In this document: positions 1 through 40,107 of the stretch, piece after piece
Position numbering within the stretch: position 1 is the first letter of the stretch
Layout of the letters: the number at the start of each line of letters is the position of its first letter
IMG/VR virus record: IMGVR_UViG_3300045988_075043
Location: 1 to 40,107 of that record
Direction: 5' to 3' (one strand)
From: a virus
DNA length: 40,107 nucleotides
Notes under the pieces: model-generated
Databases searched by the model: none
Seen by the model: only the letters and a program-made list of their open reading frames with translations
Told to the model about the DNA's origin: nothing
Translations under genes and position numbers: made by a program

Positions 1-99
1 GGGTTCGATTCCCGTACGGGTCACCATGCAGAAAAAGCCCTAGAAATCAATTCTAGGGCTTTTTTATTGCTTTATCAGCTATATTCCCACGTTCTCCGA
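1..99. repeat. Terminal direct repeat, copy 1 (tRNA 3' fragment plus terminator plus 34 nt)
   Basis: Exact 99/99 identity with 40009-40107, read directly. Confidence 0.95.
36..65 (+). terminator. Same terminator, copy in the left terminal repeat
   Basis: Identical sequence to 40044-40073. Confidence 0.75.
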
Positions 100-169
100 A
101 CTATTCTGTGGGAAAATATTACTGCAGATTTTAATATTTTTCTGCGTGCGGTACGTTTTTAGGGCTCAA

Positions 170-203
170 ATTTGACACGCCATTTGACACGAAATTTGCC
201 ACG
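170..203. promoter_or_regulatory. Putative integrase arm-type binding sites (P' arm)
   Basis: ATTTGACACG at 170-179 and 182-191, and ATTTGCCACG at 194-203, all in 12-bp phase. The 24-nt block AAATTTGACACGCCATTTGACACG is identical to 39938-39961. Confidence 0.55.
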
Positions 204-204
204 C

Positions 205-451
205 TTACCGCTTGTACATCCCCTGCACCACTCCGACGTTCTCTGCCCGTTCAATATCCCGCTTGTGCAGGTACTCATAGACGGCCATCATGGCCGCAGG
301 CGGTGTGGTTCATTTCCTCCCCGCTCAGCCTGTAAAACAGGTCTGCCAGCTCCGGGTCGTCGTGCTTGTATTCCACGGACAGTTCTGCGTAGGTGTGCGC
401 GTCTTCCAGCTCGTCCTCAATGTGCTACATCAGCAGCTTGATTTCTTTCAT
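205..451 (-). pseudogene. Decayed small helical-protein gene (in-frame TAG plus frameshifting deletion)
   Basis: The ATG at 451 is coupled (ATGA) to the upstream gene. A TAG at 425-427 follows 8 codons. The N-part ...HIEDELEDAHTYAELSVEYKHDDPELADLFYRLSGEEMNH and the C-part PPAAMMAVYEYLHKRDIERAENVGVVQGMYKR* are in different frames, with the junction at about 290-315. Confidence 0.55.
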
Positions 452-798
452 CTGATGCCCTCCTGAATGTACGCATACAGCGTATCAATATCTTGCTTTC
501 CCAGCTTGAGCGTAAGCCCGATTCCGGGGATTTTCACGGGCAGCGCCTCTGTCCCCATGTATGGCTTTGCGGCGTTGTACAGGGCGTCAACATCCACCGT
601 GCCATGCTCCATATCGTAAACGCCCAGCGCCTTTACCATAGGGTGATCTGCGTACTGGGCAATAATCTTCGGGAAATTTGCGGCAAGCAGCCCCCCAGCC
701 CCGGCAACCAGAACTCTGTCCCAGCCGGAAAGACTTGGAGCAATGCTTCTGTCAATGAATCTTGCAAGCCCCGCCTGCACGTTTTCCATAGGAATCAT
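448..798 (-). CDS. Hypothetical protein (116 aa)
   Basis: SD AAGGAGG precedes the ATG at 798. Composition is non-repetitive. No family recognised. Confidence 0.65.
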   Translation of the reverse strand: MIPMENVQAGLARFIDRSIAPSLSGWDRVLVAGAGGLLAANFPKIIAQYADHPMVKALGVYDMEHGTVDVDALYNAAKPYMGTEALPVKIPGIGLTLKLGKQDIDTLYAYIQEGIR

Positions 799-851
799 AA
801 ATTACCTCCTTGAAAGTATGGGGCGGCGGCTGCCGCCCCAATTGTCGGGAA

Positions 852-1469
852 TCAACCGTTGCAGCACCCGCCGCACTTGGGCAGGGGGTTGTACAGCGTC
901 TGTGCCGTGGTGCCGGTTCCGGTGGTCACGTCGGCAACCTGCTTCGGATAGAAGGTCGCGTTGGCGTAGGTCACGATGGAATTGTCAGCGCAGCAACGCC
1001 GCTCTGCCTCGATCTTGATGTCCTTAGACAGCTCAGCCCGAACGCATTCCACGTCCTGACGAACCAGCGCGAAGCTGTCCTCAGTGCGCTGATTGTGTAC
1101 GGCCTGATCGCACAAGGTCTTGCGAATGTCCTTGAGCTGTCCGTCAATGTAAGCGTACAGCTCAATGGATTTCTGGTCGTTGTAGGCGTTTGCCTTCAAC
1201 AGCGCGATTTCGGAATCCTTGGCGGCGAGCTGCTGCTCACGATCCAGTTCATACCGGCTCACGGGCATGTTCTCGCTGCACCCGCCCCAGCCATAGCCAT
1301 AGGGCATGGCGGGTATAACGGGAGCGGTGGGAGCGGGATTGCGGTTGCCGAGAGCCAGAGCGCCCAGGCCGCCCGCAGCATTCATCACGCCCAGCGCCAG
1401 ACCGGCAATACCCGTGCCAAGACCGGCACCGGCTACGCCTTTGCTTGCATAATCCTTTTCTACTTCCAT
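852..1469 (-). CDS. Hypothetical membrane/coiled-coil protein with Cys-rich C-terminus (205 aa)
   Basis: SD GAAGGAGG precedes the start. N-terminal Gly-zipper GVAGAGLGTGIAGLALGV, a central heptad-like region, and a C-terminal ...PKCGGCCNG. Confidence 0.65.
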   Translation of the reverse strand: MEVEKDYASKGVAGAGLGTGIAGLALGVMNAAGGLGALALGNRNPAPTAPVIPAMPYGYGWGGCSENMPVSRYELDREQQLAAKDSEIALLKANAYNDQKSIELYAYIDGQLKDIRKTLCDQAVHNQRTEDSFALVRQDVECVRAELSKDIKIEAERRCCADNSIVTYANATFYPKQVADVTTGTGTTAQTLYNPLPKCGGCCNG

Positions 1470-1524
1470 TAGAAGTCCTCCTTCAAAATATTAGGAGGTG
1501 GCCACCTTCTGTCATTATAATAAC

Positions 1525-1566
1525 AAAAAACCAGGCGAACGAATCATCATCGTTTCGCCTGGTTTT
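1525..1566 (-). terminator. Bidirectional intrinsic terminator closing the lysis operon
   Basis: A stem of about 11 bp (AACCAGGCGAA.../...TTCGCCTGGTT) is flanked by an A-run on one side and a T-run on the other. Confidence 0.7.
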
Positions 1567-1590
1567 CGTCAGAAAATCGTCAATTTGTGG

Positions 1591-1827
1591 TCAAATAACT
1601 AGGTCATCCGGGAGTGTGGCACTGTACCCCTTGACTGCATCATATTTCTGCTGCAATCTTCGGACAACCCTGGTTATCGTGGCTTGGGACACATGGAGAT
1701 TTTGTGATTGCCATATCTGGCTTTTCCCGGCGGCACGGGTGGTTAGGACATCCATTTCCAGTGGCGTTAGATACGCCAGCCTGTCAAATTCTTTCACAAC
1801 CACCCGGTTTATCCGGGATTTATCCAT
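1591..1827 (-). CDS. Small HTH protein, sigma-70 region-4/LuxR-like (78 aa)
   Basis: LTPLEMDVLTTRAAGKSQIWQSQNLHVSQATITRVVRRLQQKY resembles a region-4 HTH. Confidence 0.55.
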   Translation of the reverse strand: MDKSRINRVVVKEFDRLAYLTPLEMDVLTTRAAGKSQIWQSQNLHVSQATITRVVRRLQQKYDAVKGYSATLPDDLVI

Positions 1828-1835
1828 TTATGGCA

Positions 1836-2093
1836 TCAGTCCTCCTTGGGGGAACTGTAGGTTCTTGCCTGTTTGCTATCAGCGATACCGGCGGTGGTAG
1901 GATCATTGACCACGCCCAGAATCACCAGCAGGGCAAACACGGCGTTCACCACGGCCAGAAGCTTGTCGCCGATCTCCCCCAAATCCAGCGTAAAGCCGAA
2001 CAGGGCGGCCACCGTTTGCACCAACAGAAGCAGCGCAGGAATTGCGGCCATCCAGAAGGCTTTGTTTTTGACACGTACAATCCAGTTAATCAT
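1836..2093 (-). CDS. Holin, phi-LC3-like (85 aa)
   Basis: SD AAGGAGG plus ATG at 2093. MINWIVRVKNKAFWMAAIPALLLLVQTVAALFG... has two TM segments. It lies next to the endolysin. Confidence 0.75.
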   Translation of the reverse strand: MINWIVRVKNKAFWMAAIPALLLLVQTVAALFGFTLDLGEIGDKLLAVVNAVFALLVILGVVNDPTTAGIADSKQARTYSSPKED

Positions 2094-2113
2094 TTTGTTT
2101 TCCTCCTTAAAAA

Positions 2114-2419
2114 TCAGCCCAGCCCAAGCCGGGCAAGAATAAACCCTACGACAGCGGCTACGACGATGTATATGACCTTTTCTACAAGCGACTTCCACCG
2201 CTTGCCGGGTTCGGATTTCAGCTCCTGCACGTCCGTGCAGAGGCCATCAACCTTCTCCCCGGTAACTTCCACCTTCTCCGCCATCACCGCAACAGACGTT
2301 GCCAGCGTGTTCACCGCTTCCGTGTGCCGTTCCAGCGCGTCCAGACGGTGGGAGTTGGATTTGCTCCGCTGTTCTACCGCAGAAAGCCGCCCAGCGATTT
2401 CAGTTTCTTCCATTGGCAT
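2114..2419 (-). CDS. xhlA: XhlA-like lysis-associated membrane protein (101 aa)
   Basis: Coiled-coil N-terminus plus a single C-terminal TM (IYIVVAAVVGFILARLGLG). It sits between the endolysin and the holin. Confidence 0.6.
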   Translation of the reverse strand: MPMEETEIAGRLSAVEQRSKSNSHRLDALERHTEAVNTLATSVAVMAEKVEVTGEKVDGLCTDVQELKSEPGKRWKSLVEKVIYIVVAAVVGFILARLGLG

Positions 2420-2428
2420 ACTCCTCTC

Positions 2429-3043
2429 TTAGCCGTTCCACCGGCTGTACTTCCCGTTGTCCTCGTGAATGCCCCAGCTGTACAGCCCCAGACCGCCCCG
2501 CCCGGGGATTTTCTCGGCCTGCACCTCCTGCGCTATGGCATACAGCTTCTCCGGGGAGATCGCCCCTGAGAGGTCTACGGCCTGTCCCGTGGTGTGCAGG
2601 GAGTTGGATACTCCGCCCACCTCGGCATTGTGCCGCTTGCACCGCACACCGGAATTCACGTTCAGGGGCACTCCCGCCCGGCGGCGTATCTCATCGGCCA
2701 TGCGGACGGTTTCCTCTGCGGGTTCTGCAGGGAAGCCGTTGCAGTATTTCCCGCCGCACTGGCACCGGAACTCCTCACGAGTGAAGTACCGGATATCGTC
2801 CCAGAACGTCCCCGTTTTCGGCGCGTCGCTGCTTTCCGGCTTCTCTACCTTTACCGCCGTCCCGGCAATGGCACCAATCAGCATTTTCTGGGTGGCCGCA
2901 CCCGGTATCCCGTCCACGGTAAGCCCGTAGTCGGCCTGAAACGCCCGAATCGCCCCTTGGGTATTCCTGCCGTCAGCTCCATCGATTGCGCCGGGAGAAT
3001 AGCCCAGATAAGTCAACAGGCATTGAATTTGCTTTACCGTCAT
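2429..3043 (-). CDS. Endolysin: PG_binding_1 domain plus M15-type zinc peptidase
   Basis: LGYSPGAIDGADGRNTQGAIRAFQADYGLTVDGIPG, then FTREEFRCQCGG...SGVRCKRHNAEVGGVSNSLHTTGQAVDL. The start was moved to MTVKQ, which has an SD. Confidence 0.85.
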   Translation of the reverse strand: MTVKQIQCLLTYLGYSPGAIDGADGRNTQGAIRAFQADYGLTVDGIPGAATQKMLIGAIAGTAVKVEKPESSDAPKTGTFWDDIRYFTREEFRCQCGGKYCNGFPAEPAEETVRMADEIRRRAGVPLNVNSGVRCKRHNAEVGGVSNSLHTTGQAVDLSGAISPEKLYAIAQEVQAEKIPGRGGLGLYSWGIHEDNGKYSRWNG

Positions 3044-3489
3044 ACGTTCACCTCTTCCCAGCCCTGAGGGTATGCGGACGGCGACCATACATTATTGTCC
3101 AACGTGGAGCGATACACTTTACTGCCCTCCGTGCAGCAGTCGCCCTTATTGTAGGGGCTGGTAGCCATAGCGACGAACGGCAACGCTTTCGCTGGGTCTG
3201 TGCTCCAAGCAAACCCCCACTGCGCTGGAAGTTCCTCTGGCTCCTGAGTGTAGATAGTGCTGTCATAGGGCTGCACAAGCCGCACCACACGGCCAGCAGA
3301 CGATTGACACACAAACCCGGCCTTGCGCTCCAGCATGTTTTTGTTTGCGACAGCAGCCTTGAAACTGGGAATGTCGCTATCCGTCGCGTTCAGTTCGGTG
3401 CCTGTCATGTCCGGGGCTTTCTCCTGCAAGGCGAGCGCGTTCGCCCGTCCCTGAGCATACATGATGCTTTTTCTTTCTTCCTGGGTCAC
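3040..3489 (-). CDS. Hypothetical protein with CBM5/12-like C-terminus (149 aa)
   Basis: YNKGDCCTEGSKVYRSTLDNNVWSPSAYPQGWEEV fits the aromatic pattern of small carbohydrate-binding modules. GTG start. Confidence 0.55.
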   Translation of the reverse strand: MTQEERKSIMYAQGRANALALQEKAPDMTGTELNATDSDIPSFKAAVANKNMLERKAGFVCQSSAGRVVRLVQPYDSTIYTQEPEELPAQWGFAWSTDPAKALPFVAMATSPYNKGDCCTEGSKVYRSTLDNNVWSPSAYPQGWEEVNV

Positions 3490-3611
3490 AGACTGTCAAC
3501 CCCTTTCTTATAAGCTTCATCCAGCTCTTTCAGCTGTTCCTCACCACCGCTGGCTTTTATCTCCCTAATTTTTGCAAGGATAGCGTTTTTACGCTCTTCG
3601 ATGGTCATCAT
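3486..3611 (-). CDS. Small hypothetical protein (41 aa)
   Basis: MMTIEERKNAILAKIREIKASGGEEQLKELDEAYKKGVDSL. Coupled overlaps (ATGATGA upstream, GTGA downstream). Confidence 0.45.
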   Translation of the reverse strand: MMTIEERKNAILAKIREIKASGGEEQLKELDEAYKKGVDSL

Positions 3612-3934
3612 GCGTTATTCACCCCCAGAGCAACTTCGATTTCAGTCAACGCAGATTCATATTCGGCATTCTGAGCAACAACCGTCTGGTATTGCTCCCG
3701 CTCATACTCCCGCTGGGCGGCGTCTAACTCTGCCCACGGCTTCCACGGGGCAATCATCTCACCGGTGAACACCACGCCATCGGCACGCGTCCACGTCTGG
3801 CCCGCTGGGATGAAGCGATAGCCCTGAATATAAATATTGCACTTATCGTCGAAGGCATCCGTTTCAATCTGCGTCAGCCCCTCAGCGGTGGAGGTGTGGC
3901 ACTTAAAGCTGGAATCTATGTAAATCGTTTTCAT
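3608..3934 (-). CDS. Hypothetical protein (108 aa), fibre/lysis junction
   Basis: SD TAGGAGG plus ATG. Clean composition. No family recognised. Confidence 0.65.
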   Translation of the reverse strand: MKTIYIDSSFKCHTSTAEGLTQIETDAFDDKCNIYIQGYRFIPAGQTWTRADGVVFTGEMIAPWKPWAELDAAQREYEREQYQTVVAQNAEYESALTEIEVALGVNNA

Positions 3935-3945
3935 GAGCCATCCTC

Positions 3946-4824
3946 CTATTTCATCAATTTTATTTCCGTCGCGGTGTACGTAATCGTCAAATACGCGGTA
4001 TGGTTACCGCCAAAACCGATACTGTGGAGCCCGGACAGGGCAGATATGTCAACCGTTACCGTGGTTAGATCGGTACCGATTGCTGTCGAAGCAACTACGG
4101 ACGAACCACTGTACACCTCCAATTTTGTATCGGAGCCGCCCGACGCTTTGCACGTCGCTTGAAGCGTGCTATACTCTGTCAGGTCAATTTGGCCTTTTGT
4201 ACGTGCAGAAATGAGTCTGTTGTTGTTGAAGTTATTTACCGACTTAACCGTCAATTCTGCTTCTGCAGTTACAGCGCTGTTCGCAGGCATTTCCCACTCA
4301 CCGGCTATAATGTCGCTCGGGGCATTTGGTTTGAACAGGAACAACGCATAGCTCAGCTCCACAGAGGTGCTCTGACCATCCGTGGTGATAGTTACGGCCT
4401 TGCTGTCGGTCTCCGTCCCGCTTGTGGAGGTCACCGTCCACGTCCCGGCGTTCGGCACAATGCAAGCCCATGTACCGCTAGTATCAGGGGCGGATAGAGT
4501 CGTTGTGCCGTCAGAGCAAGTGCATGTCGAACCAGCGGGATAGGTGATGTTGATGGTGGCCGCGAAAAACGCAATCACGGTTGAATAATCGGTTGTGACC
4601 ACAACATTCTTTTGGGCGGTCTTGCCGTCACTGGTGATGGTAACAGTCCACGTCCCGGTTGCAAGTCCCTTGAAGACCACCACGCCGCTCGTGCCGGAGT
4701 TTTTGGTCTTCGTCTTGCCGTCCTTGGAAACAGTCACAGTGACGTTCGCCGGGGCTGTGACGGTAAGGGTGCCGCCTGCACCGCCGCTGGCACCAAATCC
4801 ATATAAAGGCACTGCAATGCTCAT
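3946..4824 (-). CDS. Putative receptor-binding/tail fibre protein, beta-rich with duplicated Ig-like units (292 aa)
   Basis: Thr/Gly/Val-rich with repeated GTWTVT(I/S)TS motifs. It follows the fibre gene and is translationally coupled to it. Confidence 0.55.
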   Translation of the reverse strand: MSIAVPLYGFGASGGAGGTLTVTAPANVTVTVSKDGKTKTKNSGTSGVVVFKGLATGTWTVTITSDGKTAQKNVVVTTDYSTVIAFFAATINITYPAGSTCTCSDGTTTLSAPDTSGTWACIVPNAGTWTVTSTSGTETDSKAVTITTDGQSTSVELSYALFLFKPNAPSDIIAGEWEMPANSAVTAEAELTVKSVNNFNNNRLISARTKGQIDLTEYSTLQATCKASGGSDTKLEVYSGSSVVASTAIGTDLTTVTVDISALSGLHSIGFGGNHTAYLTITYTATEIKLMK

Positions 4825-5417
4825 ACGTACACCTCCACCGTGATCGGAATGTTCACCGTGGGCTTGTCCTCAAGGCAGGTAAACGTCAGCACGCCGCCTG
4901 ACCGGGAAGCGAAGCTCACCATCCCGCACGCCTCTTTCAGCGCGACATTGGTAGACGTGTCGCTTCCATACGCCGGATAGGCCATAGCTTTCTTTGCGTC
5001 CGTCAGGCCTGTGATGGTCACAGACTGGACATACGGAGCACTGCCAGCCCACCCGGCAACGGTCAGTGTTGCGGAGACGGAAACCGTCTTTACGCCGTTC
5101 AGAGCCGTGTCCACGTAGCCCTTGTTCGCCGCATCGGCATTGCCCGACGGCACACCCAGCCCCGTGACCTTGTTCCCGCTCATGGCGATATTCCCGGTCA
5201 TGGTGCCGCCCGTTCTGTCCAGAAGGCCGTCGGTACTGACGACATAGTCGTTGATGGCAGGAACGACCTTTTCGTTTATGAACTTCTTGATGGCGATTCC
5301 CGCCTCGTCGAACTTTGCCTTGAATCCCGCCTCGGTGAGGCCGTCATCCACATTGGGGCGCCTGCCCAGCTTCTGAATGACCTCCATATCGGCGGTCAGT
5401 TCCGGTATCTTTGCCAT
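4821..5417 (-). CDS. Tail fibre protein (198 aa)
   Basis: GGTMTGNIAMSGNKVTGLGVPSGNADAANKGYVD is a classic fibre N-terminal motif. Confidence 0.7.
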   Translation of the reverse strand: MAKIPELTADMEVIQKLGRRPNVDDGLTEAGFKAKFDEAGIAIKKFINEKVVPAINDYVVSTDGLLDRTGGTMTGNIAMSGNKVTGLGVPSGNADAANKGYVDTALNGVKTVSVSATLTVAGWAGSAPYVQSVTITGLTDAKKAMAYPAYGSDTSTNVALKEACGMVSFASRSGGVLTFTCLEDKPTVNIPITVEVYV

Positions 5418-7121
5418 TTATGCTCCCTCCCTGTTCAGCGCCCTTTGCAGCGCTCCGTTTCCGCCGCCGCCATTGACGGGCATATCCTCCGATGTGGTCT
5501 GGACGCTCATTCCCGTTCCCGGATTCCCGGAGGGAGCGCCGGCCATGGCCGCCGCTTCAAAATCGTCCAGAAGCTCCTGCTTCTTGGTGATATAGCCGTT
5601 GGGGAGCCGTTCAATGTACTGCTTCGGCGTGATCAGATGGTTCATGAGAAGATTGTCCAGCGTCTGCATGGAGGCCATTTCCGACCAGTAGGAACAGGCG
5701 CCAACGTCCTGCTTGATGGCCATTTGCAGCTCCTTCAGAACGCTGAAATCGAACGGCCGCATAAAGGTCTGCTTGGGCAGCTGCATTCCCAGGGGCTGCT
5801 CACCGGGCTTGTCCATGTCCAGGGAAGTCTCCACCATACGGGTGCCGTACTTCGCCGCCATCATGTCAAGCCAGATTCTTCCCGCTTCCTCCATGCACTG
5901 GTAGTCGTTCTGCTTGGTCAGCTCCATGGGGGTGTTGGCCGCCCGCTGCAAGGCGATAATCGCACTTGTGGTCTCAATCCGGGAGTCGCCCATGGCCACG
6001 TCAGACGCGCCCAGCAGAGAGTGGGTCTTGTCAAAGCTCAGCTCGATAAACTGGGCAATCTGGGGGCTGACGGACGCGCCGTCGATGATCTTTGCCACAT
6101 TGGTCACGTCTCCGGAAATGCCGATGGCCGTTCCCACGCTGCCGTCCCAGCGCTTGATCTTGTTTCGGTCATAGACCACCTTTGGGAACGCCGTGGTCAG
6201 AAGGGAGATGCCCACAAGGGCGAACATCTTGTTGATAAACTTCTGGTTGGGCAGCATTCCGGTGACCAGCGCCTGACCGTGGTAGCAGTCCCGGATATAG
6301 TCCCAGTTAATCCAGATCAGCGGATACAGGCTGTAGCCGGTGTCATAGGCCTTCCGAAGAATGCCCTTCTCCGTGCTTTCCACGCACCAGATGGTGCGGG
6401 TGTCCCGGTTCCGGAAATAGTAGGTCAGCACCGTCACCTTGTCGTCGGTGTAGCTGTCGTATTTGTTCTGGAACTTATCGGAATCCGCCGTAATGCTGTC
6501 CGGGTCGTCGATGCCGCACTGCCCGGCCTTTTTCAGCTCCTCCGCCCGCCATTGGACGTCCTCCACCAGCTCCCGGCGCACAAGGACGATCCAGGGCTGA
6601 CGCTGGACATCCCGGCAATTGGGGTTGCCGAACAGAACCCGGAGGTTGTCCACAATCTCCGCCACGATCTCTCCCTTGACATCCTGGCCGTTTTCAATGG
6701 TGGGGTCAAAGTAGAAGTGCATACAGCCGTCGCCGGTAACGGCGGCGTTGCGCAGAAACTCCCGGTTTTTGGCCACGATCCGGTTGCGCTCGATAATGGC
6801 GGCAAACTGGTGGTTGATGATCTCGGCGAAGCCTTCCAGCTCTCTCTGGGTATACCGGGAGGTGGAGGGCATGGGCGTCACCTGAATGGTCATGTTGTCC
6901 GAGGTAATGGTGGACACCTGAAAGTTGATGATCCGCTTGAACATGTTGTAGGTGGGGGTAGGCAGGCCGTTGCTCTCCACGCCCTCCCATTGATTTCCTA
7001 TGAAGAAATCCTCGTTGACCTTCACCGTGTCATACAGACCGATCTGCTGGTTGAAGCCGTAGGCCTTTTCGTAGCGCTTCTGGATTTCCTCATTGGTGGG
7101 AATCTTCTGTTTTCCGCTCAT
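5418..7121 (-). CDS. Portal protein (567 aa), P22-portal-like N-terminal pattern
   Basis: Supported by size, by position beside the capsid genes, and by NEDFFIGNQWEG...FKRIINFQVSTITSDNMTIQVTP, which resembles the P22 gp1 N-terminal region. Confidence 0.65.
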   Translation of the reverse strand: MSGKQKIPTNEEIQKRYEKAYGFNQQIGLYDTVKVNEDFFIGNQWEGVESNGLPTPTYNMFKRIINFQVSTITSDNMTIQVTPMPSTSRYTQRELEGFAEIINHQFAAIIERNRIVAKNREFLRNAAVTGDGCMHFYFDPTIENGQDVKGEIVAEIVDNLRVLFGNPNCRDVQRQPWIVLVRRELVEDVQWRAEELKKAGQCGIDDPDSITADSDKFQNKYDSYTDDKVTVLTYYFRNRDTRTIWCVESTEKGILRKAYDTGYSLYPLIWINWDYIRDCYHGQALVTGMLPNQKFINKMFALVGISLLTTAFPKVVYDRNKIKRWDGSVGTAIGISGDVTNVAKIIDGASVSPQIAQFIELSFDKTHSLLGASDVAMGDSRIETTSAIIALQRAANTPMELTKQNDYQCMEEAGRIWLDMMAAKYGTRMVETSLDMDKPGEQPLGMQLPKQTFMRPFDFSVLKELQMAIKQDVGACSYWSEMASMQTLDNLLMNHLITPKQYIERLPNGYITKKQELLDDFEAAAMAGAPSGNPGTGMSVQTTSEDMPVNGGGGNGALQRALNREGA

Positions 7122-7417
7122 TATTCGGCTTCACCGCCCATCCGCTCGGCCTGACGGCTTTTCTTCGCCGCCTCCAGGGGGTCAAAGCCCAGAATCCCGG
7201 AAATGCCCAGGTTAAAATCATTCACGGACTTGACCGCCTCCTTTGCCGCCTCATAGTCCGGGACAAGCCCCTGCTCCAGAACGCCGACCCGGTCGCTCAG
7301 CTTTCGGAGGCTTTCGGCTTCCTCCCGGCAGTGCGCCCGTCTGCGCCGGTCGGAGACAACGACCGCGCCCAGAACGAGGCAGGCCACGAGAATATTCAGA
7401 ATCATGAGAATTTGCAT
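7121..7417 (-). CDS. Small membrane-anchored protein (98 aa)
   Basis: SD AAGGAGG. N-terminal TM ILMILNILVACLVLGAVVV. Confidence 0.6.
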   Translation of the reverse strand: MQILMILNILVACLVLGAVVVSDRRRRAHCREEAESLRKLSDRVGVLEQGLVPDYEAAKEAVKSVNDFNLGISGILGFDPLEAAKKSRQAERMGGEAE

Positions 7418-7463
7418 TGTGTCCTCCTTACTGGGGAAGGGGCGGTTGCCCGCCCCTCATAAA

Positions 7464-8540
7464 TCAGGCCTGATCCTTTGCCGCGACGGCGGAGTTGAAC
7501 ATGCCAGCCTTTGCCGCATAAGCCCGCAGGCGGTCGCCGCTGGTCAGGGTGACGGCGGCGGTGTAAGCCTTGGCCTCCACGGAATACCGGGGGTCAGAGC
7601 CGTCGGTGGTGTAGTAGACGGTGGCGCCGCTGGTGGTGGTCTCAATGGTGGCAGCCTTGCCGCTCATGGTGATGGTGGGAGTTTTCACCACGGTGCTGGG
7701 TGCGCAGGCCACAAGGACGCCGTCGGCCTTCTTGCCCAGGACAAAGGCGTCGTACATCATACGGAACTCGATCAGATCGCCGGACAGGCCGGGAGGATCA
7801 ACGTGGCCCTTGAAGTCCTTGATCTTCATGGGGGAGATGACGGACTTCTTGTGCAGGATCATGAACACCACGTTGGCGGGCATCCGGTCGTTGGACATGG
7901 GCAGAACGTTCATGCCGGAAATCTGACCCACGGTGCCCTTGGGCAGGGTCTTGCCGCCCAGAGAATCCAGGTTGACCCACTGCTTCGCCAGCTGGAGGGT
8001 GTCCAGATACTCGTAGGGAATCAGCAGACTCACGTCGCCCTTGACGCCCTTGTCCCGCTGCTTGTTTCGCGCCTTGATGATGTAGCCGATGATGGTGTCG
8101 GTGGTGGGGGCTGCCGTCAGCTCCTCGTGCATACCGGCGTTTTCCGCCCACTTTTTCAGGCGGTAGGTGTCTACCTCGGGGATGATATGCTCCTCCCGTT
8201 CCGCCTTCATGATGGCGCCGACCTTGTGCTTGTCCATGACCTCCATGTTGTTGCCCTTATCCACGGACAGGCTCAGGGACTTGTCCTGAGTCATGGTGAA
8301 GGTCTGCTCCTCGTTGCCCACTTCCTTGGTGTCGCCGTACCGGCTGCCGGTACCCACGCCCTTGGTGCGGTCGTAATCCTGAAGGGGCTCGGTTCTCAGG
8401 CTCTTGACATGGACGGTCTTCACGCCGGAAAACTCCATGTCCAGACTGTGGTCAAAGAGGCCGTCGGTCTCGGATGCCTTGTCGAAGCCCTCCATCAGGG
8501 CGACCTTGTACTTTTCGTCAAAATGAATGGTTGCGCTCAT
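7464..8540 (-). CDS. Major capsid protein with C-terminal Ig/CHB_HEX_C-like decoration domain (358 aa)
   Basis: Strong SD. It lies directly downstream of the scaffold gene. The C-terminus SGATVYYTTDGSDPRYS...AYAAKAGMFNSAV matches the chitobiase C-terminal/Fn3-like motif. Confidence 0.75.
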   Translation of the reverse strand: MSATIHFDEKYKVALMEGFDKASETDGLFDHSLDMEFSGVKTVHVKSLRTEPLQDYDRTKGVGTGSRYGDTKEVGNEEQTFTMTQDKSLSLSVDKGNNMEVMDKHKVGAIMKAEREEHIIPEVDTYRLKKWAENAGMHEELTAAPTTDTIIGYIIKARNKQRDKGVKGDVSLLIPYEYLDTLQLAKQWVNLDSLGGKTLPKGTVGQISGMNVLPMSNDRMPANVVFMILHKKSVISPMKIKDFKGHVDPPGLSGDLIEFRMMYDAFVLGKKADGVLVACAPSTVVKTPTITMSGKAATIETTTSGATVYYTTDGSDPRYSVEAKAYTAAVTLTSGDRLRAYAAKAGMFNSAVAAKDQA

Positions 8541-8558
8541 AAATTTCCTCCTTAAATC

Positions 8559-8601
8559 AAAAAATGAGCCGCGGCTGTCCCGTTGGGATTAGCTTCGGCT
8601 C
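8559..8601 (-). terminator. Possible attenuator/partial terminator between the scaffold and capsid genes
   Basis: GAGCCG/CGGCTC stem with an internal CCC/GGG helix, followed on the - strand by TTTTTT. Confidence 0.35.
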
Positions 8602-8625
8602 TTGGCTCCTGTTTGTTTATTCTGT

Positions 8626-9513
8626 TTATGCGAATGCCGACATAAAGTCGTCAAAATCGCTCTTCCCTCTCTGCCCGCCGGAATCCTTCTGGCTTCCGGG
8701 AGAGCTTGAGCGGTTTTCCCGGTTCTTCTTCTCGGCTGCCAGCTGACGTTCCAGCTCGGCGATTCTGGCTTCCTTCTGCGCGGCCTCGTACTTCTGGTAG
8801 GCGCTCAGGAGGGTCATACCGGCCTGTACATCGGGGGCTAGCTTGCTCACAAGCTCGTCCGTGAACTCCACCTCCGGATAGCTCCGGCGGAACTCATCCA
8901 CCTCCCGCTGCGCCCGACTCTGGCTGCTTTCCTCCGCCTCCTTCTGCTTGTCCTTCTCCGCGTTGACCGCGTCCAGACCCTTTTGCAGCCGGGCGTTCTG
9001 AAGCTCCAGCTTCGCCTCCGTCTCCGTGCGTCCCTCGCCCTTCCGGTAGCTGACATACAGCATTTCCGCCAGCTCGTTCAGGGGAGTGCCGGTTTTCTCC
9101 GCCAGGGTGGTCATGATCTCCATCACGTCCTTCTGGCCGTCCAGCTGGGTTTTCAGCTCCTGAATGGTCTGCTGGGCACGCTCCTTGACGCGGTCGTAAT
9201 CCGCACCCTTCTGGGCGAGGGCGGTCATTTCGGCAAGGCCGACGGTTCGCTCCTCCTTGTTGACCTTGATGGTGAAGGTCTGCTCGGCATCCGGCTTGTC
9301 CGATTCCTCCGGGGCGTCGACTTCCCCGCCGGTATCTTCTCCGGTTCCCTCGTCAGGTTTTTCCGCTCCCTCATCGGCCACGGTGGTTTCCTGTTCCGTG
9401 TCAGCCCGCTCCTCGGTCTGTGCGCCGGTTTCCTGGTCGGTCACGGTCTGGTTGCCGTCCCCGTCAAAAGCCGCCACAAAGTCCTGGTAGCCGCTGTCCA
9501 TCGTTTCTTCCAT
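8626..9513 (-). CDS. Scaffolding protein (295 aa)
   Basis: Very acidic N-terminus and a long coiled coil. It lies between terL and the capsid gene. Confidence 0.7.
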   Translation of the reverse strand: MEETMDSGYQDFVAAFDGDGNQTVTDQETGAQTEERADTEQETTVADEGAEKPDEGTGEDTGGEVDAPEESDKPDAEQTFTIKVNKEERTVGLAEMTALAQKGADYDRVKERAQQTIQELKTQLDGQKDVMEIMTTLAEKTGTPLNELAEMLYVSYRKGEGRTETEAKLELQNARLQKGLDAVNAEKDKQKEAEESSQSRAQREVDEFRRSYPEVEFTDELVSKLAPDVQAGMTLLSAYQKYEAAQKEARIAELERQLAAEKKNRENRSSSPGSQKDSGGQRGKSDFDDFMSAFA

Positions 9514-9586
9514 TGTGTGTTCTCCTTTCGTTTTCGGCTCTGGTAGGCCGTATATTCACGCCTGTGGTAGGGCGCAAATTTCTGAT

Positions 9587-10972
9587 TTACCCCATGATGT
9601 AGCTCCGGCTCAGGCCGCTGCCGCACATGGCCGTCTGATAGTCCATGCCTCCCTCTTCCTCGTCGTCCTCGGTTTCCTCCCGCTCCCGTTCTCCGGGGAG
9701 AACGTAGGTCTGGGCAAAGTATCTCAAAGCGTCGGGTCCGTGGGTCAGCTCATGGGGGTTCTTGCTGACGTCGTTGGGGTCTGTCTTGTCGTGCTGCAAA
9801 CACTTGATGCACTCGATCAGGCTGCCGCAGGTGTCGAATATGATAAGCCCCGGCCTTCCGTCCTCCCGGAGCTTAAAAAGCTCCTTAAGAGCGTACCAGC
9901 CCTGCTTCCGGTTGTTGTCCGCCTTGACCAGGCCAACCCCGTTTTCGGCGAAGGTAGCCGCCTGGGTCTTGCCCGTCTCCCGGCTCCGCGCCCACATATC
10001 CGGCGGGGAAATGGTAAAGTCGATATTCTCATCCGGCCTTGTCAGCTCCAGCTGCTTTCTCGCCGCGTCGGAAACCACCATGTTGCTCTGGGCAAACTGC
10101 CGGTAGACGTAGCATCGTCCGGTTTCGTCCACCGCAACCCAGATGCAGAAGAACATGTCGAGGCCGTAGTCCATGGCGCGGTAGCGCTGCCAGTTCGGCT
10201 TCAGGGGGAAGGGCTTGCAGGTGTGGATGCCGTCGGTAAACTCGTCGAAGTACACCCCTGCCAGGGCGTTCCAGTCGCCGTACCGATGCGCCCGCCGGAC
10301 GTCCTCGGGCAACAGCTCCAGCTGCTTGACGTAGTCCGGGTTCGCCTCCATCAGGTCTTTGTTGTCGTCCACCGTAGCGGGGATGAAAACATAGTCCTTC
10401 GGGTTCTCCCCGGTCTTGAACTGCCGGTCTATGAACAGCCGCTTCACCCAGAAATGACCGGGCCCACCGGGGTTGCAGGTCAGGTAAATCCGCTTGGGTA
10501 TCCTGTTCGCGCCACGGACGATACCCGCCAGCCCTCGGAACTCGCTTTCCAGGAACTGGGTCGCCTCGTCGATGAACAGCCACTCGTATTCCTGACCCTG
10601 GTATTTACCCTGCACCGCCGCGCCGTAGCCGGGCATGTTGCCGAACTTGATCTTTGACCCGTTGGCAAAGGTAATGACATGGTCGGACTTGTTGTAGTTG
10701 AACGTCCCCGGCGCTAGGATTTTCAGCATGGGGTCAATGAGCGTTCCCTCCATGTCCCCGTATTCCCGCCGGAGGATCAGTATCCGGATTCCCGGGTAGG
10801 TGTAAGACCCCAGCGCCGCCTTGCGTACCACTGACCAGGACTTGCCGCCGCCTCTTGCGCCGCCGTAGCAGGTGTACTTGGCCGTGCTCAGGAAAAATTT
10901 CCACTGCGGTTCCGAATTGGGCGAACCGATATTCACTTTTACAGCGCTCTCAGCCGCCTTTTTTGCCACCAT
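9587..10972 (-). CDS. terL: Terminase large subunit (461 aa)
   Basis: Walker A YGGARGGGKSW, Walker B LFIDEATQ, and C-terminal nuclease-type acidic motifs. Confidence 0.9.
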   Translation of the reverse strand: MVAKKAAESAVKVNIGSPNSEPQWKFFLSTAKYTCYGGARGGGKSWSVVRKAALGSYTYPGIRILILRREYGDMEGTLIDPMLKILAPGTFNYNKSDHVITFANGSKIKFGNMPGYGAAVQGKYQGQEYEWLFIDEATQFLESEFRGLAGIVRGANRIPKRIYLTCNPGGPGHFWVKRLFIDRQFKTGENPKDYVFIPATVDDNKDLMEANPDYVKQLELLPEDVRRAHRYGDWNALAGVYFDEFTDGIHTCKPFPLKPNWQRYRAMDYGLDMFFCIWVAVDETGRCYVYRQFAQSNMVVSDAARKQLELTRPDENIDFTISPPDMWARSRETGKTQAATFAENGVGLVKADNNRKQGWYALKELFKLREDGRPGLIIFDTCGSLIECIKCLQHDKTDPNDVSKNPHELTHGPDALRYFAQTYVLPGEREREETEDDEEEGGMDYQTAMCGSGLSRSYIMG

Positions 10973-11196
10973 TATCTGTCCTTTCCGGAAAACAAAAAGC
11001 CAGAACCAACGCTCTTTCCGGGCGTTCGCTCTGGCTCATGGCTCTGGCTTTTTCCGCTGTATTCAATTACGCTTTCGTTCTTGCATCGCCCGCAGAACAG
11101 CGGGAACCGATGCAGCTCCGTGGAGGAAAGCACTTTGGTCTTTGTCCTGCACCCACACACCGGGCAATATAAAAACCCTCGTTCATCTACTCGCAC
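10972..11196 (-). CDS. Cysteine-rich KTR-domain protein (74 aa)
   Basis: GTG start with SD AAGGGAGG. LYCPVCGCRTKTKVLSSTELHRFPLFCGRCKNESVIEY matches the CPxCG..T..k....T.L.nFPLfC.kCK pattern. Confidence 0.65.
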   Translation of the reverse strand: MRVDERGFLYCPVCGCRTKTKVLSSTELHRFPLFCGRCKNESVIEYSGKSQSHEPERTPGKSVGSGFLFSGKDR

Positions 11197-11214
11197 GATT
11201 GCCTCCCTTTCTCT

Positions 11215-11306
11215 TGGCGGAACAGGCAGGACTCGAACCTGCACACCGGAATCCATCGGTGAACGGATTAGCAATCCGCCGCAGTACCTGTTATGCTTAC
11301 TGTCCC
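11215..11306 (-). tRNA. tRNA-Ser (anticodon GCU), class II with long variable arm, CCA encoded
   Basis: Hand-folded. Acceptor GGGACAG/CTGTTCC, anticodon loop TTGCTAA, variable-arm stem CACCG/CGGTG, T-arm GCAGG-TTCGAGT-CCTGC. Confidence 0.85.
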
Positions 11307-11311
11307 GTATT

Positions 11312-11387
11312 TGGTGCTGGTGGCTGGGGTCGAACCAGCTCCCTGCGCCTTATCACGACGCCGCTCCGCCTGTTGAGCTACACCAGC
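11312..11387 (-). tRNA. tRNA-Ile (anticodon GAU), CCA encoded
   Basis: Hand-folded. Acceptor GCTGGTG/CACCAGC, D stem GCTC/GAGC, anticodon loop GTGATAA, T-arm GCTGG-TTCGACC-CCAGC. Confidence 0.85.
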
Positions 11388-11466
11388 ATTTTTTAATTTT
11401 TTATGACCGCCTTTTCAAAACCACCCCGCCCGTTTCCCCTCTACCCCCTCCCGGGGCAGTCTCAAA

Positions 11467-11625
11467 ATTCGTTGCTGCGTATAGTATATATATATATTAT
11501 ATATAAGCTATAATGTTAATATTAAAGCTATAGGTTATATATAAGCTATATAAGCTATAAAGTATATACCAGTCTTTATCTTAGATATAGGCTTTAAGTA
11601 TATTATTAATCTTACTATTGCCGCA
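11467..11625. repeat. AT-rich non-coding island with four AAGCTATA repeats and a (TA)n tract
   Basis: AAGCTATA at 11505, 11525, 11543 and 11552. TATATATATATATTATATATA lies at about 11485-11505. Confidence 0.8.
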
Positions 11626-11959
11626 TTGATGTTTGAATTTTGCCGGGAAGAAGAAAACAGCCGGAAACTAGGAAATTGGAAGAGAGGGTGTGTCGCATAT
11701 ATCTATACCTTATCGAATGACCCCACCCCCTTCCCCGCTATCCCCCCGGGGGTGGGTGGCTCAAAAGAAAGCCCTTCGGTGCTGGCCTATATTTCAACCA
11801 GCCAGGGGAGTTATTGCCAGCCAGGGCAGCACCACCAGCACCACAATAGCCCATAGCATTTATACCCCAATTGTCCACAGCTCGAATACACCAATTGCAA
11901 TTATCCTTGAAATGTTCGGACTTCCCAGATTACACCCGCAATCTCCGAACATTTCAGAG

Positions 11960-11997
11960 AAAACGAACGCAACAAAAATACTATTTTGTGGCGTTCG
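11960..11997 (-). terminator. Intrinsic terminator-like hairpin immediately after terS
   Basis: On the - strand, a CGAACGC(CA)...(TG)GCGTTCG stem is followed by TTTTCTC. Confidence 0.45.
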
Positions 11998-12432
11998 CTA
12001 TTTCCCGGCCTTCTTGCCCCGTGGATCATCCCCGCCAAACTGGATGTTGATCTTCGTCGGGCTTGTCGTGCCAACTTCCCTATCGGTGTAGCTGATACCA
12101 TCGCCGATATCTTGTTTAAGGGCAAAAATGGCTTTGGACTGAACCTGGCCAGACCAGCCCTTACCGCTGAGCATCTCCCCGCGAACCCAGGTTGCAACCC
12201 TTTTTAACGCAACTGCTCTGCCATAATATGCACTTTGCCTTTCCTCCCCTCTCTCTATACACTCTTTGACCTCTGCCTCCGTGTACCCCAGCGTAGCACA
12301 AAAATGTGGCCATGATGGCCGGGGAAATTTGCCATCCGTTGCATCCTGCTTATACTTCTTGATAGCAGCATTCAGTTCTTTCTCCGGCATACGAAACGGG
12401 ATACCAGCGCCGGAATTTTCGTTTCCGGGCAT
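11998..12432 (-). CDS. terS: Terminase small subunit (144 aa)
   Basis: SD GGAGGTG precedes the ATG at 12432. Position and size fit. The ...AIFALKQDIGDGISYTDRE tail is typical of small terminases. Confidence 0.6.
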   Translation of the reverse strand: MPGNENSGAGIPFRMPEKELNAAIKKYKQDATDGKFPRPSWPHFCATLGYTEAEVKECIERGEERQSAYYGRAVALKRVATWVRGEMLSGKGWSGQVQSKAIFALKQDIGDGISYTDREVGTTSPTKINIQFGGDDPRGKKAGK

Positions 12433-12478
12433 CAAAACCACCTCCAAAAGTTCGAAATTCAGCATTTATCTAATCTCT

Positions 12479-12507
12479 ATAATATTCAATAAATGGCCGT
12501 TTGTCAA
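12479..12507 (-). promoter_or_regulatory. SigA-type promoter for terS and the packaging genes
   Basis: On the - strand: TTGACA (12502-12507), 17 nt, TATTAT (12479-12484). Confidence 0.65.
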
Positions 12508-12750
12508 CCCGTTTTATTATCGAATCACGATAATAAGTGCATGATAAACGAAAAGAAAACGCCGCATTGCAATAATGCGACGCAGGGGTGAACAGCGGTG
12601 TAAAATGCGTGATACTTGTGGCCGTGGAGTTCTTAACCTCGGGAAAAGAAAAAAGCTGGAATAATCCAGATATAATAATTAAATTAAAGCGGGAAAAAGG
12701 GTAGGCTTTGGGGTGGCGAAAAAATAATTTGGAAAAAGTAAAATTGGGGG

Positions 12751-12779
12751 TTGACATATGGGATATCCCATGATATAAT
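12751..12779 (+). promoter_or_regulatory. Consensus promoter with a palindromic operator in the spacer
   Basis: TTGACA (12751-12756), 17 nt, TATAAT (12774-12779). The spacer contains the perfect 14-bp palindrome ATGGGATATCCCAT (12758-12771). Confidence 0.8.
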
Positions 12780-12810
12780 GAAGCTACCCTAAAGGAAAGG
12801 AGGGCAACAC

Positions 12811-12957
12811 ATGGGACAGACAGACAGCCAATTCAAAGCGTTCATCCGTTTCGTGCTTGATGCTCTGCGCGAGATTGCAGCAGAAAAGGACGAAGAAAAG
12901 AGAGCCGCCAAGATGGAAAAGGTGCTGGACAACCTCCAGAAGACCTTAGAGGACTAA
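12811..12957 (+). CDS. Small helical protein (48 aa)
   Basis: SD AAAGGAGGG plus ATG. MGQTDSQFKAFIRFVLDALREIAAEKDEEKRAAKMEKVLDNLQKTLED. Confidence 0.6.
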   Translation: MGQTDSQFKAFIRFVLDALREIAAEKDEEKRAAKMEKVLDNLQKTLED

Positions 12958-13008
12958 GAGAGGGCGGGGGCGAGCAATCGCCCCACCTTCAGAAAAAGGA
13001 GGGCAGAC

Positions 13009-13176
13009 ATGGCAGACAGCCAAGCAAAAGCGTCGTGGGAAAAAGAAAATGTGCTGAAGGTGCTTGTAAAGGTTAATAAAAACCAGAATCCGCAATTATT
13101 CGACTTGTTGCAAAAAGCTGATAGCAAATCAGGTTTAGCCCGCGAACTTATGAACAAGGCAATCAAAGACAAATAA
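13009..13176 (+). CDS. Small ribbon-helix-helix-like protein (55 aa)
   Basis: SD AAAGGAGGG plus ATG. A beta-strand-like NVLKVLVKV is followed by two helices (PQLFDLLQKA, GLARELMNKAI). Confidence 0.55.
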   Translation: MADSQAKASWEKENVLKVLVKVNKNQNPQLFDLLQKADSKSGLARELMNKAIKDK

Positions 13177-13295
13177 AAAATCCGTGCAGATGCGGCAACA
13201 CCTGCACGGGAAGCCCACAAGACCCAGTACCATCCAAGTCAAGGAGCAATGTTATTATAACCTCCTTGACCAGCAAAATCAAGGAGGAATTTTTT

Positions 13296-14258
13296 ATGAA
13301 ATACTTCACTACCTGCACAACTCTTGACGAACTGAAAAAGGAATTTCGCCGTCTCGCCATGCTGCACCACCCCGACCACGGCGGCGACACCGAGACCATG
13401 AAAGCCATCAATGCCGAGTATGACGCGGTTTTCCCGGCCTTCAAGCTGGCCTATAACCGCACCGCCAAGACCCCCACCGCCGAGACCGCCCAGAGCACCC
13501 GCAGCGAGTTCTACACCGCCAACGGCTGGAAGGGCAGCAACTACGAATCCGGCCGCAGCCTGAAGGAGATCGCCCAGCTTGTCCGTCAGTTCATCAAGGA
13601 GCAATTCCCCACCTATAAATTCAGCGTCCGCACCTCCTACGCCTCCATGTGCCAGGAGCTCCACGTGGACATGAAGGAAGCCCCCTGCAAGATCTACAAG
13701 GACTTCGAGGAGCTGACCGAGGAAGACAAAAACGACCTTATCCGCCGCATGACCCGCAACAGCGTTTTCACCCTCAGCAGCTGGAACAGCGCCGAATTAA
13801 AGGCCGAGTTTGAACGCATCTGGGCAGAACGCGGGGACTATTACAAATGCCCATCCGACCAGCTGAAAGCCGCCGCCGAAGCCGTGGACGGCTACGTGGA
13901 ATCCTTCAACTTTGACGACTGCGACGGCATGATTGATTATTTTCACGTGAATTTCTATTACTTCGGCTGTCTGCAAGACAACGCCCGCAACGTGAAGTTC
14001 GTTCCCAAGACCGCCCGGGTCGCCGCGCCGAAGGAACCGAAGCAGGAAGAAAAGAAAGCCGGGTTCCTCCGGGTGGAGATCAACCCCGAGTTTGACGGCG
14101 TGGAGGTTTATTTCCCCGATAAGCCCAGCGACGAAACCCGCACCGCCCTGAAAGCCGCCGGTTACCGCTGGCACAGCAAGAAAAAATGCTGGTACGCCCG
14201 GAACACGGAGCAGCACCTGCAAGCCCTCCGGGCAATCGAAACCGGCCTGACAGCATAA
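13296..14258 (+). CDS. J-domain protein with unrecognised middle and C-terminal domains (320 aa)
   Basis: SD AAGGAGG plus ATG at 13296. LDELKKEFRRLAMLHHPDHGGDTETMKAINAEYD carries the HPD motif. Confidence 0.8.
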   Translation: MKYFTTCTTLDELKKEFRRLAMLHHPDHGGDTETMKAINAEYDAVFPAFKLAYNRTAKTPTAETAQSTRSEFYTANGWKGSNYESGRSLKEIAQLVRQFIKEQFPTYKFSVRTSYASMCQELHVDMKEAPCKIYKDFEELTEEDKNDLIRRMTRNSVFTLSSWNSAELKAEFERIWAERGDYYKCPSDQLKAAAEAVDGYVESFNFDDCDGMIDYFHVNFYYFGCLQDNARNVKFVPKTARVAAPKEPKQEEKKAGFLRVEINPEFDGVEVYFPDKPSDETRTALKAAGYRWHSKKKCWYARNTEQHLQALRAIETGLTA

Positions 14259-14263
14259 GAAAC

Positions 14264-14287
14264 AGCCGCCCCAAACCCGGGGCGGCT
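14264..14287. terminator. Bidirectional terminator between convergent genes
   Basis: AGCCGCCCC / GGGGCGGCT 9-bp stem followed by TTTC. It sits between the stops at 14258 (+) and 14298 (-). Confidence 0.7.
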
Positions 14288-14297
14288 TTCCCATTAT

Positions 14298-17200
14298 TCA
14301 CACAAGTTTCCCTTTATACAGCTTGTAGAACATCTGCGCTTCCTCGCTGGAATACCCCAGCGCCACCCATGCGGCGATCATGTCCGCCTTCTTGGTGAAC
14401 TCCTGAGTGACTCCATAGGTCTGCGTAAACTGCTCCGCGGAATACCCCCTGCCCCGGAGATAGGCATACTTGAGTTCCGTCTTGTTGGGCTTCTCTGCCT
14501 CGGGGTCATAGTCCGGCATATACAGCAGCATGACCCTGTCTTTTTCCTTGTCGCTCAGGCCGTCCAGCGCCGCGATATAGCCCCATTTGTCCCGGTTGGT
14601 AACGGTGGCCTCCCCTGTGTCCTTGTCCACGCTGCCGGTGCCCTGAAGGTCAGCAAGCCCCTTAATGATCCGGTCTGCCACGTCGGAGGAAAGCCCGGAT
14701 TCCGTCATGGCGTCGAACTTCTCCGTTTCAATGGGGAATGTCTGCCGGAAAACCATCTTGTCCTTGAGGGCGTCGTGGGCGGCCTTGGTGATCTGGCCGG
14801 ATTCATAGGCATTTCCCAGTGTCCGCGCCCATTCCTGCGCCTTGTCCTTTCCGGCCATCCCGGAATTGCCGTCCAGATTCTTGTAAACCCCGTACAGGCT
14901 TGCAAACGTCTCACCGCTTACGCCGTTCTCCCTGGCGGTTATGTAGTACCCGATTCTGCCGCCGGTGCCGTTCTTAAATTCCTGCTTCTGGGCTTTCCCC
15001 AGGGATTCATAAATGCTGTAGGCCTGCCCCAGCGCCTCCGGCTCCATGGTGTCGAACGCCTTGGAAAATTCCGATCTCACCAAATCCTGCATAATGCTGT
15101 TTTCCACGGTTTTAGCGTCCTTCGGGCTGTCCGTCGTGTAATCGGAAACCGCCGCCCGGGCGTGTTCCGTGGCGTAGGTCTTCGCCCGGTTCAGGGCATT
15201 CGCTTTCTGCTCGTCCGAAAGATTCCGGAATGCTTCACTGCCCATCAGCCCGGTGTAATAGCTGCTCACCAGCTCGCCATAGGTCTTTTGGTAGGTTTCC
15301 CTTGCCTCGCCGTCCAGATTGACCGTCTCACCGTTTACATGGATAGACATGGGTGCCTGTCTGTCCGGGATAAAGCTGGTGTCACCGTCAAGGCTCCCGC
15401 TCAGTTCTTCCAGATAGTTTGTCACGTCGTTCTTGCGGTAAGTCTGGGTTTTCGTCGGGTCGACAAACGTATTGAAGAACCCGCCCCGCTCCTGCGCCTC
15501 TCCCAGTCCGCTGTATTTCTTCGGAAGGGTCTGGGACAGGAACGGAAGTCCGGCGATGATGTTGTTTATGGCATACTCCGCCGAGGTCTCCCCCCGGGTG
15601 TCCCTGTAGTATCCGTCGGTAAGCTGTGCCGTCTGCCTGACAAACTGCGGAATAAAGCTGCCGGCGGTATCTCCGGCATACCCGGCCAGTTCGTCCATTA
15701 TGCCGGAAGCATCGTCCGCTTCAACAACACCGCTTATTAAATCAACCCCACCGGACAAGCCGGTCATCATGGGGCTGTCCATCAGAGAATTGAACACAGA
15801 TTTCACGGTTGCAAACGGATACGCTTTCAGCATGTCGGCAACGCTGTCCTCTTTGGAAAGCTCATACCCGAGATATAGCTGGGTATTGAACGGCTCCAGG
15901 AAGTCCAGGCTTGTGATAATGTCCCCGTCCTGCCATTCCGAACTCCCGCCGTCCAGTCCTCTTTTGAGGGCGCTCCAATTGATTTGTGCGCCGCTTCTCC
16001 CTTCGGCCTGTAAAAGTGCCTTTTCGTCCTTGTCCTTCGGCTCATTGACCTTTACAACGCCGGTTGCAGCCGCCGCTGTAAACATGGCAATCATTCCGAC
16101 GCCGCTTAAGCCCCGGCCAAAGTCGGAAGCTACCTGCCTCTGCCGGGCAACGTCGATTTCCTTTCCGGCTTTCGCATCCTTTATGAGGGAAATAGCTTCC
16201 CCGACGCTCTTAACAACGCCCGCCGAATAGTCAATGCCCGTCTGGGTCACGTTCATAGGCACCGACGCGAACGGAATCACGGCATCTACTGCGGCTTCTC
16301 CCGGTTTCCCGAAAATATCCCCTGCGCCTCTTTTGAACCCCGCCGCCGCTCTGGAAAGATCAGAGCCACGAGTTTTGCCGTCGCTGTCTTTCCATGTTGC
16401 ATCCTTGAATGTCCGCCGGTTCGCGGTGAATTCGCTCAGCTGCGCGATCTGTTCCTCTGTAAGGTTCGCATTTTTCAGGTTGTTCAGGCTTTCGGAAATC
16501 GCCGCATTCGTTCCGCCCTCAAAGATTTTGTCCGTTACCTCAAGGTTGTAGCTCATATACTTCTGGAATGCGTACATGGCGCGCATAGCAACGTTGCCGG
16601 TGGAGCGGAAAGTCCTGCCCATGTATTTCCCGCTGCCGCCGTCGCCCATAGCTGTGGAAAGGGAGGCGCCCGCGCCCGTTTCAATCGGGATGTTCAGCTC
16701 CACACACAGCGACGCGAAGCTTGCCGCGTCCGCTGCGCCTTTTGCATAGGCCTTCACATTCTTGAAGTCGTTTCCCACAGTCTTCCGGCCTGTGAACTTA
16801 GACAGAACCGCATCCATCATCCTTCCGCCGGTGCTGTCGCTTGCGGAATCCATCAGCCCACCGAAGGAGTTGCCCGTGATATTTCTTGCAAACGTTTTAA
16901 GGCTTGCAAGCATATTCTGTTTCCGGATTCCCATGGCAATTTCCGTCTTCGTCCGCGCCCGGAAATCATCCGACATTGCCGCGATCTGGGCGTTTGCAAC
17001 CGTCTTAAGGTCGTCAAAATCCATTTTCCCAAGAATCCGTTCTGCTGTTCCTGTCAGATTCTGAGATGTGCCGAACCACGCCGTTGTATTCCTTTCCCTG
17101 GCGATCTGGCGGATAATGTCCCGCATTCCTGCGCTGTCTCCGTCATCCACCAATTCAACCGCAATTGCAATCCGGTCAATATTTTTTGCTATGTCCTTCT

Positions 17201-20200
17201 GCCACTGCTTGTAGGTTTCTCCGCCTTCCTTCTGCCGGAATGTGGAATCCTCCCGCTTCATGTCAAGAATGGCGTTCCGTGCCCGTTGCGCGGCGGTCAT
17301 TGAATCCTGCAAATCTGCCATTGTCCCGGAAATGGCGAATGCCTGCGTGACCTGTCCGGCGTTCGTCCCGATTTCCCGGATTTTCATATTCATTTCCGTG
17401 ATCTGGTTCTGTGCGCCGTCAATTTCAGAGTGTACCAGATTCTTGGTCACATATTTGGCGGTCAAAAGGTCTTCCGCCGTCCATGCGTCCTTACCCATAA
17501 GGTAGTCATATTCCGCCTGAACCTTTTCCGGGGTACTGGTTCTTTCCTTTGCCGTGGCCGTGGTGTCCGCGTTGTGCTTGACGTCGTAAATTCCGGCATC
17601 CGGGTTTCCCTTGACCATCTGCTTATAGCCCTGCCGGATGTCCGCGTCCTTGCTGTGAAGTCCGGTGTTGCTTACCGTCCGCGATACTTCCAAATCCCCG
17701 GACGGCTCATTCTGCATTCCCACCGTGTCCACAGACTGTCCGCCCCCCGTGGACTTCCCGGAACTGTCCTCCACCTGTGGACTGCTCTTTCCCATCAGGG
17801 AATCCCGGTAGGCCAAGGCGGCGTCATAGTCGTTCTTGCCGTAGGTGGGCAGTGCCGCCAGCTGGTCATCCGTGATCTTCGGGTAAGTACCCATCTTTTG
17901 GGCGACGGTGTCCGCGCTGTCCCCGTTGTGCTTCATCACGTAGATGTACGGCTCGCCCTTGTCCGGCGTCCACCCCTCGTTGGCGTAGGTCTTGTTGAAC
18001 TCCACCCTTGCCACCGGTTCAAAGCCATATTTGGCGTAGAGTTTCGCAAGCCCTTCCCCGTAGCAGTCCAGCCGGTCGCCGCCCTGCTCAATGGCAATGG
18101 GCATCATGGTGTCAAGGGCTTTCGGGGGCCCTCCGTTCTTGTTCTTGAAAACCGCCACAATGTCCCCGTCCGGAGCAATACCCACGCCCACCGTTCCGTT
18201 GTCGTTCATGAAGGTTCGGACGTTGCCGTCTTTCAGCTGCTGGGCGGATTTCGGCGTAACGCACCAGCCGTTTGCCGGGTCGGAGTTTCGCCCTGCGGTC
18301 AACGCCTGCTCATAGCTTACCGGGTCGGCGGTGGTGTCCCTTACGGCATAAGTCGGTGTTCCCCGCTGCCTCTGGGCTTCCTGTAATTTGTCGCTTACGC
18401 GAAGCTCTCCAGAAACTCGTAGGTCATTTTGAGAAGCGCCGCCTCCGGATTCTCCTTGTACGCCTCCCGGAACCACTTGGGTTCCCGCTTCCATTCCTCC
18501 GGGTGCTTGTCCAGATACTGGCAATGCTCCCGTGTCTGCTCCAGAAACCCGTTCGGTTCCAGTTCCTCCGGGTAGTCCCGTTCCATCAGTGCCTTGTAAT
18601 CCCGTTCCATTTTCCGTACCTCCCTGTATCGGATTCCCGTTAATAGCATTATAATTCCCGTCAGTGCCGGTGTCAACGCCCAGAACCCGGTCAAAGGCAT
18701 TTTGCACCGCCTGCCGTTCCGGCGTGACCTCCGGCGTTTCCTGCCTTGCAGGCGCTCTTTCCGCCAGCTCCTGCCCCATGTCCTCGATCAGGCTCTGCGC
18801 CCCCTCCCGGTTCAGGGTTGTGGTGGCGGTGTCCCCGGCCAGCTGCCGGACGGCTGCCTTTACCGCGTTCCGCTTCTCCGACGCCGTGGCCATTTGGGAC
18901 AGGTCAAGCCCCGTCTGCCGGGAAAGCTGCTCCATGGCTGCCGGGTCTGAAAGAATCTTCTCCACGGTCTTGTTGCTCACGTTCCCCGTTTCCGCCAGCT
19001 TGTCCAGTGCGTTTGTGAGCGCATTCCCCACCTGTGGTGTCCCTGCCGCCTCCGCATCAGGGCTTTGTGCTTTCGTGGTGTCAGTGGACGTTTCCGGTGA
19101 AATCCCCGCCTGTGGGTTCCCTGCGGTCTCCTGCGCGTTCTGAGAGGCATTCGTCTTTGCCTCTGCCCTTGCAACGGCATTGCTGTACACGATAGCAGTA
19201 AGGCCGGACAGACCGCCGGACAGACCGGAGACAAAGGCGGTTTCCTTTGCCTCGTCCACGATGGCCTTGGCCGCCGCCGCTTTCGCATCGGCGTAGGAAT
19301 AGCCGTCAACCACAAGCTGCTGAATGGCCCGGTTGTACTCGCTCTTTTCCTGTAGAATGGCCGCTTCGGCAAGGGTGCTGCCAACCAGGCTCGCTTCTTC
19401 CTCGCTGATCTCCACACCGGCCTGACCGATGGTGTTCAGCAGGAACTTGGTCAAATCCTTGGTAGCCCCCGCCTTGGCCTTGTCCAGCAGCTTGTCCATG
19501 GATACCTTTTCCGTCAGGACTTCCAGTATGGCGTTGACCGTGCCCATGCCGTAGGCCTGGGCAGGGGTAGCGCCCTTCTGGGTGGCTTCCCGGACACCGG
19601 ACGCAAAGGAATCCATAGCAACCGCGCCAAGGGAGGCGGTGGGACCCAGGACAGCCAGCCGGGTCAGGGAATCCGCCGTGGACATAGCCGCCTGATAGCC
19701 GTAGCCCAAAGCGTTTCTTACGACGTTGTCCCCTTCGCCCACGATATTCTTTCCGGTTTCCTCCCGGACTGCGTCGTAGTAGATGGAAGCAAGGTCATTC
19801 GACCGCACCGGTTCAAGCGTGGGATACCGCTTGGGACTAATGAGTTCGCCCACTCTGCCCATGAATGCGTTCGGCGTATTCAACAGCTTGCCGCCAACGG
19901 ATTCTATGCTCTTTCCAATGGCTCCGGGTACGGTAGACACATCCTCGGCGGCTTTCGCCATTTTCTCCTCCGCCTGCCGCTCATGAAGATCCCATGAGTA
20001 GGCGGCAACCATGGCGTCGAAGGCATCCCTGCCGTACTTGTCCACCAGAGGTTGACTCGCCTTGTCCATTCGGGTTGCCGCAAGTAAGGAAGAACCGCCG
20101 CTTCCGAAATGTGCCCAGAAATTTTCGGATATATCTTTGTTCTCGACATAATCCGCCAGCAATTTCCGGTCTTCCTCCGGGAGAGCGTTCACCTTCGCCA

Positions 20201-20624
20201 TATCCTGCTGGCGCATACGGGCGGTAATGGCTTTTTCCTGTTCGTTTTTCCAATAATCCGCCTTAGCTTTCAGCCCCTTGGATGTTTCGTCCTCGAATAC
20301 CTCCGTCATCTGCGGCGCATTCCGGGGAACCTCCGACATGGGAGTATTCCGCGTCAGCTTTGTCGCCGCCTCCTGCTTGCGCTGCTGGAACTCCTGAGAA
20401 TTCACATAGTCGTCATACTCTTTCTGGGCAAGAGCCGCGTTTTTCCTGTAACCTATGGCCTCATTGTCAAGCGCGACCAGAGCGTCCCGGTATTCCCGCT
20501 GCGATTTCTCCCTCTCCACCGGATTGTATGTGCCGCTGAGCTTTTTCACGGACTGCACCCGTTGATATTCCCTATTCGCTTTCTCCCTGATCTTCCCCCA
20601 TGATTCGTCCTTCGTAACCGCCAT
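14298..20624 (-). CDS. Giant virion/ejection (polyvalent-type) protein, 2108 aa, with a GNAT-fold-like segment
   Basis: SD AGGAGG plus ATG at 20624. Uninterrupted ORF. Residues of about 785-900 (nt about 17925-18270) read ...DRLDCYGEGLAKLYAKYGFEPVARVEFNKTYANEGW. One TM-like stretch, GVGMIAMFTAAAATGVV. Confidence 0.75.
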   Translation of the reverse strand: MAVTKDESWGKIREKANREYQRVQSVKKLSGTYNPVEREKSQREYRDALVALDNEAIGYRKNAALAQKEYDDYVNSQEFQQRKQEAATKLTRNTPMSEVPRNAPQMTEVFEDETSKGLKAKADYWKNEQEKAITARMRQQDMAKVNALPEEDRKLLADYVENKDISENFWAHFGSGGSSLLAATRMDKASQPLVDKYGRDAFDAMVAAYSWDLHERQAEEKMAKAAEDVSTVPGAIGKSIESVGGKLLNTPNAFMGRVGELISPKRYPTLEPVRSNDLASIYYDAVREETGKNIVGEGDNVVRNALGYGYQAAMSTADSLTRLAVLGPTASLGAVAMDSFASGVREATQKGATPAQAYGMGTVNAILEVLTEKVSMDKLLDKAKAGATKDLTKFLLNTIGQAGVEISEEEASLVGSTLAEAAILQEKSEYNRAIQQLVVDGYSYADAKAAAAKAIVDEAKETAFVSGLSGGLSGLTAIVYSNAVARAEAKTNASQNAQETAGNPQAGISPETSTDTTKAQSPDAEAAGTPQVGNALTNALDKLAETGNVSNKTVEKILSDPAAMEQLSRQTGLDLSQMATASEKRNAVKAAVRQLAGDTATTTLNREGAQSLIEDMGQELAERAPARQETPEVTPERQAVQNAFDRVLGVDTGTDGNYNAINGNPIQGGTENGTGLQGTDGTGLPGGTGTERVSGADTGALPVSGQAPGGMEAGTQVVPGGVQGESGGGASQNDLRVSGELRVSDKLQEAQRQRGTPTYAVRDTTADPVSYEQALTAGRNSDPANGWCVTPKSAQQLKDGNVRTFMNDNGTVGVGIAPDGDIVAVFKNKNGGPPKALDTMMPIAIEQGGDRLDCYGEGLAKLYAKYGFEPVARVEFNKTYANEGWTPDKGEPYIYVMKHNGDSADTVAQKMGTYPKITDDQLAALPTYGKNDYDAALAYRDSLMGKSSPQVEDSSGKSTGGGQSVDTVGMQNEPSGDLEVSRTVSNTGLHSKDADIRQGYKQMVKGNPDAGIYDVKHNADTTATAKERTSTPEKVQAEYDYLMGKDAWTAEDLLTAKYVTKNLVHSEIDGAQNQITEMNMKIREIGTNAGQVTQAFAISGTMADLQDSMTAAQRARNAILDMKREDSTFRQKEGGETYKQWQKDIAKNIDRIAIAVELVDDGDSAGMRDIIRQIARERNTTAWFGTSQNLTGTAERILGKMDFDDLKTVANAQIAAMSDDFRARTKTEIAMGIRKQNMLASLKTFARNITGNSFGGLMDSASDSTGGRMMDAVLSKFTGRKTVGNDFKNVKAYAKGAADAASFASLCVELNIPIETGAGASLSTAMGDGGSGKYMGRTFRSTGNVAMRAMYAFQKYMSYNLEVTDKIFEGGTNAAISESLNNLKNANLTEEQIAQLSEFTANRRTFKDATWKDSDGKTRGSDLSRAAAGFKRGAGDIFGKPGEAAVDAVIPFASVPMNVTQTGIDYSAGVVKSVGEAISLIKDAKAGKEIDVARQRQVASDFGRGLSGVGMIAMFTAAAATGVVKVNEPKDKDEKALLQAEGRSGAQINWSALKRGLDGGSSEWQDGDIITSLDFLEPFNTQLYLGYELSKEDSVADMLKAYPFATVKSVFNSLMDSPMMTGLSGGVDLISGVVEADDASGIMDELAGYAGDTAGSFIPQFVRQTAQLTDGYYRDTRGETSAEYAINNIIAGLPFLSQTLPKKYSGLGEAQERGGFFNTFVDPTKTQTYRKNDVTNYLEELSGSLDGDTSFIPDRQAPMSIHVNGETVNLDGEARETYQKTYGELVSSYYTGLMGSEAFRNLSDEQKANALNRAKTYATEHARAAVSDYTTDSPKDAKTVENSIMQDLVRSEFSKAFDTMEPEALGQAYSIYESLGKAQKQEFKNGTGGRIGYYITARENGVSGETFASLYGVYKNLDGNSGMAGKDKAQEWARTLGNAYESGQITKAAHDALKDKMVFRQTFPIETEKFDAMTESGLSSDVADRIIKGLADLQGTGSVDKDTGEATVTNRDKWGYIAALDGLSDKEKDRVMLLYMPDYDPEAEKPNKTELKYAYLRGRGYSAEQFTQTYGVTQEFTKKADMIAAWVALGYSSEEAQMFYKLYKGKLV
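18395..18610 (-). CDS. Nested +1-frame gene inside the giant ORF (71 aa, acidic/aromatic helical)
   Basis: GGAGG (18619-18623), 8 nt, then ATG at 18610; TAA at 18395-18397. Hand-counted GC3 is about 77% in this frame against about 31% in the overlapping long-ORF frame. Confidence 0.6.
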   Translation of the reverse strand: MERDYKALMERDYPEELEPNGFLEQTREHCQYLDKHPEEWKREPKWFREAYKENPEAALLKMTYEFLESFA

Positions 20625-20650
20625 ACTGTAAACCTCCTGATCTGCCGGCC

Positions 20651-21484
20651 TTAATAGATATACTCCCGACGTTTTGCGGCCGGGTTCGGCGCACCGCCGC
20701 CGCTACTCTGTGACCCGGAAGCGGCCGACCCGCCGGAGCCGTCATCGCCGTACAGCCATGCCAGAAGATCCTCAATGGTGATGTCCGAACTGCCGCCACC
20801 GCCGCCGCTTCTCCTGTAGCTTCCGCCGCCGCCTCCGCCGCCACCGCCACCGTGCTTCGACTTCAGCAGCGCCAGCTGTTCGTCCGTCAGGCCGTAGAGC
20901 TTTGCCAGAATGGAGTAGTCCCCCACTCCCGCCATCAGATTTCCGGCGTCCTTCTGCATCTGCATCAGCTGGTCTTCGTCCGCCTTGGCGGCGTTGTACA
21001 GCGCCTGCGCCCGCTGATAGTCGTTGTCCGCCTGAGCTTTGGCAATGGCGGCGGAGTATTCCTTTGCCAGCAGATTCCGCTGCCGCTCGAACTGGGCGTC
21101 GGAATCCGTCTGCGCCGCTCTCAGGGCGGTCAAATCCGCCTGGAGCTGATTGTCCTGGGCAAGCCTCGCCTGTGCCATGGCGCCGCTGGTCAGGCCGTAG
21201 GCGTTCTGTACCTCCCCGTAGTTCTTCGCCGCCTTGGCGGATTCCACGTAGGTTCTGTTCAGGTTCGCGTCCGTGGCCTTCTGCTGCTTTTCCATGCTTG
21301 CGTCAATGTTGGATACGTTGTTTTCGTAGCCCGACGCCAGCGTCTGCTTCTGGCTTTCCAGACTGCCGTCGTACATCTTGTTGATATATTCCGCGTCCTT
21401 GGGCTTGTTTCCCAGGCTGTCATACCACGACCCCCCGGCGGTTCCCGCGCCCTGGGTCACGTTCTCGATTTTCTTTTCCTCCAT
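20651..21484 (-). CDS. Putative internal virion protein, coiled coil plus poly-Gly tail (277 aa)
   Basis: SD GAAAGGAG. Ala/Gln-rich helices, then HGGGGGGGGGSYRRSGGGGGSS. It lies upstream of the giant gene. Confidence 0.6.
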   Translation of the reverse strand: MEEKKIENVTQGAGTAGGSWYDSLGNKPKDAEYINKMYDGSLESQKQTLASGYENNVSNIDASMEKQQKATDANLNRTYVESAKAAKNYGEVQNAYGLTSGAMAQARLAQDNQLQADLTALRAAQTDSDAQFERQRNLLAKEYSAAIAKAQADNDYQRAQALYNAAKADEDQLMQMQKDAGNLMAGVGDYSILAKLYGLTDEQLALLKSKHGGGGGGGGGGSYRRSGGGGGSSDITIEDLLAWLYGDDGSGGSAASGSQSSGGGAPNPAAKRREYIY

Positions 21485-21499
21485 GTGATTTCTCCTTTC

Positions 21500-21928
21500 T
21501 CAAAACAGCCCGTAGGGCGTGGAAATCGGCTCAAATTCCCCCGGGAGCTTCCCTTTCAGGTCTTGCAGCGCCTCCCGGTACCGCTGTAAGAACCACGCCG
21601 CCAGATCTTCATTTTCCCCGCTGAGCAGCTGCGCCGCCAGGAAATAGGGCAGCAGCGCAAGGCACAGCGTGTCGTCCAGAGGGATGACTTGTGTAAAATC
21701 CGGATTCTTGTAATCCTCCGCCGCCAGAATCCCGGGGAACGGCCGCCCCGTCCCTTCCGTGGAATACGTCCCGGAGTAGGGATACAGCGCCGGAATGGCG
21801 GTGTTCAGAATGGAGATCGTGCGGAACCGGTATTCGTCCGTGTCCACGGTCTGGGTTCCGCCGTTGGATTCATTCTGCTCGTCCATCAGATGGATGGCCG
21901 TGTCAAAAACCTGTTGTACTGTTACCAT
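21500..21928 (-). CDS. Hypothetical virion protein (142 aa)
   Basis: SD AAGGAGG plus ATG at 21928. Tightly packed in the virion operon. Confidence 0.6.
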   Translation of the reverse strand: MVTVQQVFDTAIHLMDEQNESNGGTQTVDTDEYRFRTISILNTAIPALYPYSGTYSTEGTGRPFPGILAAEDYKNPDFTQVIPLDDTLCLALLPYFLAAQLLSGENEDLAAWFLQRYREALQDLKGKLPGEFEPISTPYGLF

Positions 21929-21938
21929 GTGTTCCTCC

Positions 21939-23822
21939 TTACTTTGCCATGGACGCAAAGCGCACCTTCTGGTCGTAGCCCAGTACCGTGGCCAGCGCCC
22001 CGTCCGTGTTCACCTTGAAAATCAGCTTGTAGTAGACGAATTTCTTCACCTTCAGCCGGATGCGGTTGATTTTCGGGGTGTCGTTCAGGTCGAAGGTGAA
22101 GTCCGCGAAATCCCAGTTGCTCCAGGAAAACAGCTCGTTTGTCACTTCCTTCTCCATGTACTCGCTGCGCCTGTCCGTCGCCGCCGTAATAATCATCCGG
22201 GACTTGTCCTGAGGCAGCATGGAAACGTAAATCTCGCTGGAATACTTCCGCTGGAAGTCCGCCCCGAAGGCCTGAAAGCCGGATTCCCATACCGCCTCAA
22301 TGGCTGTGGCCTCCCCGGAAGCCGTCACCGGCGCGTCCCTGGAAAGCCCCTCCTGAGAGAAGAAGAACATGTCCGTGTCCGTGAAGAATACCATCTCCCC
22401 GTCATGTACCATGGCGTTTTTCACGCTCTTGCAGAGGCCGGACTTGTAAATGCACCATAACCCCCCATCCCCCGCCAGGGCGTACCGGTTCACCAGCACC
22501 GTGCCGTCGTCGTCGTTCAGGAACACGTAGTAGGTTTTGTCGTAGTCGTCATCGCAGGTCACGATCCCGGCGCTGTCCGCCCGGTTCAGGGAGTTCATCA
22601 CCCTGTCCGAGACCCGCTTGGCGTACCGCTCGTCCTTGTAGTAGCTGGAGGTGATGCGCCATTCGTAGATTCCGTTCTTGCTGAATGTCCGGGGGAAGTT
22701 CTCCACGGTCTGAATCTGTCCCAGCACGTCGTTTCCGAACTCCCGGTTTGCCGCCCGGAGGTAGAATCCCGCAATGGTGCTTCCGTCCGTCAGGGTCACC
22801 GGCTCATAGCTGATGGTGAATGCGCCGTCTGGCTTGAATACCAGAAGCTTGGAGTAGTGCCGCACAATCCCCGTCACCGGGGAGCCGGACATGTCCACCG
22901 CCACCTCGTTCATGGCGGGGAAATACAGCGCCGTCACCTCTCCCGACTGGGGAACCCCGGTGTAGTAACACAGATTCGTCCCGTCCCCGGCAACGAACAG
23001 CCTTGTGTCCGTGGCACCGTTGTATGCCTCCGCCAGAGGGCACCCCAGAATCTTCAGCCGGTTCTCCGCTGCCTTAGCCGCATCCGTGGTGTAGGTGAAT
23101 TCCACATTGGCAACTCCCTTGATGGGAGCGGTGGTAAAGGTATAGGTGTGCTTCGATAAATCAAAGCTGCCGCTGGCCGCCACGTCCTTCGACACATTGT
23201 CCACGGTGATGGCCGTCACCCCGATGGCCTCCTCCGGCAATACGTAGGCCGTTGCCTCCCCGTCGGCGCTGTATTCAATCCGCCGCAGCGCCGAAAGAAG
23301 ATTCAGGTTTTCCAGCGTGGTGCCCCCTCCGGCAGGCGCCGCCCCGGTGACCACCAGCGGCACATAGGGGGCTTCCGCCGTAAACGTGCCGTCTTTGTAT
23401 ACCACCGTGTTCCCTTTGCTCATGACGTACAGCTTCCCCCCGAAGGGGAAAATCTTCACCATGGCGTTTTCCCCGGAGGTCAGTCCCAGCGCCCCGGTCT
23501 GCTGGTGGACGATATGCCGGTTTCCGTCCGCCCCTCTCTGATACACGAAAAGCCTGTCCGCGTTCTGGTAAAAATCGCAGATCACCAGAAGGTCGTCCTC
23601 TCCGACCCGCCCTGCCCAGCTTCCCAGAATGGGGGCGGGGGTTCGCTCGGCGGCGAAGTCCGCCCGCTGGATTCCCGGGCGAAGGGCCAGGTTGTAGGCG
23701 TCGGTAATGAGAAAGTTCTCCATTCTGGAAGCCTCCCCCATTTTCAGCTCCGTGTCCCCGTCCGCCGCCTCGTTGATGCCCAAAAATTTGTCAACGGTGT
23801 AAATTTTCGTTCCCCGCTGCAT
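21939..23822 (-). CDS. Putative tail (nozzle/tubular-type) beta-propeller protein (627 aa)
   Basis: The repeated blade-like motifs (KLYVMSKGNTVVY, RLFVYQRG, TRLFVAGDGT, KLLVFKPDG, EMVFFTDTD) and the size resemble podovirus tail tubular B proteins. This is weak recognition only. Confidence 0.4.
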   Translation of the reverse strand: MQRGTKIYTVDKFLGINEAADGDTELKMGEASRMENFLITDAYNLALRPGIQRADFAAERTPAPILGSWAGRVGEDDLLVICDFYQNADRLFVYQRGADGNRHIVHQQTGALGLTSGENAMVKIFPFGGKLYVMSKGNTVVYKDGTFTAEAPYVPLVVTGAAPAGGGTTLENLNLLSALRRIEYSADGEATAYVLPEEAIGVTAITVDNVSKDVAASGSFDLSKHTYTFTTAPIKGVANVEFTYTTDAAKAAENRLKILGCPLAEAYNGATDTRLFVAGDGTNLCYYTGVPQSGEVTALYFPAMNEVAVDMSGSPVTGIVRHYSKLLVFKPDGAFTISYEPVTLTDGSTIAGFYLRAANREFGNDVLGQIQTVENFPRTFSKNGIYEWRITSSYYKDERYAKRVSDRVMNSLNRADSAGIVTCDDDYDKTYYVFLNDDDGTVLVNRYALAGDGGLWCIYKSGLCKSVKNAMVHDGEMVFFTDTDMFFFSQEGLSRDAPVTASGEATAIEAVWESGFQAFGADFQRKYSSEIYVSMLPQDKSRMIITAATDRRSEYMEKEVTNELFSWSNWDFADFTFDLNDTPKINRIRLKVKKFVYYKLIFKVNTDGALATVLGYDQKVRFASMAK

Positions 23823-24249
23823 TGTCTTCCTCCTTTCTGTATTCGTAAATGTAGATTTCCGCCCGTGGGTGCTCCTTGTCGTAGAACACCCGGCTGCCGT
23901 CCCGGTTCCGGATAATGGAAATATTGTCGTCCTTCAATATCCCCTCCCGGGTGAGGATATCGTCCAGGGAAGCATACAGGTTCAGGTCGTCCACCCGCCT
24001 GCGGGTCTGCATATACAGCCGGTAGACAATATGCACCTCTCCGGATATGGGAATTTTCGGCTTTCCCAGAAGATACCGCCCCGCCCGGGCGGAGTACTCC
24101 GTGTTGGCGTGCCCCTGCCGGATGTACTGCTTTGCCCGCTTCCCGCATACCGGGCATCTCGCCCCGGTTCCCGCAATCATCTGGGAATTTTTCTTCGTCC
24201 TCGGGTCGAGCGGAATCACATAGCTTGCCAGAAGCTTCAGTCTTGTCAC
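23791..24249 (-). CDS. Divergent RusA-like protein (second copy); start uncertain (GTG 24249, or TTG 24276 inside a hairpin)
   Basis: YVIPLDPRTKKN...RRRVDDLNLYASLDDILTREGILKDDNISI resembles the RusA D.DN...D.L...DD core. Confidence 0.45.
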   Translation of the reverse strand: MTRLKLLASYVIPLDPRTKKNSQMIAGTGARCPVCGKRAKQYIRQGHANTEYSARAGRYLLGKPKIPISGEVHIVYRLYMQTRRRVDDLNLYASLDDILTREGILKDDNISIIRNRDGSRVFYDKEHPRAEIYIYEYRKEEDNAAGNENLHR

Positions 24250-24351
24250 CCCCTTTAAGCAAATGAGCCGAAGCAACCATAACGGCGCTTCGGCTCAAGG
24301 CTCTGAAAAGTTTTCTTATACCGTAATAATAGCAAAGATTCCCCCAAAAAT

Positions 24352-24528
24352 CTAGCACCATTTCCGGGTTTTTCTCCGTTCCTTCTTCTTTACGGTGCAA
24401 TCCTTCCCAGGCGGGCAAGGCCGCTTTTCCCCGCGGACGAATATGTAATTGCAACACCGGCTGCCTTCGTAGTATCCGAAGAAATACCAGCACCCGACGC
24501 AATACTTCCTGTCGTCCCTGTATTCCAC
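24352..24528 (-). CDS. Possible small Cys-rich protein (58 aa, GTG start)
   Basis: VEYRDDRKYCVGCWYFFGYYEGSRCCNYIFVRGEKRPCPPGKDCTVKKKERRKTRKWC. The SD is weak. Confidence 0.35.
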   Translation of the reverse strand: MEYRDDRKYCVGCWYFFGYYEGSRCCNYIFVRGEKRPCPPGKDCTVKKKERRKTRKWC

Positions 24529-24546
24529 ATTACCATCCCATTTCCG

Positions 24547-25211
24547 TCACAGGGTAATCCGCTGCTGTGCTGTATATTCTGTCCACGCGGCTTCCTGCTT
24601 CTCAAAATATTCCTTGTCAATTTCCGTTCCAACAAAATCCAGATCGAAATCATACGCCGCCCGCCGGGAGCTACCGCTGCCAAGGTGAGTATCCAGAATC
24701 TTGAACCCCGGCTTCGTGTAGTGGGCGTATATCCATCGGTATAATTCTTCCGGCTTTTGAGTTGGGTGGAATCTGCCCGCTATACCCGCAGATGACATTT
24801 TGATAACTTTTGCGTTATCGTTGAAACTGCACCAGGCATATTCCGCCATTGCCATAGAAAAGTTTTCCGGGATATTTGTTTTCAGCCAGACCAAAAAGCA
24901 TCTGTTCGGTGGGAGCTGGAAATAGTTCCCACCCCATATGATTTGCTCCTTGCTCACCCGGAAAAGCTCATTGAAATAGTCCTCGCCGGGGGCATAGTCC
25001 CAGCTCGTGATTTTTTTCCGAACTTTGCCGCCCACTTTCCTCCCGTCCGGGCAATCTTGCAGGTACCTGTCAAAGCGTCCACCGAAGCGGGTGCCGCTGA
25101 CGAACTCCCCCCCCCGCTTCCATACGGCGGATCGACTACAGCCAAGTCGAAATATTTATCCGGATGCTCCCGCATGATTTCCATGCAATCAGCGTTAAGC
25201 GCAATGTTCAC
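24547..25211 (-). pseudogene. N4/N6 DNA methyltransferase (PF01555-like) split by a frameshift at a homopolymer
   Basis: N-part MNIALNADCMEIMREHPDKYFDLAVVDPPYGSGG. The C-part, in another frame, is EFVSGTRFGGRFD...IIWGGNYF...HPTQKPEELYRWIY...LDTHLGSGSS. The frames meet at the G9 run. Confidence 0.8.
25107..25115. repeat. Homopolymer C9 (G9 on the coding strand) at the methyltransferase frameshift point
   Basis: Counted directly. A run of 10 or 7 G would restore a single ORF. Confidence 0.9.
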
Positions 25212-25506
25212 ATCGTGCCACCTCTTTCCGCTTTCCTGTCACGGTATCTCCTTTGAGCTGCTCTCTGAGCGTGGGCTTTCTGGCATTCCCAGCTGCAATA
25301 GATTTTCTGCCTGATCTTGCCCTGCGTGAATTTCTTCCCGCACTGTGGGCAGATTTTAGAAATGCCCTGTGGGGCTTCCACGTCCTCCACATCGGCCTGA
25401 ATTGGCGGGTGGTATCCGTGCACATTACCATGTACTTCCCGTAGCTCGTCCCGGCCTTCTGGGCGGCTATGGAGCACAGGGTGAGATAGTCCGGTTTCTT
25501 GCTCAT
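25208..25506 (-). pseudogene. Zn-ribbon protein gene with apparent frameshift near 25415-25430
   Basis: The N-part MSKKPDYLTLCSIAAQKAGTSYGKYMVM (frame of ATG 25506) and the C-part HGYHPPIQADVEDVEAPQGISKICPQCGKKFTQGKIRQKIYCSWECQKAHAQR... (frame ending at 25208) both look coding. The alternative continuations are Arg-rich junk. Confidence 0.5.
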
Positions 25507-25655
25507 GATTTCCTCCGATCTGCAATCCGCTTTTTCTCCGCTTCCTTCAGAGCACCGAACGCCATGACGTAGATGCCCATGGTGTAGTCGGTGTTCACCG
25601 GAATCAGCGGGGCGATAAAGTGCCAGCAGTCCATGTAGGTGAGTTCATTCCTCAT
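25503..25655 (-). CDS. Small hypothetical protein (50 aa)
   Basis: MRNELTYMDCWHFIAPLIPVNTDYTMGIYVMAFGALKEAEKKRIADRRKS. ATGA coupling to the next gene. Confidence 0.45.
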   Translation of the reverse strand: MRNELTYMDCWHFIAPLIPVNTDYTMGIYVMAFGALKEAEKKRIADRRKS

Positions 25656-25670
25656 TCCAATTTACCCCCT

Positions 25671-25871
25671 TTAGCCCCGCTGATAGGCTATAATGCGTTT
25701 GATCTTGTCGTAGCTTTCATCTATTGTTATAAAATCCTGTGATACAGCATCAGGGCTGGTAAACGCAAAATAAATCTCCGTTCCGTTCTCCGTTGGCCAT
25801 ATATCCTCCACCCAGTCCAGATTAACCAGCCGGGGCTTGCCCTGCAGATGCACCTCGATAAAATCAGCCAT
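25671..25871 (-). CDS. Hypothetical protein (66 aa)
   Basis: SD AAGGAGG plus ATG. Clean composition. Confidence 0.6.
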   Translation of the reverse strand: MADFIEVHLQGKPRLVNLDWVEDIWPTENGTEIYFAFTSPDAVSQDFITIDESYDKIKRIIAYQRG

Positions 25872-26208
25872 TCTCTTCGCCTCCTTCCTTCGGCGGTTCA
25901 GGAAGCGGCATCCAAGCCAAAACCTTCGCTTTCTGTCCCTGCGCTACCTCGCCGCCCCATCTACCGTTACAGTAATAGCCGATACCGCAAGTTTGGTACA
26001 TCGCATTGTAGGAGCCATAACGGAAGTATTCGTACCAGCACAGATAACTCCTAATTTTGTCCTCCGGCAGTCTCTCGCTGACCGGAATCCACCTTGTCCG
26101 CTTCAACGCCTCCATGCCCATTCGGCAGGCTTCGTTCACCTCGTCCATGCCGTCATAATGCTCCCGGTGTTCCGGGTCAAGGATTTCAATTGCTCGTTCG
26201 ATTTTCAA
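25864..26208 (-). CDS. DUF551-like protein (114 aa)
   Basis: TTG start with SD AGGAGG. WIPVSERLPE...VLAWMPLPEPP is the DUF551 signature. Confidence 0.6.
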   Translation of the reverse strand: MKIERAIEILDPEHREHYDGMDEVNEACRMGMEALKRTRWIPVSERLPEDKIRSYLCWYEYFRYGSYNAMYQTCGIGYYCNGRWGGEVAQGQKAKVLAWMPLPEPPKEGGEENG

Positions 26209-26307
26209 AATCCGTACCTCCTACATGCATCTTTCCATAGTTCATCAAACCCGCATTTGCTGCCATTTACCGTGTAGATAAAATAACAGATGATTTTAAG
26301 TTGCCGT

Positions 26308-26619
26308 TCAGTCATCGGTTCCATCCTCCAAACACATTTTTGCACCGCAATGGCAATACGGGTATCTCCGGCAAGCCTCGCCGTATTCTCCGGCTTCCAG
26401 CAGGTGGTGCAAGTCGATATTGTCTACCTTGCGCCCGCAGATGGAGCATTCCAGGCAGAGGGTCATTTCATCTGCAAGCCGGATATTCCAGTTCCCATGC
26501 CGCACCGGCTCCGCATCGGCGGCAGGAAGTTTGCGTATCTCGGAAAAAGCCGCCGCATAATCGCCACTTGTGCGCTTTACGATTTCCATGGCCGCCTCCC
26601 GTCTGATGTAATCACTCAT
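26308..26619 (-). CDS. Hypothetical Cys-containing protein (103 aa)
   Basis: ATGA coupling to the ASCH gene. CLECSICG...CHCG zinc-ribbon-like pairs. Confidence 0.55.
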   Translation of the reverse strand: MSDYIRREAAMEIVKRTSGDYAAAFSEIRKLPAADAEPVRHGNWNIRLADEMTLCLECSICGRKVDNIDLHHLLEAGEYGEACRRYPYCHCGAKMCLEDGTDD

Positions 26620-27122
26620 TTCAATTCCTCCACGTAGCACCAACTCTGGGGTGGTTTTTCTACCGTGCAATCATGGCACGTCCCGCACTTTGGAATGGCG
26701 ATACCCAGGTCGTTATATTTACATTCACGGTTCCATGGTTTGAAACGATAGAGTGGCTTCGGCATATCGTAGATTTTTAGGTTGGAAATGTGCCAGCCGT
26801 ACAATGTTGCACCTTTTCCGTAGTCCCACAAAGCACCGTCCACAAGCCTAGTCTGCGCCACAAAGTAATCATCAACATCGTAGATTCCATACGGTTCTGT
26901 TGCCGCCTTGATGGTTTCAACCCGGTCGCAAATAAACTCCCCAATGACCTTGCCCCATGAGCCGCGCAGTCTGCGTGCGTCGTTGCCTTGCGTGCAGTAG
27001 ATGTAGCATTTGAACGGCGTGTCCAGCTTTGGCCTGGTTTTTCGCACCTCAACGGTCTTTTCACCTCTGGCAATCTTCTCCACCCACTCCGGGCGGATGC
27101 TGATAAGTACCGCCTTACTCAT
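26616..27122 (-). CDS. ASCH-domain protein (168 aa)
   Basis: SD GGAGGG plus ATG at 27122. AVLISIRPEWVEKIARGEKTVEVRKTRP is a typical ASCH N-terminus. Confidence 0.65.
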   Translation of the reverse strand: MSKAVLISIRPEWVEKIARGEKTVEVRKTRPKLDTPFKCYIYCTQGNDARRLRGSWGKVIGEFICDRVETIKAATEPYGIYDVDDYFVAQTRLVDGALWDYGKGATLYGWHISNLKIYDMPKPLYRFKPWNRECKYNDLGIAIPKCGTCHDCTVEKPPQSWCYVEELK

Positions 27123-27366
27123 GCTCAGCCCTCCGGTTCCACATATCGGCGGCCTTTTTACGATCGTCTTTGGCAAACGTAATTTCCCCATCCGATTCCA
27201 AGTCCACCGTTACAATGAAATCTCTCATAGGCAGTTCAATCATGCAGTTAGTACACTTGATGCCAAATTGCCATTCATGCGCTGTGCAACGTATGTAGTT
27301 TTTGTCGATGATATACACTGCCTCCCCCCCGCAAAACGGGCAGGGCTTCAATTTGATTTCGTCCAT
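27115..27366 (-). CDS. Lar-family restriction-alleviation-like protein (83 aa)
   Basis: LKPCPFCGGEA...C..C...WNRR pattern. Confidence 0.55.
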   Translation of the reverse strand: MDEIKLKPCPFCGGEAVYIIDKNYIRCTAHEWQFGIKCTNCMIELPMRDFIVTVDLESDGEITFAKDDRKKAADMWNRRAEHE

Positions 27367-27406
27367 TGTTATCTCCTTCCCGCCCGGGTTGCCCCGGGCT
27401 TATCTG

Positions 27407-27841
27407 CTATCTAAAAATCACTACCATAGACGGAAACGGTGCTGGGTTCATTGCTGCCCCGTTTTCATCTTCAAATTTTAACCGTCCACGCAGAAACCGA
27501 ATTTCAGCTTTTCCGTATATGTAATCGTGGAAAAAGCTTGTGTCCGTCCGTGCCGGAATCAGCATGACGATTGTAACCCCCCAACGAACATGTTCAGAAT
27601 ATGCCTTTTGAACCCATTTCCCGATCTCCCTGCCATAGGGTGGGTTGCAAAACACAGCCCCATACCCGCTCCACGAACAGGATAACCCATCCACTTCTGG
27701 CGTAAAATATCGTTCACACTTGGCGTTTTCAGGGGAAGCGGCGGCATCTAAGCCAAAATGGAATTCCTGATCCAGTTCCTGAAAAAAGTCTTTTGGCGTT
27801 CGCCAGTCCATTTTTACGCTGGAAAATAACGCTTTGTTCAT
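27407..27841 (-). CDS. Phage N6-adenine DNA methyltransferase (Dam, PF05869-like; 144 aa)
   Basis: DWRTPKDFFQELDQEFHFGLDAAAS...NAK...VFCNPPYGREIGKWVQKA...LIPARTDTSFF. Confidence 0.8.
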   Translation of the reverse strand: MNKALFSSVKMDWRTPKDFFQELDQEFHFGLDAAASPENAKCERYFTPEVDGLSCSWSGYGAVFCNPPYGREIGKWVQKAYSEHVRWGVTIVMLIPARTDTSFFHDYIYGKAEIRFLRGRLKFEDENGAAMNPAPFPSMVVIFR

Positions 27842-27902
27842 GTTTCACCTCGATTTCTATCGTTGTTACCATTTCAGTGACAGGCTATCAAAACTCGCAT
27901 TT

Positions 27903-28340
27903 TTAGTAGTCGCCTCCATTACTCTTATCAAACTCTACGTTGATCTTCGGCACCCACGTATTGCTCAGTGCACTTTCCACGCCCGTAAAAAAGCTATCGA
28001 CAAATTTGGTGTAATTAACTTTTTTAGCCAGCTCCGCTCTGATTGCCTGTGTAATTTCCGGTTTGCGTTCGTTTACAAGTGCTTGCAATTCCTCACGAGT
28101 GATTTCCTCAATCGCTCGCCTCACGTGGAACTCCAACAATGTATATTTATTATCATTGGAATAGCTAGAAACTTTCCCGTTTTTATCAACTTTCGTAGAC
28201 AAAACCATTTTTACGATCTGGCTCACGATTTCGTTTTTCCCGTTTAAGGATTCCGAAATTCCCATCATAACGGTTTGCTTTACCGCTTCCGCCAAATAAT
28301 CCTGATCGATGCTCAAGTCCAATCCTACAATATTCGCCAT
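27903..28340 (-). CDS. Hypothetical protein (145 aa), lower-GC segment
   Basis: Clean ORF with ATG. No family recognised. Confidence 0.6.
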   Translation of the reverse strand: MANIVGLDLSIDQDYLAEAVKQTVMMGISESLNGKNEIVSQIVKMVLSTKVDKNGKVSSYSNDNKYTLLEFHVRRAIEEITREELQALVNERKPEITQAIRAELAKKVNYTKFVDSFFTGVESALSNTWVPKINVEFDKSNGGDY

Positions 28341-28363
28341 TTTAATTTCCTTTCTGTTTTCCT

Positions 28364-28678
28364 TTATTCCCCCGAGGAACTTTCCCCCACCTGGGCGGGG
28401 TGCAATTCCGCTTCACCGGATTGAAACAGCCGTACATTTTCGCCTTGCTCATGCTCAAAAGCAATCCCCTCTCTCACCAAATCCGGGTGTTCGTACCGGA
28501 AAAATTGGCGTTGTTTTTTGTGGTTTTTCCATAGTTTCATGATGTTTTTATTCCAGTTATCGATGAAATACGTTTCCCATGCCTTGCATCCGTCCCCGTT
28601 GGTGGGGCAATCGTCCCGCGTGCAGTTCCTGCAAAATGGGCTTTCCGAATCGATGTACTGGCCGGGTTTTTCTCTCAT
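28364..28678 (-). CDS. Hypothetical protein (104 aa)
   Basis: ATGA-type coupling to the replisome organiser gene. Cys cluster CRNCTRDDCPTNGDGC. Confidence 0.55.
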   Translation of the reverse strand: MREKPGQYIDSESPFCRNCTRDDCPTNGDGCKAWETYFIDNWNKNIMKLWKNHKKQRQFFRYEHPDLVREGIAFEHEQGENVRLFQSGEAELHPAQVGESSSGE

Positions 28679-29565
28679 AATGCGTCCCTTCTTTCATCTG
28701 CGCCCGCCGCCAGAACCTGCCGTATGGCTTCCAGCTCAGCGTCCCCAAGCTCGCCGGACGCGCCCTTAGGAATATCAGGCTTCCCATAGCGCCTAACCGG
28801 TGGCGCTGACCCAGCACCGCCCCTATCCTGCTCTTTGGCAAGCCAGCCATTGATAAACCGCTGTACCCCGCCCTTGGTTTTCCGCTTGGACGGGTTGGCG
28901 TCACACCACCCGGCCATTTTCCGAAGCTCTGCCAGGATATCAACGGCGGGGTAGAGTTCTGCCCATTTGTCCACGTCAGCCCGAAAAACAGGGTAAAGGG
29001 ATTTATCATTCAGCATGATCTGGCACACCGGCGGCGTGGAGGCGGTGTCCGGCTCCGCGCCTATACTCTCCTTTACTCTACTTTTCTCTACTCTACTCTC
29101 CTCTACTCTACTATGTCTTTGGATGTCAGCATTTTTTGAGAAAATGTTGACATTTCTGCTTGAAATGTTTACATTGGGGCAAATTTGGGCGCACTCGACC
29201 AGAAGGATGTTGTAATCGACTTCAAGACTTTTACGGCGGCTGACTGCCTCGAAGTACCGCTTCTGAATTCCCCGTGAAGTCAGAACGTGATACTTGTCAT
29301 ATATCTCTTTGTCGAACATCCCTCGTCTGATAGAAGCTTCTATTATTTCGGAAACGACGCTCCCACCCAGCCCGCACCTTCGGGCGAACAAAAGCGCAAC
29401 CTCCTCTGTCCATTCAATGTAATAACCCTCCTTGCCGTATATCTCTTGCAGCAAGTGAACGATTACACCAAATCCTGTCAAGCCATATTCTGCTTCTATC
29501 AGTTCAAATTTCTTGTCCAAGCAAACATCAAGCGGAAAGAAATCAAGTCCGCTTTTGATTGCCAT
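28675..29565 (-). CDS. Replisome organiser/replication initiator, DUF4373 (Lin1244-like) N-terminal domain (296 aa)
   Basis: LDFFPLDVCLDKKFELIEAEYGLTGFGVIVHLLQEIY...WTEEVALLFA. The internal DNA repeats are typical of an origin within an initiator gene. Confidence 0.7.
   Translation of the reverse strand: MAIKSGLDFFPLDVCLDKKFELIEAEYGLTGFGVIVHLLQEIYGKEGYYIEWTEEVALLFARRCGLGGSVVSEIIEASIRRGMFDKEIYDKYHVLTSRGIQKRYFEAVSRRKSLEVDYNILLVECAQICPNVNISSRNVNIFSKNADIQRHSRVEESRVEKSRVKESIGAEPDTASTPPVCQIMLNDKSLYPVFRADVDKWAELYPAVDILAELRKMAGWCDANPSKRKTKGGVQRFINGWLAKEQDRGGAGSAPPVRRYGKPDIPKGASGELGDAELEAIRQVLAAGADERRDAL
29064..29175. repeat. Candidate replication origin: TACTCT iterons plus AAATGT(T/C)(G/A)ACATT repeats
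   Basis: TACTCT at 29064, 29074, 29089, 29094 and 29104, with TACTAT at 29109 (spacings are multiples of 5). Two AATGTxxACATT near-palindromes lie at about 29143-29175. Confidence 0.5.
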
Positions 29566-29568
29566 AGT

Positions 29569-29745
29569 TTACTCCTCGCTTCCCAGCCTAGGGAATAGAA
29601 CAATTTGAAAGTCGCGACTGCCAAAAATGTCAACTATGTGTTTTACTTCTTCTTCGGATATACAATCCAGTCGGAGAAGATTATCTTGAAGGTCATCCAA
29701 TTCCAAGATATTCTCGGCATCGGTGACGATAACGTCATATTTCAT
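29569..29745 (-). CDS. Small acidic hypothetical protein (58 aa)
   Basis: MKYDVIVTDAENILELDDLQDNLLRLDCISEEEVKHIVDIFGSRDFQIVLFPRLGSEE. Confidence 0.45.
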   Translation of the reverse strand: MKYDVIVTDAENILELDDLQDNLLRLDCISEEEVKHIVDIFGSRDFQIVLFPRLGSEE

Positions 29746-29752
29746 TGCGCAT

Positions 29753-29965
29753 TCACTCCTTCACCAGCGAATATCTTGCGAAGCACGTCCGCTCCCCGTA
29801 TCGGTTCTTCCCGGTGACGGTTTCGCTCTTGATGGGTACGCCCTGGGCTTTCAAATCCCAGATTCTAGCACCCAGCCGGTAACAGCCGTACTCGGTAACA
29901 GCCTCGGCCTGAGTGATACTTCCATAGTCCTGCAAATGACGCAGGATACGCTCACACTGTGTCAC
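29753..29965 (-). CDS. Winged-helix DNA-binding protein (70 aa)
   Basis: GTG start with SD GGAGAGGAGG. ILRHLQDYGSITQAEAVTEYGCYRLGARIWDLKAQG...NRYGE...ARY is a common phage wHTH pattern. Confidence 0.65.
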   Translation of the reverse strand: MTQCERILRHLQDYGSITQAEAVTEYGCYRLGARIWDLKAQGVPIKSETVTGKNRYGERTCFARYSLVKE

Positions 29966-30377
29966 GGGGTGCCTCCTCTCCGGTGAGGCGAACCGCCACG
30001 CATGGGCGGGTGCCGTACCGCTTGCAGACTGTGGCGTCTGTGATAGCTGCGTCATCCTTGTAGGCGATACCATTCAGAGCATCACACACAATCTTGCCTA
30101 TGTTGTCCCAGTCGGGTTTCACCATAGGAAGAATCCGATTGTCAATCGCTTCGGCCTGCTTGCGCTTGCTCCACGAATGGGGAACGGGGTAGATTGCCGC
30201 AATGTCAACCCGGATAGTGCCGGTGAACTTTGCCCCGTGGGCTTCGCACTGGTATGCCCATGCCACCAGCTTTTCATAGTCCTTCGTTTTCTTTGGGGTG
30301 TATGTCGCACCGTTCTGGGTGAAGCGGGGGCGCTCCTTCCCTTGCGGAACGCCGGGAATCGTAAATTCAATCGTCAC
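29952..30377 (-). CDS. rusA: RusA-family Holliday junction resolvase (141 aa)
   Basis: GTG start with SD AAGGAGC. IPGVPQGKERPRF...PDWDNIGKIVCDALNGIAYKDDAAI. Confidence 0.8.
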   Translation of the reverse strand: MTIEFTIPGVPQGKERPRFTQNGATYTPKKTKDYEKLVAWAYQCEAHGAKFTGTIRVDIAAIYPVPHSWSKRKQAEAIDNRILPMVKPDWDNIGKIVCDALNGIAYKDDAAITDATVCKRYGTRPCVAVRLTGEEAPRDTV

Positions 30378-30480
30378 GTTTTCGCTCCTTCCTTTGGAGT
30401 TGGCGGTTTTACCTCCCACCGCCAAGGGAAAATACAAACTATACTGTTAATCTTTTTGAGGAAAGATTGATTTTTCCAGC

Positions 30481-30942
30481 CTAGAACGGCAAGTCGGCGT
30501 CGTCTTCGGTGATCTCCTGATATCCTCCGAACCCCTGCTGGCTGTATCCATTGCCCCGGTTCGTCTGCTGTGGGGCGCTGGGCTGCCCGTATCCGGCGTT
30601 TTGCGCCGTCCCGGTATTGGTGGTATCCTGAGAATTGCGCTTGCTGGAAAGCAGCTCAACGTTTGTGGTCACTATCTCAAACGTCCGGCGCTTGTTCCCG
30701 TTCTTGTCCGTCCAGTCTCTGGCCTGCAGCGCTCCGGAAACGGCTACGATGTCGCCCTTATGGCCGTACTGCGTCAGGTACTCAGCCCCCTGCCGCCATG
30801 TGACGAAGTCCAGAAAATCGGTGGCATCCTTCGTCATTGGCCGCTTGACGGCCACGCTGTAGGAGCAAACCGCCGTCCCCTCCTGGGTTCTTCTCAGCTC
30901 CGGGTCGGCGGTGAGCCGCCCGACAAATTGACAATTATTCAT
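30481..30942 (-). CDS. ssb: Single-stranded DNA-binding protein (153 aa)
   Basis: OB-fold N-terminus FVGRLTADPELR, Gly/Gln-rich tail, and an acidic tip DDADLPF. Confidence 0.9.
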   Translation of the reverse strand: MNNCQFVGRLTADPELRRTQEGTAVCSYSVAVKRPMTKDATDFLDFVTWRQGAEYLTQYGHKGDIVAVSGALQARDWTDKNGNKRRTFEIVTTNVELLSSKRNSQDTTNTGTAQNAGYGQPSAPQQTNRGNGYSQQGFGGYQEITEDDADLPF

Positions 30943-31274
30943 GTGTTCTCCTTCCTGTAAATCAGATCGTTTTCATTCCAGCCGGGATAAATGCCCATCA
31001 GGTACTCCCGGAAATACGCCCTCATTTCCATTCTTGCCGTGGTCTGGTCGTACCGGTTGTGGCATCTGGGGCAGAGGGTAAGCCCGTTCTGGGCAATGCC
31101 AAGCCCTCCCTGCGCCCGGGATATGTAGTGGGCGTTGCTCCATGCCAGAGGGGCAGGGGCGGGAGCGCCGCAGAATACGCAGCACGTCCAGCCGTCAATG
31201 CTGTCCCGCTGTGCAATCGCTATTTTCTCGACCCGGGTGAAGTCCCTCGCTTTTGTGTCCTTCCTCAACGCCAT
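30939..31274 (-). CDS. HNH endonuclease (111 aa)
   Basis: CCVFCG...AHYISRAQGG...LCPRCHNRYD. Confidence 0.8.
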   Translation of the reverse strand: MALRKDTKARDFTRVEKIAIAQRDSIDGWTCCVFCGAPAPAPLAWSNAHYISRAQGGLGIAQNGLTLCPRCHNRYDQTTARMEMRAYFREYLMGIYPGWNENDLIYRKENT

Positions 31275-31792
31275 TCCTCCTTGAGCAGTTCCAGCTTGTC
31301 CGGGGGCAAGGTTTCAATGTCCAGCGCCTTGCAGTCCTGTATCAGATTGTCGATCAGCCGCGCCATTTGTTTGGTGTCGTAGGTGCTGGAACCGTGGTAT
31401 GCCGCCAGGTTCCGGCACCCAGGCACCTGAGACGCGCCCAGGCTGTCCACCAGCCATCCAAGGCCGTTTTTCTGCCAGCTCCGTGTGAAGCGCTCCACGT
31501 CCTGTTCCCGGACGCACATGGGCGTGTAATTGTCTCCCACGCCCCGAATGGCGTTCCGGTATACCTCTACAGGAGGAATCCCCATAGCGGCGGCAAGCTT
31601 GTGAATCAGCACCCAGGCATAGGCGTTTGCGTCCAGGCTCCGCTTTTCCCGGTGCTCTTTCAAGGTCAGATCATAGGGCGCGGCCTTCATCTTTCGGATA
31701 AAGGCCATTGCCTTGCCCAACTCGGAGCGGGAGGGCTTGACCATCAGCCAGCCGCCCTCAAGCTTTGCCTCGGTGAATGTAAGCTCCGTCAT
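31265..31792 (-). CDS. NinB/Orf-like recombination mediator (175 aa)
   Basis: LTLKEHREKRSLDANAYAWVLIHKL and GSSTYDTKQMARLIDNLIQDC parallel lambda NinB (ERNRSLDQN...W; STSRM...ELLELI). Confidence 0.55.
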   Translation of the reverse strand: MTELTFTEAKLEGGWLMVKPSRSELGKAMAFIRKMKAAPYDLTLKEHREKRSLDANAYAWVLIHKLAAAMGIPPVEVYRNAIRGVGDNYTPMCVREQDVERFTRSWQKNGLGWLVDSLGASQVPGCRNLAAYHGSSTYDTKQMARLIDNLIQDCKALDIETLPPDKLELLKEEWR

Positions 31793-32328
31793 GATTGCTG
31801 CCACACAAATGCCCGAAGGTTCTTTGTATCGTTGCGGATTGCAAGTCCGGTGATCCGCCCGGTCTTCTCGTCATAGGCGATTTTCTCCACGCTGAACTTG
31901 TCATAGCAGCTGAACCGGGTCTTTCCGTTGAAGGAAGACGCTTTGATCTCTGCTTTATTGCTGGGAATCCAGACAAACGGGGACGTGTAGAGTTCCCTGC
32001 CGATGCCCCAGCGGAACCCGGCGCGCTTGAAAGCGTCGCTTGCCTCGCCCTTTTTCTGGTTGCCTTCCTCGTCCTCCCGGCTCTCGATACCGCAGTCCCA
32101 TTTCCATTGGATGCCGCCGTTTTCCTGGATAATCCCGATACCGGCGTACAGATTGCCCTTGATCTCCTTGTAGTCGTTCGTCCAGTTGCCCGCCCCTACA
32201 GTCTCGTCCAACAAGTCCATATCCGTCCTCGCCGTCTTGTACAGCAGACACACCAGACCATTTTCCTTGACCTGCTTGACCTTGACCTCAATCTCGTCAG
32301 CGGTCAGAAACCGAAACATTCTTGCCAT
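31789..32328 (-). CDS. Rad52/Sak-type single-strand annealing protein (179 aa)
   Basis: GEASDAFKRAGFRWGIGRELY signature. SD AAGGAGG. Confidence 0.7.
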   Translation of the reverse strand: MARMFRFLTADEIEVKVKQVKENGLVCLLYKTARTDMDLLDETVGAGNWTNDYKEIKGNLYAGIGIIQENGGIQWKWDCGIESREDEEGNQKKGEASDAFKRAGFRWGIGRELYTSPFVWIPSNKAEIKASSFNGKTRFSCYDKFSVEKIAYDEKTGRITGLAIRNDTKNLRAFVWQQS

Positions 32329-32527
32329 CGTCTTCCTCCTTAAATTTCAGCGGGCATTCATACCCAACTGTTGCTCTTGTATCCAGCAGATACTCCCCGG
32401 TCAACCGGCACTGCTTCCGGGCGTATGTTTCCATACACGGGCACAAATCACAGCACACATGACCCTCCGGGAAGTAAATGCTTGCCGTGGCCTTCTCGTA
32501 CCACAGGCAGCTTTTTTTATCCGCCAT
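32297..32527 (-). CDS. Cys-rich hypothetical protein (76 aa; alternative TTG start at 32539)
   Basis: SCLWYEK...HVCCDLCPCMETYARKQCRLTGEY. Confidence 0.5.
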   Translation of the reverse strand: MADKKSCLWYEKATASIYFPEGHVCCDLCPCMETYARKQCRLTGEYLLDTRATVGYECPLKFKEEDDGKNVSVSDR

Positions 32528-32535
32528 AATCCACC

Positions 32536-32724
32536 TCAATCATAGGAAATCTCCTGCCATTCCTCCCGGCTGTCCATGCAGAGGTCGCAAATGGCATCGT
32601 CCCGGATTTTCCAGTATCTATGTCCCACGGTTCTCCCGCAGCAGATGCACACCGGAATGCTGCTGTCCGTTGCCTGGGGATCGTACAGATAATCGTAATC
32701 CGGATTCACACCAACATCATCCAT
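32536..32724 (-). CDS. Hypothetical Zn-ribbon-like protein (62 aa)
   Basis: SD AAAGGGAAG plus ATG. CICCGRT...CDLC. Confidence 0.5.
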   Translation of the reverse strand: MDDVGVNPDYDYLYDPQATDSSIPVCICCGRTVGHRYWKIRDDAICDLCMDSREEWQEISYD

Positions 32725-32752
32725 TGACTTCCCTTTCTCAGTTTGATATACT
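32724..32752 (+). promoter_or_regulatory. Antisense-oriented promoter inside the early operon
   Basis: TTGACT (32724-32729), 17 nt, TATACT (32747-32752). Confidence 0.5.
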
Positions 32753-32757
32753 GGTAA

Positions 32758-32819
32758 ATGGTAGAGATTTTTTATATCGCTTGCCGTCCCCGGTGCTGTA
32801 ACATCGGGGGCGGCTTTTT
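32758..32819 (+). ncRNA. Candidate ~60-nt antisense sRNA (promoter to terminator)
   Basis: The predicted start is about 6 nt after the -10 box. Terminator GCCGTCCCCG (32783-32792)/CGGGGGCGGC (32805-32814) plus TTTTT. The T-run is only on the + strand. Confidence 0.45.
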
Positions 32820-33051
32820 ATCGCCCTCTGATGCACCGTCCGATACCGGCGCCCATCAGGATAGCGCACACCCACATTGCGGGAACTGCCGCCTTGTCTG
32901 CCAGCAAATCGGCTTGCTGCCACCAGAAAAGCACCAGATTCAGTCCCGCATAGGGGCAAACACGGAAAACACATTCCTTGATATTGAACGGCTTCCGGTT
33001 CTTCGGCACCGGCTCCCACCGGACATCCTCGGGCGTGCTTCTGCTTGCCAT
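32818..33051 (-). CDS. Small membrane protein (77 aa)
   Basis: Two hydrophobic segments: GLNLVLFWW and AVPAMWVCAILMGAGIG. Confidence 0.5.
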   Translation of the reverse strand: MASRSTPEDVRWEPVPKNRKPFNIKECVFRVCPYAGLNLVLFWWQQADLLADKAAVPAMWVCAILMGAGIGRCIRGR

Positions 33052-33056
33052 ATCGT

Positions 33057-33233
33057 TCACCTCCTGTCGTGGTTTTTATGGACTACGTCGAAAAGCTCCA
33101 CGTTCTCATCATCAAACGCCTTGCGTTCCTCCGTTTCCATGCCCAAGGATTCCCGTAACTTGACGTTTTCCTCCCGCAACCGGCGGTTCATCTCCGCCAT
33201 GGTGCGAAGCTGGGCAACCTCGTTCGGCATCAT
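33057..33233 (-). CDS. Small coiled-coil protein (58 aa)
   Basis: MMPNEVAQLRTMAEMNRRLREENVKLRESLGMETEERKAFDDENVELFDVVHKNHDRR. Confidence 0.45.
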   Translation of the reverse strand: MMPNEVAQLRTMAEMNRRLREENVKLRESLGMETEERKAFDDENVELFDVVHKNHDRR

Positions 33234-33475
33234 TTTGCCACCTCATCCGGATACATAGTGCTCAGCACATCCGGCGCGTCCCAGTGGTTGCCATCCCACC
33301 CAGCCCGGCGGGCGTAGGCGTAAACCTCCCGCCGAACAGGTTCCGGCATCACGGCAACCACCTTTACGCAGTAGTCACCATCGGTGCTATAGAGGAACGT
33401 ATCCTCAATTTTTGGGTACGCCATCCGGCCTTCCAGAAATGCCTTTGCGCGCTTCTTTGCAAGCCGCTTTTTCAT
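33230..33475 (-). CDS. Hypothetical protein (81 aa)
   Basis: SD GGGAG. Basic N-terminus, then a globular part. Confidence 0.55.
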   Translation of the reverse strand: MKKRLAKKRAKAFLEGRMAYPKIEDTFLYSTDGDYCVKVVAVMPEPVRREVYAYARRAGWDGNHWDAPDVLSTMYPDEVAK

Positions 33476-33502
33476 CACTTTCAATCTCCCTTCATCTTGG
33501 CA

Positions 33503-34108
33503 TCATTTGGATTTCTCCTTGTAAGGCTTCACGTCAAAATCACAAATCCACCGATTGCGACCATATCGATCTGTGTAAAGGCTCCACCCTTTGTGGAAGG
33601 CGCAGAGTGTGACAATTTTACCGATAGGAACTTCGTGGCCGGTGAAATCATCTACGATCACAAACTTGTCTCCAACCTTGGGTTTGCCATCCTCAAGCTT
33701 GCTCTCCTTTGGCTTGTCCTCCTTGCGCTTCTTCGCAAAAAGCCGCTCAACGGCGACCTTTGCGCCCTCCGCTCTGCTGTAGGTGTCCTTCGGATTGCAC
33801 CGGGCTTCTGCGGTCTTCACGTCCCGTCCTCCACGTTTCAGCGTGGCCGTGGTAATCATCCCGTCAAAGCGGAGTACCACGGTGCAGGGTTCCCGCTCAG
33901 GCTCTGCAAGGCCGGAAATCATGTCATCATCCCACAGCCAGCCGTATCCGTTATTTTCACCGTAATCTTCCCGCATCCAATATCCGGGCGAAGAGAGGTC
34001 TCTGATCGTCATGACTTTTCCCAGCCACTTGTCCATTTTCCCGAAATCGTTCATGCGGTCGGTTCGGTAGTCTACAATCCGCACCTTATCCCCAACTTTG
34101 TACGCCAT
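33503..34108 (-). CDS. Hypothetical protein with two KVGDK-x-V-IVD (SH3/KOW-like) units (201 aa)
   Basis: SD AAAGGAG plus ATG. YKVGDKVRIVDY... and KVGDKFVIVDDF... repeats. Confidence 0.6.
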   Translation of the reverse strand: MAYKVGDKVRIVDYRTDRMNDFGKMDKWLGKVMTIRDLSSPGYWMREDYGENNGYGWLWDDDMISGLAEPEREPCTVVLRFDGMITTATLKRGGRDVKTAEARCNPKDTYSRAEGAKVAVERLFAKKRKEDKPKESKLEDGKPKVGDKFVIVDDFTGHEVPIGKIVTLCAFHKGWSLYTDRYGRNRWICDFDVKPYKEKSK

Positions 34109-34151
34109 AAATAACTCCTTTCAATTTCGGCATTCTGCCGTAGATTTCAAA

Positions 34152-34442
34152 TCACTGCCATTCCCTTGCAAACGCCCGTATCTCCTTATCAGAGTACCCC
34201 AGGGTTTTCAGAATCACCGCCGGGTCAGGGTGGAGGGTGGTCACCAGCTTTTTCAGGACACTTACCCGCATTTCGGTTTTTCCCTTCCGGTAGTTCCGAA
34301 GGGTCTGATGGTCTACCCCGGTTTTTTCTTCCAGCGCTACAGCGTTGTTGCTCTGAATCCCCGCCAGGGGACAGCAGCGGTCGATTTCCTTCCAAAAATC
34401 ATCCACTGCGTAGCGATCGGCATACTGCCGGATTCTAGGCAT
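34152..34442 (-). CDS. HTH DNA-binding protein (96 aa)
   Basis: NNAVALEEKTGVDHQTLRNYRKGKTEMRVSVLKKL is an XRE/Cro-type HTH. Confidence 0.6.
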   Translation of the reverse strand: MPRIRQYADRYAVDDFWKEIDRCCPLAGIQSNNAVALEEKTGVDHQTLRNYRKGKTEMRVSVLKKLVTTLHPDPAVILKTLGYSDKEIRAFAREWQ

Positions 34443-34619
34443 TTAAGCTCCCTCCTTGTCCTTGGGCTTGTCGGCCTCGGCCAGCTCCATACCCACGGCC
34501 AGACCGGCGGCATAGGTTTCGGCCAGCCTTGCGGCCATCTCCCGCTTGTCCACCGGGATGCTGCTCAGAGCCTTTGCCGCGCTCTCAGCACACCGTTTGA
34601 TTTCATCAGGCATTTTCAT
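34443..34619 (-). CDS. Small hypothetical protein (58 aa)
   Basis: SD AAAGGAGGA plus ATG. The stop abuts the next start codon. Confidence 0.5.
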   Translation of the reverse strand: MKMPDEIKRCAESAAKALSSIPVDKREMAARLAETYAAGLAVGMELAEADKPKDKEGA

Positions 34620-34753
34620 TTCCTCCTTTACTGATTTTTTCTTTTGGTTCTTCCATGCTGAATACCAGCTCCCCGACGATCACGCCGCACAGGGCGACGA
34701 GCAAGAACACGAAAAAGCTGATTAAAATGTACGCCGTTGCTGCTCACCTCCTG

Positions 34754-34782
34754 TTGATTTATCCGGCGCACCCGCTTATAAT
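34754..34782 (+). promoter_or_regulatory. Strong rightward promoter facing the early-lytic promoter
   Basis: TTGATT (34754-34759), 17 nt, TATAAT (34777-34782). Confidence 0.65.
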
Positions 34783-34827
34783 GTTCATACCGGTCGGATG
34801 GCCGAGTACAAATAAGGAGGCACGTTT

Positions 34828-35106
34828 ATGGATTTCAAAGTTTTGATATCGTGCGAGAAATGCAAGTGTTCTTTCGAGTTGCGTCCAGAGGCTTTCAAAA
34901 ACCGGCCATCAATGGAATGCCCGAATTGCGGGCAGGCGTTTCCGGTTGACGTCTATGCGCAGCTGAAAGCCGGGGTCATTGCGCTGGGAAACGTTCCGGA
35001 ATGTATTGAAACGGATACCGGAACAGCCCCAAACGGATCTTTGTTTACCGTGCGAGTAAAAAGCTATGGTATGATGCACGATTTGTTTGGAGCCAGCGAA
35101 AATTAA
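34828..35106 (+). CDS. Zn-ribbon protein (92 aa), antisense to the early operon
   Basis: SD TAAGGAGG plus ATG. CEKCKC...CPNCG. Confidence 0.65.
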   Translation: MDFKVLISCEKCKCSFELRPEAFKNRPSMECPNCGQAFPVDVYAQLKAGVIALGNVPECIETDTGTAPNGSLFTVRVKSYGMMHDLFGASEN

Positions 35107-35300
35107 ATAATCGCCTTTCGGAGACGGCTTTTCGCAATGGCCAGCAACATTTCTGCTTGTTGGAGCGAAAGGCCGTTTCCCATTAGAATCTTGCAAATTT
35201 CGTCCGGGATTCTCTTTCGCTTGTCTTCCGGAATGCTTATCAAAACTTTTTCCGGCTGACTGTCCTGCTCAACTTTTGCAATCACTTCTTCCATTGTCAT
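35103..35300 (-). CDS. First early gene (Cro position), 65 aa
   Basis: SD GGAGGGGGTG. It is the first ORF downstream of the leftward promoter. No clear HTH recognised. Confidence 0.55.
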   Translation of the reverse strand: MTMEEVIAKVEQDSQPEKVLISIPEDKRKRIPDEICKILMGNGLSLQQAEMLLAIAKSRLRKAII

Positions 35301-35346
35301 TCTCTCACCCCCTCCCGTTTTCCATTTGTGTTGACCTTGTAAACAC

Positions 35347-35375
35347 ATAATAGCACTGTTTCGCCTCTTTGTCAA
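35347..35375 (-). promoter_or_regulatory. Early-lytic (PR-like) promoter
   Basis: On the - strand: TTGACA (35370-35375), 17 nt, TATTAT (35347-35352). Confidence 0.7.
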
Positions 35376-35405
35376 CACCTAATTTCAAAAAATTTCCTTT
35401 TCTTG

Positions 35406-35434
35406 TTGACAAAGTAAACAGATTGCGGTATTAT
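35406..35434 (+). promoter_or_regulatory. Repressor (PRM-like) promoter, divergent from PR
   Basis: TTGACA (35406-35411), 17 nt, TATTAT (35429-35434). GTAAACA occurs in its spacer and again at 35339-35345. Confidence 0.7.
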
Positions 35435-35455
35435 ATCATCAAGGAGGTGAAGCAA

Positions 35456-35824
35456 GTGCAAGACCGAATTAAACAGGTACGCCAATCAGAAGGGCTTACA
35501 CAAGCGGAGTTCGCCGAAAAGATAGGGCTATCCAGAAATTACATTGCTATGATTGAGATCGGCCAGCGGGAACCCAGTGACCGTACGATTAAGGATATCT
35601 GCCGCATCTTTGGCGTAAATGAAATCTGGCTCCGAACCGGTGTCGGCGAACCTTTTACACCGCTTTCCAGATCGGAGGAACTGGCCGCAATCTTCGAGCG
35701 GATGGAAGTCGGAGACGATGCAAAGTCCCGGCTTATCCGGGCAATGGCACGAATGCCGGATGAAGCGTTCCCACCCTTCGTTAAATTCGTGGAACAGCTA
35801 TATAAGAATTTCACGGAGGAATAA
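35456..35824 (+). CDS. CI-like XRE-family repressor (122 aa)
   Basis: GTG start with SD AAGGAGG. IKQVRQSEGLTQAEFAEKIGLSRNYIAMIEIGQREPS. Confidence 0.8.
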   Translation: MQDRIKQVRQSEGLTQAEFAEKIGLSRNYIAMIEIGQREPSDRTIKDICRIFGVNEIWLRTGVGEPFTPLSRSEELAAIFERMEVGDDAKSRLIRAMARMPDEAFPPFVKFVEQLYKNFTEE

Positions 35825-35826
35825 AA

Positions 35827-35862
35827 ATACCGGGAACCGCAGTCAAACGCAGTTCCCGGTAT
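35827..35862. terminator. Bidirectional terminator after the repressor gene
   Basis: 11-bp stem ATACCGGGAAC/GTTCCCGGTAT followed by TTTT. Confidence 0.75.
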
Positions 35863-35864
35863 TT

Positions 35865-35981
35865 TCACTTTGCGCTACTGGCGACCAGTGCTTTGATGTA
35901 TAATGCTTTCAGCCGTTCCAGCGGTATTTCATCCAGCAGCTTCATGAGTTCCCTTTTCAGTATTTCGCGGTCGTCCTTCAT
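35865..35981 (-). CDS. Possible small protein (38 aa)
   Basis: GGAGGG, 7 nt, then ATG. MKDDREILKRELMKLLDEIPLERLKALYIKALVASSAK. Confidence 0.35.
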   Translation of the reverse strand: MKDDREILKRELMKLLDEIPLERLKALYIKALVASSAK

Positions 35982-36099
35982 GTCTGTACCCTCCATTGTG
36001 TATTTATAAACATTTGTTTGATTACGTAGCGTATAATAGCACGTCATGTGTCCAATAAACCGGACTAATTAGAAAAATACACAAAATTTTTTCTTTTCG

Positions 36100-36128
36100 T
36101 TGAAATTATTTTCTGAACGTGGTATGAT
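36100..36128 (+). promoter_or_regulatory. Upstream promoter P1 of the abi locus
   Basis: TTGAAA, 17 nt, TATGAT. Confidence 0.5.
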
Positions 36129-36181
36129 TTCAGTGGAGGCAGTGCTGTGAATTCTGATTCAAAAAGATTTTCCCCAGATGG

Positions 36182-36210
36182 TTGACAAATTGTCGGGAAG
36201 TCCGTATAAT
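36182..36210 (+). promoter_or_regulatory. Consensus promoter P2 of the abi locus
   Basis: TTGACA (36182-36187), 17 nt, TATAAT (36205-36210). Confidence 0.75.
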
Positions 36211-36216
36211 AGCAAC

Positions 36217-36285
36217 AACAGGACCTCCCGCACCTCTCCACAGGAAACTGTGTGACGTGTCCCAGGGAGGGCATTTTATTATTAT
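36217..36285 (+). ncRNA. Structured leader / short RNA candidate upstream of abi
   Basis: CCTCCC (36224-36229)/GGGAGG (36265-36270) encloses CACAG-GAAA-CTGTG (36239-36252), followed by ATTTTATTATTAT. Confidence 0.4.
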
Positions 36286-36303
36286 GTAAGAGAGATAGAA
36301 ACG

Positions 36304-37164
36304 ATGACCCAGTTAAAAGCTCCAACCACATACGAGCAGCAGCTTGATATTCTGCGTGGCCGTAATGTTCTGGTAGACAATAGTGAAAAGTGCCTTTCTG
36401 TTTTGGAAAGCGTAAATTACTATCGTTTTGTTGCGTACTTCTTGCCGTTTAAGCAGTCTGACGGAAATTACCGTGACGGAACGAATTTCCAAACGGTGTA
36501 TCGTATTTATGAATTTGATCGGAAACTGCGCGGTATATTGTTTGCAGCTCTGGAAGAAGTCGAAATATTCATCCGTGCGAAGCTCGCCTATTTTCACGCC
36601 CACAAATACGGCGCGGAGGGATACCTAAACGCAGATAATTTCTCTAAGTTTCACGATGCTGAAAAATTCAAGGAGAACCTGGATCGTGAAATATCAAGCA
36701 ACAAACGCTCTGCGTTTGTGATCCATCATCAACGTCAATATGGTGGTCATTTCCCGATATGGGTCATTGTTGAGCTGTTCACCTTTGGCATGTTGTCTCG
36801 GTTCTACGGAGACTTGACAACGGCAGATCAAAAGAAGATATCAAGAGAGCTGTATGGGACAATCCCTAAAAATATGAATAGCTGGCTTCGATGCTGTACA
36901 GATTTGCGGAACATTTGCGCCCACTATGGACGGCTGTATTACCGTGTGTTTTCCGCAACTCCCGCCGGAGTAAGTGCAAAAGAGCCAGAGATCAACAGAT
37001 TGTGGGGTGCCACGCTTGCGTTAAGATCTCTATATCCCGACAGGCAGAAATGGAATACAGAAATTCTTCCGCAGTTGTCTTCCCTGATTGAGAGATATCA
37101 GGATGATATTAGCCTATTACATATAGGATTCCCTGACGACTGGGAGAAAACATTGACATTCTAA
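36304..37164 (+). CDS. Abi_2 (AbiD/AbiF-like) abortive-infection protein (286 aa)
   Basis: QQLDILRGRNVLV...VNYYRFVAYFLPF...YEFDRKLRGILFAALEEVEIFIR...RNICAHYGRLY. Low-GC insert. Confidence 0.8.
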   Translation: MTQLKAPTTYEQQLDILRGRNVLVDNSEKCLSVLESVNYYRFVAYFLPFKQSDGNYRDGTNFQTVYRIYEFDRKLRGILFAALEEVEIFIRAKLAYFHAHKYGAEGYLNADNFSKFHDAEKFKENLDREISSNKRSAFVIHHQRQYGGHFPIWVIVELFTFGMLSRFYGDLTTADQKKISRELYGTIPKNMNSWLRCCTDLRNICAHYGRLYYRVFSATPAGVSAKEPEINRLWGATLALRSLYPDRQKWNTEILPQLSSLIERYQDDISLLHIGFPDDWEKTLTF

Positions 37165-37181
37165 ATATTCTCATTTATAAT
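37153..37181 (+). promoter_or_regulatory. Consensus promoter overlapping the abi stop codon
   Basis: TTGACA (37153-37158), 17 nt, TATAAT (37176-37181). Confidence 0.7.
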
Positions 37182-37187
37182 AAGGGT

Positions 37188-37346
37188 GGTCTAGACCTGC
37201 AATGATTTGCTCGTAGAGCGCGAGCAGCATAATCAAAAGAAAGCTCAATTAGTGCGTGATGGGTATCGTCATCGCACGGTCTTATTCAACCCTTGGGTTA
37301 GGACTCCCACCTTTCGGGATGTTCCGACCTCAAGGGTTTATTTTTT
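37188..37346 (+). ncRNA. Candidate ~160-nt structured ncRNA (promoter to intrinsic terminator, no credible ORF)
   Basis: Hairpins: TGCTCG/CGAGCA (37208-37226), GTGCG..TGA/TCA..CGCAC (37252-37277), and a long terminal stem AACCCTTG (37288-37295)/CAAGGGTT (37331-37338) followed by TTATTTTTT. Confidence 0.5.
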
Positions 37347-37544
37347 GGGCGGGATAGACGCCCCGCCACCCGTGCCACAAGGTGACGGGGCTTTGCCGCC
37401 GGTAACGACGTGTGTCCCTTGCCGGTTGCAATACCACCATACACCCCACACAGGCGTTTCGTAAAGCCCCAGATGTGAAATTCCCGTTCCATTTTCGCAA
37501 CAATCGTTCCATATGTGAAACATTCCGTTTTTGGAGGCGGTTTT

Positions 37545-37985
37545 ATGAATATTTCCGAGCATTTATCAGAATTGGAAGCCCTACGGAAGGAGCGGGGCAT
37601 GTCCCAGCAGGAGCTGGCAGAAACCTGCGGCGTATCCAAGGCCACGATCTGCCGCGCCCTGAATGGTGCGACGGAGCCGACGGCAAGGCTTGTGCAGAGC
37701 ATTGAGGCCGCCGTGCAGTACACCCCGGAGGAACCCCCGGTGCTACCCGCCCCCGGCCAGTCCATGGAGGAATATGTGGAATATCTTCAGGCAACGATCA
37801 TCCGCCAGAGCGAGGACTACAGGCGGCACACCATGCAGCTGCAAACGCACTACAGCCTTCTCAACCGCCAGAACCGCCGGGTGATTCTGATTATGGGCAT
37901 TTCCATTGCGGTGCTGGTAATCTTCCTAGTAGGCTGGCTCATCTTCGATATCATGCACCCGGGAACCGGATGGATTCAAAGGTAA
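37545..37985 (+). CDS. Membrane-anchored XRE-family HTH protein (146 aa)
   Basis: SD GGAGG plus ATG. RKERGMSQQELAETCGVSKATICRALNG. C-terminal TM VILIMGISIAVLVIFLVGWLIF. Confidence 0.7.
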   Translation: MNISEHLSELEALRKERGMSQQELAETCGVSKATICRALNGATEPTARLVQSIEAAVQYTPEEPPVLPAPGQSMEEYVEYLQATIIRQSEDYRRHTMQLQTHYSLLNRQNRRVILIMGISIAVLVIFLVGWLIFDIMHPGTGWIQR

Positions 37986-38039
37986 GATAAATTTTTACGA
38001 TTGTCGGAAATATTTTTCCGTTTTTGGTCAATCTGTCTA

Positions 38040-38068
38040 TTGCTATTTTCCATTTCTCGGGGTACAAT
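38040..38068 (+). promoter_or_regulatory. Promoter of the type III TA-like locus
   Basis: TTGCTA (38040-38045), 17 nt, TACAAT (38063-38068). Confidence 0.55.
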
Positions 38069-38125
38069 GTAGACGTAGGATAACCACCTACGCTATATAG
38101 ACGACGTTCATCGTCCGCCCTAATT

Positions 38126-38220
38126 TGCCGCCTGCCGAGAGCGGGATATAAGACTTCGGCTTGTTGTAAGACTGCCGCTTGCCGGGAGCGGGATACAAAA
38201 CTCCGGCCTGAAAATGCCGG
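38126..38220 (+). ncRNA. Tandem imperfect repeats (~2.3 units, period ~42-47 nt): candidate type III antitoxin RNA
   Basis: TGCCGCCTGCCGAGAGCGGGATATAAGACTTCGGC (38126-38160) against TGCCGCTTGCCGGGAGCGGGATACAAAACTCCGGC (38173-38207). The A/T to G/C changes keep the GCCGR...YCGGC pairing. A partial third unit starts at 38215. Confidence 0.55.
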
Positions 38221-38253
38221 ACTGGCCGCCATGCCGGTTCGGCATTCTTTTTT
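38213..38253 (+). terminator. Terminator/attenuator between the repeat RNA and the toxin gene
   Basis: CGGCATT (38240-38246) can pair with AATGCCG (38213-38219) or with ATGCCG (38231-38236). It is followed by CTTTTTT. Confidence 0.6.
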
Positions 38254-38265
38254 GGGGGATAACAA

Positions 38266-38745
38266 ATGACAGAGATACAGGACTCCGGAATATACATAAT
38301 CCGTGATGCTTTCTTTGAAAAATACGGGAACAACCGCTATATGAAGAATAAGCAGGAGAGCCGCCCCCACTACTACGCTATGGCGGACAAATCCGGTGTC
38401 CTATGGATGGTTCCAATGAGTACCAACGTAGATAAATACAAGCGGCTGATATATGAAAGTGAGAGGCGGCACGGCTCCGGAAACTGCGTGCATTACCTCA
38501 TAGCGCCGATATACGGAAAAGACAGGGCTTTTATTATCTGCGATATGTTCCCCGTCCTCCCGGAACATGTACTACGCCCATACAATATCAACAATGTGCC
38601 TTATGTTTTGGAAAACAAAAATATAAAGAAAAACATCCGTGTAAAAGCGCTTGCCTACTTGAACATGGTTGAACGTGGGGTTCTACATAGTCCGTTAAAT
38701 ATTATCGAAACCAAGGCCGCGTTGCTCAAAAGCAGAAAGAACTAG
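38266..38745 (+). CDS. ToxN/AbiQ/CptN-like type III toxin (endoribonuclease) candidate (159 aa)
   Basis: GIYIIRDAFFEKY...RPHYYAM...GVLWMVPMST... and FIICDMFPV parallel the ToxN layout (FYTISSKYIEYL...YLAPLTS...MIPI). The context (repeats plus terminator upstream) fits. Confidence 0.6.
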   Translation: MTEIQDSGIYIIRDAFFEKYGNNRYMKNKQESRPHYYAMADKSGVLWMVPMSTNVDKYKRLIYESERRHGSGNCVHYLIAPIYGKDRAFIICDMFPVLPEHVLRPYNINNVPYVLENKNIKKNIRVKALAYLNMVERGVLHSPLNIIETKAALLKSRKN

Positions 38746-38817
38746 AGGACGGAATGGGCAGCCGCCGCCCTTGTTAGGAGATGTGGGAGTGTCGCCCCAC
38801 CTAGTTCTCAAAAACAG

Positions 38818-38849
38818 TGGCAGACCGTTTCGGCGGTCTGCCATTTTTT
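38818..38849 (+). terminator. Intrinsic terminator upstream of int
   Basis: 10-bp stem TGGCAGACCG/CGGTCTGCCA followed by TTTTTT. Confidence 0.7.
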
Positions 38850-38876
38850 CTAACCGCATGTAAAGGGGGATTCTTT

Positions 38877-39944
38877 ATGGGAAAAAGAAAGAAGGAGCCG
38901 GAAATCAGGCTCCCCAAAATTAAGCAGCTCCCCTCAGGGGCGTGGAGAACGCGCATTTACATCGACGGCCGCACGGTATCCATCACGAAGCCAACATACG
39001 ACGAATGCGCGGCGGAATACCTCGCCATGAAGCACGGGGTCATTGAAGCGAAAGCCACCCCCATGAAGCGCGGGGTGCCGCTGGGGGACGCCCTCGACAA
39101 ATACATTTCGACCCGGAAGGGGTTCAAGTCGCCGTCAACGATTTATGCGTATGAATCCTACCGCAAGCAACGGTTCCAAAGCATGATGGGGGCTGACGTG
39201 TACACCACCACGGACGAACAGTGGCAAGCCGCCATCCGCAGGGAAGCAAAATCGATGTCCCCGAAATATATCAAAAACGTGTGGATGCTGATTTCCGCAG
39301 CGATATTCGAGGAAACCGGACACAGGCCGCGGGTGACCCTGCCGGAAAAGGAACACAACGAAAAGCCGTACCTTGATCCGGATCAGATACCGGTGTTCCT
39401 GCAAGCCATAAAAGGGGAATCGATAGAAATTGCCGCCCTGCTGGAATTATCCAGCTTGCGCAGGTCTGAGATGCTGGCGCTGACATGGGACAAGGTCGAT
39501 TTCAAGAACGAAATAATATATGTCCACGGGGCAAGAGTTGCCGGGGACGGCGGCAAGCTGGTTCACAAGAAGCAGAATAAAAACGATTCCTCCCGGCGCA
39601 CGGTTCCGATTATTGAGCCGCTGATGGAAGCACTAAAGGCAGTTGATAACAAGGAAGGCTATGTCGTCAACCTGACCGGCGGGTGGATATGCACAAGGAT
39701 AAACGAGATTTGTTCCGCCAACGGCCTGCCGAAAGTCGGGAACCACGGATTGCGGCACAGCTTCGCGTCTCTGGCTTATCACCTCCAGATACCGGAAAAG
39801 ATAGCAATGGAAATTGGCGGGTGGGCAGATGACGGGACGATGCACAAAATATATACACATCTGGCACAGAAAGACATTGCAAAACGGGCGCAGGATTTTC
39901 GGAACTTCTTTGTGTCAAATGCGGATAAAAAAGCACAAATTTGA
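38877..39944 (+). CDS. int: Tyrosine site-specific integrase (355 aa)
   Basis: SD AAGGGGG plus ATG at 38877. LSSLRRSEMLAL (Arg), HGLRHSFAS (H-x-x-R), and GGW...MHKIYTHL (catalytic Tyr). Confidence 0.9.
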   Translation: MGKRKKEPEIRLPKIKQLPSGAWRTRIYIDGRTVSITKPTYDECAAEYLAMKHGVIEAKATPMKRGVPLGDALDKYISTRKGFKSPSTIYAYESYRKQRFQSMMGADVYTTTDEQWQAAIRREAKSMSPKYIKNVWMLISAAIFEETGHRPRVTLPEKEHNEKPYLDPDQIPVFLQAIKGESIEIAALLELSSLRRSEMLALTWDKVDFKNEIIYVHGARVAGDGGKLVHKKQNKNDSSRRTVPIIEPLMEALKAVDNKEGYVVNLTGGWICTRINEICSANGLPKVGNHGLRHSFASLAYHLQIPEKIAMEIGGWADDGTMHKIYTHLAQKDIAKRAQDFRNFFVSNADKKAQI

Positions 39945-39960
39945 CACGCCATTTGACACG
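39912..39960. promoter_or_regulatory. Putative integrase arm-type binding sites (P arm)
   Basis: ATTTGACACG at 39939-39948 and 39951-39960 (12-bp phase). An inverted 9/10 copy TGTGTCAAAT lies at 39912-39920. The sites overlap the int stop codon. Confidence 0.55.
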
Positions 39961-40006
39961 GATTTTGAAAAATCGTTGTATACCAACGCTTTTTGGCGTT
40001 TTAATC

Positions 40007-40034
40007 GCGGGTTCGATTCCCGTACGGGTCACCA
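40007..40034 (+). other. tRNA-gene 3' fragment, putative att core (second copy at 1-26)
   Basis: T-arm GCGGG/TTCGATT/CCCGT, acceptor 3' strand ACGGGTC, discriminator A, then CCA. The upstream 50 nt do not fold into the D or anticodon arms. Confidence 0.7.
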
Positions 40035-40107
40035 TGCAGAAAAAGCCCTAGAAATCAATTCTAGGGCTTTTTTATTGCTTTATCAGCTATATTCCCACGT
40101 TCTCCGA
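40009..40107. repeat. Terminal direct repeat, copy 2
   Basis: Exact 99/99 identity with 1-99. Confidence 0.95.
40044..40073 (+). terminator. Rho-independent terminator following the tRNA fragment
   Basis: 10-bp stem AGCCCTAGAA/TTCTAGGGCT, loop ATCAA, followed by TTTTT. Confidence 0.75.

Follow-up and report, generated by a model that had tools for sequence, protein, structure and literature searches.

In this study, we identified in a phage a three-gene plus-strand cassette in which a consensus promoter with an operator-like palindrome precedes two small genes and the gene of a 320-aa protein that carries a J-domain-like hairpin and an LPD29 domain. The analysed DNA (the window) is the 40,107-nt stretch of IMG/VR record IMGVR_UViG_3300045988_075043, and the phage is a temperate, P22-portal-type phage of Oscillospiraceae, a prophage of a gut bacterium. 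On balance, we favour reading the cassette as an accessory operon of the "burst then shut-off" type, similar to P22 immI or to acr-aca operons, whose dose-sensitive effector would recruit DnaK.

The cassette and its surroundings

The features of the cassette were mapped and are listed in Table 1. The gene map of the window showed that the cassette is the sole plus-strand unit between about 448 and 32328. An earlier note on this DNA had also described it as the only such unit, within about 24 kb of minus-strand late genes; the stretch is wider than this, and the label "late" does not hold throughout, as the upstream minus-strand block also includes Rad52-like, Lin1244_N and methyltransferase genes. 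The portal gene of the phage is of P22 type, and a search for DNA similarity to deposited phages matched a single unannotated gut contig. At the cassette end, the hairpin proposed earlier as a bidirectional terminator was found, but the terminator scan passed it on the minus strand only, the plus-strand tail having 4 T in 8; its use as a plus-strand terminator is plausible from its position.

Table 1. Features of the cassette and its products; positions refer to the window or, where residues are given, to the 320-aa protein
Feature	Position	Strand	Details
Three-gene cassette	promoter 12751-12779, then ORF1, ORF2, 320-aa gene	+	read from the sequence
Promoter P(O)	-35 TTGACA 12751-12756; -10 TATAAT 12774-12779	+	17-nt spacer; 12/12
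Perfect palindrome ATGGGATATCCCAT	12758-12771	.	inside P(O) spacer
ORF1	12811-12957	+	48 aa, acidic, strong SD; variable first gene of the module
Intercistronic hairpin, ORF1-ORF2	12967-12984	+	7 bp, GCAA loop, no T-run after it
ORF2 ("type A")	13009-13176	+	55 aa
Predicted antisense sRNA	13172-13247	-	~75 nt; start near 13247
Predicted antisense promoter P(as)	-35 TTGATT 13282-13277; -10 TATAAT 13259-13254	-	17-nt spacer; 10/12
Putative three-box translational switch, J-gene leader	13239-13288	+	box 1, anti-box, SD box
Box 1 UCAAGGAGC	13239-13247	+	
Anti-box CCUCCUUGA	13262-13270	+	
SD box UCAAGGAGG	13280-13288	+	
Effector gene (J gene)	13296-14258	+	320 aa; ATG 8 nt after GGAGG
J-domain-like helical hairpin	residues 1-57		
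LPD29	residues 89-142		Pfam match; by homology about 70 to 235
Disordered linker	residues 240-256		
Small DUF5710-like domain	residues 259-320		
GC-rich hairpin	14264-14287	.	common to the convergent J gene and 2108-aa gene

The two small genes had been read from their open reading frames. Compared with the locus L011, ORF1 showed 17 synonymous and 0 non-synonymous codon differences, and ORF2 showed 15 synonymous and 7 non-synonymous differences from L031; both are real genes. ORF1, which we take to be helical following the earlier note, has only a weak PHROG match. Its homologues (54-56% identity) adjoin RHH-like genes in L036-L039, and different small ORFs, or none, occupy its position elsewhere. 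The intercistronic hairpin is unchanged in L011.

The promoter contains an operator-like palindrome that changes together with the probable regulator

The results showed that P(O) is a perfect promoter with its spacer filled by the palindrome, as described earlier, and that it has an extended -10, its TG at 12771-12772 being supplied by the right arm of the palindrome. The palindrome is single-copy in the window by exact match, but the promoter is not unique, as four perfect promoters were found there (+12751, +36182, +37153 and -18676). The one at +36182 precedes AbiD, a defence moron also borne by this prophage, and the one at +37153 precedes a 6A RNA.

The palindrome recurs as ATGGG-N4-CCCAT, its arms fixed and its centre variable, at no fewer than 15 distinct loci, strictly together with a homologue of ORF2, and a P(O)-type architecture precedes every ORF2-family gene examined. 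The operator of L070 carries a symmetric double change (ATAGG..CCTAT). Other palindromes take the operator's place where the regulator type differs: on the same backbone, L011 has a type C regulator with the palindrome ATACTAAGCTAGTAT, and L024 pairs CATACT-N6-AGTATG with a type B regulator and bears a second copy of this palindrome at the J gene RBS. Between sister phages of the same backbone, whose J proteins are 96-99% identical, the regulator and palindrome are swapped together as a pair, and in sister loci the regulator is sometimes divergent from the J gene. These findings bear out the suggestion that the palindrome is operator-like and the cassette an independent, operator-controlled unit, and ORF2 is a probable autorepressor that would bind the palindrome.

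ORF2 is possibly a ribbon-helix-helix (RHH) protein, as had been proposed from its sequence. An hhalign comparison with the RHH-like regulators of sister loci gave weak support (P = 1e-4, probability 57%), but searches against Pfam, RHH families included, returned no match. The best PDB profile match was the 70-aa chain of 2q2k (E = 0.5, weak), which we take to be pSK41 ParR, an RHH protein; the match to NCBIfam ParR was also weak (E = 0.017), and a narrow ORF2 profile gave only chance matches against the PDB. The AF2 monomer was all-helical and of low confidence (pLDDT 59), which is uninformative on the RHH fold because an obligate dimer is expected to model poorly.

A promoter scan between 12780 and 13296 gave the J gene no plus-strand promoter of its own. 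The extended -10-like string TGTTATTAT was rejected as a J-gene promoter, its first T being lost in L058. That transcription continues into the J gene is a prediction, as is the timing of its expression.

A predicted antisense RNA faces the leader of the J gene

The spacer between ORF2 and the J gene is 119 nt long and structured. Both stem-loops reported there earlier (13182-13209 and 13238-13270) are present, and we predict that they correspond to the terminator and the promoter region of an antisense RNA on the minus strand, not to mere spacers. P(as) would start at a G about 7 nt downstream of its -10, and its -35 abuts the J gene SD on the opposite strand. The predicted sRNA has the 5' end G-CUCCUUGAC, an anti-Shine-Dalgarno for the J gene in which CUCCUUGA is complementary to the J-gene SD UCAAGGAG, and it ends in the hairpin 13209-13182 and a following U-run, a minus-strand terminator by scan. 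It folds at -33.9 kcal/mol (z = -4.2).

All 15 of the related elements show TTGAYT-17-TA[T/A/G]AAT-6 nt-G and, after it, a CU-rich stretch resembling an anti-SD. When the window was left out of a covariance model, the model matched it at a single site, 13229-13298(-) (77.6 bits, E = 9e-20), and a metagenome scan for the element core gave 10 loci in all. The window variant has one hairpin versus two in most relatives, with conserved GUUACCAGC loops. No Rfam family matched the antisense element; in particular, the "6A" and "skipping-rope" motifs were rejected as its identity, with no match in 12700-13400 at E <= 10 and none in 12 related loci. Both motifs match elsewhere in the window.

On the plus strand, the leader contains the three boxes of the putative switch. 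Its alternative hairpins are isoenergetic (-13.4 kcal/mol each), and fold modelling with box 1 blocked, as it would be by the sRNA, gave the SD-sequestering fold. The three boxes change together in L066, L067 and L070. Counts of box pairs were modestly above controls, with the control slid by +1 equal because of the alignment register, five sequences having longer boxes.

It is improbable, in our estimate, that the minus-strand promoter and terminator go unused and that the spacer is a cis-acting mRNA switch (SD, anti-SD and anti-anti-SD) or a protein-binding leader. The plus-strand leader does fold with z = -3.9 and its SD sequestered, and the boxes co-vary to some degree, as such a switch would predict. 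However, G.U pairs (42 of 208 in the terminator stems of 15 elements) stabilise the first hairpin by pairing on the minus strand only, the U-run after this hairpin exists on the minus strand only, the minus-strand fold is stabler than the plus in 18 of 19 elements, and the hexamers, the spacing of exactly 17 nt and the +1 G are kept in 15/15 while the intervening sequence drifts. This geometry points to an antisense sRNA, which we infer to exist and to act on the J gene.

The 320-aa protein combines a J-domain-like hairpin, LPD29 and a small C-terminal domain

The gene model of the 320-aa protein was confirmed; a 330-aa version with a TTG start was rejected, since all homologues begin with MKYF/MxYF at the ATG behind GGAGG. 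The J-domain signature noted earlier, HPD, lies at residues 25-27, and the C-terminal unit quoted with it was also found. About 250 residues had been considered unassignable, and they correspond to LPD29 plus the DUF5710-like small domain. LPD29 (PF18847) scored 38.7 bits against a cut-off of 27 and was present in all 120 listed homologues, one of which NCBI names "LPD29 domain-containing protein". The two other domains scored below their gathering cut-offs in this protein: DnaJ (PF00226) reached 26.0 bits against 27.8 (E = 1e-5), with many homologues above the cut-off, and DUF5710 (PF18974) reached 18.7 bits against 26.5 over residues 284-309.

Homologues of the protein numbered 893. H25, P26 and D27 were invariant in 37/37 homologues and the HPD was also kept in all short J proteins; helix II of the hairpin (ELKKEFRRLAM), located before the HPD, is basic. 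The best PDB sequence matches by phmmer were all J domains (E = 0.009-0.4). The AF2 model (pLDDT 81) had high pLDDT in the J region, with helices at 10-23 and 32-56; of the J fold it has helices II and III only, a rudimentary helix I and no helix IV. Foldseek with the whole model against the PDB returned nothing at E <= 0.001, with weak, recurrent matches to ribosomal protein uS3 and to J domains (J domain E = 2), so LPD29 is left without a fold assignment. In BFVD, the model matched phage proteins annotated as LPD29, DnaJ or DUF3560, and the DnaJ-annotated ones superposed at 0.9-1.4 A. The effector would engage DnaK through the HPD-bearing hairpin.

The small C-terminal domain belongs to a family of 1795 representative clusters, widespread on mobile elements, and 6 of 63 sampled members matched DUF5710 at E <= 0.001. 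It is fused elsewhere to LPD29, LPD25, LPD30 and ArdA. We know of no activity established for LPD29 or for the small domain. A virion-protein reading of the gene was rejected, as structural-protein matches were absent in PHROGs and Pfam.

The cassette occupies a slot with exchangeable cargo

Gut phage contigs contain the J module in abundance, and Rki is a characterised phage protein with a J domain (PMC3486835), so the earlier statement that J domains are uncommon among phage accessory genes was too strong. In L067, the equivalent regulated slot holds ArdC (ArdcN + MPTase-PolyVal). Other cargo includes short J proteins and proteins in which LPD29 is joined to the small domain, and most slot cargo proteins are unannotated. 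LPD domains have been proposed as early-invasion or anti-defence modules (PMC5512222), and LPD29 genes have been found in aca4 operons in a study that also describes an RHH Aca (bioRxiv 10.64898/2026.07.27.740549).

The order of a small regulator and a larger protein had been read earlier as the grammar of toxin-antitoxin or defence cassettes. A toxin-antitoxin or abortive-infection module, with J-LPD29 as a DnaK-dependent toxin that a small protein (type II-like) and/or an antisense RNA (type I-like) restrains and superinfection frees, would share with type I and type II systems the small regulator, the autoregulated promoter and the predicted antisense RNA aimed at the RBS. AbiD lies behind a similar consensus promoter in this prophage, and high toxicity by way of DnaK is documented for one phage J protein (PMC3486835). 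We nevertheless consider such a module quite unlikely. ORF1, ORF2 and the 320-aa protein gave no PADLOC match, and Pfam matched none of them to a toxin family, to ANT/KilAC or to Arc/Mnt. The regulators are of minimal DNA-binding size and lack a toxin-binding extension; they are exchanged apart from the cargo between phages that are otherwise nearly identical, some are oriented divergently from the J gene, and a structured spacer stands where translational coupling would be expected. The slot also holds many unrelated cargos, including the ArdC antirestriction protein.

DnaJ and DnaK remodel lambda P-DnaB and plasmid Rep proteins. The J domain might likewise bring DnaK to an initiation or terminase complex for remodelling, with the small domain as a DNA or replisome adaptor; we regard this helper role as unlikely. 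The small domain matches a primase-annotated PHROG, and DUF5710 is fused to Rep_3 initiators (PMC11233732). The gene always adjoins the packaging genes, and in L007-L009 it is flanked by the replication/late-regulator block on one side and by terS on the other. Against a helper role, the cassette runs opposite in transcription to the operon on either side and has a host-type promoter with a probable repressor of its own, its slot is common to antirestriction-type cargo, and the commonest partners of the small domain in the 63-protein sample were LPD domains and ArdA, with no replication enzymes.

Proposed mechanism and role

In the operon model that we favour, host RNA polymerase would fire the consensus promoter at once when repressor-free phage DNA is in the cell, and the transcript would comprise ORF1, ORF2 and, through read-through, the J-LPD29 gene. 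ORF2, small and probably an RHH dimer, would bind the spacer palindrome and close the promoter. The convergent promoter in the spacer would yield the antisense RNA, whose pairing with box 1 of the leader may free the anti-box to occlude the J gene Shine-Dalgarno; alternatively, its 5' CUCCUUGA could pair with the SD directly. The J protein would thereby be made only briefly or in small amounts. The HPD-bearing hairpin would engage host DnaK, and LPD29 with the small domain may choose the target.

The most likely role of the effector is early counter-defence or host takeover, with a harmful dose if uncontrolled; the anti-defence part is suggested by guilt by association. Rki, the J-domain protein first characterised from a phage, is produced early and acts as a toxin by way of DnaK (PMC3486835); this offers a reason for tight control of J-LPD29.

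A wider proposal, possible but rather doubtful when its parts are taken jointly, is that an undescribed, abundant gut-phage family of J effectors (the J hairpin with LPD29 and/or the small domain) hijacks DnaK directly upon DNA entry under a new portable control module. Through DnaK, the effector might dismantle one particular assembly of the host or of a prophage, for instance a defence system, a repressor or a replication complex. The module, an ATGGG-N4-CCCAT repressor plus a new family of antisense sRNAs that use a three-box SD switch, might mark a counter-defence hotspot as aca marks acr.

Comparison with known systems

The closest parallel is P22 immI, the "ant moron", with Pant and its Arc operator, arc, sar, ant and a divergent mnt (PMC2629481, PMC13397905), in which two repressors and the sar antisense RNA control ant (PMC2629481). 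Both units are accessory and variable, lie among structural/packaging genes of phages with P22-type portals, and have a strong promoter with a small repressor, a probable one in the present case, of about 50 aa encoded early in the operon. In both, a short antisense RNA from a convergent promoter in the spacer covers the RBS of an effector of about 300 aa, as a prediction in the present case. In P22, the Arc operator lies between the -35 and -10, and Arc and Ant have about 50 and 300 aa. At the sequence level, an operator-like palindrome in a strong promoter with the gene of a probable repressor in the operon was found here, and a convergent antisense RNA as a prediction only; Ant-type effectors, Arc/Mnt homologues and a sar homologue were not found in Pfam and Rfam searches.

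By sequence, therefore, the cassette is an analogue of immI and not a member. No similarity to P22 was found in protein or RNA sequence, and its effector is a J protein with LPD29 and a small domain instead of Ant. It has an extra first gene, ORF1, and no Mnt-like repressor in the window; its host belongs to Gram-positive-type Clostridia, and it is antiparallel to its neighbours, unlike immI. The predicted sRNA also seems to act through a three-box switch, unlike sar.

A functional analogue of immI, with J-LPD29 as an antirepressor whose DnaK-driven remodelling of the phage's own or heterologous prophage repressors would affect the lysis-lysogeny decision, has a small probability in our view. 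The architecture matches Pant/Oarc-arc-sar-ant point for point, including the portal type (PMC2629481) and an effector of Ant-like size. The effector, however, has no Ant/KilAC similarity in Pfam, a second, Mnt-like repressor is missing from the window, unrelated cargo such as ArdC sits in the same slot, and J proteins of other phages lie between replication and packaging genes without the regulatory module.

The burst-then-shut-off reading also draws on acr-aca operons, including the one with the RHH protein Aca14, which have a strong promoter with an inverted repeat, a small co-encoded autorepressor, interchangeable cargo, leader RNA controls and LPD29 cargo; no homologue of a known Acr or Aca was detected, and the likeness is one of architecture plus a link in the literature. 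The cassette differs in that its regulator is upstream of the main cargo and in that, at the RNA level, it is predicted to use a trans- or cis-antisense sRNA instead of a protein-bound 5' UTR motif.

To our knowledge, Rki is the only phage J-domain protein that has been studied. Rki of phage RB43 is a type III-like J protein with an N-terminal HPD J domain and an uncharacterised C-terminal part, as here (PMC3486835). It differs in having no similarity beyond the J motif, in its phage and host groups, and in acting on sigma-32 stability in E. coli. With the polyvalent proteins (Iyer, Burroughs, Anand, de Souza, Aravind 2017; PMC5512222), the cassette shares LPD29 above the Pfam cut-off, the ArdC slot of L067 and the fusions known elsewhere of its small domain to LPD25, LPD29, LPD30 and ArdA. 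That paper also describes LPD proteins that stand alone close to structural genes; DnaJ and J domain have 0 occurrences in it, and a J-domain fusion is unmentioned. The cassette protein differs in being a 320-aa solo protein, not a giant polyvalent one, and in lacking the LPD30 partner.

The J-LPD29 family, which counts hundreds of proteins in Oscillospiraceae phages of the human gut, would connect the recruitment of Hsp70 with the domains of polyvalent proteins. Its regulatory module is compact, conserved and portable, and offers a search handle for early or anti-defence genes, like aca for anti-CRISPRs. The parallel with immI suggests that Firmicutes phages used unrelated parts to rebuild the same control logic. 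We regard the predicted antisense RNA as a candidate RNA family outside Rfam. Phage sensing by a defence protein has recently been linked to host DnaJ (PMC12169576), which makes a phage J protein that would compete for DnaK of direct interest.

Layout of the cassette

The earlier note described a strong promoter with a palindrome in its spacer, followed by three plus-strand genes, and all of these were present in the sequence (see table). The palindrome occurred as a single copy in the whole window, and no other plus-strand unit than the cassette was seen from about 448 to 32328, a wider span than the ~24 kb given in the earlier note. ORF1 differed from its copy at a related locus (L011) at 17 codons, 17/17 synonymously, and ORF2 differed from that of L031 by 15 synonymous and 7 non-synonymous changes; both are genuine genes. 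The hairpin at the cassette end (14264-14287), read previously as a bidirectional terminator, was found, but the terminator scan accepted it on the minus strand only. Upstream, on the opposite strand, two terminator-like hairpins precede the 11/12 promoter of a 155-aa gene and would insulate the cassette on that side. Convergent with the cassette lies a 2108-aa ORF (14298-20624, minus strand). Its Pfam search returned nothing significant, the best match being at chance level (E = 0.019), and its single PHROG match, of unknown function, covered residues 790-875, which by eye look acetyltransferase-like.

Positions of the cassette features, of other promoters and RNA elements in the window, and of domains in the 320-aa protein
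Feature	Position	Strand	Remarks
Promoter and hairpins upstream of cassette	12479-12507, 12559-12583, 12656-12669	-	11/12 promoter and two terminator-like hairpins
Cassette promoter	12751-12779	+	12/12 consensus, TG extended -10
Palindrome ATGGGATATCCCAT	12758-12771		Perfect, 14 bp, in promoter spacer
ORF1	12811-12957	+	48 aa
ORF2	13009-13176	+	55 aa
ORF2-J spacer	13177-13295		Conserved portable element
12-bp hairpin	13209-13182	-	Followed by AUUUUUUAUU; minus-strand terminator in scan
J-leader box 1	13239-13247		UCAAGGAGC
Predicted +1 G	near 13247	-	Six bases beyond -10; CUCCUUGAC immediately next
J-leader anti-box	13262-13270		CCUCCUUGA
J-leader SD box	13280-13288		UCAAGGAGG
P(as), predicted antisense promoter	13282-13277 (-35), 13259-13254 (-10)	-	TTGATT, 17 nt, TATAAT
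J gene	13296-14258	+	320 aa; ATG 8 nt past GGAGG
Perfect promoter	18676-18648	-	Within 2108-aa gene, same strand as gene
Perfect promoter	36182-36210		Before AbiD/Abi_2 gene (36304-37164)
Perfect promoter	37153-37181		50 nt before 6A RNA match
6A RNA	37203-37253	+	Rfam, 68 bits, above gathering score
Skipping-rope RNA	38738-38808	+	Rfam, 57.8 bits, above gathering score
DnaJ	residues 9-42		Pfam 26.0 bits, cut-off 27.8
LPD29	residues 89-142		Pfam 38.7 bits, cut-off 27
DUF5710	residues 284-309		Pfam 18.7 bits, cut-off 26.5
Helix/HPD/helix hairpin	residues 10-23 and 32-56 (helices)		AF2 model
Alpha/beta core	up to about residue 230		AF2 model
Linker	residues 240-256		AF2 model, disordered
Small beta-beta-alpha-beta-beta-alpha domain	residues 259-319		AF2 model

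The probable ORF2 regulator and its operator-like palindrome

We found 16 close homologues of ORF2 in a large protein database, none of which had a Pfam match; further loci came from a pattern search of viral contigs (17) and an operator search of species genomes (8). In every locus having an ORF2 homologue, the gene was preceded by TTGACA-[A/T]ATGGG-N4-CCCATG-TAT... The operator arms were fixed, and the central four bases read ATAT, ACGC, ATGC, AACT, CTAG, TCGA, TGCA, GCGA, ATAC, GCAT or AGCA; L070 carried a symmetric variant, ATAGG..CCTAT. At other loci the ORF1 position was occupied by a different 47-aa ORF, by a hydrophobic peptide of 25-30 aa, or was empty, so that ORF2 is the only protein that constantly accompanies the operator.

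Between phages that share one backbone and whose J proteins are 96-99% identical, regulator and palindrome were swapped as a pair. L011 had a different small protein with ATACTAAGCTAGTAT, and L024 and L030 had another regulator with CATACT-N6-AGTATG, a second copy of which lay right before the J-gene ribosome-binding site. Other J genes were accompanied by a divergent gene resembling the ribbon-helix-helix (RHH) type and by ACCGTTAACGGT in the promoter spacer. These other regulators were interlinked by jackhmmer and gave weak matches to RHH families (NikA-like, ParD, RHH_1, HicB). ORF2 itself had been called RHH-like. An hhalign comparison with the RHH-like regulators at sister loci gave P = 1e-4 and a probability of 57%, NCBIfam ParR matched at E = 0.017, and the best profile match in the PDB was 2q2k, the RHH ParR of pSK41, at E = 0.5. 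The AF2 monomer model was uninformative on the fold, and we consider ORF2 only a probable RHH protein.

Many regulator genes, both of the ORF2 family (type A) and of types B and C at sister loci, had no ATG, GTG or TTG at a workable SD distance (for example L007 9731-9940, L024 and L030 about 5737-5940, L066, L069, L070, L074, and L077 at 2501). A conserved GGGGGCGAAGTCA-ATA at these genes suggests initiation at AUA in the related loci; ORF2 of the window starts with ATG. The hydrophobic peptide, for example MTTLEIIGLLNLLAVVIFGVINAQKK, was located between promoter and regulator (for example L007 9555-9635; L024, L030, L066, L069, L070, L074, L078 and L079) and was followed by a conserved leader of ~150 nt. 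Such a peptide might act on membranes or serve as a leader peptide.

A predicted antisense RNA in the ORF2-J spacer

The spacer element follows ORF2 homologues and stands ahead of differing genes. All related elements (15/15) retained the two P(as) hexamers exactly 17 nt apart, with a six-base discriminator and the +1 G after them, while the spacer sequence drifted. Because this minus-strand promoter and terminator geometry is conserved, the two stem-loops noted earlier between ORF2 and the J gene are better read as a predicted antisense terminator and a hairpin carrying the antisense -10 in its loop. Of the 208 pairs in the terminator stems, 42 were G.U on the minus strand, corresponding to A.C mismatches on the plus strand, and the minus-strand fold was better in 18/19 elements (average 6.9 kcal/mol). 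A covariance model derived from 14 other elements gave a single strong match in the window (13229-13298, minus strand; 77.6 bits, E = 9e-20). The predicted 76-nt RNA had a fold of -33.9 kcal/mol (z = -4.2) and matched no Rfam family. On this sequence evidence, the spacer is predicted to encode an antisense RNA.

In the J leader, the box 1:anti-box and anti-box:SD hairpins were isoenergetic. Fold modelling showed that the SD-sequestering hairpin forms when box 1 is blocked, as the predicted antisense RNA would do. The boxes co-changed in several relatives, and formal pair counts were just modestly above controls.

A sister element was present in roughly 20 other viral contigs (L088-L094, L103-L106, L114, L117, L121, L128, L130, L135, L138, L140). 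It comprised two hairpins with GUUACCAGC loops, three boxes (AGAGCTGAT, ATCAGCTCT and GGAGCTGAT) and a minus-strand extended -10, TGATATAAT. No Rfam match was obtained in the four loci scanned, and the genes downstream have N-termini that look integrase- or recombinase-like.

The 320-aa J-LPD29 protein

The search for homologues of the 320-aa protein gave 893 at E <= 0.001; LPD29 was present in 120/120 of those listed, and many passed DnaJ also. The J domain proposed earlier was supported by the HPD signature (H25, P26 and D27 invariant in an alignment of 37 homologues) and by the best PDB sequence matches, all of which were J domains, but the Pfam DnaJ score fell below its cut-off. The roughly 250 residues previously left unassigned contained LPD29 above the cut-off and DUF5710 below it. 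Structure prediction, suggested as a check, yielded a confident AF2 model (pLDDT 81) with a helix/HPD/helix hairpin. Foldseek gave no significant match to the PDB. Against BFVD, Foldseek matched phage proteins annotated LPD29, DUF3560 or DnaJ, on which the J hairpin superposed at 0.9-1.4 A.

The N-terminal J module (consensus MKYF..L.ELKK.YR.LA..HPD.GGD.E.MKAINAEY) is portable. It was joined directly to the small domain in ~160-aa proteins that many phages encode, among them phages of Clostridia, Bacteroidales, Desulfovibrio and Eggerthellales; in the reverse case, 250-aa proteins had an N-terminal small domain followed by LPD29 without a J domain. By itself, the small domain matched 1795 representative clusters, and its recognisable partners among 63 proteins sampled were LPD29 (11), DUF5710 (6), LPD25 (2), ArdA (1), LPD30 (1) and DnaJ (1). 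Fusions of DUF5710 to Rep_3 initiators occur as well (PMC11233732). Domain content and module fusions point to a type III-like J protein assembled from domains of the 'polyvalent protein' repertoire described by Iyer et al. (PMC5512222), whose paper makes no mention of a J fusion.

Cargo of the slot and probable role of the cassette

The cassette is a variable unit amid structural and packaging genes. A survey of homologue neighbourhoods, also suggested earlier, showed that the same element precedes short J proteins (L066, L075, L080, L143, L153), an ArdC antirestriction protein (L067; ArdcN 96 bits, MPTase-PolyVal 125 bits), small-domain-LPD29 proteins (L069, L077, L147), a recurrent 56-aa protein and several unannotated proteins. 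J-LPD29 homologues without the regulatory module still adjoined packaging genes, in opposite orientation. The presence of antirestriction cargo in this slot argues against a toxin-antitoxin or defence module, which the earlier note had seen in the combination of an RHH regulator with a larger effector; a PADLOC search gave no matches for the three cassette proteins, the regulators were exchangeable or divergent, and translational coupling was absent, so we disfavour that reading.

As read from the sequence, the architecture appears to combine four elements: a strong promoter that carries an operator, a small protein that is probably an autorepressor, a predicted antisense RNA running convergently across the effector start, and an effector of ~300 aa. 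The P22 immunity I region (immI), or 'ant moron' (mnt, arc, sar, ant; PMC2629481, PMC13397905), is similar in control logic and setting, but no cassette component is homologous to P22 parts, so that the cassette is an analogue rather than a member. The same logic is found in acr-aca operons, in which a recent preprint describes both an RHH Aca and cargo with LPD29 (bioRxiv 10.64898/2026.07.27.740549). Rki, the sole characterised phage J protein, is early, and its over-expression kills cells through DnaK (PMC3486835); such toxicity would be a reason for two repression layers on J-LPD29. Based on the logic of immI and acr-aca and on Rki toxicity, we favour a burst-then-shutoff operon, in which a burst of expression would deliver an effector predicted to recruit DnaK, with its client selected by LPD29 and the small domain, before shutoff. 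Its role would probably be early counter-defence or takeover; J-LPD29 might possibly be an antirepressor or a replication helper instead.

The phage and other elements in the window

The identical 320-aa protein occurred on 24 contigs, several of ~40 kb. The window has genes for an integrase, AbiD/Abi_2, a Rad52-like protein, Lin1244_N, a methyltransferase, TerL, a major head protein and a portal of P22 type. The phage is therefore temperate, about 40 kb in size and equipped with a P22-type portal. Related contigs came from MAGs of Faecousia, Limivicinus and other Oscillospiraceae.

Four perfect TTGACA-17-TATAAT promoters, the cassette's included, were present in the window, which by our own estimate greatly exceeds chance. 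Immediately downstream of the skipping-rope RNA match is the integrase gene (38817-39944).

The interval from the 155-aa gene to TerL holds genes for tRNA-Ser(GCU) and tRNA-Ile(GAU) (11215-11387, minus strand), next to ~600 nt without a convincing ORF (11400-11997), and tRNAs occupy the same position in related phages too. In L002 and L003 (about 306-8672), the same phage from two other samples, an ~8.4-kb inovirus-like insertion encoding Rep_OBD, a Zot-like protein and an HTH repressor directly follows the stop codon that ends the 155-aa gene. Window positions 11969-11997 (29 bp) are duplicated at both ends of the insertion in an att-like manner, and the arrangement resembles a tailed prophage into which a filamentous phage has inserted itself.

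Follow-up and report, generated by a model that had tools for sequence, protein, structure and literature searches.

Inside the gene for a giant protein of a temperate phage, most likely, lies a small independent transcription unit on the same strand and in the +1 frame; from the comparison of sequences, we give this reading a probability of about 0.8. The stretch analysed (40,107 nucleotides, hereafter the window) contains a giant ORF of 2108 aa (14298..20624, minus strand), identified from the ORF list and its translation and of mosaic, multi-domain make-up. The embedded unit would consist of a sigma-A/sigma-70 consensus promoter, a leader of ~30 nt with a GGGAGG motif, and a 71-codon ORF coding for a folded, acidic, helical protein. 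The phage context is made up of genes for TerL, MCP, portal, endolysin and integrase; the giant ORF is close to those for terminase, major head protein and portal, and the endolysin (2429-3088) lies away from it. The same arrangement is present in many related gut phages.

The nested gene (18395..18610, minus strand), a member of a small-protein family called LESFA here, starts with an ATG at 18610-18608, stops with a TAA at 18397-18395 and is wholly contained in the giant ORF, nested codon position 1 falling on giant position 2. An initial inspection of the letters (the sequence-only reading) had proposed that the +1 frame of the giant ORF holds both a complete gene and the coding signal; this was borne out, and the comparative data agree. 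The 71-aa product it had given matches the translation exactly, and the GGAGG with an 8-nt spacer that it had placed before the ATG is present. Its hand count of codons ending in G or C, 54/70 in the nested frame against 22/71 in the long frame, became 55/71 (77%) and 22/72 (31%) upon recounting. The GC3 of the whole giant ORF is 0.69, and with windows of 50 codons the overlap is the sole stretch of the 2108 codons where it falls below 0.5. The composition of the nested gene does not deviate from that of the genome.

The product is small, acidic and aromatic as had been described (8.9 kDa, pI 4.8, 11 aromatic residues). It begins with MERDYKALMERDYPEE, without a hydrophobic N-terminus or a lipobox, and includes the stretch EAYKENPEAALLK as well as DYKALMER and EPKWFR; members of the family range from 42 to 79 aa. 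Structure prediction by AlphaFold, with an alignment of 8 sequences, yielded a confident all-helical fold (AF2 pLDDT 95.3, pTM 0.81), for which Foldseek found no fold match in PDB or BFVD. Searches of the protein against Pfam, NCBIfam, PHROG and PADLOC gave no match, and by blastn the region itself had none among GenBank phages. No RHH or HTH DNA-binding domain was detected by the Pfam, NCBIfam, PADLOC or PDB/BFVD fold searches, no PADLOC or anti-defence match was obtained, and no similarity to known antitoxins, immunity proteins or chaperones was seen.

At least 12 homologues of the small protein were collected, at 38-99% identity (including P0001-8 and P0027-30). A profile search over 1.8 billion representatives added 4 extra 50%-clusters and one spurious repeat protein (P0031), and scans of genome contigs detected relatives in a single MAG, the uncultured Clostridiales UMGS838. 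Substitutions in the nested frame were most frequent at codon position 3, then 1, then 2 (for example 27/18/9), the signature of purifying selection on that frame. The pattern named beforehand as speaking against a nested gene, changes that are silent for the long frame yet break the nested one, was looked for, and the opposite was found. On average, the nested proteins are 56% identical, and the long-frame peptides overlapping them 43%. The SD and ATG are kept in every embedded lineage examined except L047, whose SD is weak. On these comparative grounds, the nested ORF is a real gene under selection at the protein level, and its translation is predicted. The recent fusion of two virion genes, offered earlier as one explanation, does not fit the age of the arrangement: lineages whose small proteins are only ~40-50% identical share it, and positional analogues, described below, occur in phages of other phyla too.

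The sequence-only reading had also pointed to an AT-richer, intergenic-looking stretch ahead of the gene. This stretch holds a 12/12 match to TTGACA-N17-TATAAT (18676-18648), the gene's own candidate promoter, which had been missed; the SD and the ATG of the proposed gene anatomy stand. Likewise, the functional unit drawn at 18395-18660 is real, except for its upstream limit, which reaches the -35 box at 18676. All three signals are on the minus strand and all are also read as protein in the giant frame: the -35 box TTGACA (18671..18676) as Val-Asp-Thr, the -10 box TATAAT (18648..18653), 17 nt further, as Tyr-Asn, and the Shine-Dalgarno GGGAGG (18619..18624), 8 nt before the nested ATG, as Gly-Gly. 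Exact TTGACA-N17-TAYRAT sites number 4 in the whole 40-kb window, for 0.01 expected, and almost all related loci (6-10 kb) contain one only. Among 11 lineages, TTGACA is conserved 6/6, though the residues it encodes vary ([VIL]-D-[TNS]), and the -10 box is TAYRAT; three more lineages have a -10 of TATTAT, a -10 of TATGCT, and TTGCCA-17-TATAAT. Overall the TTGACA, the 17-nt spacer and a TAnnnT -10 box are kept in all embedded lineages examined except L047, with varying flanks, and a consensus-like -35/17/-10 arrangement is present in all of them. GGAGG and a spacer of 7-8 nt recur unchanged in all aligned lineages, and the neighbouring bases diverge. Leaders measure 28, 31, 34 or 37 nt, the differences being all multiples of 3. 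No conserved operator was seen in the promoter spacer, and no terminator was predicted after the small ORF in 18300-18900. From the consensus matches and their conservation, we infer that promoter and SD are functional.

The three other consensus promoters of the window drive an Abi_2 gene, a 6A RNA and an antisense two-ORF moron. The units behind them are accessory or on the lysogeny side. The moron, of the classical type, lies at 12751-13215 (plus strand).

In the giant frame, the dual-use segment comprising promoter, 5′UTR and small ORF (18395..18676, minus strand) is read as an Asn/Gly/Thr-rich flexible linker at giant aa ~650-743, including the stretch VSGADTGALPVSGQAPGGMEAGTQVVPGGVQGESGGGASQNDLR. 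The Gly-rich, low-complexity nature first noted for this peptide is confirmed, with 21 Gly among 72 residues across the overlap. The host frame is indeed open across the nested gene, with 0 stops in every embedded copy for ~3 expected, and all full-length relatives have a continuous ORF of 1944-2145 aa. When synonymous codons were resampled with the nested protein and the phage codon usage held fixed, the long frame was open in 3% of cases; the probability of an open frame per lineage is 0.03-0.045. At the nested third position, T was never found before AA/AG/GA codons (0/244, versus 67/418 elsewhere), these pooled statistics spanning related lineages that are not independent. Of the 15 columns where a T would always be risky, 8 vary and 0 contain a T, compared with 17 T-containing columns among the 33 that are never risky. 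Homologues that are not embedded act as natural controls, and have stops in the long frame, 3 in L057/58 and 1 in L032. It had been remarked that no start or SD for a separate downstream gene is visible; none is conserved, the starts proposed by gene callers being inconsistent and 20-186 nt away, and no conserved internal start for a C-terminal isoform was found after the nested stop. Judging from these biases, the long frame is also kept open by selection across the overlap, and the linker is its predicted product.

Since stops are avoided in the long frame, leaders change in steps of 3 nt and selection acts in the nested frame, we concluded that this is most probably a conserved transcription unit with an overprinted Gly-rich linker. 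Overprinting, or a small cassette read through as a linker, was among the explanations put forward at the outset, and the comparative data favour it. The small frame should be the older reading, because normal codon usage and protein-level constraint sit there; the linker of the giant protein is, by the same signs, the overprinted and younger one. Host RNA polymerase could start around 18641 (minus strand); from the short mRNA so made, the small ORF would be translated free of giant-frame ribosomes. On the long late transcript, giant-frame ribosomes would cross the same DNA; the -35 box would give [V/I/L]-D-[T/N/S], the -10 box Y-[N/D] and the SD G-G, and translation of the small ORF in this frame would yield the disordered, Gly-rich linker. 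The sole detectable constraints on this linker would be that it remains in phase and free of stops, the latter by keeping T out of the nested third position before AA/AG/GA codons.

Complete small genes inside larger ones are known among dsDNA phages. The embedded spanin genes Rz/Rz1 of lambda and 18.5/18.7 of T7 combine a small gene with its own SD and a larger gene of the same strand, in the +1 frame, both being functional. The present gene is alike in being a complete small +1 gene with its own SD and start inside a same-strand larger gene. Rz1 is a lipoprotein, with a signal peptide, a lipobox Cys and a Pro-rich mature part, which acts in lysis together with Rz. The predicted protein described here is instead cytosolic, acidic and helical, without a signal sequence; its host gene encodes a 2108-aa protein of the structural region and not a lysis protein; the unit also has what looks like its own consensus promoter; and it is the small frame that looks ancestral, the linker of the large protein being overprinted. 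Small phages and viruses offer another precedent in their overprinted genes (phiX174 B in A, E in D, and K; MS2 L), which have been reviewed (PMC8227390, PMC3494269). Overprinting in such tiny genomes is usually explained by genome compression. As in these cases, one frame is normal in composition and the other, in keeping with a younger origin, is compositionally odd, disordered and of low complexity. The situation differs in that the phage is a temperate dsDNA phage of 40 kb, the second frame would not create a new protein but a linker stitching together two parts of a giant one, and the promoter elements are dual-coded as well.

What follows the nested gene may bear on its role. A conserved alpha/beta domain, at giant aa ~735-943 (17796..18422, minus strand), comes directly after it and matches PHROG 2563. 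No other part of the giant protein has relatives among GenBank phages; there the domain is annotated as "acetyltransferase" (two phage records) or as "minor capsid protein". Its AF2 model has a pLDDT of 88, and the best Foldseek matches are GNATs, at a weak level (E 0.017, probability 0.8, TM at most 0.43). The domain has no Pfam match, one homologue matching Acetyltransf_7 weakly (E 0.18), and a profile search against PDB sequences returned noise only. As to the whole giant protein, its identity profile against relatives is mosaic, no Pfam match was found over the 2108 aa, MuF domain included, and a sequence search against PDB gave nothing.

The distance from the end of the small ORF to the domain-coding region is 0-45 nt, and the unit is located directly upstream of this same domain in all embedded copies examined but L039. 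Even an unrelated ORF of 43 aa, in L019, is preceded by the same promoter and SD and followed by the same domain, and in L020, a code-25 phage, the unit also precedes it. Two further positional analogues with a dip in long-frame GC3 precede a homologous domain, in the "minor capsid protein" of Microbacterium phages Caron/UtzChips and in a 3125-aa protein of a Limnohabitans phage. In GenBank phages, a homologue of the domain is found at the C-terminus of "minor capsid proteins" adjoining the portal gene, and that of Caron has a VG15 domain. Homology between LESFA and the positional analogues is unproven, because an HMM built on all LESFA size classes does not reach those of L019, L020, Caron and DC33. 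The small gene and the domain also occur together without a carrier (L032, L044-46); L039 keeps the small gene and has no domain, and L057/58 have the small gene alone, next to cellular genes. Co-variation between the class of small protein and the type of downstream domain was considered, proved inconsistent (L041, L039) and was dropped as evidence.

Tentatively, the small protein could be a cognate partner of this weakly GNAT-like domain, whether an inhibitor, an immunity or antitoxin-like protein, or possibly a chaperone. The sequence-only reading had speculated on an anti-defence factor; the findings lean more to a connection with the downstream domain. The conserved position before the domain, the positional analogues, the carrier-free pairs and the accessory-type units behind the other promoters speak for a partner. 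Speaking against it are L039, which lacks the domain, L057/58, where the small gene is alone, a size class that does not strictly co-vary with domain type, the absence of antitoxin or immunity similarity, the weak GNAT assignment, and analogues without LESFA similarity. A comparable layout exists in the type II GNAT toxin-antitoxin pairs TacAT, AtaRT, KacAT and ItaRT: here too a small gene is immediately upstream of a GNAT-like domain, and carrier-free two-gene forms exist (L032, L044). The differences are that the small protein has no RHH/HTH or antitoxin similarity, that the GNAT fold is weakly supported and that toxicity is putative.

If the partner role holds, expression of the small protein would depend on a constitutive promoter of its own and not on the late operon, and the order promoter, small gene, domain would amount to an antitoxin-first cassette, which fusion behind a virion carrier protein would have forced the carrier frame to read across. 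An immunity gene would then precede its effector domain, and therefore the carrier could reach the domain only by translating across that gene in another frame. Constitutive production, in lysogens too, would neutralise the domain during assembly, and would shield lysogens from the same effector ejected by related phages. That such an antitoxin-first effector/immunity cassette was captured by phages of several phyla into head-internal or giant virion proteins is a more doubtful proposal still. MuF polymorphic toxins of temperate phages, with their immunity proteins, have been described (PMC5576092, PMC12226406). The likeness lies in a head-internal virion carrier fused to a variable effector domain and in a mosaic architecture shaped by recombination. 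Against this, no MuF domain was detected in the giant protein, the related domain being found in other phages' "minor capsid proteins"; here the domain sits inside the protein (aa ~735-943 of 2108) instead of at its C-terminus; the candidate immunity gene comes before the domain and is overlapped by the carrier frame, instead of being a separate downstream gene; and the toxin domains found in the cited MuF paper do not include this family.

Other explanations start from the same observations. Morons are cargo units made of a promoter, a gene and a terminator, found in late operons of temperate phages, and the nested unit resembles them by its small, accessory-looking ORF, its own sigma-70-type candidate promoter and its location in the structural, late region of a temperate phage. 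It may accordingly be asked whether it is an intragenic moron: an accessory prophage gene, serving lysogenic conversion, superinfection exclusion or anti-defence, that has no functional tie to the giant protein and lodged in a tolerant linker. The promoter is of consensus, constitutive-looking type without a conserved operator in its spacer, the same temperate phage has other promoter-driven accessory units (Abi_2, the antisense moron, the 6A RNA), and the product is small, acidic and rich in aromatics. The small gene moreover survives intact in contigs with a long ORF that is cut short or frameshifted (L026, L031, L033, L040, L041), and also on its own (L057/58); these "remnant" contigs, however, are low-coverage metagenome assemblies that may contain errors, and a search of the L026 insertion against Rfam gave nothing. 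Compared with classical morons, the unit lies within a gene instead of between two, lacks a terminator and is not deviant in composition, and no PADLOC or anti-defence match was obtained. Its place before the same domain is conserved across phyla, being kept in divergent phages even with an unrelated ORF (L019, L020, Caron, DC33), which is not expected of a random cargo gene. We regard an unrelated cargo gene as unlikely, if still worth serious consideration. A dedicated assembly factor or regulator, chaperone or scaffold for the folding, packaging or ejection of the giant protein, with amounts linked in cis and with a parallel in partner genes that sit inside phage genes (Rz1 in Rz, for example), would explain the strict physical linkage to a giant (or MuF-like) gene across lineages, and the swapping of the module together with the adjoining part of the giant protein in mosaic relatives. 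A late-acting chaperone would need no consensus promoter of its own, however, homologues exist without a giant carrier (L032, L044, L057/58), and similarity to known chaperones is lacking, so that such a role seems distinctly improbable.

The two remaining alternatives deny one or the other reading frame. The long frame might be untranslated across the small gene, the 2108-codon ORF being a chance or artefactual fusion of two flanking genes, and gene callers do often give a small gene followed by a downstream gene with an internal start. Yet no separating stop is present in more than 25 independent assemblies, for which reason an assembly artefact was rejected; indels in the leader come only in multiples of 3; no downstream start or SD is conserved; and stops are avoided (0/244 vs 67/418) in embedded copies, while the non-embedded homologues do have them. 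A frame left open by chance was rejected as well, and we hold an artefactual fusion to be highly improbable. Conversely, the nested ORF might be a decaying relic, a chance ORF, or a segment reached only through a programmed +1 frameshift, which would add its 71 residues to an N-terminal fragment. The nested frame is in fact open for 30 codons upstream of the ATG in the window, but L027/L029 have a stop one codon before the ATG, and the peptides of the upstream nested frame are unrelated, so that a programmed frameshift was discarded. Purifying selection in the nested frame, the confident AF2 fold and the conservation of promoter, SD and ATG leave a relic or a frameshift product hardly credible. 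The reading retained is that of a conserved, embedded transcription unit, overprinted by the linker of the giant protein.

A search of the literature for a gene nested, promoter included, within the coding region of a MuF or giant phage protein returned nothing relevant, its coverage being incomplete and novelty unproven by it. Annotation of dsDNA phages rarely accepts long same-strand overlaps, and gene callers leave out the small gene or cut the giant one in two, which is what happened in public data for these loci. In the present case the comparative signature is clean for either frame, and natural controls exist. A whole transcription unit, promoter included, would be dual-coded with a protein linker, and the usual direction of overprinting would be reversed, the segment of the large protein being the younger reading. 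This suggests that multi-domain giant or polyvalent virion proteins can arise by reading through intervening small genes. An unannotated small ORF is thereby flagged in cultured Microbacterium phages (Caron, UtzChips gene 4), which would open the question to experiment. In Caron, gene 4 spans 3765-5342 of OQ190481, and the nested ORF lies at about 4591-4734. Should the small protein indeed inhibit the downstream domain, this would be a new effector-immunity architecture in human gut phages; and if the cassette reading were true, it would represent a new architectural solution for pairing toxin and immunity, and a new class of ejected phage effectors.

The window is a temperate phage coding for a portal (5418-7121), a major head protein (7464-8540), a large terminase (9587-10972), an endolysin, a replication initiator and an integrase; it is close to gut viral contigs of IMG/VR and to one contig that belongs to an uncultured Clostridiales MAG. 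The phage encodes two tRNAs, Ser(gct) and Ile(gat), at 11215-11387 (minus strand), shortly before the large terminase gene in the sense of transcription. The giant ORF occupies 14298-20624 on the minus strand (2108 aa). A sequence-only reading had reported a gene nested in its +1 frame, under a Gly-rich linker, and every detail was borne out: the ATG at 18610, preceded by GGGAGG with a spacer of 8 nt, opens a minus-strand ORF of 71 codons that ends with the TAA at 18397-18395. The contrast in codon usage that it had described was likewise confirmed, as GC3 over the overlap is 55/71 in the nested frame versus 22/72 in the giant frame. Over its full length the giant ORF has a GC3 of 0.69, and in 50-codon windows the value falls below 0.5 at one place only in 2108 codons, the overlap with the nested gene.

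Comparison shows the small ORF to be a genuine gene. Searching 5.8 billion proteins with a word index gave eight homologues, 68-99% identical and already called as proteins of 71-78 aa (one of 93 aa), and a profile search of 1.8 billion representatives gave four more at about 50% identity. The exact small protein is present on 42 contigs, and named in none of them. Differences between lineages rank, by nested codon position, third > first > second (27/18/9 between the window and the related locus L001), which makes the third position of the giant frame the least variable. Over identical nucleotides, mean identity is 56% for the small protein versus 43% for the overlapped giant-frame peptide. 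AlphaFold2, run with eight sequences only, predicted a compact six-helix fold (pLDDT 95.3, pTM 0.81); no match to the model was found in PDB or BFVD, nor to the protein in Pfam, NCBIfam, PHROG or PADLOC. Shorter relatives of 42-49 aa and 55-56 aa occur at the same position in other phages; they share an N-terminal [YW]PE[EY] motif and a C-terminal LESF[AGYD]-stop, and one HMM joins them to the 71-79-aa class.

The stretch that had been called intergenic-looking turned out to be a perfect match to a TTGACA-17-TATAAT promoter (18676-18648, minus strand), 37 nt upstream of the nested ATG. Eleven diverged lineages share TTGACA (6/6) as -35 box, a spacer of exactly 17 nt and TAYRAT as -10 box, while the surrounding bases and the encoded residues, [V/I/L]-D-[T/N/S]...Y-[N/D], differ; what is constrained is thus the DNA sequence rather than the giant protein. 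Additional lineages have TATTAT, TATGCT, or TTGCCA-17-TATAAT. In most related loci of 6-10 kb, the promoter pattern is matched exactly only at the site before the small gene. The aligned lineages all have GGAGG 7-8 nt from the ATG; one lineage, L047, has a degenerate -35 box and only a weak SD. The leader, non-coding for the small gene, is 28, 31, 34 or 37 nt long and always leaves the giant frame in phase. No terminator was predicted downstream of the small gene. Judged from sequence, the nested gene with its promoter and SD is a complete transcription unit.

Exact TTGACA-N17-TAYRAT sites number four in the 40-kb window, against 0.01 expected by chance, and the other three serve accessory or lysogeny-side units. 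One (36182-36210) drives an Abi_2 gene (AbiD/F-like abortive infection, 36304-37164, plus strand, Pfam E 1e-51), placed in the lysogeny module beside HTH regulators (35369-35824, 37515-37985) and the integrase gene (38817-39944). Another, a 12/12 consensus, directly precedes a candidate 6A sRNA (RF02925, 68 bits, 37153-37253, plus strand). A candidate skipping-rope sRNA (RF02924, 57.8 bits, 38738-38808, plus strand) lies immediately upstream of the integrase gene. The third site, TTGACA-17-TATAAT with an operator-like perfect 14-bp palindrome (ATGGGATATCCCAT) in its spacer, belongs to a classical-looking moron antisense to the late genes (12751-13215, plus strand), with two ORFs (12811-12957, 48 aa; 13009-13176, 55 aa), each with a strong SD, and a hairpin around 13183-13215; neither ORF matched Pfam.

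The giant frame across the small gene is also under selection, as its pattern of stops argues. Not one stop was found there in any embedded locus, that is, where the small gene lies within the giant gene (>25 assemblies from about 14 lineages, with small-protein identity as low as 38-51%), and full-length relatives are continuous ORFs of 1944-2145 aa. When synonymous codons of the small gene were resampled with the phage's own usage, about 3 stops were expected and the giant frame was open in only 3-4.5% of trials. Such a stop requires a nested codon ending in T before a codon starting with AA, AG or GA; T was found at 0/244 stop-creating positions versus 67/418 elsewhere (Fisher 6e-15, the lineages not being independent). 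Among always-risky columns, 8/15 are variable and 0/15 contain T, versus T in 17/33 never-risky columns. Non-embedded homologues, which are natural controls, do carry giant-frame stops (3 in L057/L058, beside SfsA/HAD genes, and 1 in L032), in agreement with this selection. Codon usage, conservation and disorder, the customary criteria, mark the small gene as the older reading and the linker as the overprinted one; the 21 Gly among its 72 residues arise because G-ending codons precede GA/GG codons in the acidic protein.

The giant protein is strongly mosaic: between the window and L012, L014, L017, L018 and L019, phages otherwise close, stretches of 90-100% identity are interspersed with others of 10-35%, which indicates frequent module exchange within one ORF. 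L014-L018 are ~95% identical to the window as far as the SD, then switch to another class of small gene followed by a segment that is 62-67% identical, high identity resuming ~115 residues after the switch. Within the giant protein, relatives in GenBank phages exist for one domain alone, that immediately following the small gene (aa ~743-919). They are stand-alone and annotated 'acetyltransferase' in Streptomyces phages, the C-terminal part of a 'minor capsid protein' encoded beside the portal gene in Microbacterium phages and a Methanobrevibacter virus, and part of a 3125-aa protein in a Limnohabitans phage. The domain had no match in Pfam; its AF2 model (pLDDT 88) best resembles GNAT acetyltransferases, weakly (E 0.017, TM <= 0.43).

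A +1-frame small ORF just before this domain was also found in very distant phages. L019 (domain 45% identical) has TTGACA-17-TATGAT, AAGGAGG and an unrelated 43-aa ORF, and L020, a 34%-GC phage reading TGA as Gly, has TTGAAA-16-TATAAT and a 56-aa ORF. Gene 4 of Microbacterium phages Caron and UtzChips contains a 47-aa ORF where giant-frame GC3, otherwise ~0.93, drops to ~0.5; in Limnohabitans phage DC33 the ORF is 71 aa long and likewise coincides with a GC3 dip. The small ORFs of L019, L020, Caron and DC33 have no detectable sequence similarity to the LESFA family, that of the nested protein. The evidence for these analogues is suggestive rather than conclusive; they may share an ancestor with that family but have diverged too far to be recognised, or may have arisen independently. 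In Caron (L042, OQ190481), the ORF (locus positions 2151-2294, MALPITEEERLAFLRRQEP...ILSGW) is unannotated inside the 'minor capsid protein' gene, with an AT-rich TGATAAAGT motif and GAAAGG upstream, and is conserved in UtzChips (L053). In L020 (IMGVR_UViG_3300006564_000294), in-frame TGA occurs throughout genes, and one aligns to Gly (YIYVMKHN[TGA]D versus YIYVMKHNGD in the window), indicating genetic code 25 and a host of the Gracilibacteria/Absconditabacteria type; the giant ORF of L020 is unbroken once TGA is read as Gly.

In several metagenome contigs (L026, L031, L033, L040, L041, L044-46, L047-50) the small gene is intact and its promoter is often present too, but the long ORF around it is truncated or frameshifted, or borders on cellular genes (DAHP synthase, a tRNA-like sequence); they may be prophage remnants keeping the small gene, or low-coverage assembly errors. 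In L026 an insertion of ~190 nt (2578-2770; no Rfam match) separates the -10 box from the SD, and there are two tandem small genes and a broken long ORF. Two tandem small genes lie within one open long frame in L008 (1-147), and in L056 (213-540) the promoter is preceded by part of another copy of the GNAT-like domain.

Promoter, SD and small ORF are thus all read through by the giant ORF, and both readings are shown, at the level of sequence comparison, to be under selection; chance, an artefact or a frameshift are, even together, very improbable accounts. Host sigma-A polymerase would initiate near 18641 (minus strand) and yield an mRNA with a short leader, from which the small protein would be translated independently of the late operon and of giant-frame ribosomes. 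The late transcript would give the giant protein, with the dual-coded segment as a flexible linker.

As for function, we tentatively prefer (probability about 0.35) a role for the small protein as cognate partner to the GNAT-like domain that follows it, be it as an inhibitor, an immunity factor or a factor of antitoxin type. Exactly such overprinting would be unavoidable if a cassette with the antitoxin first were fused to the rear of a virion carrier; GNAT type II TA pairs have this gene order and MuF polymorphic toxins (PMC5576092, PMC12226406) follow this logic, although the small protein lacks an antitoxin fold and the giant protein a MuF domain. Small gene and domain occur together without the carrier in L032 and L044-46. 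The small gene occurs without the domain in L039 and L057/58. An intragenic moron unrelated to the domain is a possible but rather unlikely reading; unlike a moron, the unit is not intergenic and has no terminator. That the small protein is an assembly chaperone seems improbable.

Embedded +1 genes, such as Rz1 in Rz, and morons are already known. So is overprinting in small phages (reviewed in PMC8227390, PMC3494269). The nested unit is not a strict member of any of these classes, and its protein, unlike Rz1, has no lipoprotein or spanin features. No description of such an arrangement was found in the searchable literature, which is incomplete in coverage. What is new is the combination, a whole promoter-bearing transcription unit beneath a protein linker; the polarity, the segment of the large protein being the younger reading; the conservation backed by natural controls; and the recurrence, across phages of several phyla, of this placement ahead of a single domain family.

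Follow-up and report, generated by a model that had tools for sequence, protein, structure and literature searches.

Phase variation of DNA methyltransferases through repeat slippage is well established in Type III mod genes, in some Type I systems and in cj0031 (PMC4889913 for cj0031). In the phasevarions built on modA, modH, modM and modS, or on Type I hsdM/hsdS, slippage of a repeat within the open reading frame (ORF) shifts the frame and toggles methylation. In cj0031, the Type IIG gene of Campylobacter jejuni, it is the length of a G run within the methyltransferase ORF that sets the ON or OFF state; its product is a chromosomally encoded, fused restriction-modification enzyme with simple ON/OFF behaviour and no known alternative-frame isoform (PMC4889913). 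A homopolymer change can also open an alternative frame instead of plainly truncating the product, as described for C-terminal switching in Helicobacter canadensis (PMC2823697). In phages, hypermutable homopolymers are established for the receptor-binding proteins of Campylobacter Fletchervirus, and a preprint has recently extended phage contingency loci to T2 and T4. The same preprint mentions an unstudied polyG tract in a methylase gene of Bordetella phage BPP-1, the single earlier, anecdotal case in a phage methylase.

Here we describe a methylase gene within a stretch of viral DNA of 40,107 nucleotides (IMG/VR record IMGVR_UViG_3300045988_075043; hereafter the window). We consider it probable that this gene is a contingency locus, in which slippage in two homopolymers sets both the expression and the loop sequence of a phage CcrM-like methylase. 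The likeness to phasevarions lies in the ORF-internal repeat. Unlike them, this locus encodes a small beta-class (Type II-like) phage methylase that stands alone, with no res or hsd partner; its repeat is situated in the loop beside the catalytic DPPY motif and not near the 5' end, and two tracts bracket a segment open in two frames, giving two possible full-length proteins. With the described phage contingency loci it would share hypermutable homopolymers and bet-hedging, whereas theirs reside in receptor-binding and other genes of cultured phages. In contrast to the H. canadensis arrangement, an internal loop is replaced and the original frame is regained at the second tract (PMC2823697). 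Our literature search, which was thin on subscription papers and is weak evidence in this respect, revealed neither a family-wide repeat hot spot in stand-alone beta-class methylases of phages nor a pair of tracts that switches an internal loop from one frame to another.

The run in question, CCCCCCCCC on the plus strand (25107-25115) and G9 on the coding minus strand, lies directly 3' of GAT CCG CCG TAT GGA AGC (DPPYGS) and is followed by AGT TCG. The 85-residue N-terminal ORF ends in ...DPPYGSGGGSSSAAP...SFSG*, and the C-terminal half sits in the -1 frame and runs to its stop at 24547 without further stops or shifts (Table 1). An earlier note on this DNA had proposed that the N- and C-terminal parts of the methylase occupy different frames, that these frames meet at the C9 run and that a G10 or G7 run would produce one intact ORF. 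The sequence agrees with the first two statements, and in silico editing of the tract bears out the third, with G10 giving a single ORF of 221 amino acids, G7 one of 220, and G8 and G9 none. Indeed, the G10 product is 100% identical to a database protein (P0001) that has been called on several other contigs.

Table 1 Features of the interrupted methyltransferase gene, in coordinates of the window
Feature	Position	Strand	Remarks
Whole methyltransferase gene, interrupted, state G9/A7	24547..25211	(-)	Beta-class N6-adenine-type, PF01555, CcrM-like fold
G9 homopolymer (C9 on the plus strand), putative primary slippage tract	25107..25115	(-)	Length varies among relatives
A7 homopolymer (T7 on the plus strand), second tract, at the Lys-Lys-Ile junction before SWDYAP	25011..25017	(-)	
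Catalytic motif IV, DPPY	25122..25133	(-)	Aligns with CcrM D31-Y34
Motif M1 (RFGGRFDRY), C-terminal frame	25063..25089	(-)	Predicted to be translated only in the G10/G7 phase
Motif M2 (RTGGKWAAKF), frame of the N-terminus in the G9 state	25020..25049	(-)	
85-residue truncated ORF of the G9/A7 state	24954..25211	(-)	N-terminus, DPPY, frameshifted M1 region, M2, stop
C-terminal reading frame, EFVSGTRFGG ... IIWGGNYF ... HPTQKP ... motif I ... stop	24547..25107	(-)	Intact
HPTQKP	24751-24768	(-)	Within the C-terminal frame
Motif I, DTHLGSGSS	24667-24693	(-)	Within the C-terminal frame

The G9 run is the sole homopolymer of at least 8 nt in the 40 kb window. Dinucleotide shuffles of the window contain a mean of 1.58 runs of nine, with at least one such run in 68 of 100 shuffles, and G/C runs of at least 7 are depleted in the window (4 overlapping matches against 16.7 expected). 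Because a single run of nine fits the composition, we have dropped any argument from rarity and let position and relatives carry the significance. The run falls exactly at the frame junction, which is the site where relatives also possess repeats.

Approximately 90 nt downstream of the G tract lies the A7 tract, and both frames are open in between. Between the tracts, the C-terminal frame encodes M1 and then LQDCPDGRKVGGKVRKK; the frame of the N-terminus in the G9 state encodes ...CKIA-RTGGKWAAKF-GKK, which contains M2. Each frame therefore carries one conserved R-x-G-G-x-[F/W] motif. The M2 frame joins the C-terminus via A8 (or GGG-A7), or through a -1 slip at A7. The possible ON/OFF switch put forward in the earlier note missed the A7 tract and the two-frame segment; taking these into account, the switch would have at least three states, namely isoform A (full-length, with M1), isoform B (full-length, with M2) and off.

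The repaired protein scores 46.8 bits against PF01555 (cut-off 26.7) and matches phrog_67, annotated as 'DNA methyltransferase', continuously over residues 5-217 (E 1e-33). Since this match spans the junction without a break, the two halves are parts of one gene. The motifs of the repaired protein follow the beta-class order (IV ... X, I), with DPPY at residues 27-30, HPTQKP at 149-154 and LGSGSS at 177-182. An AlphaFold model (pTM 0.74) has a confident beta-class core, and the top 38 Foldseek matches are beta-class DNA methyltransferases throughout, headed by CcrM (6pbd, E 3e-11), which is the best match by sequence as well as by fold. The above-threshold PF01555 score, the motif order and the fold similarity together place the enzyme in the beta class. 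CcrM, M.BceJIV, M.RsrI, M.MboIIA and M1.HpyAVI all share this fold and motif order, in which DPPY comes first and the AdoMet-binding motif last.

Orthology with CcrM, the GANTC methylase, was considered and rejected: the protein scores 45.6 bits against NF050803, for which the cut-off is 830, and the C-terminal DNA-binding domain is absent. Its last methyltransferase helix is followed by 13 residues and by no additional domain. Compared with CcrM, the protein therefore lacks the 83-residue C-terminal domain, and its loop, bearing M1 and M2, is approximately twice as long. Isoform A (P0001) and isoform B (P0037) were both modelled with AlphaFold; each model possesses the confident core, and in each a loop with pLDDT below 50 covers the switch segment exactly (residues 30-72 and 38-80, respectively). 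In CcrM, loop-2B starts with DPPY, enters the gap between the two parted DNA strands, contacts bases specifically and is required for catalysis; L42 is packed against F125, and the first GANTC base is read by R44, a residue that catalysis requires (PMC13092597). By analogy, the switch segment may be equivalent to CcrM loop-2B, the loop in contact with the target strand of the DNA. The M1 sequence F-G-G-R-F-D-R resembles L-G-G-D-L-L-R of CcrM. M1 may correspond to that stretch, and a consequence for specificity is conceivable.

We assembled 91 loci from viral contigs and from bacterial genomes or MAGs, representing 70 non-redundant lineages with protein identity down to ~45%; homologues of the methylase number roughly 8000 altogether. 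Across these 70 lineages, the 150 nt following DPPY (10.5 kb in total) contain 28 G/C runs of at least 8, against 13 in the other 411 kb, an 84-fold enrichment (Poisson 1e-43). Such a run follows DPPY in 24 of the 70 lineages, and a run of at least 7 does so in 37. Even among the 13 'outside' runs, four lie inside methylase genes of the family, one in the loop and three at IIWGGNYF. One of the three IIWGGNYF runs belongs to a second copy of the methylase within that locus. In the post-DPPY loop, (AG)n or (AC)n repeats of 8-16 units are found in seven lineages. An internal control is provided by the genes themselves: 20 of the 70 lineages have a frame change in the 11,978 nt that separate DPPY from the next conserved anchor, and none has one in the 19,113 nt between later anchors, which make up the core (p 5e-9). 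Furthermore, GGG provides only 25% of the Gly codons in the remainder of the family genes, so three consecutive GGG codons are not an effect of codon usage. The repeat is a property of the methylase family and not just of the phage in the window.

Close relatives were retrieved blind to tract state through a protein-pattern scan of IMG/VR, and a second retrieval scanned metagenome contigs with a DNA pattern ending short of the G run. Of the resulting 21 close relatives, 11 encode isoform A, two encode isoform B and eight are out of frame. Nine of the isoform A loci are G10/A7 (L002-L007, L023, L035, L105); the remaining two have an interrupted tract, GGGTGGGGG (L001), and G9 followed by AAG (L008). 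Both isoform B loci are G9/A8 (L013, L102) and are in frame via the other frame: the -1 change at the G tract is offset by the +1 change at the A tract, and the result is a full-length protein in which M2 replaces M1. The out-of-frame loci comprise G9 (L010, L011, L104, L106), G8 (L012, L103), G11 (L009) and G13 (L036); L103 has the same A junction via GGG-A7, yet it is G8 and so off. More G8 and G11 alleles were recovered via truncated gene calls starting MEAGGEF... or MEAGGGEF..., and the exact truncated peptide of the G9-OFF state is encoded on seven contigs from seven samples.

The haplotypes were compared with indel columns masked, leaving 608 gene columns. Three haplotypes, each identical over the 608 columns, occur with several tract lengths (G9/G10/G11, G9A/G8A and G10/G9), the counts for haplotype 1 being biased by the way its loci were fetched, via the OFF peptide or the ON protein. 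Apart from the tract, the window gene has 0 differences from intact alleles in the 608 columns. Variation at the tract and almost nowhere else is the pattern that would be expected of a hypermutable tract. The contigs with ON alleles and those with OFF alleles were retrieved from different runs. The methylase is carried by a cassette of ~1.1 kb (24372-25516) that shows 95-100% identity between phages with differing flanks, which places out-of-frame copies in several genomic backgrounds. The relatives are all metagenome assemblies, some of low coverage (3-8x), and for this reason part of the spread in tract length could be consensus error. Such error could add to the spread in low-coverage assemblies but cannot account for the whole of it.

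The earlier note had read this gene as possibly phase-variable, and the tract polymorphism on identical haplotypes and the family-wide repeats support that reading. Relatives do not hold a fixed in-frame tract, with G8, G9, G10, G11, G13, the interrupted GGGTGGGGG and G9+A all represented; neither do they lack a repeat at this position, since repeats occupy the same site down to ~45% identity. The locus possesses three attributes of a contingency locus: a repeat within the ORF sets the frame, its length is polymorphic on identical sequences, and it is maintained in diverged relatives.

In ~23 lineages of the family M1 and M2 are intact yet occupy different frames, in ~12 they share one frame, and many distant relatives read RTGG(T/K)W..KY.KK in frame. 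Probably, the presence of M1 and M2 in one frame is the ancestral arrangement. One sister lineage is represented in the protein database by all three intact forms, with M1 only (P0010), M2 only (P0037) and both (P0021). M2-only protein clusters are sizeable, with 300 members in P0133, 110 in P0157 and 79 in P0064. In the species of the window, isoform B is known from the loci L013, L102 and L103, and the exact isoform B protein of this species had no match above 88% identity among the protein database matches listed. Isoform B proteins are plentiful in sister lineages (P0037, P0064, P0133, P0157).

Regular-expression motif searches favour conserved copies, and the frame test was therefore repeated with the KK-I..WD.AP anchor, for which M2 is not required. 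Codon-position entropy was computed over the ten codons upstream of the KK-I..WD.AP junction. Where the C-terminal frame reads M2 (n = 14), entropy at the three codon positions was 0.39, 0.65 and 1.29, the normal pattern. Where the C-terminal frame reads the shifted version (DGRKVGGKVRKK type; n = 21), the values were 1.34, 0.86 and 0.77; the first codon position, here the most variable, coincides with the wobble position of the M2 frame. Selection has therefore acted on M2 even where the assembled ORF skips it, and M2 must have been translated for a substantial part of the history of those lineages. Out-of-frame M1 copies display a similar tendency towards conservation, in a test to which the motif search lends a bias. 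Both frames of the segment are under purifying selection. The A tract itself is conserved. Of 36 distinct sequences, 34 encode the Lys-Lys pair as AAAAAA, against an AAA share of 44% among Lys codons elsewhere (p 2e-22), and the tract is A7 in 29 distinct sequences and A8 in five.

The surroundings of the gene comprise a Lar-like restriction-alleviation protein, a Dam-type methylase, and ASCH and DUF551 proteins, a neighbourhood that fits an early, anti-restriction-type module. The Dam-type methylase (27407-27841, minus strand) had been noted earlier as a second, intact enzyme, and a match to PF05869 (E 1e-32) confirms this; its TIGR01712 score of 95.8 bits is slightly below the cut-off of 97.05. 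The closest genome matches are uncultured Oscillospiraceae MAG contigs, and an Oscillospiraceae host is probable. A distant blastn search found no close relative of the locus among GenBank phages, only matches of 70-78% over short stretches, and nothing was found for the locus among annotated phage records.

We propose that slipped-strand mispairing, mainly in the G tract and less often in the A tract, moves the gene between its states. G10/A7 would yield the full-length protein with M1 (isoform A, identical to P0001) and G9/A8 its full-length M2 counterpart (isoform B, exemplified by L013 and L102), with G9/A7, G8 and G11 being broken. The G9/A7 configuration of the window would be an intermediate, which a single slip at either tract would restore. 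Within a population of phages or lysogens, such change may be both frequent and reversible, with both isoforms presumably active and bet-hedging as the likely benefit. An ON phage or prophage would have its DNA protected from restriction enzymes, and the methylome of the host could change; an OFF phage or prophage would escape methylation-dependent restriction and save the cost of methylation. Isoform A lacks M2, a motif that is near-universal in the family, and for that reason one 'ON' form may have no activity. A bolder proposal is that, besides turning the enzyme off, the locus is a frame-toggle cassette that swaps the DNA-contacting loop between the M1 and M2 recognition motifs, which we regard as conceivable but rather doubtful. 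Were it true, one phage lineage would alternate between two activities or specificities of methylation and a state with none, and this design, with polyG, polyA and (AG)n or (AC)n tracts, would be conserved across a large family of methylases from gut phages infecting Clostridia and Bacteroidales.

Instead of, or besides, switching at the DNA level, isoform A and/or isoform B could arise by recoding, through -1 ribosomal frameshifting or slippage of RNA polymerase, in which case G9/A7 would be a functional low-expression configuration and not OFF. Several observations are in keeping with this. In the N-terminal frame, each of the G9/A7 tracts forms a perfect -1 slippery heptamer, and both enter the C-terminal frame, G_GGG_GGG into EFVSG... 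and A_AAA_AAA into ITSWDY... The window configuration, in which the N-terminal frame is the M2 frame and the C-terminal frame the M1 frame, is found in seven diverged lineages (the window itself, L014, L016, L020, L059, L088 and L090), Muribaculaceae and Duncaniella MAGs included. M2 is under selection in lineages where it can reach the C-terminus solely by a -1 shift at A7, and the A tract is conserved against codon usage. Nevertheless, no downstream stimulatory RNA structure was found beyond shuffled controls 3' of either tract (z -0.33 after A7, +1.12 after G9), a programmed site would be expected to hold a fixed length, and A7 and G9 are short runs for efficient transcriptional slippage. 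As in-frame G10/A7 and G9/A8 alleles are common on the same haplotypes, recoding is not required, and we consider it unlikely.

The interruption might also be an artefact of assembly or sequencing, the sampled phage having G10 and an intact gene and the consensus having lost one G. Homopolymers of 9-10 are the most error-prone contexts, and G10 is common on the identical haplotype; however, G9/A7 is present in at least 11 independent contigs and at least three backgrounds, one of these contigs (L104, G9) at 26x coverage, and compensated G9/A8 alleles occur. Error also leaves unexplained the repeat enrichment across the family, the dinucleotide repeats and the preservation of two frames. We judge this explanation very unlikely, and an error in the window contig would leave the conclusion on the locus unchanged. 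Finally, the gene could be an ordinary pseudogene, made redundant by the Dam-type enzyme and decaying, with the tract as the chance site of its first inactivation. The presence of that second methylase and the 30-40% of relatives that are out of frame would suit such decay, but apart from the tract the window gene is identical to intact alleles over the compared columns and has no other stop or shift. Moreover, the frame changes of the 70 lineages are confined to the loop that bears the repeats and spare the core, both frames are under purifying selection, and the tracts are kept against codon usage. We therefore give simple decay hardly any credence and retain slippage in two homopolymers of a contingency locus as the preferred explanation.

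Phase-variable methyltransferases are known mainly from the chromosomal Type I and Type III systems of pathogens, and phage contingency loci have only lately been recognised. Our analysis of this locus suggests that a repeat hot spot in the DNA-reading loop has been selected in a widespread family of stand-alone methylases of gut phages. If so, annotation pipelines that drop such genes as frameshifted pseudogenes would lose functional genes, and the two-frame segment would provide a compact natural case of internal loop exchange by two slippage sites. Phage populations and lysogens would then be epigenetically mixed by design, with a bearing on the evasion of restriction-modification and methylation-dependent defence and on strain-level variation of the gut methylome.

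Both homopolymeric tracts of the methylase gene, the G tract just after the catalytic DPPY motif and the A tract downstream of it, vary in length between near relatives, since the homologous loci L133 and L102 share similar SNP backgrounds (AACAGC, GATTCGG, GTTTGG, ATCGTG) and carry G11/A7 and G9/A8, respectively. The loop between the tracts can, moreover, be read in its third frame. In three further homologous loci (L030, L040 and L058), the full-length open reading frame as assembled uses this frame and leaves both loop motifs, M1 (RFGGRFDRY) and M2 (RTGGKWAAKF), out of frame, although each is still intact in one of the two remaining frames. The third frame in L030 and L040 encodes another recurrent peptide, HY(T/S)FG(L/G)RKK(D/E)K.Y, which is also present in L048, L066 and L077.

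Further repeats are found within the family. The post-DPPY loop contains AG repeats in six loci (L027, L043, L054, L059, L085 and L094) and an AC repeat in L086; these comprise 8-16 units, with RERERE... as the in-frame reading, and the assembly places four of the seven loci (L059, L085, L086 and L094) out of frame. In some lineages, an extra G8 run (TGG GGG GGG AAC) occurs at the conserved IIWGGNYF motif, and this constitutes a possible second slippage site, within the enzyme core.

Within the window, a cassette of approximately 1.1 kb (24372-25516), consisting of the methylase and short flanks, is 95-100% identical among phages whose neighboring genes differ. This is a pattern of mosaic exchange. 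In relatives the cassette lies a few small genes upstream of the terminase and portal genes, and the genes downstream of it in the window differ from these. The methylase is part of a module that also encodes DUF551, ASCH-domain, Lar-like and Dam-type proteins, and the presence of the Lar-like and Dam-type genes suggests an anti-restriction role for this module. Besides the methylase G tract, the sole G/C run of at least seven nucleotides in the window is a G7 run; it falls within the Lar-like open reading frame, at codons C-G-G-E. Elsewhere in the window are a pair of adjoining tRNA genes and a very large open reading frame, the product of which is presumably a structural or tail protein.

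Features of the window and repeat runs in homologous methylase loci
Feature	Position	Strand
tRNA-Ser(GCT) and tRNA-Ile(GAT)	11215-11387	-
Large ORF, 2108 aa	14298-20624	-
Other genes of the methylase module	25864-27841	-
DUF551 protein (module)	25864..26208	-
ASCH-domain protein (module)	26616..27191	-
Lar-like restriction-alleviation protein (module)	27115..27366	-
G7 run	27324-27330	-
Dam-type phage N6-adenine methylase (module)	27407..27841	-
G8 at IIWGGNYF, L048	205 nt after DPPY	
G8 at IIWGGNYF, L077	306 nt after DPPY	
G8 at IIWGGNYF, second copy of the methylase in L092	1031 nt before DPPY	
Flanking G/C run 8-11, L050	+2285 relative to DPPY	
Flanking G/C run 8-11, L054	-170 relative to DPPY	
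Flanking G/C runs 8-11, L064	-668 and -562 relative to DPPY	
Flanking G/C runs 8-11, L079	+971 and +1187 relative to DPPY	

In several phages, more G/C runs, 8-11 nucleotides in length, are found in the genes or spacers that flank the methylase. These runs may mark other contingency loci.

Follow-up and report, generated by a model that had tools for sequence, protein, structure and literature searches.

Type III toxin-antitoxin arrays of the ToxI and CptI kinds follow a common logic, in which a promoter, tandem pseudoknot repeats and a terminator precede the toxin gene. Published arrays hold 1.9-3.0 tandem copies of 39-57 nt each (PMC3401426). In tenpIN, the least characterised of the three type III families, the mean repeat is 50.9 nt and is present in 2.2 copies (Blower et al. 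2012, PMC3401426). The TenpI repeats are non-identical, contain an A stretch and form an H-type pseudoknot (Nadig et al. 2025, PMC12283969). One antitoxin of this kind is known as a phage decoy: pseudo-ToxI of Pectobacterium phage PhiTE is a phage-borne repeat without a toxin and can neutralise a host toxin in trans, defeating abortive infection (PMC3475682). RCd22, an abiF motif RNA, is a prophage small RNA that lies between a promoter and a terminator and neutralises an Abi toxin (PMC12373285). The 6A RNA motif is catalogued in Rfam as RF02925, where it is classed as Gene; sRNA, and no paper in the searchable literature ties RF02925 or the 6A motif to any function. The motif is said to have been described by Weinberg et al. 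in 2017; a search of the main text of that article did not return the name "6A motif". Neither of the two tenpIN papers (PMC3401426, PMC12283969) mentions 6A or Rfam.

The window, which is the whole 40,107-nt stretch analysed here, is a temperate phage. Its minus strand encodes a portal, a major head protein, a large terminase and a replication initiator, and its plus strand holds a lysogeny module. In this module, positions 37153-37346 are a discrete non-coding gene with its own promoter and terminator. The sigma-70-type promoter TTGACA-17-TATAAT (37153-37181, plus strand) matches the consensus at 12/12 positions, and its spacer covers the stop codon (37162-37164) of the Abi_2 gene (36304-37164, plus strand). 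Perfect sites of this type number four in the 40-kb window and zero in each of 100 shuffles. The predicted transcript start and 5' leader (37188-37202, plus strand) hold the palindrome GGTCTAGACC at 37188-37197, which begins 7 nt past the -10 hexamer. The intrinsic terminator (37288-37346, plus strand) is composed of a long bulged hairpin at 37288-37338, with a stem of ~20 pairs (-27.3 kcal/mol, z = -4.18), and the U tract UAUUUUUU; it was overlooked by a simple terminator scan because the stem has bulges. The RNA from 37188 to 37346 (~158 nt) folds at -60 kcal/mol (z = -5.0), and 0/200 shuffles fold equally well. An 85-aa ORF at 37207-37464 starts at TTG, lacks a Shine-Dalgarno sequence, reads through the terminator and has no match in a Pfam search. 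The sequence-only reading had reported the perfect promoter over the abi stop codon, the long hairpin and terminator about 160 nt downstream, a structured RNA with a palindrome at the predicted +1, and an ORF of this description, and each is present. It had also proposed a stand-alone unit rather than an abi 3' UTR, which agrees with a second phage (L007/L041) where a DUF3800 gene precedes the unit and its promoter.

The same reading did not recognise the RNA as any known family, which proved wrong under the check it had itself proposed, cmscan against Rfam. The search places the 6A RNA (RF02925) at 37203-37253 on the plus strand with 68 bits against a gathering score of 41.2 (E = 8e-12). The match is full-length (model positions 1-52 of 52), and no sequence difference sets the window copy apart from Rfam 6A. 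This 51-nt motif, whose assignment as one TenpI-type antitoxin repeat draws on the RF02925 match and on covariation, begins with a hairpin (37207-37213 with 37221-37227, plus strand) that displays the loop UAGAGCG, in keeping with the conserved UAGAGC(R)G. A single-stranded A-rich tract follows (37229-37242, plus strand), and then GCUC (37243-37246), which forms a pseudoknot with GAGC of the loop (37216-37219, plus strand); all four pairs are present in the window copy. The 6A core (48-49 nt) is 100% identical to repeats that lie beside intact tenpN in four other loci (L005, L008, L013 and L014). Two further Rfam matches were rejected as sub-threshold: TEG147 (30.8 bits against 56.1) is mere likeness between terminators, and ceN39 is likeness to a terminator or to GC-rich sequence.

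Pattern scans for 6A returned 14 loci. Head-to-tail pairs with a period of ~51 nt were found by cmscan in five of them, and in most of the 14 an ORF of 136-140 aa begins ~50 nt past the last 6A copy. The 140-aa ORF downstream of 6A in relatives scores 124 bits (cut-off 90) with NCBIfam NF047358, "type III toxin-antitoxin system TenpIN family toxin". Pfam contains no family for TenpN, and sequence comparison with the PDB gives no relative. The converse test started from the toxin: an alignment of five TenpN toxins retrieved 26 loci from species-representative genomes without use of the RNA. A 6A motif lies upstream of tenpN on the same strand in 24 of these 26 (22 at or above the gathering score), and the distance to the toxin start is 44-86 nt in the loci where it was measured. 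Of the two exceptions, one locus ends at a contig edge and the other has two related, more divergent 50-nt repeats.

The shared layout opens with a TTGACA/TATAAT promoter, GGGTG and a small leader hairpin; of the repeats that follow, the first is divergent and the second is canonical 6A, and an intrinsic terminator and an RBS then lead into tenpN. Canonical loci hold about two non-identical repeats of 50-52 nt. This layout, together with repeat length and copy number, fits published tenpIN, and so, judged from sequence and locus structure, 6A is the repeat unit of TenpI, which serves tenpIN as its RNA antitoxin. In 27 aligned repeats, 97% of cells are paired in the 7-bp hairpin and 4-bp pseudoknot, against 32-49% when the partners are slid, and the 4-bp loop-to-tail pseudoknot helix is itself 99% paired. 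Changes on both sides of a pair are seen at 5/7 hairpin pairs and 3/4 pseudoknot pairs. The promoter and leader of the window unit also have counterparts in these loci. The TATAAT-AAGGGTG junction of the 37153 promoter is common to complete tenpIN promoters, with TATAAT(A/G)AGGGTG in many canonical loci, and the leader GACCTGC(A/G)ATGAT is the same as in the tenpIN loci L010 and L018.

At the position of the window unit, contigs L006 and L012 of sibling phages have a complete tenpIN. They match the window at 37351-38003 with ~98% identity, over an HTH-membrane gene (37545-37985) and its leader, and continue with a CptN-type toxin and integrase ORFs. In blastn against L006, homology covers the 6A repeat at 37202-37250, halts at 37250 and restarts at 37351, the counterpart of the final base in the siblings' tenpN stop codon. 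Between these points lies a 100-nt replacement segment (37251-37350, plus strand) that stands for 475 nt in the siblings, namely the 3' end of the repeat, the native terminator, the RBS and tenpN, and that contains a hairpin and a new long terminator. The divergent first repeat is also missing, and the leader GACCTGCAATGAT abuts one canonical repeat. The 3' junction of this repeat reads AAUUAGUG, against AAUUGAUG at canonical repeat junctions. No TenpN was found anywhere in the 40-kb window (tblastn best E = 0.05; no hit by HMM).

The window therefore differs from tenpIN in having no tenpN and one repeat instead of about two, and in the exchange of the native terminator for an extra hairpin and a longer terminator, with an additional closing helix that encloses the unit. 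It shares with TenpI the repeat family, a repeat length of ~51 nt, the A-rich tract, the hairpin-type pseudoknot and the native-type promoter and leader. With a single 6A copy, the window does not show the tandem repetition of type III antitoxins; the length of this copy, 51 nt, falls inside the published span of 39-57 nt. Where a cognate toxin would follow directly past the terminator, 37251-37350 fills the tenpN site. CptI and ToxI arrays differ further, in their repeat sequences and toxin families, and are always described with a toxin. By comparison with the siblings, the window unit is one that keeps the native tenpIN-type promoter, the leader and one complete repeat, and its RNA is very probably a toxin-less copy of TenpI.

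The hairpin of the replacement segment (37252-37277, plus strand) is predicted to fold as GUGC(GU)GAUG-loop-CAUCGCAC and is specific to this toxin-less version. It is also found in L007/L041, where a C-to-U change at 37255 preserves a G-U pair. Directly after it, GGUCU (37278-37282, plus strand) pairs with AGACC of the leader (37193-37197), and the resulting closing helix surrounds both the 6A unit and the second hairpin. The helix forms in the MFE fold and also when the fold is made to keep the 6A hairpin. In L007/L041, A-to-G at 37195 is matched by U-to-C at 37280, a compensatory change; being a single event, it is only suggestive. In the unconstrained MFE fold (-60 kcal/mol), the added segment disrupts the 6A hairpin by pairing with its 5' half as well as with the leader. 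Keeping the 6A hairpin costs 2 kcal/mol, and its ensemble probability is ~0.27, both values being computed without the pseudoknot.

Only two sequence variants of the exact unit were found. Phage L007/L041 is 96.9% identical to the window over 37145-37430, starting just before the -35 hexamer, and its unit follows a DUF3800 gene with its DUF3800-I RNA, in place of Abi_2, and precedes a different HTH-membrane gene. The unit is thus found in two phages with different flanks on both sides, and the four substitutions between them leave the 6A core untouched. L041 and L007 are probably the same phage. Patterns for the toxin-less-specific junction and terminator found only L007 in IMG/VR, and the single metagenome scan found only L041. 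A blastn search of INPHARED phages with 37145-37430 gave no match, and a search of the genome collection for the second hairpin gave 0 matches. Eight metagenome contigs with an identical Abi_2 protein have an identical unit and add no variation.

The genes on either side have RNA regions of their own. Abi_2 is preceded by a perfect promoter (36182-36210) and a 93-nt structured leader, and a promoter and structured leader ahead of the gene is the layout reported for AbiF/RCd22 (PMC12373285). A blastn-short search with this leader against all loci returned nothing; a regex found a similar hairpin in one locus, L061. Downstream, a 159-aa ORF (38266-38745) is a CptIN-family toxin (NF047359, 109.8 bits). 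Two 47-nt repeats and a terminator precede it, and a complete cptIN lies 0.8 kb downstream of the unit.

A looser RNA-first pattern collected 29 viral and 41 genome loci, which dereplicated to 61, and 58 of these had enough downstream sequence to judge. Since the pattern requires exact conserved positions, decayed copies are invisible to this survey. Intact tenpN follows 28 of the 58 loci, nine have a partial or interrupted gene, and 21 have none. Toxin-less loci are enriched on viral contigs (11/18, against 10/40 genome loci; Fisher p = 0.017). They fall into four groups, the window type being one. A second is made of complete arrays of two repeats that retain the native terminator. What follows them is an integrase in L004, L051 and L088, an HTH-membrane gene in L009, and housekeeping genes in L071 and L001; the last two are chromosomal, and L071 lies beside an amidohydrolase gene. 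The third consists of single copies in long non-coding gaps ~95 nt upstream of a gene in the terS position and terL (L045, L047, L056, L057, L058, L061), one of which directly follows a tRNA. The fourth, again of single copies, occupies gaps in the structural module (the L042 group; L043, L044, L049). The copies in lytic modules are oriented with the coding strand and immediately precede terS-terL or lie within structural operons. The terS-proximal class is 47/47 identical to the toxin-proximal repeat of a tenpIN locus on a genome (MAG) contig, L018/L073. When toxin-less copies are considered alone, the hairpin is 99% paired with four covarying pairs, some of which may predate toxin loss. One locus (L097) has a 5'-truncated 6A.

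The window RNA may be an active antitoxin decoy that acts in trans, a reading that we favour and whose chances we judge to be evenly poised. The ~158-nt RNA would be made constitutively in lysogens and would display the TenpI pseudoknot. It would then bind TenpN-family endoribonucleases encoded elsewhere, for instance by the host, a sibling phage or another prophage, and the bound TenpN would no longer carry out abortive-infection or addiction killing. The decoy is favoured because the re-engineered unit is tidy and has a 12/12 consensus promoter. Its core is identical to repeats beside TenpN proteins that are only 47-51% identical to L006 TenpN, and the unit is kept in two phages with differing flanks, an unchanged 6A core and one compensatory pair. 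Other toxin-less copies point the same way, since on their own they keep the hairpin 99% paired, are phage-enriched, occur in late operons and, in the terS-proximal class, match the toxin-proximal repeat of L018/L073 at every position. PhiTE pseudo-ToxI provides a precedent, as the window also has an antitoxin-like repeat on a phage without the toxin (PMC3475682). The two differ in that pseudo-ToxI relates to ToxN rather than TenpN, and PhiTE is a lytic myovirus whose wild-type copy needed expansion to work. The window unit lies in a lysogeny module, on a temperate phage, and comes with a consensus promoter of its own; its decoy function is putative. Several points weaken the decoy reading. 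Only one repeat is present, and in E. coli a lone TenpI repeat from Photorhabdus had no antitoxic activity (PMC3401426), a result that may be tied to the repeat register chosen. The 3' junction is altered, and the competing MFE fold disrupts the 6A hairpin. Decay intermediates exist elsewhere, in the nine loci with partial or interrupted tenpN and the truncated 6A. Only two variants of the exact unit are known, and the RNA-first pattern is blind to decayed copies.

Some of these points would also suit a remnant of tenpIN after toxin loss, an RNA that is perhaps transcribed, has no function and persists as the event is recent. The toxin would have gone first because that is the only safe order of loss. 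The sibling phages with complete tenpIN at the same position fit such a history, as do the apparent stages of decay in the survey (28 intact, nine partial or interrupted, 21 none), the chromosomal copies beside housekeeping genes and the truncated L097. A single repeat where canonical loci have about two, the inactive Photorhabdus repeat (PMC3401426) and the identity of all eight metagenome copies examined, which gives no sign of long persistence, agree with it as well. However, the change goes beyond a simple deletion: the new hairpin, together with a closing helix and a strong terminator, yields a tidy transcription unit. The promoter is still 12/12, the two known variants differ by a compensatory closing-helix change, and viral-contig enrichment and late-operon placement with unrelated flanks would not arise from local decay of a toxin-antitoxin locus. 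We regard a relic as possible, on the doubtful side. It is unlikely that the 37153 promoter mainly serves the HTH-membrane gene by read-through, with 6A and the terminator as an attenuator derived from the tenpIN operon. Positions 37347-37544 hold no promoter-like site on the plus strand, type III terminators normally pass a fraction of transcripts to the downstream gene (PMC3401426; PMC12373285 for AbiF), and an HTH-membrane gene is also 3' of the unit in L041 and L009. Yet the terminator is very strong (~20 pairs, -27 kcal/mol and a U tract), and homology between the window and L041 stops ~115 nt before the HTH start, the HTH genes themselves being different. Moreover, an integrase directly follows the toxin-less array in L004, L051 and L088, and unrelated genes follow elsewhere.

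The sequence-only reading had suggested an antitoxin or regulatory RNA for one of the neighbouring genes; the antitoxin class was right and the choice of partner was not, since Abi_2 and cptN each have their own RNA region and the cognate toxin is TenpN. The unit does sit between Abi_2 and CptN, within a lysogeny module rich in defence genes, and neutralisation by an RNA is established for AbiF-family toxins (PMC12373285). RCd22 resembles this unit in being bounded by a promoter and a terminator. However, the abiF RNA precedes its toxin gene and has a match to RF03085 (PMC12373285), whereas the window unit lies downstream of Abi_2, and RF03085 has no match in 35900-38400 at E up to 10. An Abi_2 3' UTR or Abi_2 antitoxin was rejected on this result, on the unit's own promoter, on the leader that Abi_2 already has, and on L041, where the unit follows a DUF3800 gene and occurs without Abi_2. 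A role as partner of CptN was ruled out by the 47-nt repeats and terminator of cptN itself, and 6A tracks TenpN (24/26 loci). A partnership with Abi_2 or CptN is largely refuted and very improbable, and the unit is not taken to be a partner of the HTH gene either. Translation of the 85-aa ORF deserves even less credence, to the point of near dismissal. The frame is present, but it starts at TTG without a Shine-Dalgarno sequence, crosses the terminator and lacks a Pfam match. In addition, its 5' part is the conserved RNA motif, where variation follows compensatory base-pairing and is not codon-like.

Beyond the window, the decoy reading extends to a tentative proposal, which we hold with some doubt, that toxin-less antitoxin RNAs are widespread counter-defence decoys among temperate and lytic phages of gut Firmicutes. 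These would be mainly TenpI/6A, joined in some genomes by an abiF-motif RNA within one and the same non-coding gap, and placed in late operons or in self-contained genes of lysogeny modules. The window unit would be a re-engineered form, with one helix-clamped repeat and its own terminator, that guards lysogen and phage against the TenpN of siblings with a full tenpIN at the same position. Measured against the searchable literature, the identity of 6A with TenpI, the frequency of toxin-less copies and the single-repeat, self-terminated architecture appear to be new; the catalogued motif, type III antitoxins and one phage decoy are already known. If correct, the identification would assign a function to the orphan Rfam family 6A and would supply a covariation-supported pseudoknot model for TenpI. 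About one third of the surveyed 6A loci are without a toxin, including most of those on viral contigs, and many are sited for expression in lytic growth. If these copies are decoys, PhiTE pseudo-ToxI, the sole laboratory case of RNA mimicry against abortive infection, would become an instance of a common natural strategy. If the window unit is only a relic, it still documents how type III systems decay, with the toxin lost first and the antitoxin and its promoter persisting.

The skipping-rope RNA (RF02924) is found in the window at 38738-38808 (57.8 bits), with the end of cptN on one side and the integrase on the other; after it comes a terminator-like hairpin (38816-38845). The sibling phage L006 also carries the skipping-rope motif. 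In the phage contigs L007 and L041, the same toxin-less 6A unit as in the window is immediately preceded not by Abi_2 but by a DUF3800-I RNA (100 bits; L007 1485-1595 and L041 9811-9921) with a DUF3800 gene. A further surveyed contig, L016, has a FuFi-1 RNA about 900 nt upstream of tenpIN. The placements of 6A, skipping-rope, DUF3800-I, and FuFi-1 therefore put several Rfam sRNA motifs in or near these modules.

Two surveyed loci, L049 (1905-2417) and L044 (about 2270-2640), have a toxin-less 6A together with the abiF RNA motif (RF03085) in the phage structural module. There, 6A lies inside a single non-coding gap of about 510 nt, and the abiF motif is about 275 nt beyond it in the same gap, scoring 37.8 bits (gathering score 37). 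A search with the toxin model for TenpN after 6A gave no match in either locus, and none of the L049 ORFs was seen to be Abi_2-like. The two RNAs of this gap may form an array of antitoxin-RNA decoys, that is, antitoxin RNAs without a toxin that are proposed to act in trans.

Single 6A copies also occur in non-coding gaps upstream of terS-terL (L045, L047, L056, L057, L058, and L061). In L047, the gap before these packaging genes has no credible ORF over roughly 1 kb, and the copy in L058 lies 4 nt downstream of a tRNA-like gene. The 6A copy upstream of terS-terL matches, at 47/47 positions, the repeat nearest the toxin in the tenpIN locus L018/L073, which is on a genome (MAG) contig.

In the window, Abi_2 has its own promoter, a perfect TTGACA-17-TATAAT, and leader at 36182-36303. 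The leader is 93 nt long, with a hairpin at about 36224-36270 and a terminator-like element at 36257-36274 that is followed by a U run. This layout is the one reported for the AbiF/RCd22 RNA antitoxin, and the region 36182-36303 gave no match to RF03085. A hairpin (GGACTTCCCGCACCTCT...GGGAAG) resembling that of the Abi_2 leader is present in phage L061, 46 nt upstream of a toxin-less 6A.

Downstream in the window, a second, complete type III TA locus is found at 38126-38745. The toxin is preceded by a pair of direct repeats of 47 nt, at 38126-38163 and 38173-38210, and a terminator at 38213-38246 separates them from it. The 159-aa toxin belongs to the CptIN family (NF047359, 109.8 bits; cut-off 90) and had no match in a Pfam search.

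The HTH-membrane gene of the window is preceded by a GC-rich spacer (37347-37544, about 200 nt) that contains inverted repeats and in which no promoter-like site was found. The spacer is conserved in the sibling phages L006 and L012, where it lies 3' of the tenpN stop codon. Two further perfect TTGACA-17-TATAAT sites are located elsewhere in the window, at 12751-12779 (+) and 18648-18676 (-), the latter within a 2108-aa ORF on the same strand.

Follow-up and report, generated by a model that had tools for sequence, protein, structure and literature searches.

A CptIN-family type III toxin-antitoxin locus with non-identical antitoxin repeats in a temperate phage of the human gut

The locus at positions 38040-38745 of the viral contig IMGVR_UViG_3300045988_075043, the entire 40,107-nucleotide stretch of which is hereinafter called the window, raises the question whether a pair of diverged repeats followed by a small open reading frame (ORF) is a genuine toxin-antitoxin (TA) system and, if so, to which family it belongs. 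An initial annotation had claimed a type III TA layout for this locus, and the promoter, the repeats, the terminator and the 159-aa ORF are all confirmed, along with their coordinates. [quoted passage not shown] The full reading, namely that this is a functional CptIN module that a ~40-kb temperate human-gut phage carries in its lysogeny region, appears highly probable to us. All features are located on the + strand unless indicated otherwise.

The families of type III TA systems are defined by toxin sequence (PMC3401426), and comparisons with NCBIfam, PDB, Foldseek and PHROG indicate that the ORF (38266-38745), hereinafter cptN, encodes a predicted 159-aa endoribonuclease toxin of the CptN family. 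The protein passes the NCBIfam CptIN equivalog model NF047359 (109.8 bits against a cut-off of 90, E 1e-31, 140 of the 159 residues covered), retrieves CptN (4RMO_A) in a phmmer search against the PDB (E 1.5e-23) and matches phrog_33519 (E 1e-36). For the AlphaFold2 model of the toxin (pLDDT 88.2), the best Foldseek match is again 4RMO_A (TM 0.82/0.84, rmsd 2.5 A over 157 columns), followed by MazF and CcdB, with AbiQ at TM 0.61 and E 0.04; the model matches the fold of the Eubacterium rectale toxin (CptN_Er), with a twisted, Kid/MazF-like beta-sheet core and four helices. Hence, the ToxN/AbiQ-type toxin proposed initially gives way to a CptN family member, which does fall within the ToxN superfamily. 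A Pfam scan of the toxin yielded no family beyond noise at E<=1, ToxN included, and no PADLOC model matched it, because the CptN family is absent from both libraries. A word-indexed protein search retrieved only 8 relatives, and two peptide patterns run against 185,579 species genomes gave no confirmed relative.

The antitoxin moiety consists of two 47-nt units, CptI repeat 1 (38126-38172) and CptI repeat 2 (38173-38219), delineated by direct repeat search, pair counts and alignment with the E. rectale antitoxin (CptI_Er) and, for repeat 1, also by shuffles. The direct repeats (38126-38163 and 38173-38210) have a spacing of 47 and are 84% identical over 38 nt; within the 35-nt core, 30 positions are identical, and the five differences that the initial annotation had counted are present at unit positions 7, 13, 24, 27 and 31. 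When 38069-38265 was shuffled 1000 times with dinucleotides preserved, the best 35-mer self-match had a mean of 17.9 (sd 1.2) and a maximum of 24, against the observed 30. A third, partial copy amounts to a ~20-nt resemblance (GACTGGCCGCCATGCCGG, with two indels) and supplies the terminator with its 5' arm and loop. The cptIN repeats surveyed previously are 40-48 nt long and occur in 1.9-3.4 copies, with a mean of 2.4 (PMC3401426, Table 2), and both the length (47 nt) and the copy number found here (two full units and the ~20-nt vestige) fall in this range; in CptI_Er, there are two repeats, one of which suffices for antitoxicity (PMC4627078). Thus, the repeats are not unusually few, as had been suggested; what is less usual is their non-identity, along with the carriage of the locus on a ~40-kb temperate gut phage.

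The array escapes Tandem Repeats Finder, because it comprises just two diverged copies. Taken together with the lack of Pfam or PADLOC matches for the ORF, this miss might favor an accidental duplication that happens to precede a small, unrelated ORF, an explanation that is already refuted and retains a negligible probability: none of the 1000 shuffles reaches the observed identity, the repeats are conserved and covary across loci, as detailed below, and the ORF passes the curated CptIN model.

The homologous loci, gathered from Logan, ENA and IMG/VR, encode toxins that are 38-68% identical, and the repeats are kept upstream of every homologue examined, with covariation. Every homologous locus has the same order of elements: promoter, two leader hairpins, one or two repeats, terminator and toxin. 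In the window, a consensus scan identified a sigma-70-like promoter (38040-38068) with the -35 box TTGCTA at 38040-38045, a 17-nt spacer and the -10 box TACAAT at 38063-38068; a -10 box is likewise placed ~200 nt ahead of the toxin ATG in each of the nine homologous lineages, in most cases together with a TTGAC-like -35 box at a 17-nt spacing. The minimum free energy (MFE) fold of the leader includes the 5'-terminal hairpin A (38069-38096; core stem 38074-38079/38087-38092) and hairpin B (38100-38115; GACGA/TCGTC). In nine of the nine lineages, a hairpin begins 3-6 nt past the -10 box despite differing sequences (stems such as UGCGGA/UCCGCA, UGCAGA/UCUGCA and CGUAGG/CCUACG), and a second one, also with differing stem sequences, occupies the equivalent place. 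Hairpin A might serve as a 5' stabilizer. An antisense ORF across the leader (37951-38370, 139 aa) is regarded as spurious, because the conservation in this region follows an RNA-stem pattern, with length changes between lineages.

The two repeats can each be aligned, position by position, with the crystallized 45-nt CptI pseudoknot of E. rectale, with the loop motif AUAUAA in common. In repeat 1, the predicted stem S1 pairs 38128-38131 (CCGC) with 38141-38144 (GCGG), S2 pairs 38134-38138 (GCCGA) with 38156-38160 (TCGGC), and the A-rich loop L2 spans 38145-38155 (GATATAAGACT); in repeat 2, the corresponding elements are S1 at 38175-38178 and 38188-38191, S2 at 38181-38185 (GCCGG) and 38203-38207 (CCGGC), and L2 at 38192-38202 (GATACAAAACT). 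The five differences between the repeats map to the S1/L1 border (7), the compensated S2 pair (13/31), the equivalent of the kink nucleotide U30 of CptI_Er (24) and the loop (27). The GCCGR...YCGGC stem described in the initial annotation does exist, as S2 of an H-type pseudoknot rather than as a simple hairpin, and the changes A38138/T38156 versus G38185/C38203 within it are compensatory as claimed. The window alone backs this compensation weakly (~0.05 expected by chance for five random differences, by simple arithmetic), and the decisive support comes from the other homologous loci.

A MAFFT alignment of 24 distinct repeat units from 11 homologous loci with CptI_Er, the sequence of which was taken from a primer in PMC4627078, contains a single 1-nt gap. 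The pseudoknot pairs are kept in 98.7% of the cells of this alignment, compared to 23-48% in slid-partner controls, and 4 of the 9 pairs carry double, compensatory changes (three in S2, including the A-U/G-C pair of the window, and one in S1); the covariation score was reached by none of 500 shuffles. The pair counts were made both with and without CptI_Er; S1 is invariant within the clade, so that covariation in this stem is limited to one G-C/A-U difference from CptI_Er. The AUAUAA motif of the units aligns with A27-A32 of CptI_Er, the essential A29 falls on an invariant A, and the flipped-out kink U30 (PMC4627078) corresponds to the sole freely varying loop position (U/C/A/G). Judging from these comparisons, the fold of the CptI unit is an H-type pseudoknot, the long, A-rich loop of which is predicted to make A-minor contacts with S1.

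Conservation also points to the probable processing sites. A38169 is the only linker nucleotide that is invariant across all internal junctions, and CptN is predicted to cut after it, by analogy with A45 of CptI_Er; the 3' linker of repeat 2, CTGAAAA, resembles the CptI_Er cut site UUGA^AAG. In some lineages, the conserved A is missing from the 5' flank of repeat 1, so that the 5' processing of the first unit is uncertain.

Could the locus be a decaying or inactive remnant, in which toxin catalysis was lost and the repeats diverge under relaxed selection? The active-site residues of CptN_Er are a Ser-Ser/Thr-Arg triad, Tyr104 and, for the specification of adenine, D81 and S85. In the alignment, its R53 corresponds to N54 of the toxin described here, and D81 and S85 correspond to Y and R, respectively; given these replacements near the active site, cleavage specificity may differ and activity is not guaranteed. 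In addition, cptIN repeats have been described as "nearly identical" (PMC12283969), and those of this locus (30/35) are less alike. Nevertheless, the R53 column contains R, K, Q, N or H family-wide, with N, Q, K and H common, and S52, T53, R33 and Y106 align with conserved family positions, R33 being the nearly invariant Arg and Y106 the counterpart of Tyr104 of CptN_Er. More than 40 independent contigs carry the full-length ORF at 96-100% identity, and the exact protein occurs on 84 contigs and is deposited as DAQ21102.1, "hypothetical protein [Caudoviricetes sp.]". The differences between the repeats are confined to structurally tolerant or compensated positions, and in ~42 of ~42 contigs of the window type, repeat 1 has A-U and repeat 2 has G-C, with no half-compensated state. 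A remnant is, accordingly, improbable, and an intact CptIN module is the preferred reading.

Between the antitoxin and the toxin, a pattern scan and the MFE fold identify a Rho-independent terminator (38213-38253) that consists of a 14-bp hairpin (38213-38246) and a T-run (38248-38253); it is followed by the Shine-Dalgarno-like GGGGGA (38254-38259), read from the sequence, 6 nt upstream of the ATG. Nine lineages retain the terminator hairpin and show compensatory changes in it (RNAalifold columns 162-196). When applied to whole leaders, RNAalifold, which cannot model pseudoknots, paired repeat 1 with repeat 2, and therefore only the terminator columns were used, the pseudoknot being tested by explicit pair counts. 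There is no CptI family in Rfam; weak Rfam matches of the terminator region to ctRNA_pGA1 and PtaRNA1, under the gathering scores, are explained by the terminator hairpin and were rejected.

The two alternative 5' partners that the initial annotation had assigned to the terminator are real, a shorter hairpin (38231-38245) using the same 3' arm as the main one, but both conformers would terminate and a switch between them is unsupported. [quoted passage not shown] However, in lineages L052 and L053, the S2 strand became CCGAC while the terminator arm remained GCCGGA or GCCGAA, so this pairing is not kept by covariation, and an anti-terminator formed by the repeat 2 S2 strand with the terminator 5' arm was rejected. 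Moreover, the same T-run follows both conformers, and a single repeat of CptI_Er, the homologue of this RNA, is active in trans (PMC4627078). All this makes the cis-leader interpretation very improbable, and we retain the trans-acting antitoxin.

The cptIN locus adjoins a phage integrase, and the window also holds genes for portal, terminase, integrase, Abi_2 and HTH repressors. The cptIN homologues sit beside integrases, recombinases and lysis genes, and the same locus is found on ~40-kb human-gut contigs in IMG/VR. A search for CptN homologues in 50,697 deposited phage genomes detected none, and the 33 of 33 cptIN loci known in 2012 were counted as chromosomal. Just upstream of cptIN, there is an Abi_2 gene (1.1 kb away) followed by a 6A RNA.

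On the other side, a skipping-rope RNA (Rfam RF02924; 38738-38808) overlaps the stop codon of cptN; its score is 57.8 bits, the gathering score being 36.7. A terminator that would close the cptN/skipping-rope transcript (38816-38845; 13 pairs, then a T-run, by pattern scan) follows. The skipping-rope RNA may be part of the cptN 3' UTR; its membership of the module is uncertain. It is also found after cptN in L052 and L084/L064, and is absent from six other cptIN lineages. To our knowledge, no function is known for skipping-rope, an orphan class of structured RNA. In 119 viral loci, an ORF on the same strand ends just 5' of skipping-rope, and 47 of these ORFs encode highly diverse PBECR3 nucleases; other ORFs directly 5' of skipping-rope encode CptN (in three separate cptIN lineages), Abi_2 and DUF3644. 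In phages, skipping-rope is mostly located 3' of RNase-toxin-like genes. A general link between skipping-rope and recombinases was dropped, L084 being without a downstream recombinase. It is conceivable, if unlikely, that skipping-rope is a functional third component, a 3' partner of phage-borne RNase toxins that acts as a regulator, a second antitoxin or a decoy. Along similar lines, the two CptI species of the locus, which are not identical, might come together in a heterotypic 2:2 ring.

The processing, stoichiometry, toxicity and biological role that we infer for this CptIN would fit the following scheme. A constitutive sigma-70-type promoter would drive a ~190-nt leader with two 5' hairpins, two 47-nt CptI repeats and a strong terminator, at which, under the ToxIN/CptIN paradigm, most transcripts would stop, so that antitoxin RNA would outnumber toxin mRNA, and read-through would yield CptN. 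Each repeat would adopt the H-type pseudoknot (S1 CCGC/GCGG, S2 GCCGR/YCGGC), with its 11-nt A-rich loop (GAUAYAARACU) lying in the minor groove of S1. CptN, an endoribonuclease of the Kid/MazF fold, would cut the precursor in single-stranded linkers, 3' of A38169 as well as within the GAAAA tract that follows repeat 2, and the resulting ~45-47-nt products would hold CptN in a closed, inactive ring of 2 proteins and 2 RNAs, as in E. rectale CptIN. Should transcription of the locus stop, upon prophage loss, host shut-off or phage infection, the labile RNA would decay, and the free CptN would cleave cellular or phage RNA and arrest growth. The role might be prophage retention and/or exclusion of other phages; the CptIN systems tested in E. 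coli gave no protection from coliphages (PMC3401426, PMC4627078), so that an anti-phage role is tentative for the family.

The present analysis assigns a function to DAQ21102.1 and to PHROG family 33519, listed under "unknown function", and places cptIN on temperate human-gut phages. The clade amounts to a natural mutagenesis series for the CptI pseudoknot, in which S2 tolerates any compensated pair, the U30 equivalent varies freely, and the A-minor adenines and S1 are frozen, a pattern in line with both the crystal structure of CptI_Er and its mutants. For cptIN, arrays whose repeats are non-identical and evolved separately had been considered unusual. With Abi_2 followed by 6A RNA, then CptIN and skipping-rope, the locus lies within a small island of RNA-dependent toxin systems that could provide a good experimental entry to two orphan RNA classes.

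Among the known systems, AbiF (Abi_2) with RCd22, or abiF-motif RNA (PMC12373285), is likewise a prophage-borne pair of RNA antitoxin and protein toxin, but its HEPN-type toxin and hairpin-motif RNA are unrelated, and there is no inter-motif processing. The TenpIN systems share with the present locus the type III organization with few, long (39-57 nt) repeats, and non-identical repeats with covarying stems as well as virus-borne copies of TenpIN were reported in 2025 (PMC12283969); their toxin, however, belongs to another family, and the toxin described here passes the CptIN model, not TenpN. ToxIN of Pectobacterium and Bacillus and AbiQ/antiQ are similar in having a repeat RNA processed by the toxin, a pseudoknot antitoxin, a terminator that sets the RNA:protein ratio and a distantly common toxin superfold; they differ in that the toxin here has no match to a Pfam profile and compares to AbiQ with TM 0.61 and E 0.04 only, whereas the ToxI/antiQ units are 34-36 nt long, come in 2.8-5.5 copies and form 3:3 triangular complexes. 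The validated CptIN of gut Firmicutes include those of Ruminococcus torques L2-14 and Coprococcus catus GD/7, the toxins of which show 35-44% mutual identity, with antitoxicity limited to cognate pairs (PMC3401426, PMC4627078). The closest comparison is with CptIN of E. rectale (PDB 4RMO; PMC4627078), which has the same promoter, two tandem repeats, terminator and toxin, the latter ~30-35% identical and of the same fold (TM 0.82), and the antitoxin of which shares the H-type pseudoknot register, the S2 core CCGA/UCGG, AUAUAA in L2, the 11-nt gap between the S1 and S2 3' strands and the A-rich cut-site context (UUGA^AAG there, CUGAAAA and the predicted GUAA^GAC here). In contrast to that system, in which the unit is 45 nt long, S1 is CCAC/GUGG, the gap between the S2 5' strand and the S1 3' strand is 3 nt, and the locus is annotated as chromosomal, the locus described here has 47-nt, non-identical (30/35) units with CCGC/GCGG as S1 and a 2-nt gap, has N, Y and R as the equivalents of R53, D81 and S85, is carried by a phage, and combines a conserved two-hairpin leader with a downstream skipping-rope RNA.

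The locus carries, all on the plus strand, a sigma-70-like promoter detected by consensus scan (TTGCTA-17-TACAAT, 38040-38068), two direct repeats (38126-38163 and 38173-38210; spacing 47 nt, 84% identity over 38 nt), a 14-bp terminator hairpin followed by a T-run (38213-38246, pattern scan), an alternative shorter hairpin that has the same 3' arm as the long one (38231-38245), and a 159-aa open reading frame, cptN, that is preceded by a GGGGGA ribosome-binding site (38266-38745, ORF listing). Reading of the region 37700-39300 together with the ORF listing shows the promoter, repeats, terminator and ORF as described in the initial annotation, including the two alternative 5' partners in the terminator and the five differences per 35 positions between the full repeats. 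The 35-nt repeat cores are identical at 30 of 35 positions, with mismatches at unit positions 7, 13, 24, 27 and 31, and the best 35-nt self-match in the leader (30) compares with a mean of 17.9 and a maximum of 24 in 1000 dinucleotide-preserving shuffles; Tandem Repeats Finder missed the array. Two full repeats stand from the original estimate of about 2.3; the remaining 0.3 is just a resemblance of about 20 nt, with two indels, that forms the 5' arm and loop of the terminator.

The motif order of the toxin was originally likened to that of ToxN/AbiQ-type endoribonucleases. Scans of the 159-aa ORF against Pfam and PADLOC profiles yielded no match, so it is not a ToxN/AbiQ-profile protein, and this part of the earlier reading does not hold. 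Instead, the ORF scores above the cut-off of NF047359, the NCBI curated equivalog model for CptIN-family toxins (109.8 bits vs 90, E 1e-31), and residues 7-144 match the crystallised CptN of Eubacterium rectale (CptN_Er; 4RMO_A) at E 1.5e-23. The AlphaFold2 model of the toxin, built with nine relatives (pLDDT 88), has 4RMO_A as its top structural match in the PDB (TM 0.82/0.84, rmsd 2.5 A), followed by MazF/CcdB folds, with AbiQ at TM 0.61. In an exhaustive HMMER search, 571 cluster representatives matched the toxin at E<=1e-3 but just one of them is more than 50% identical to it; the family is therefore broad, and the window toxin lies in a small sub-clade of it. In an alignment of 32 toxin sequences including CptN_Er, S52, T53, R33 and Y106 (= Tyr104) of the window toxin fall in conserved columns, N54 aligns with R53 of CptN_Er in a column that holds R, K, Q, N or H across the family, and the adenine-specifying D81 and S85 of CptN_Er are replaced by Y and R; judging from these replacements, cleavage specificity may therefore differ from that of CptN_Er. 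Two related loci, L052 and L053, encode 167-aa toxins (P0003, 503-1006, and P0004, 312-815, respectively) with unrelated C-terminal extensions; that of P0003 arises because the ORF runs on into the skipping-rope RNA sequence.

The antitoxin RNA of E. rectale, CptI_Er, has two genomic 45-nt repeats, each of which forms an H-type pseudoknot with a 1-nt loop L1 and an A-rich, 9-nt loop L2 that makes an extended A-minor twist; CptN_Er cleaves after A45, leaving a cyclic phosphate, the complex is 2:2, and a single repeat is enough for rescue (PMC4627078). We compared the window unit, numbered from T38126 as position 1, with the CptI_Er unit AAGUUUACCACUGACCGAUAUGUGGUAUAUAAAUGGUCGGGUUGA taken from a mutagenesis primer (Table 2 of PMC4627078). 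The window unit can fold into a pseudoknot of the CptI_Er type, with stem S1 formed by C3-C6 (CCGC) and G16-G19 (GCGG), stem S2 by G9-R13 (GCCGR) and Y31-C35 (YCGGC), and L2 spanning G20-U30 (GAUAYAARACU). Twenty-four distinct units align with CptI_Er with one 1-nt gap (MAFFT). The L2 motif AUAUAA is identical to that of CptI_Er, the essential A29 of CptI_Er aligns with an invariant A, and the flipped-out kink nucleotide U30 corresponds to the sole freely varying loop column (U, C, A, G).

Homologous loci, drawn from Logan, ENA and IMG/VR assemblies, have one common layout wherever the toxin is 38-68% identical to the window protein: a -10 box about 200 nt 5' of the ATG, two leader hairpins, one or two repeats, the terminator and the toxin gene. 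The conservation of repeats upstream of homologues, which had been named as a point for comparison, is seen at all of these loci. S2 occurs as GCCGA/UCGGC, GCCGG/CCGGC, GUCGG/CCGAC, GGCAC/GUGUC and GGCAU/GUGUC. Among 21 units, 98.9% of the cells are paired (98.7% among 25 units including CptI_Er) vs 23-49% (23-48%) when the 3' partner is slid; double changes affect three pairs, all in S2, to which the larger set adds one pair in S1 (A-U in CptI_Er vs G-C in the window clade), and none of 500 shuffles reached the covariation score in either set. The compensatory difference noticed at the outset, A38138-U38156 vs G38185-C38203, is pair 5 of S2 and covaries across units (G-C in 12, A-U in 7, C-G in 3, U-G in 1). 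In all of the about 42 window-type contigs, repeat 1 has A-U and repeat 2 has G-C, and the half-compensated state is absent. Core identity of the two repeats within one locus ranges from 27/35 to 34/35, so loci of the window clade as a rule have repeats that are not identical. The impression of unusual divergence stands in comparison with the published cptI repeats, which are called nearly identical (PMC12283969), but two copies are not few for a family with 1.9-3.4 repeats of 40-48 nt (PMC3401426, Table 2). One locus, L046 (1061-1223), and the related L047 have a single full repeat, whereas their sister L048 has two; these natural one-repeat cptIN loci are consistent with the sufficiency of a single repeat.

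The sole invariant nucleotide of all internal linkers compared is an A that matches A38169, in the contexts UAA^GAC, CAA^GAC, UGA^AUC, UCA^GAC and CAA^ACU. Taking A45, at which CptI_Er is cut, as a model, we predict that CptN cuts 3' of A38169, which would leave a 5-nt 5' tail ahead of S1; the tail of CptI_Er has 6 nt. Beyond the last repeat, the linker (YUGAAAA, UUGCAAAG) is similar to UUGA^AAG, the cut site of CptI_Er. In some lineages, the 5' flank of repeat 1 lacks the conserved A, and therefore the 5' end of this repeat may remain unprocessed.

MFE folding gives the long terminator hairpin, which is conserved across lineages with compensatory changes (alignment columns 162-196); the T-run also lies 3' of the short hairpin. 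A candidate anti-terminator pairing of repeat 2 with the terminator arm is not kept in L052 or L053, so a structural switch is unsupported, and the comparison of lineages including these two revealed no evidence of one. Two tandem hairpins (38069-38115) directly follow the predicted transcription start, ahead of the first repeat, and fold at the same relative position, with differing sequences, in nine of nine lineages (L001, L003, L048, L049, L051, L052, L053, L056 and L084); the spacing of -10 box and ATG stays at about 197-215 nt. Given what is generally known of mRNA decay in Firmicutes, the most likely role here is that of a 5'-terminal stem-loop which shields the RNA from 5'-end-dependent decay.

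The window also encodes a P22-like portal, a large terminase, a tyrosine integrase (38877-39944), HTH repressors, an Abi_2 protein, and tRNA-Ser(GCT) and tRNA-Ile(GAT) (11215-11387, minus strand). A single 2108-aa ORF (14298-20624, minus strand) probably encodes a protein of the tail or tape-measure type. Directly 5' of the cptIN promoter lies an HTH_3 protein gene (37515-37985, plus strand) whose product ends in a hydrophobic segment, VILIMGISIAVLVIFLVGWLIF, which makes it a membrane-anchored XRE-type regulator; a similar HTH gene precedes the cptIN locus of L005. In L003, three tandem copies of the 11-nt unit ACACTTAGGTA (3706-3745), about 50 nt 5' of the cptI promoter, could serve as an operator or as an array of repressor-binding sites.

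Near-identical loci are found on viral contigs of about 40 kb in IMG/VR and on human-gut metagenome contigs, and the neighbours of homologues are integrases, serine recombinases, holin/amidase genes or cI/antirepressor genes. The exact window toxin is present on 84 contigs, and its deposited entry, DAQ21102.1, carries the name 'hypothetical protein [Caudoviricetes sp.]'; its PHROGs family, phrog_33519, is of 'unknown function'. Among 50,697 GenBank phage records there was neither a CptN homologue (tblastn, E<=1e-3) nor a near DNA match, and a scan of 185,579 species-representative genomes gave 66 pattern matches but no confirmed relatives of the toxin clade, which has so far been seen in metagenomic and viral assemblies only. 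Distant relatives (29-34% identity) are annotated as hypothetical on 13 plasmids.

An RNA of the orphan class skipping-rope (RF02924, 57.8 bits; 38738-38808, plus strand) overlaps the stop codon of cptN, and a terminator of its own comes next (38816-38845, plus strand). This adjacency recurs in three cptIN lineages, namely, the window, L052 (967-1037) and L084/L064 (926-1003 and 996-1073, respectively, both on the minus strand), and is missing from six others. For skipping-rope, Weinberg et al. described a 'compelling association', left unexplained, with a nearby protein (PMC5737381). In IMG/VR, two pattern scans produced 161 skipping-rope loci, and all 15 of those re-tested passed the Rfam gathering score. 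In 119 of the 161, an ORF on the same strand, 80 aa or longer, terminates no more than 250 nt 5' of the RNA; these ORFs include very diverse PBECR3 nucleases (47/119, median pairwise identity 35%), CptN (6/119), Abi_2 (3/119) and DUF3644 (2/119), and these raw neighbour counts suggest that skipping-rope is linked with RNase-type toxins. A 6A RNA (RF02925, 68 bits; 37203-37253, plus strand) starts 39 nt past the stop of the Abi_2/AbiF-family gene (36304-37164, plus strand; Pfam E 1e-51). The AbiF antitoxin RNAs known so far (abiF motif, RCd22) are located 5' of the gene and belong to another family, so the 6A RNA could represent a further RNA partner for an Abi_2 toxin.

[quoted passage not shown] By comparison with the family, the locus would work like CptIN in toxicity, processing and stoichiometry. 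All cptIN loci in a 2012 count were chromosomal (PMC3401426), and the phage-borne type III systems reported by 2025 were toxIN and tenpIN only (PMC12283969). Modestly new features are the carriage by a phage, the presence of non-identical repeats that evolve separately, and the conserved leader with its two hairpins.
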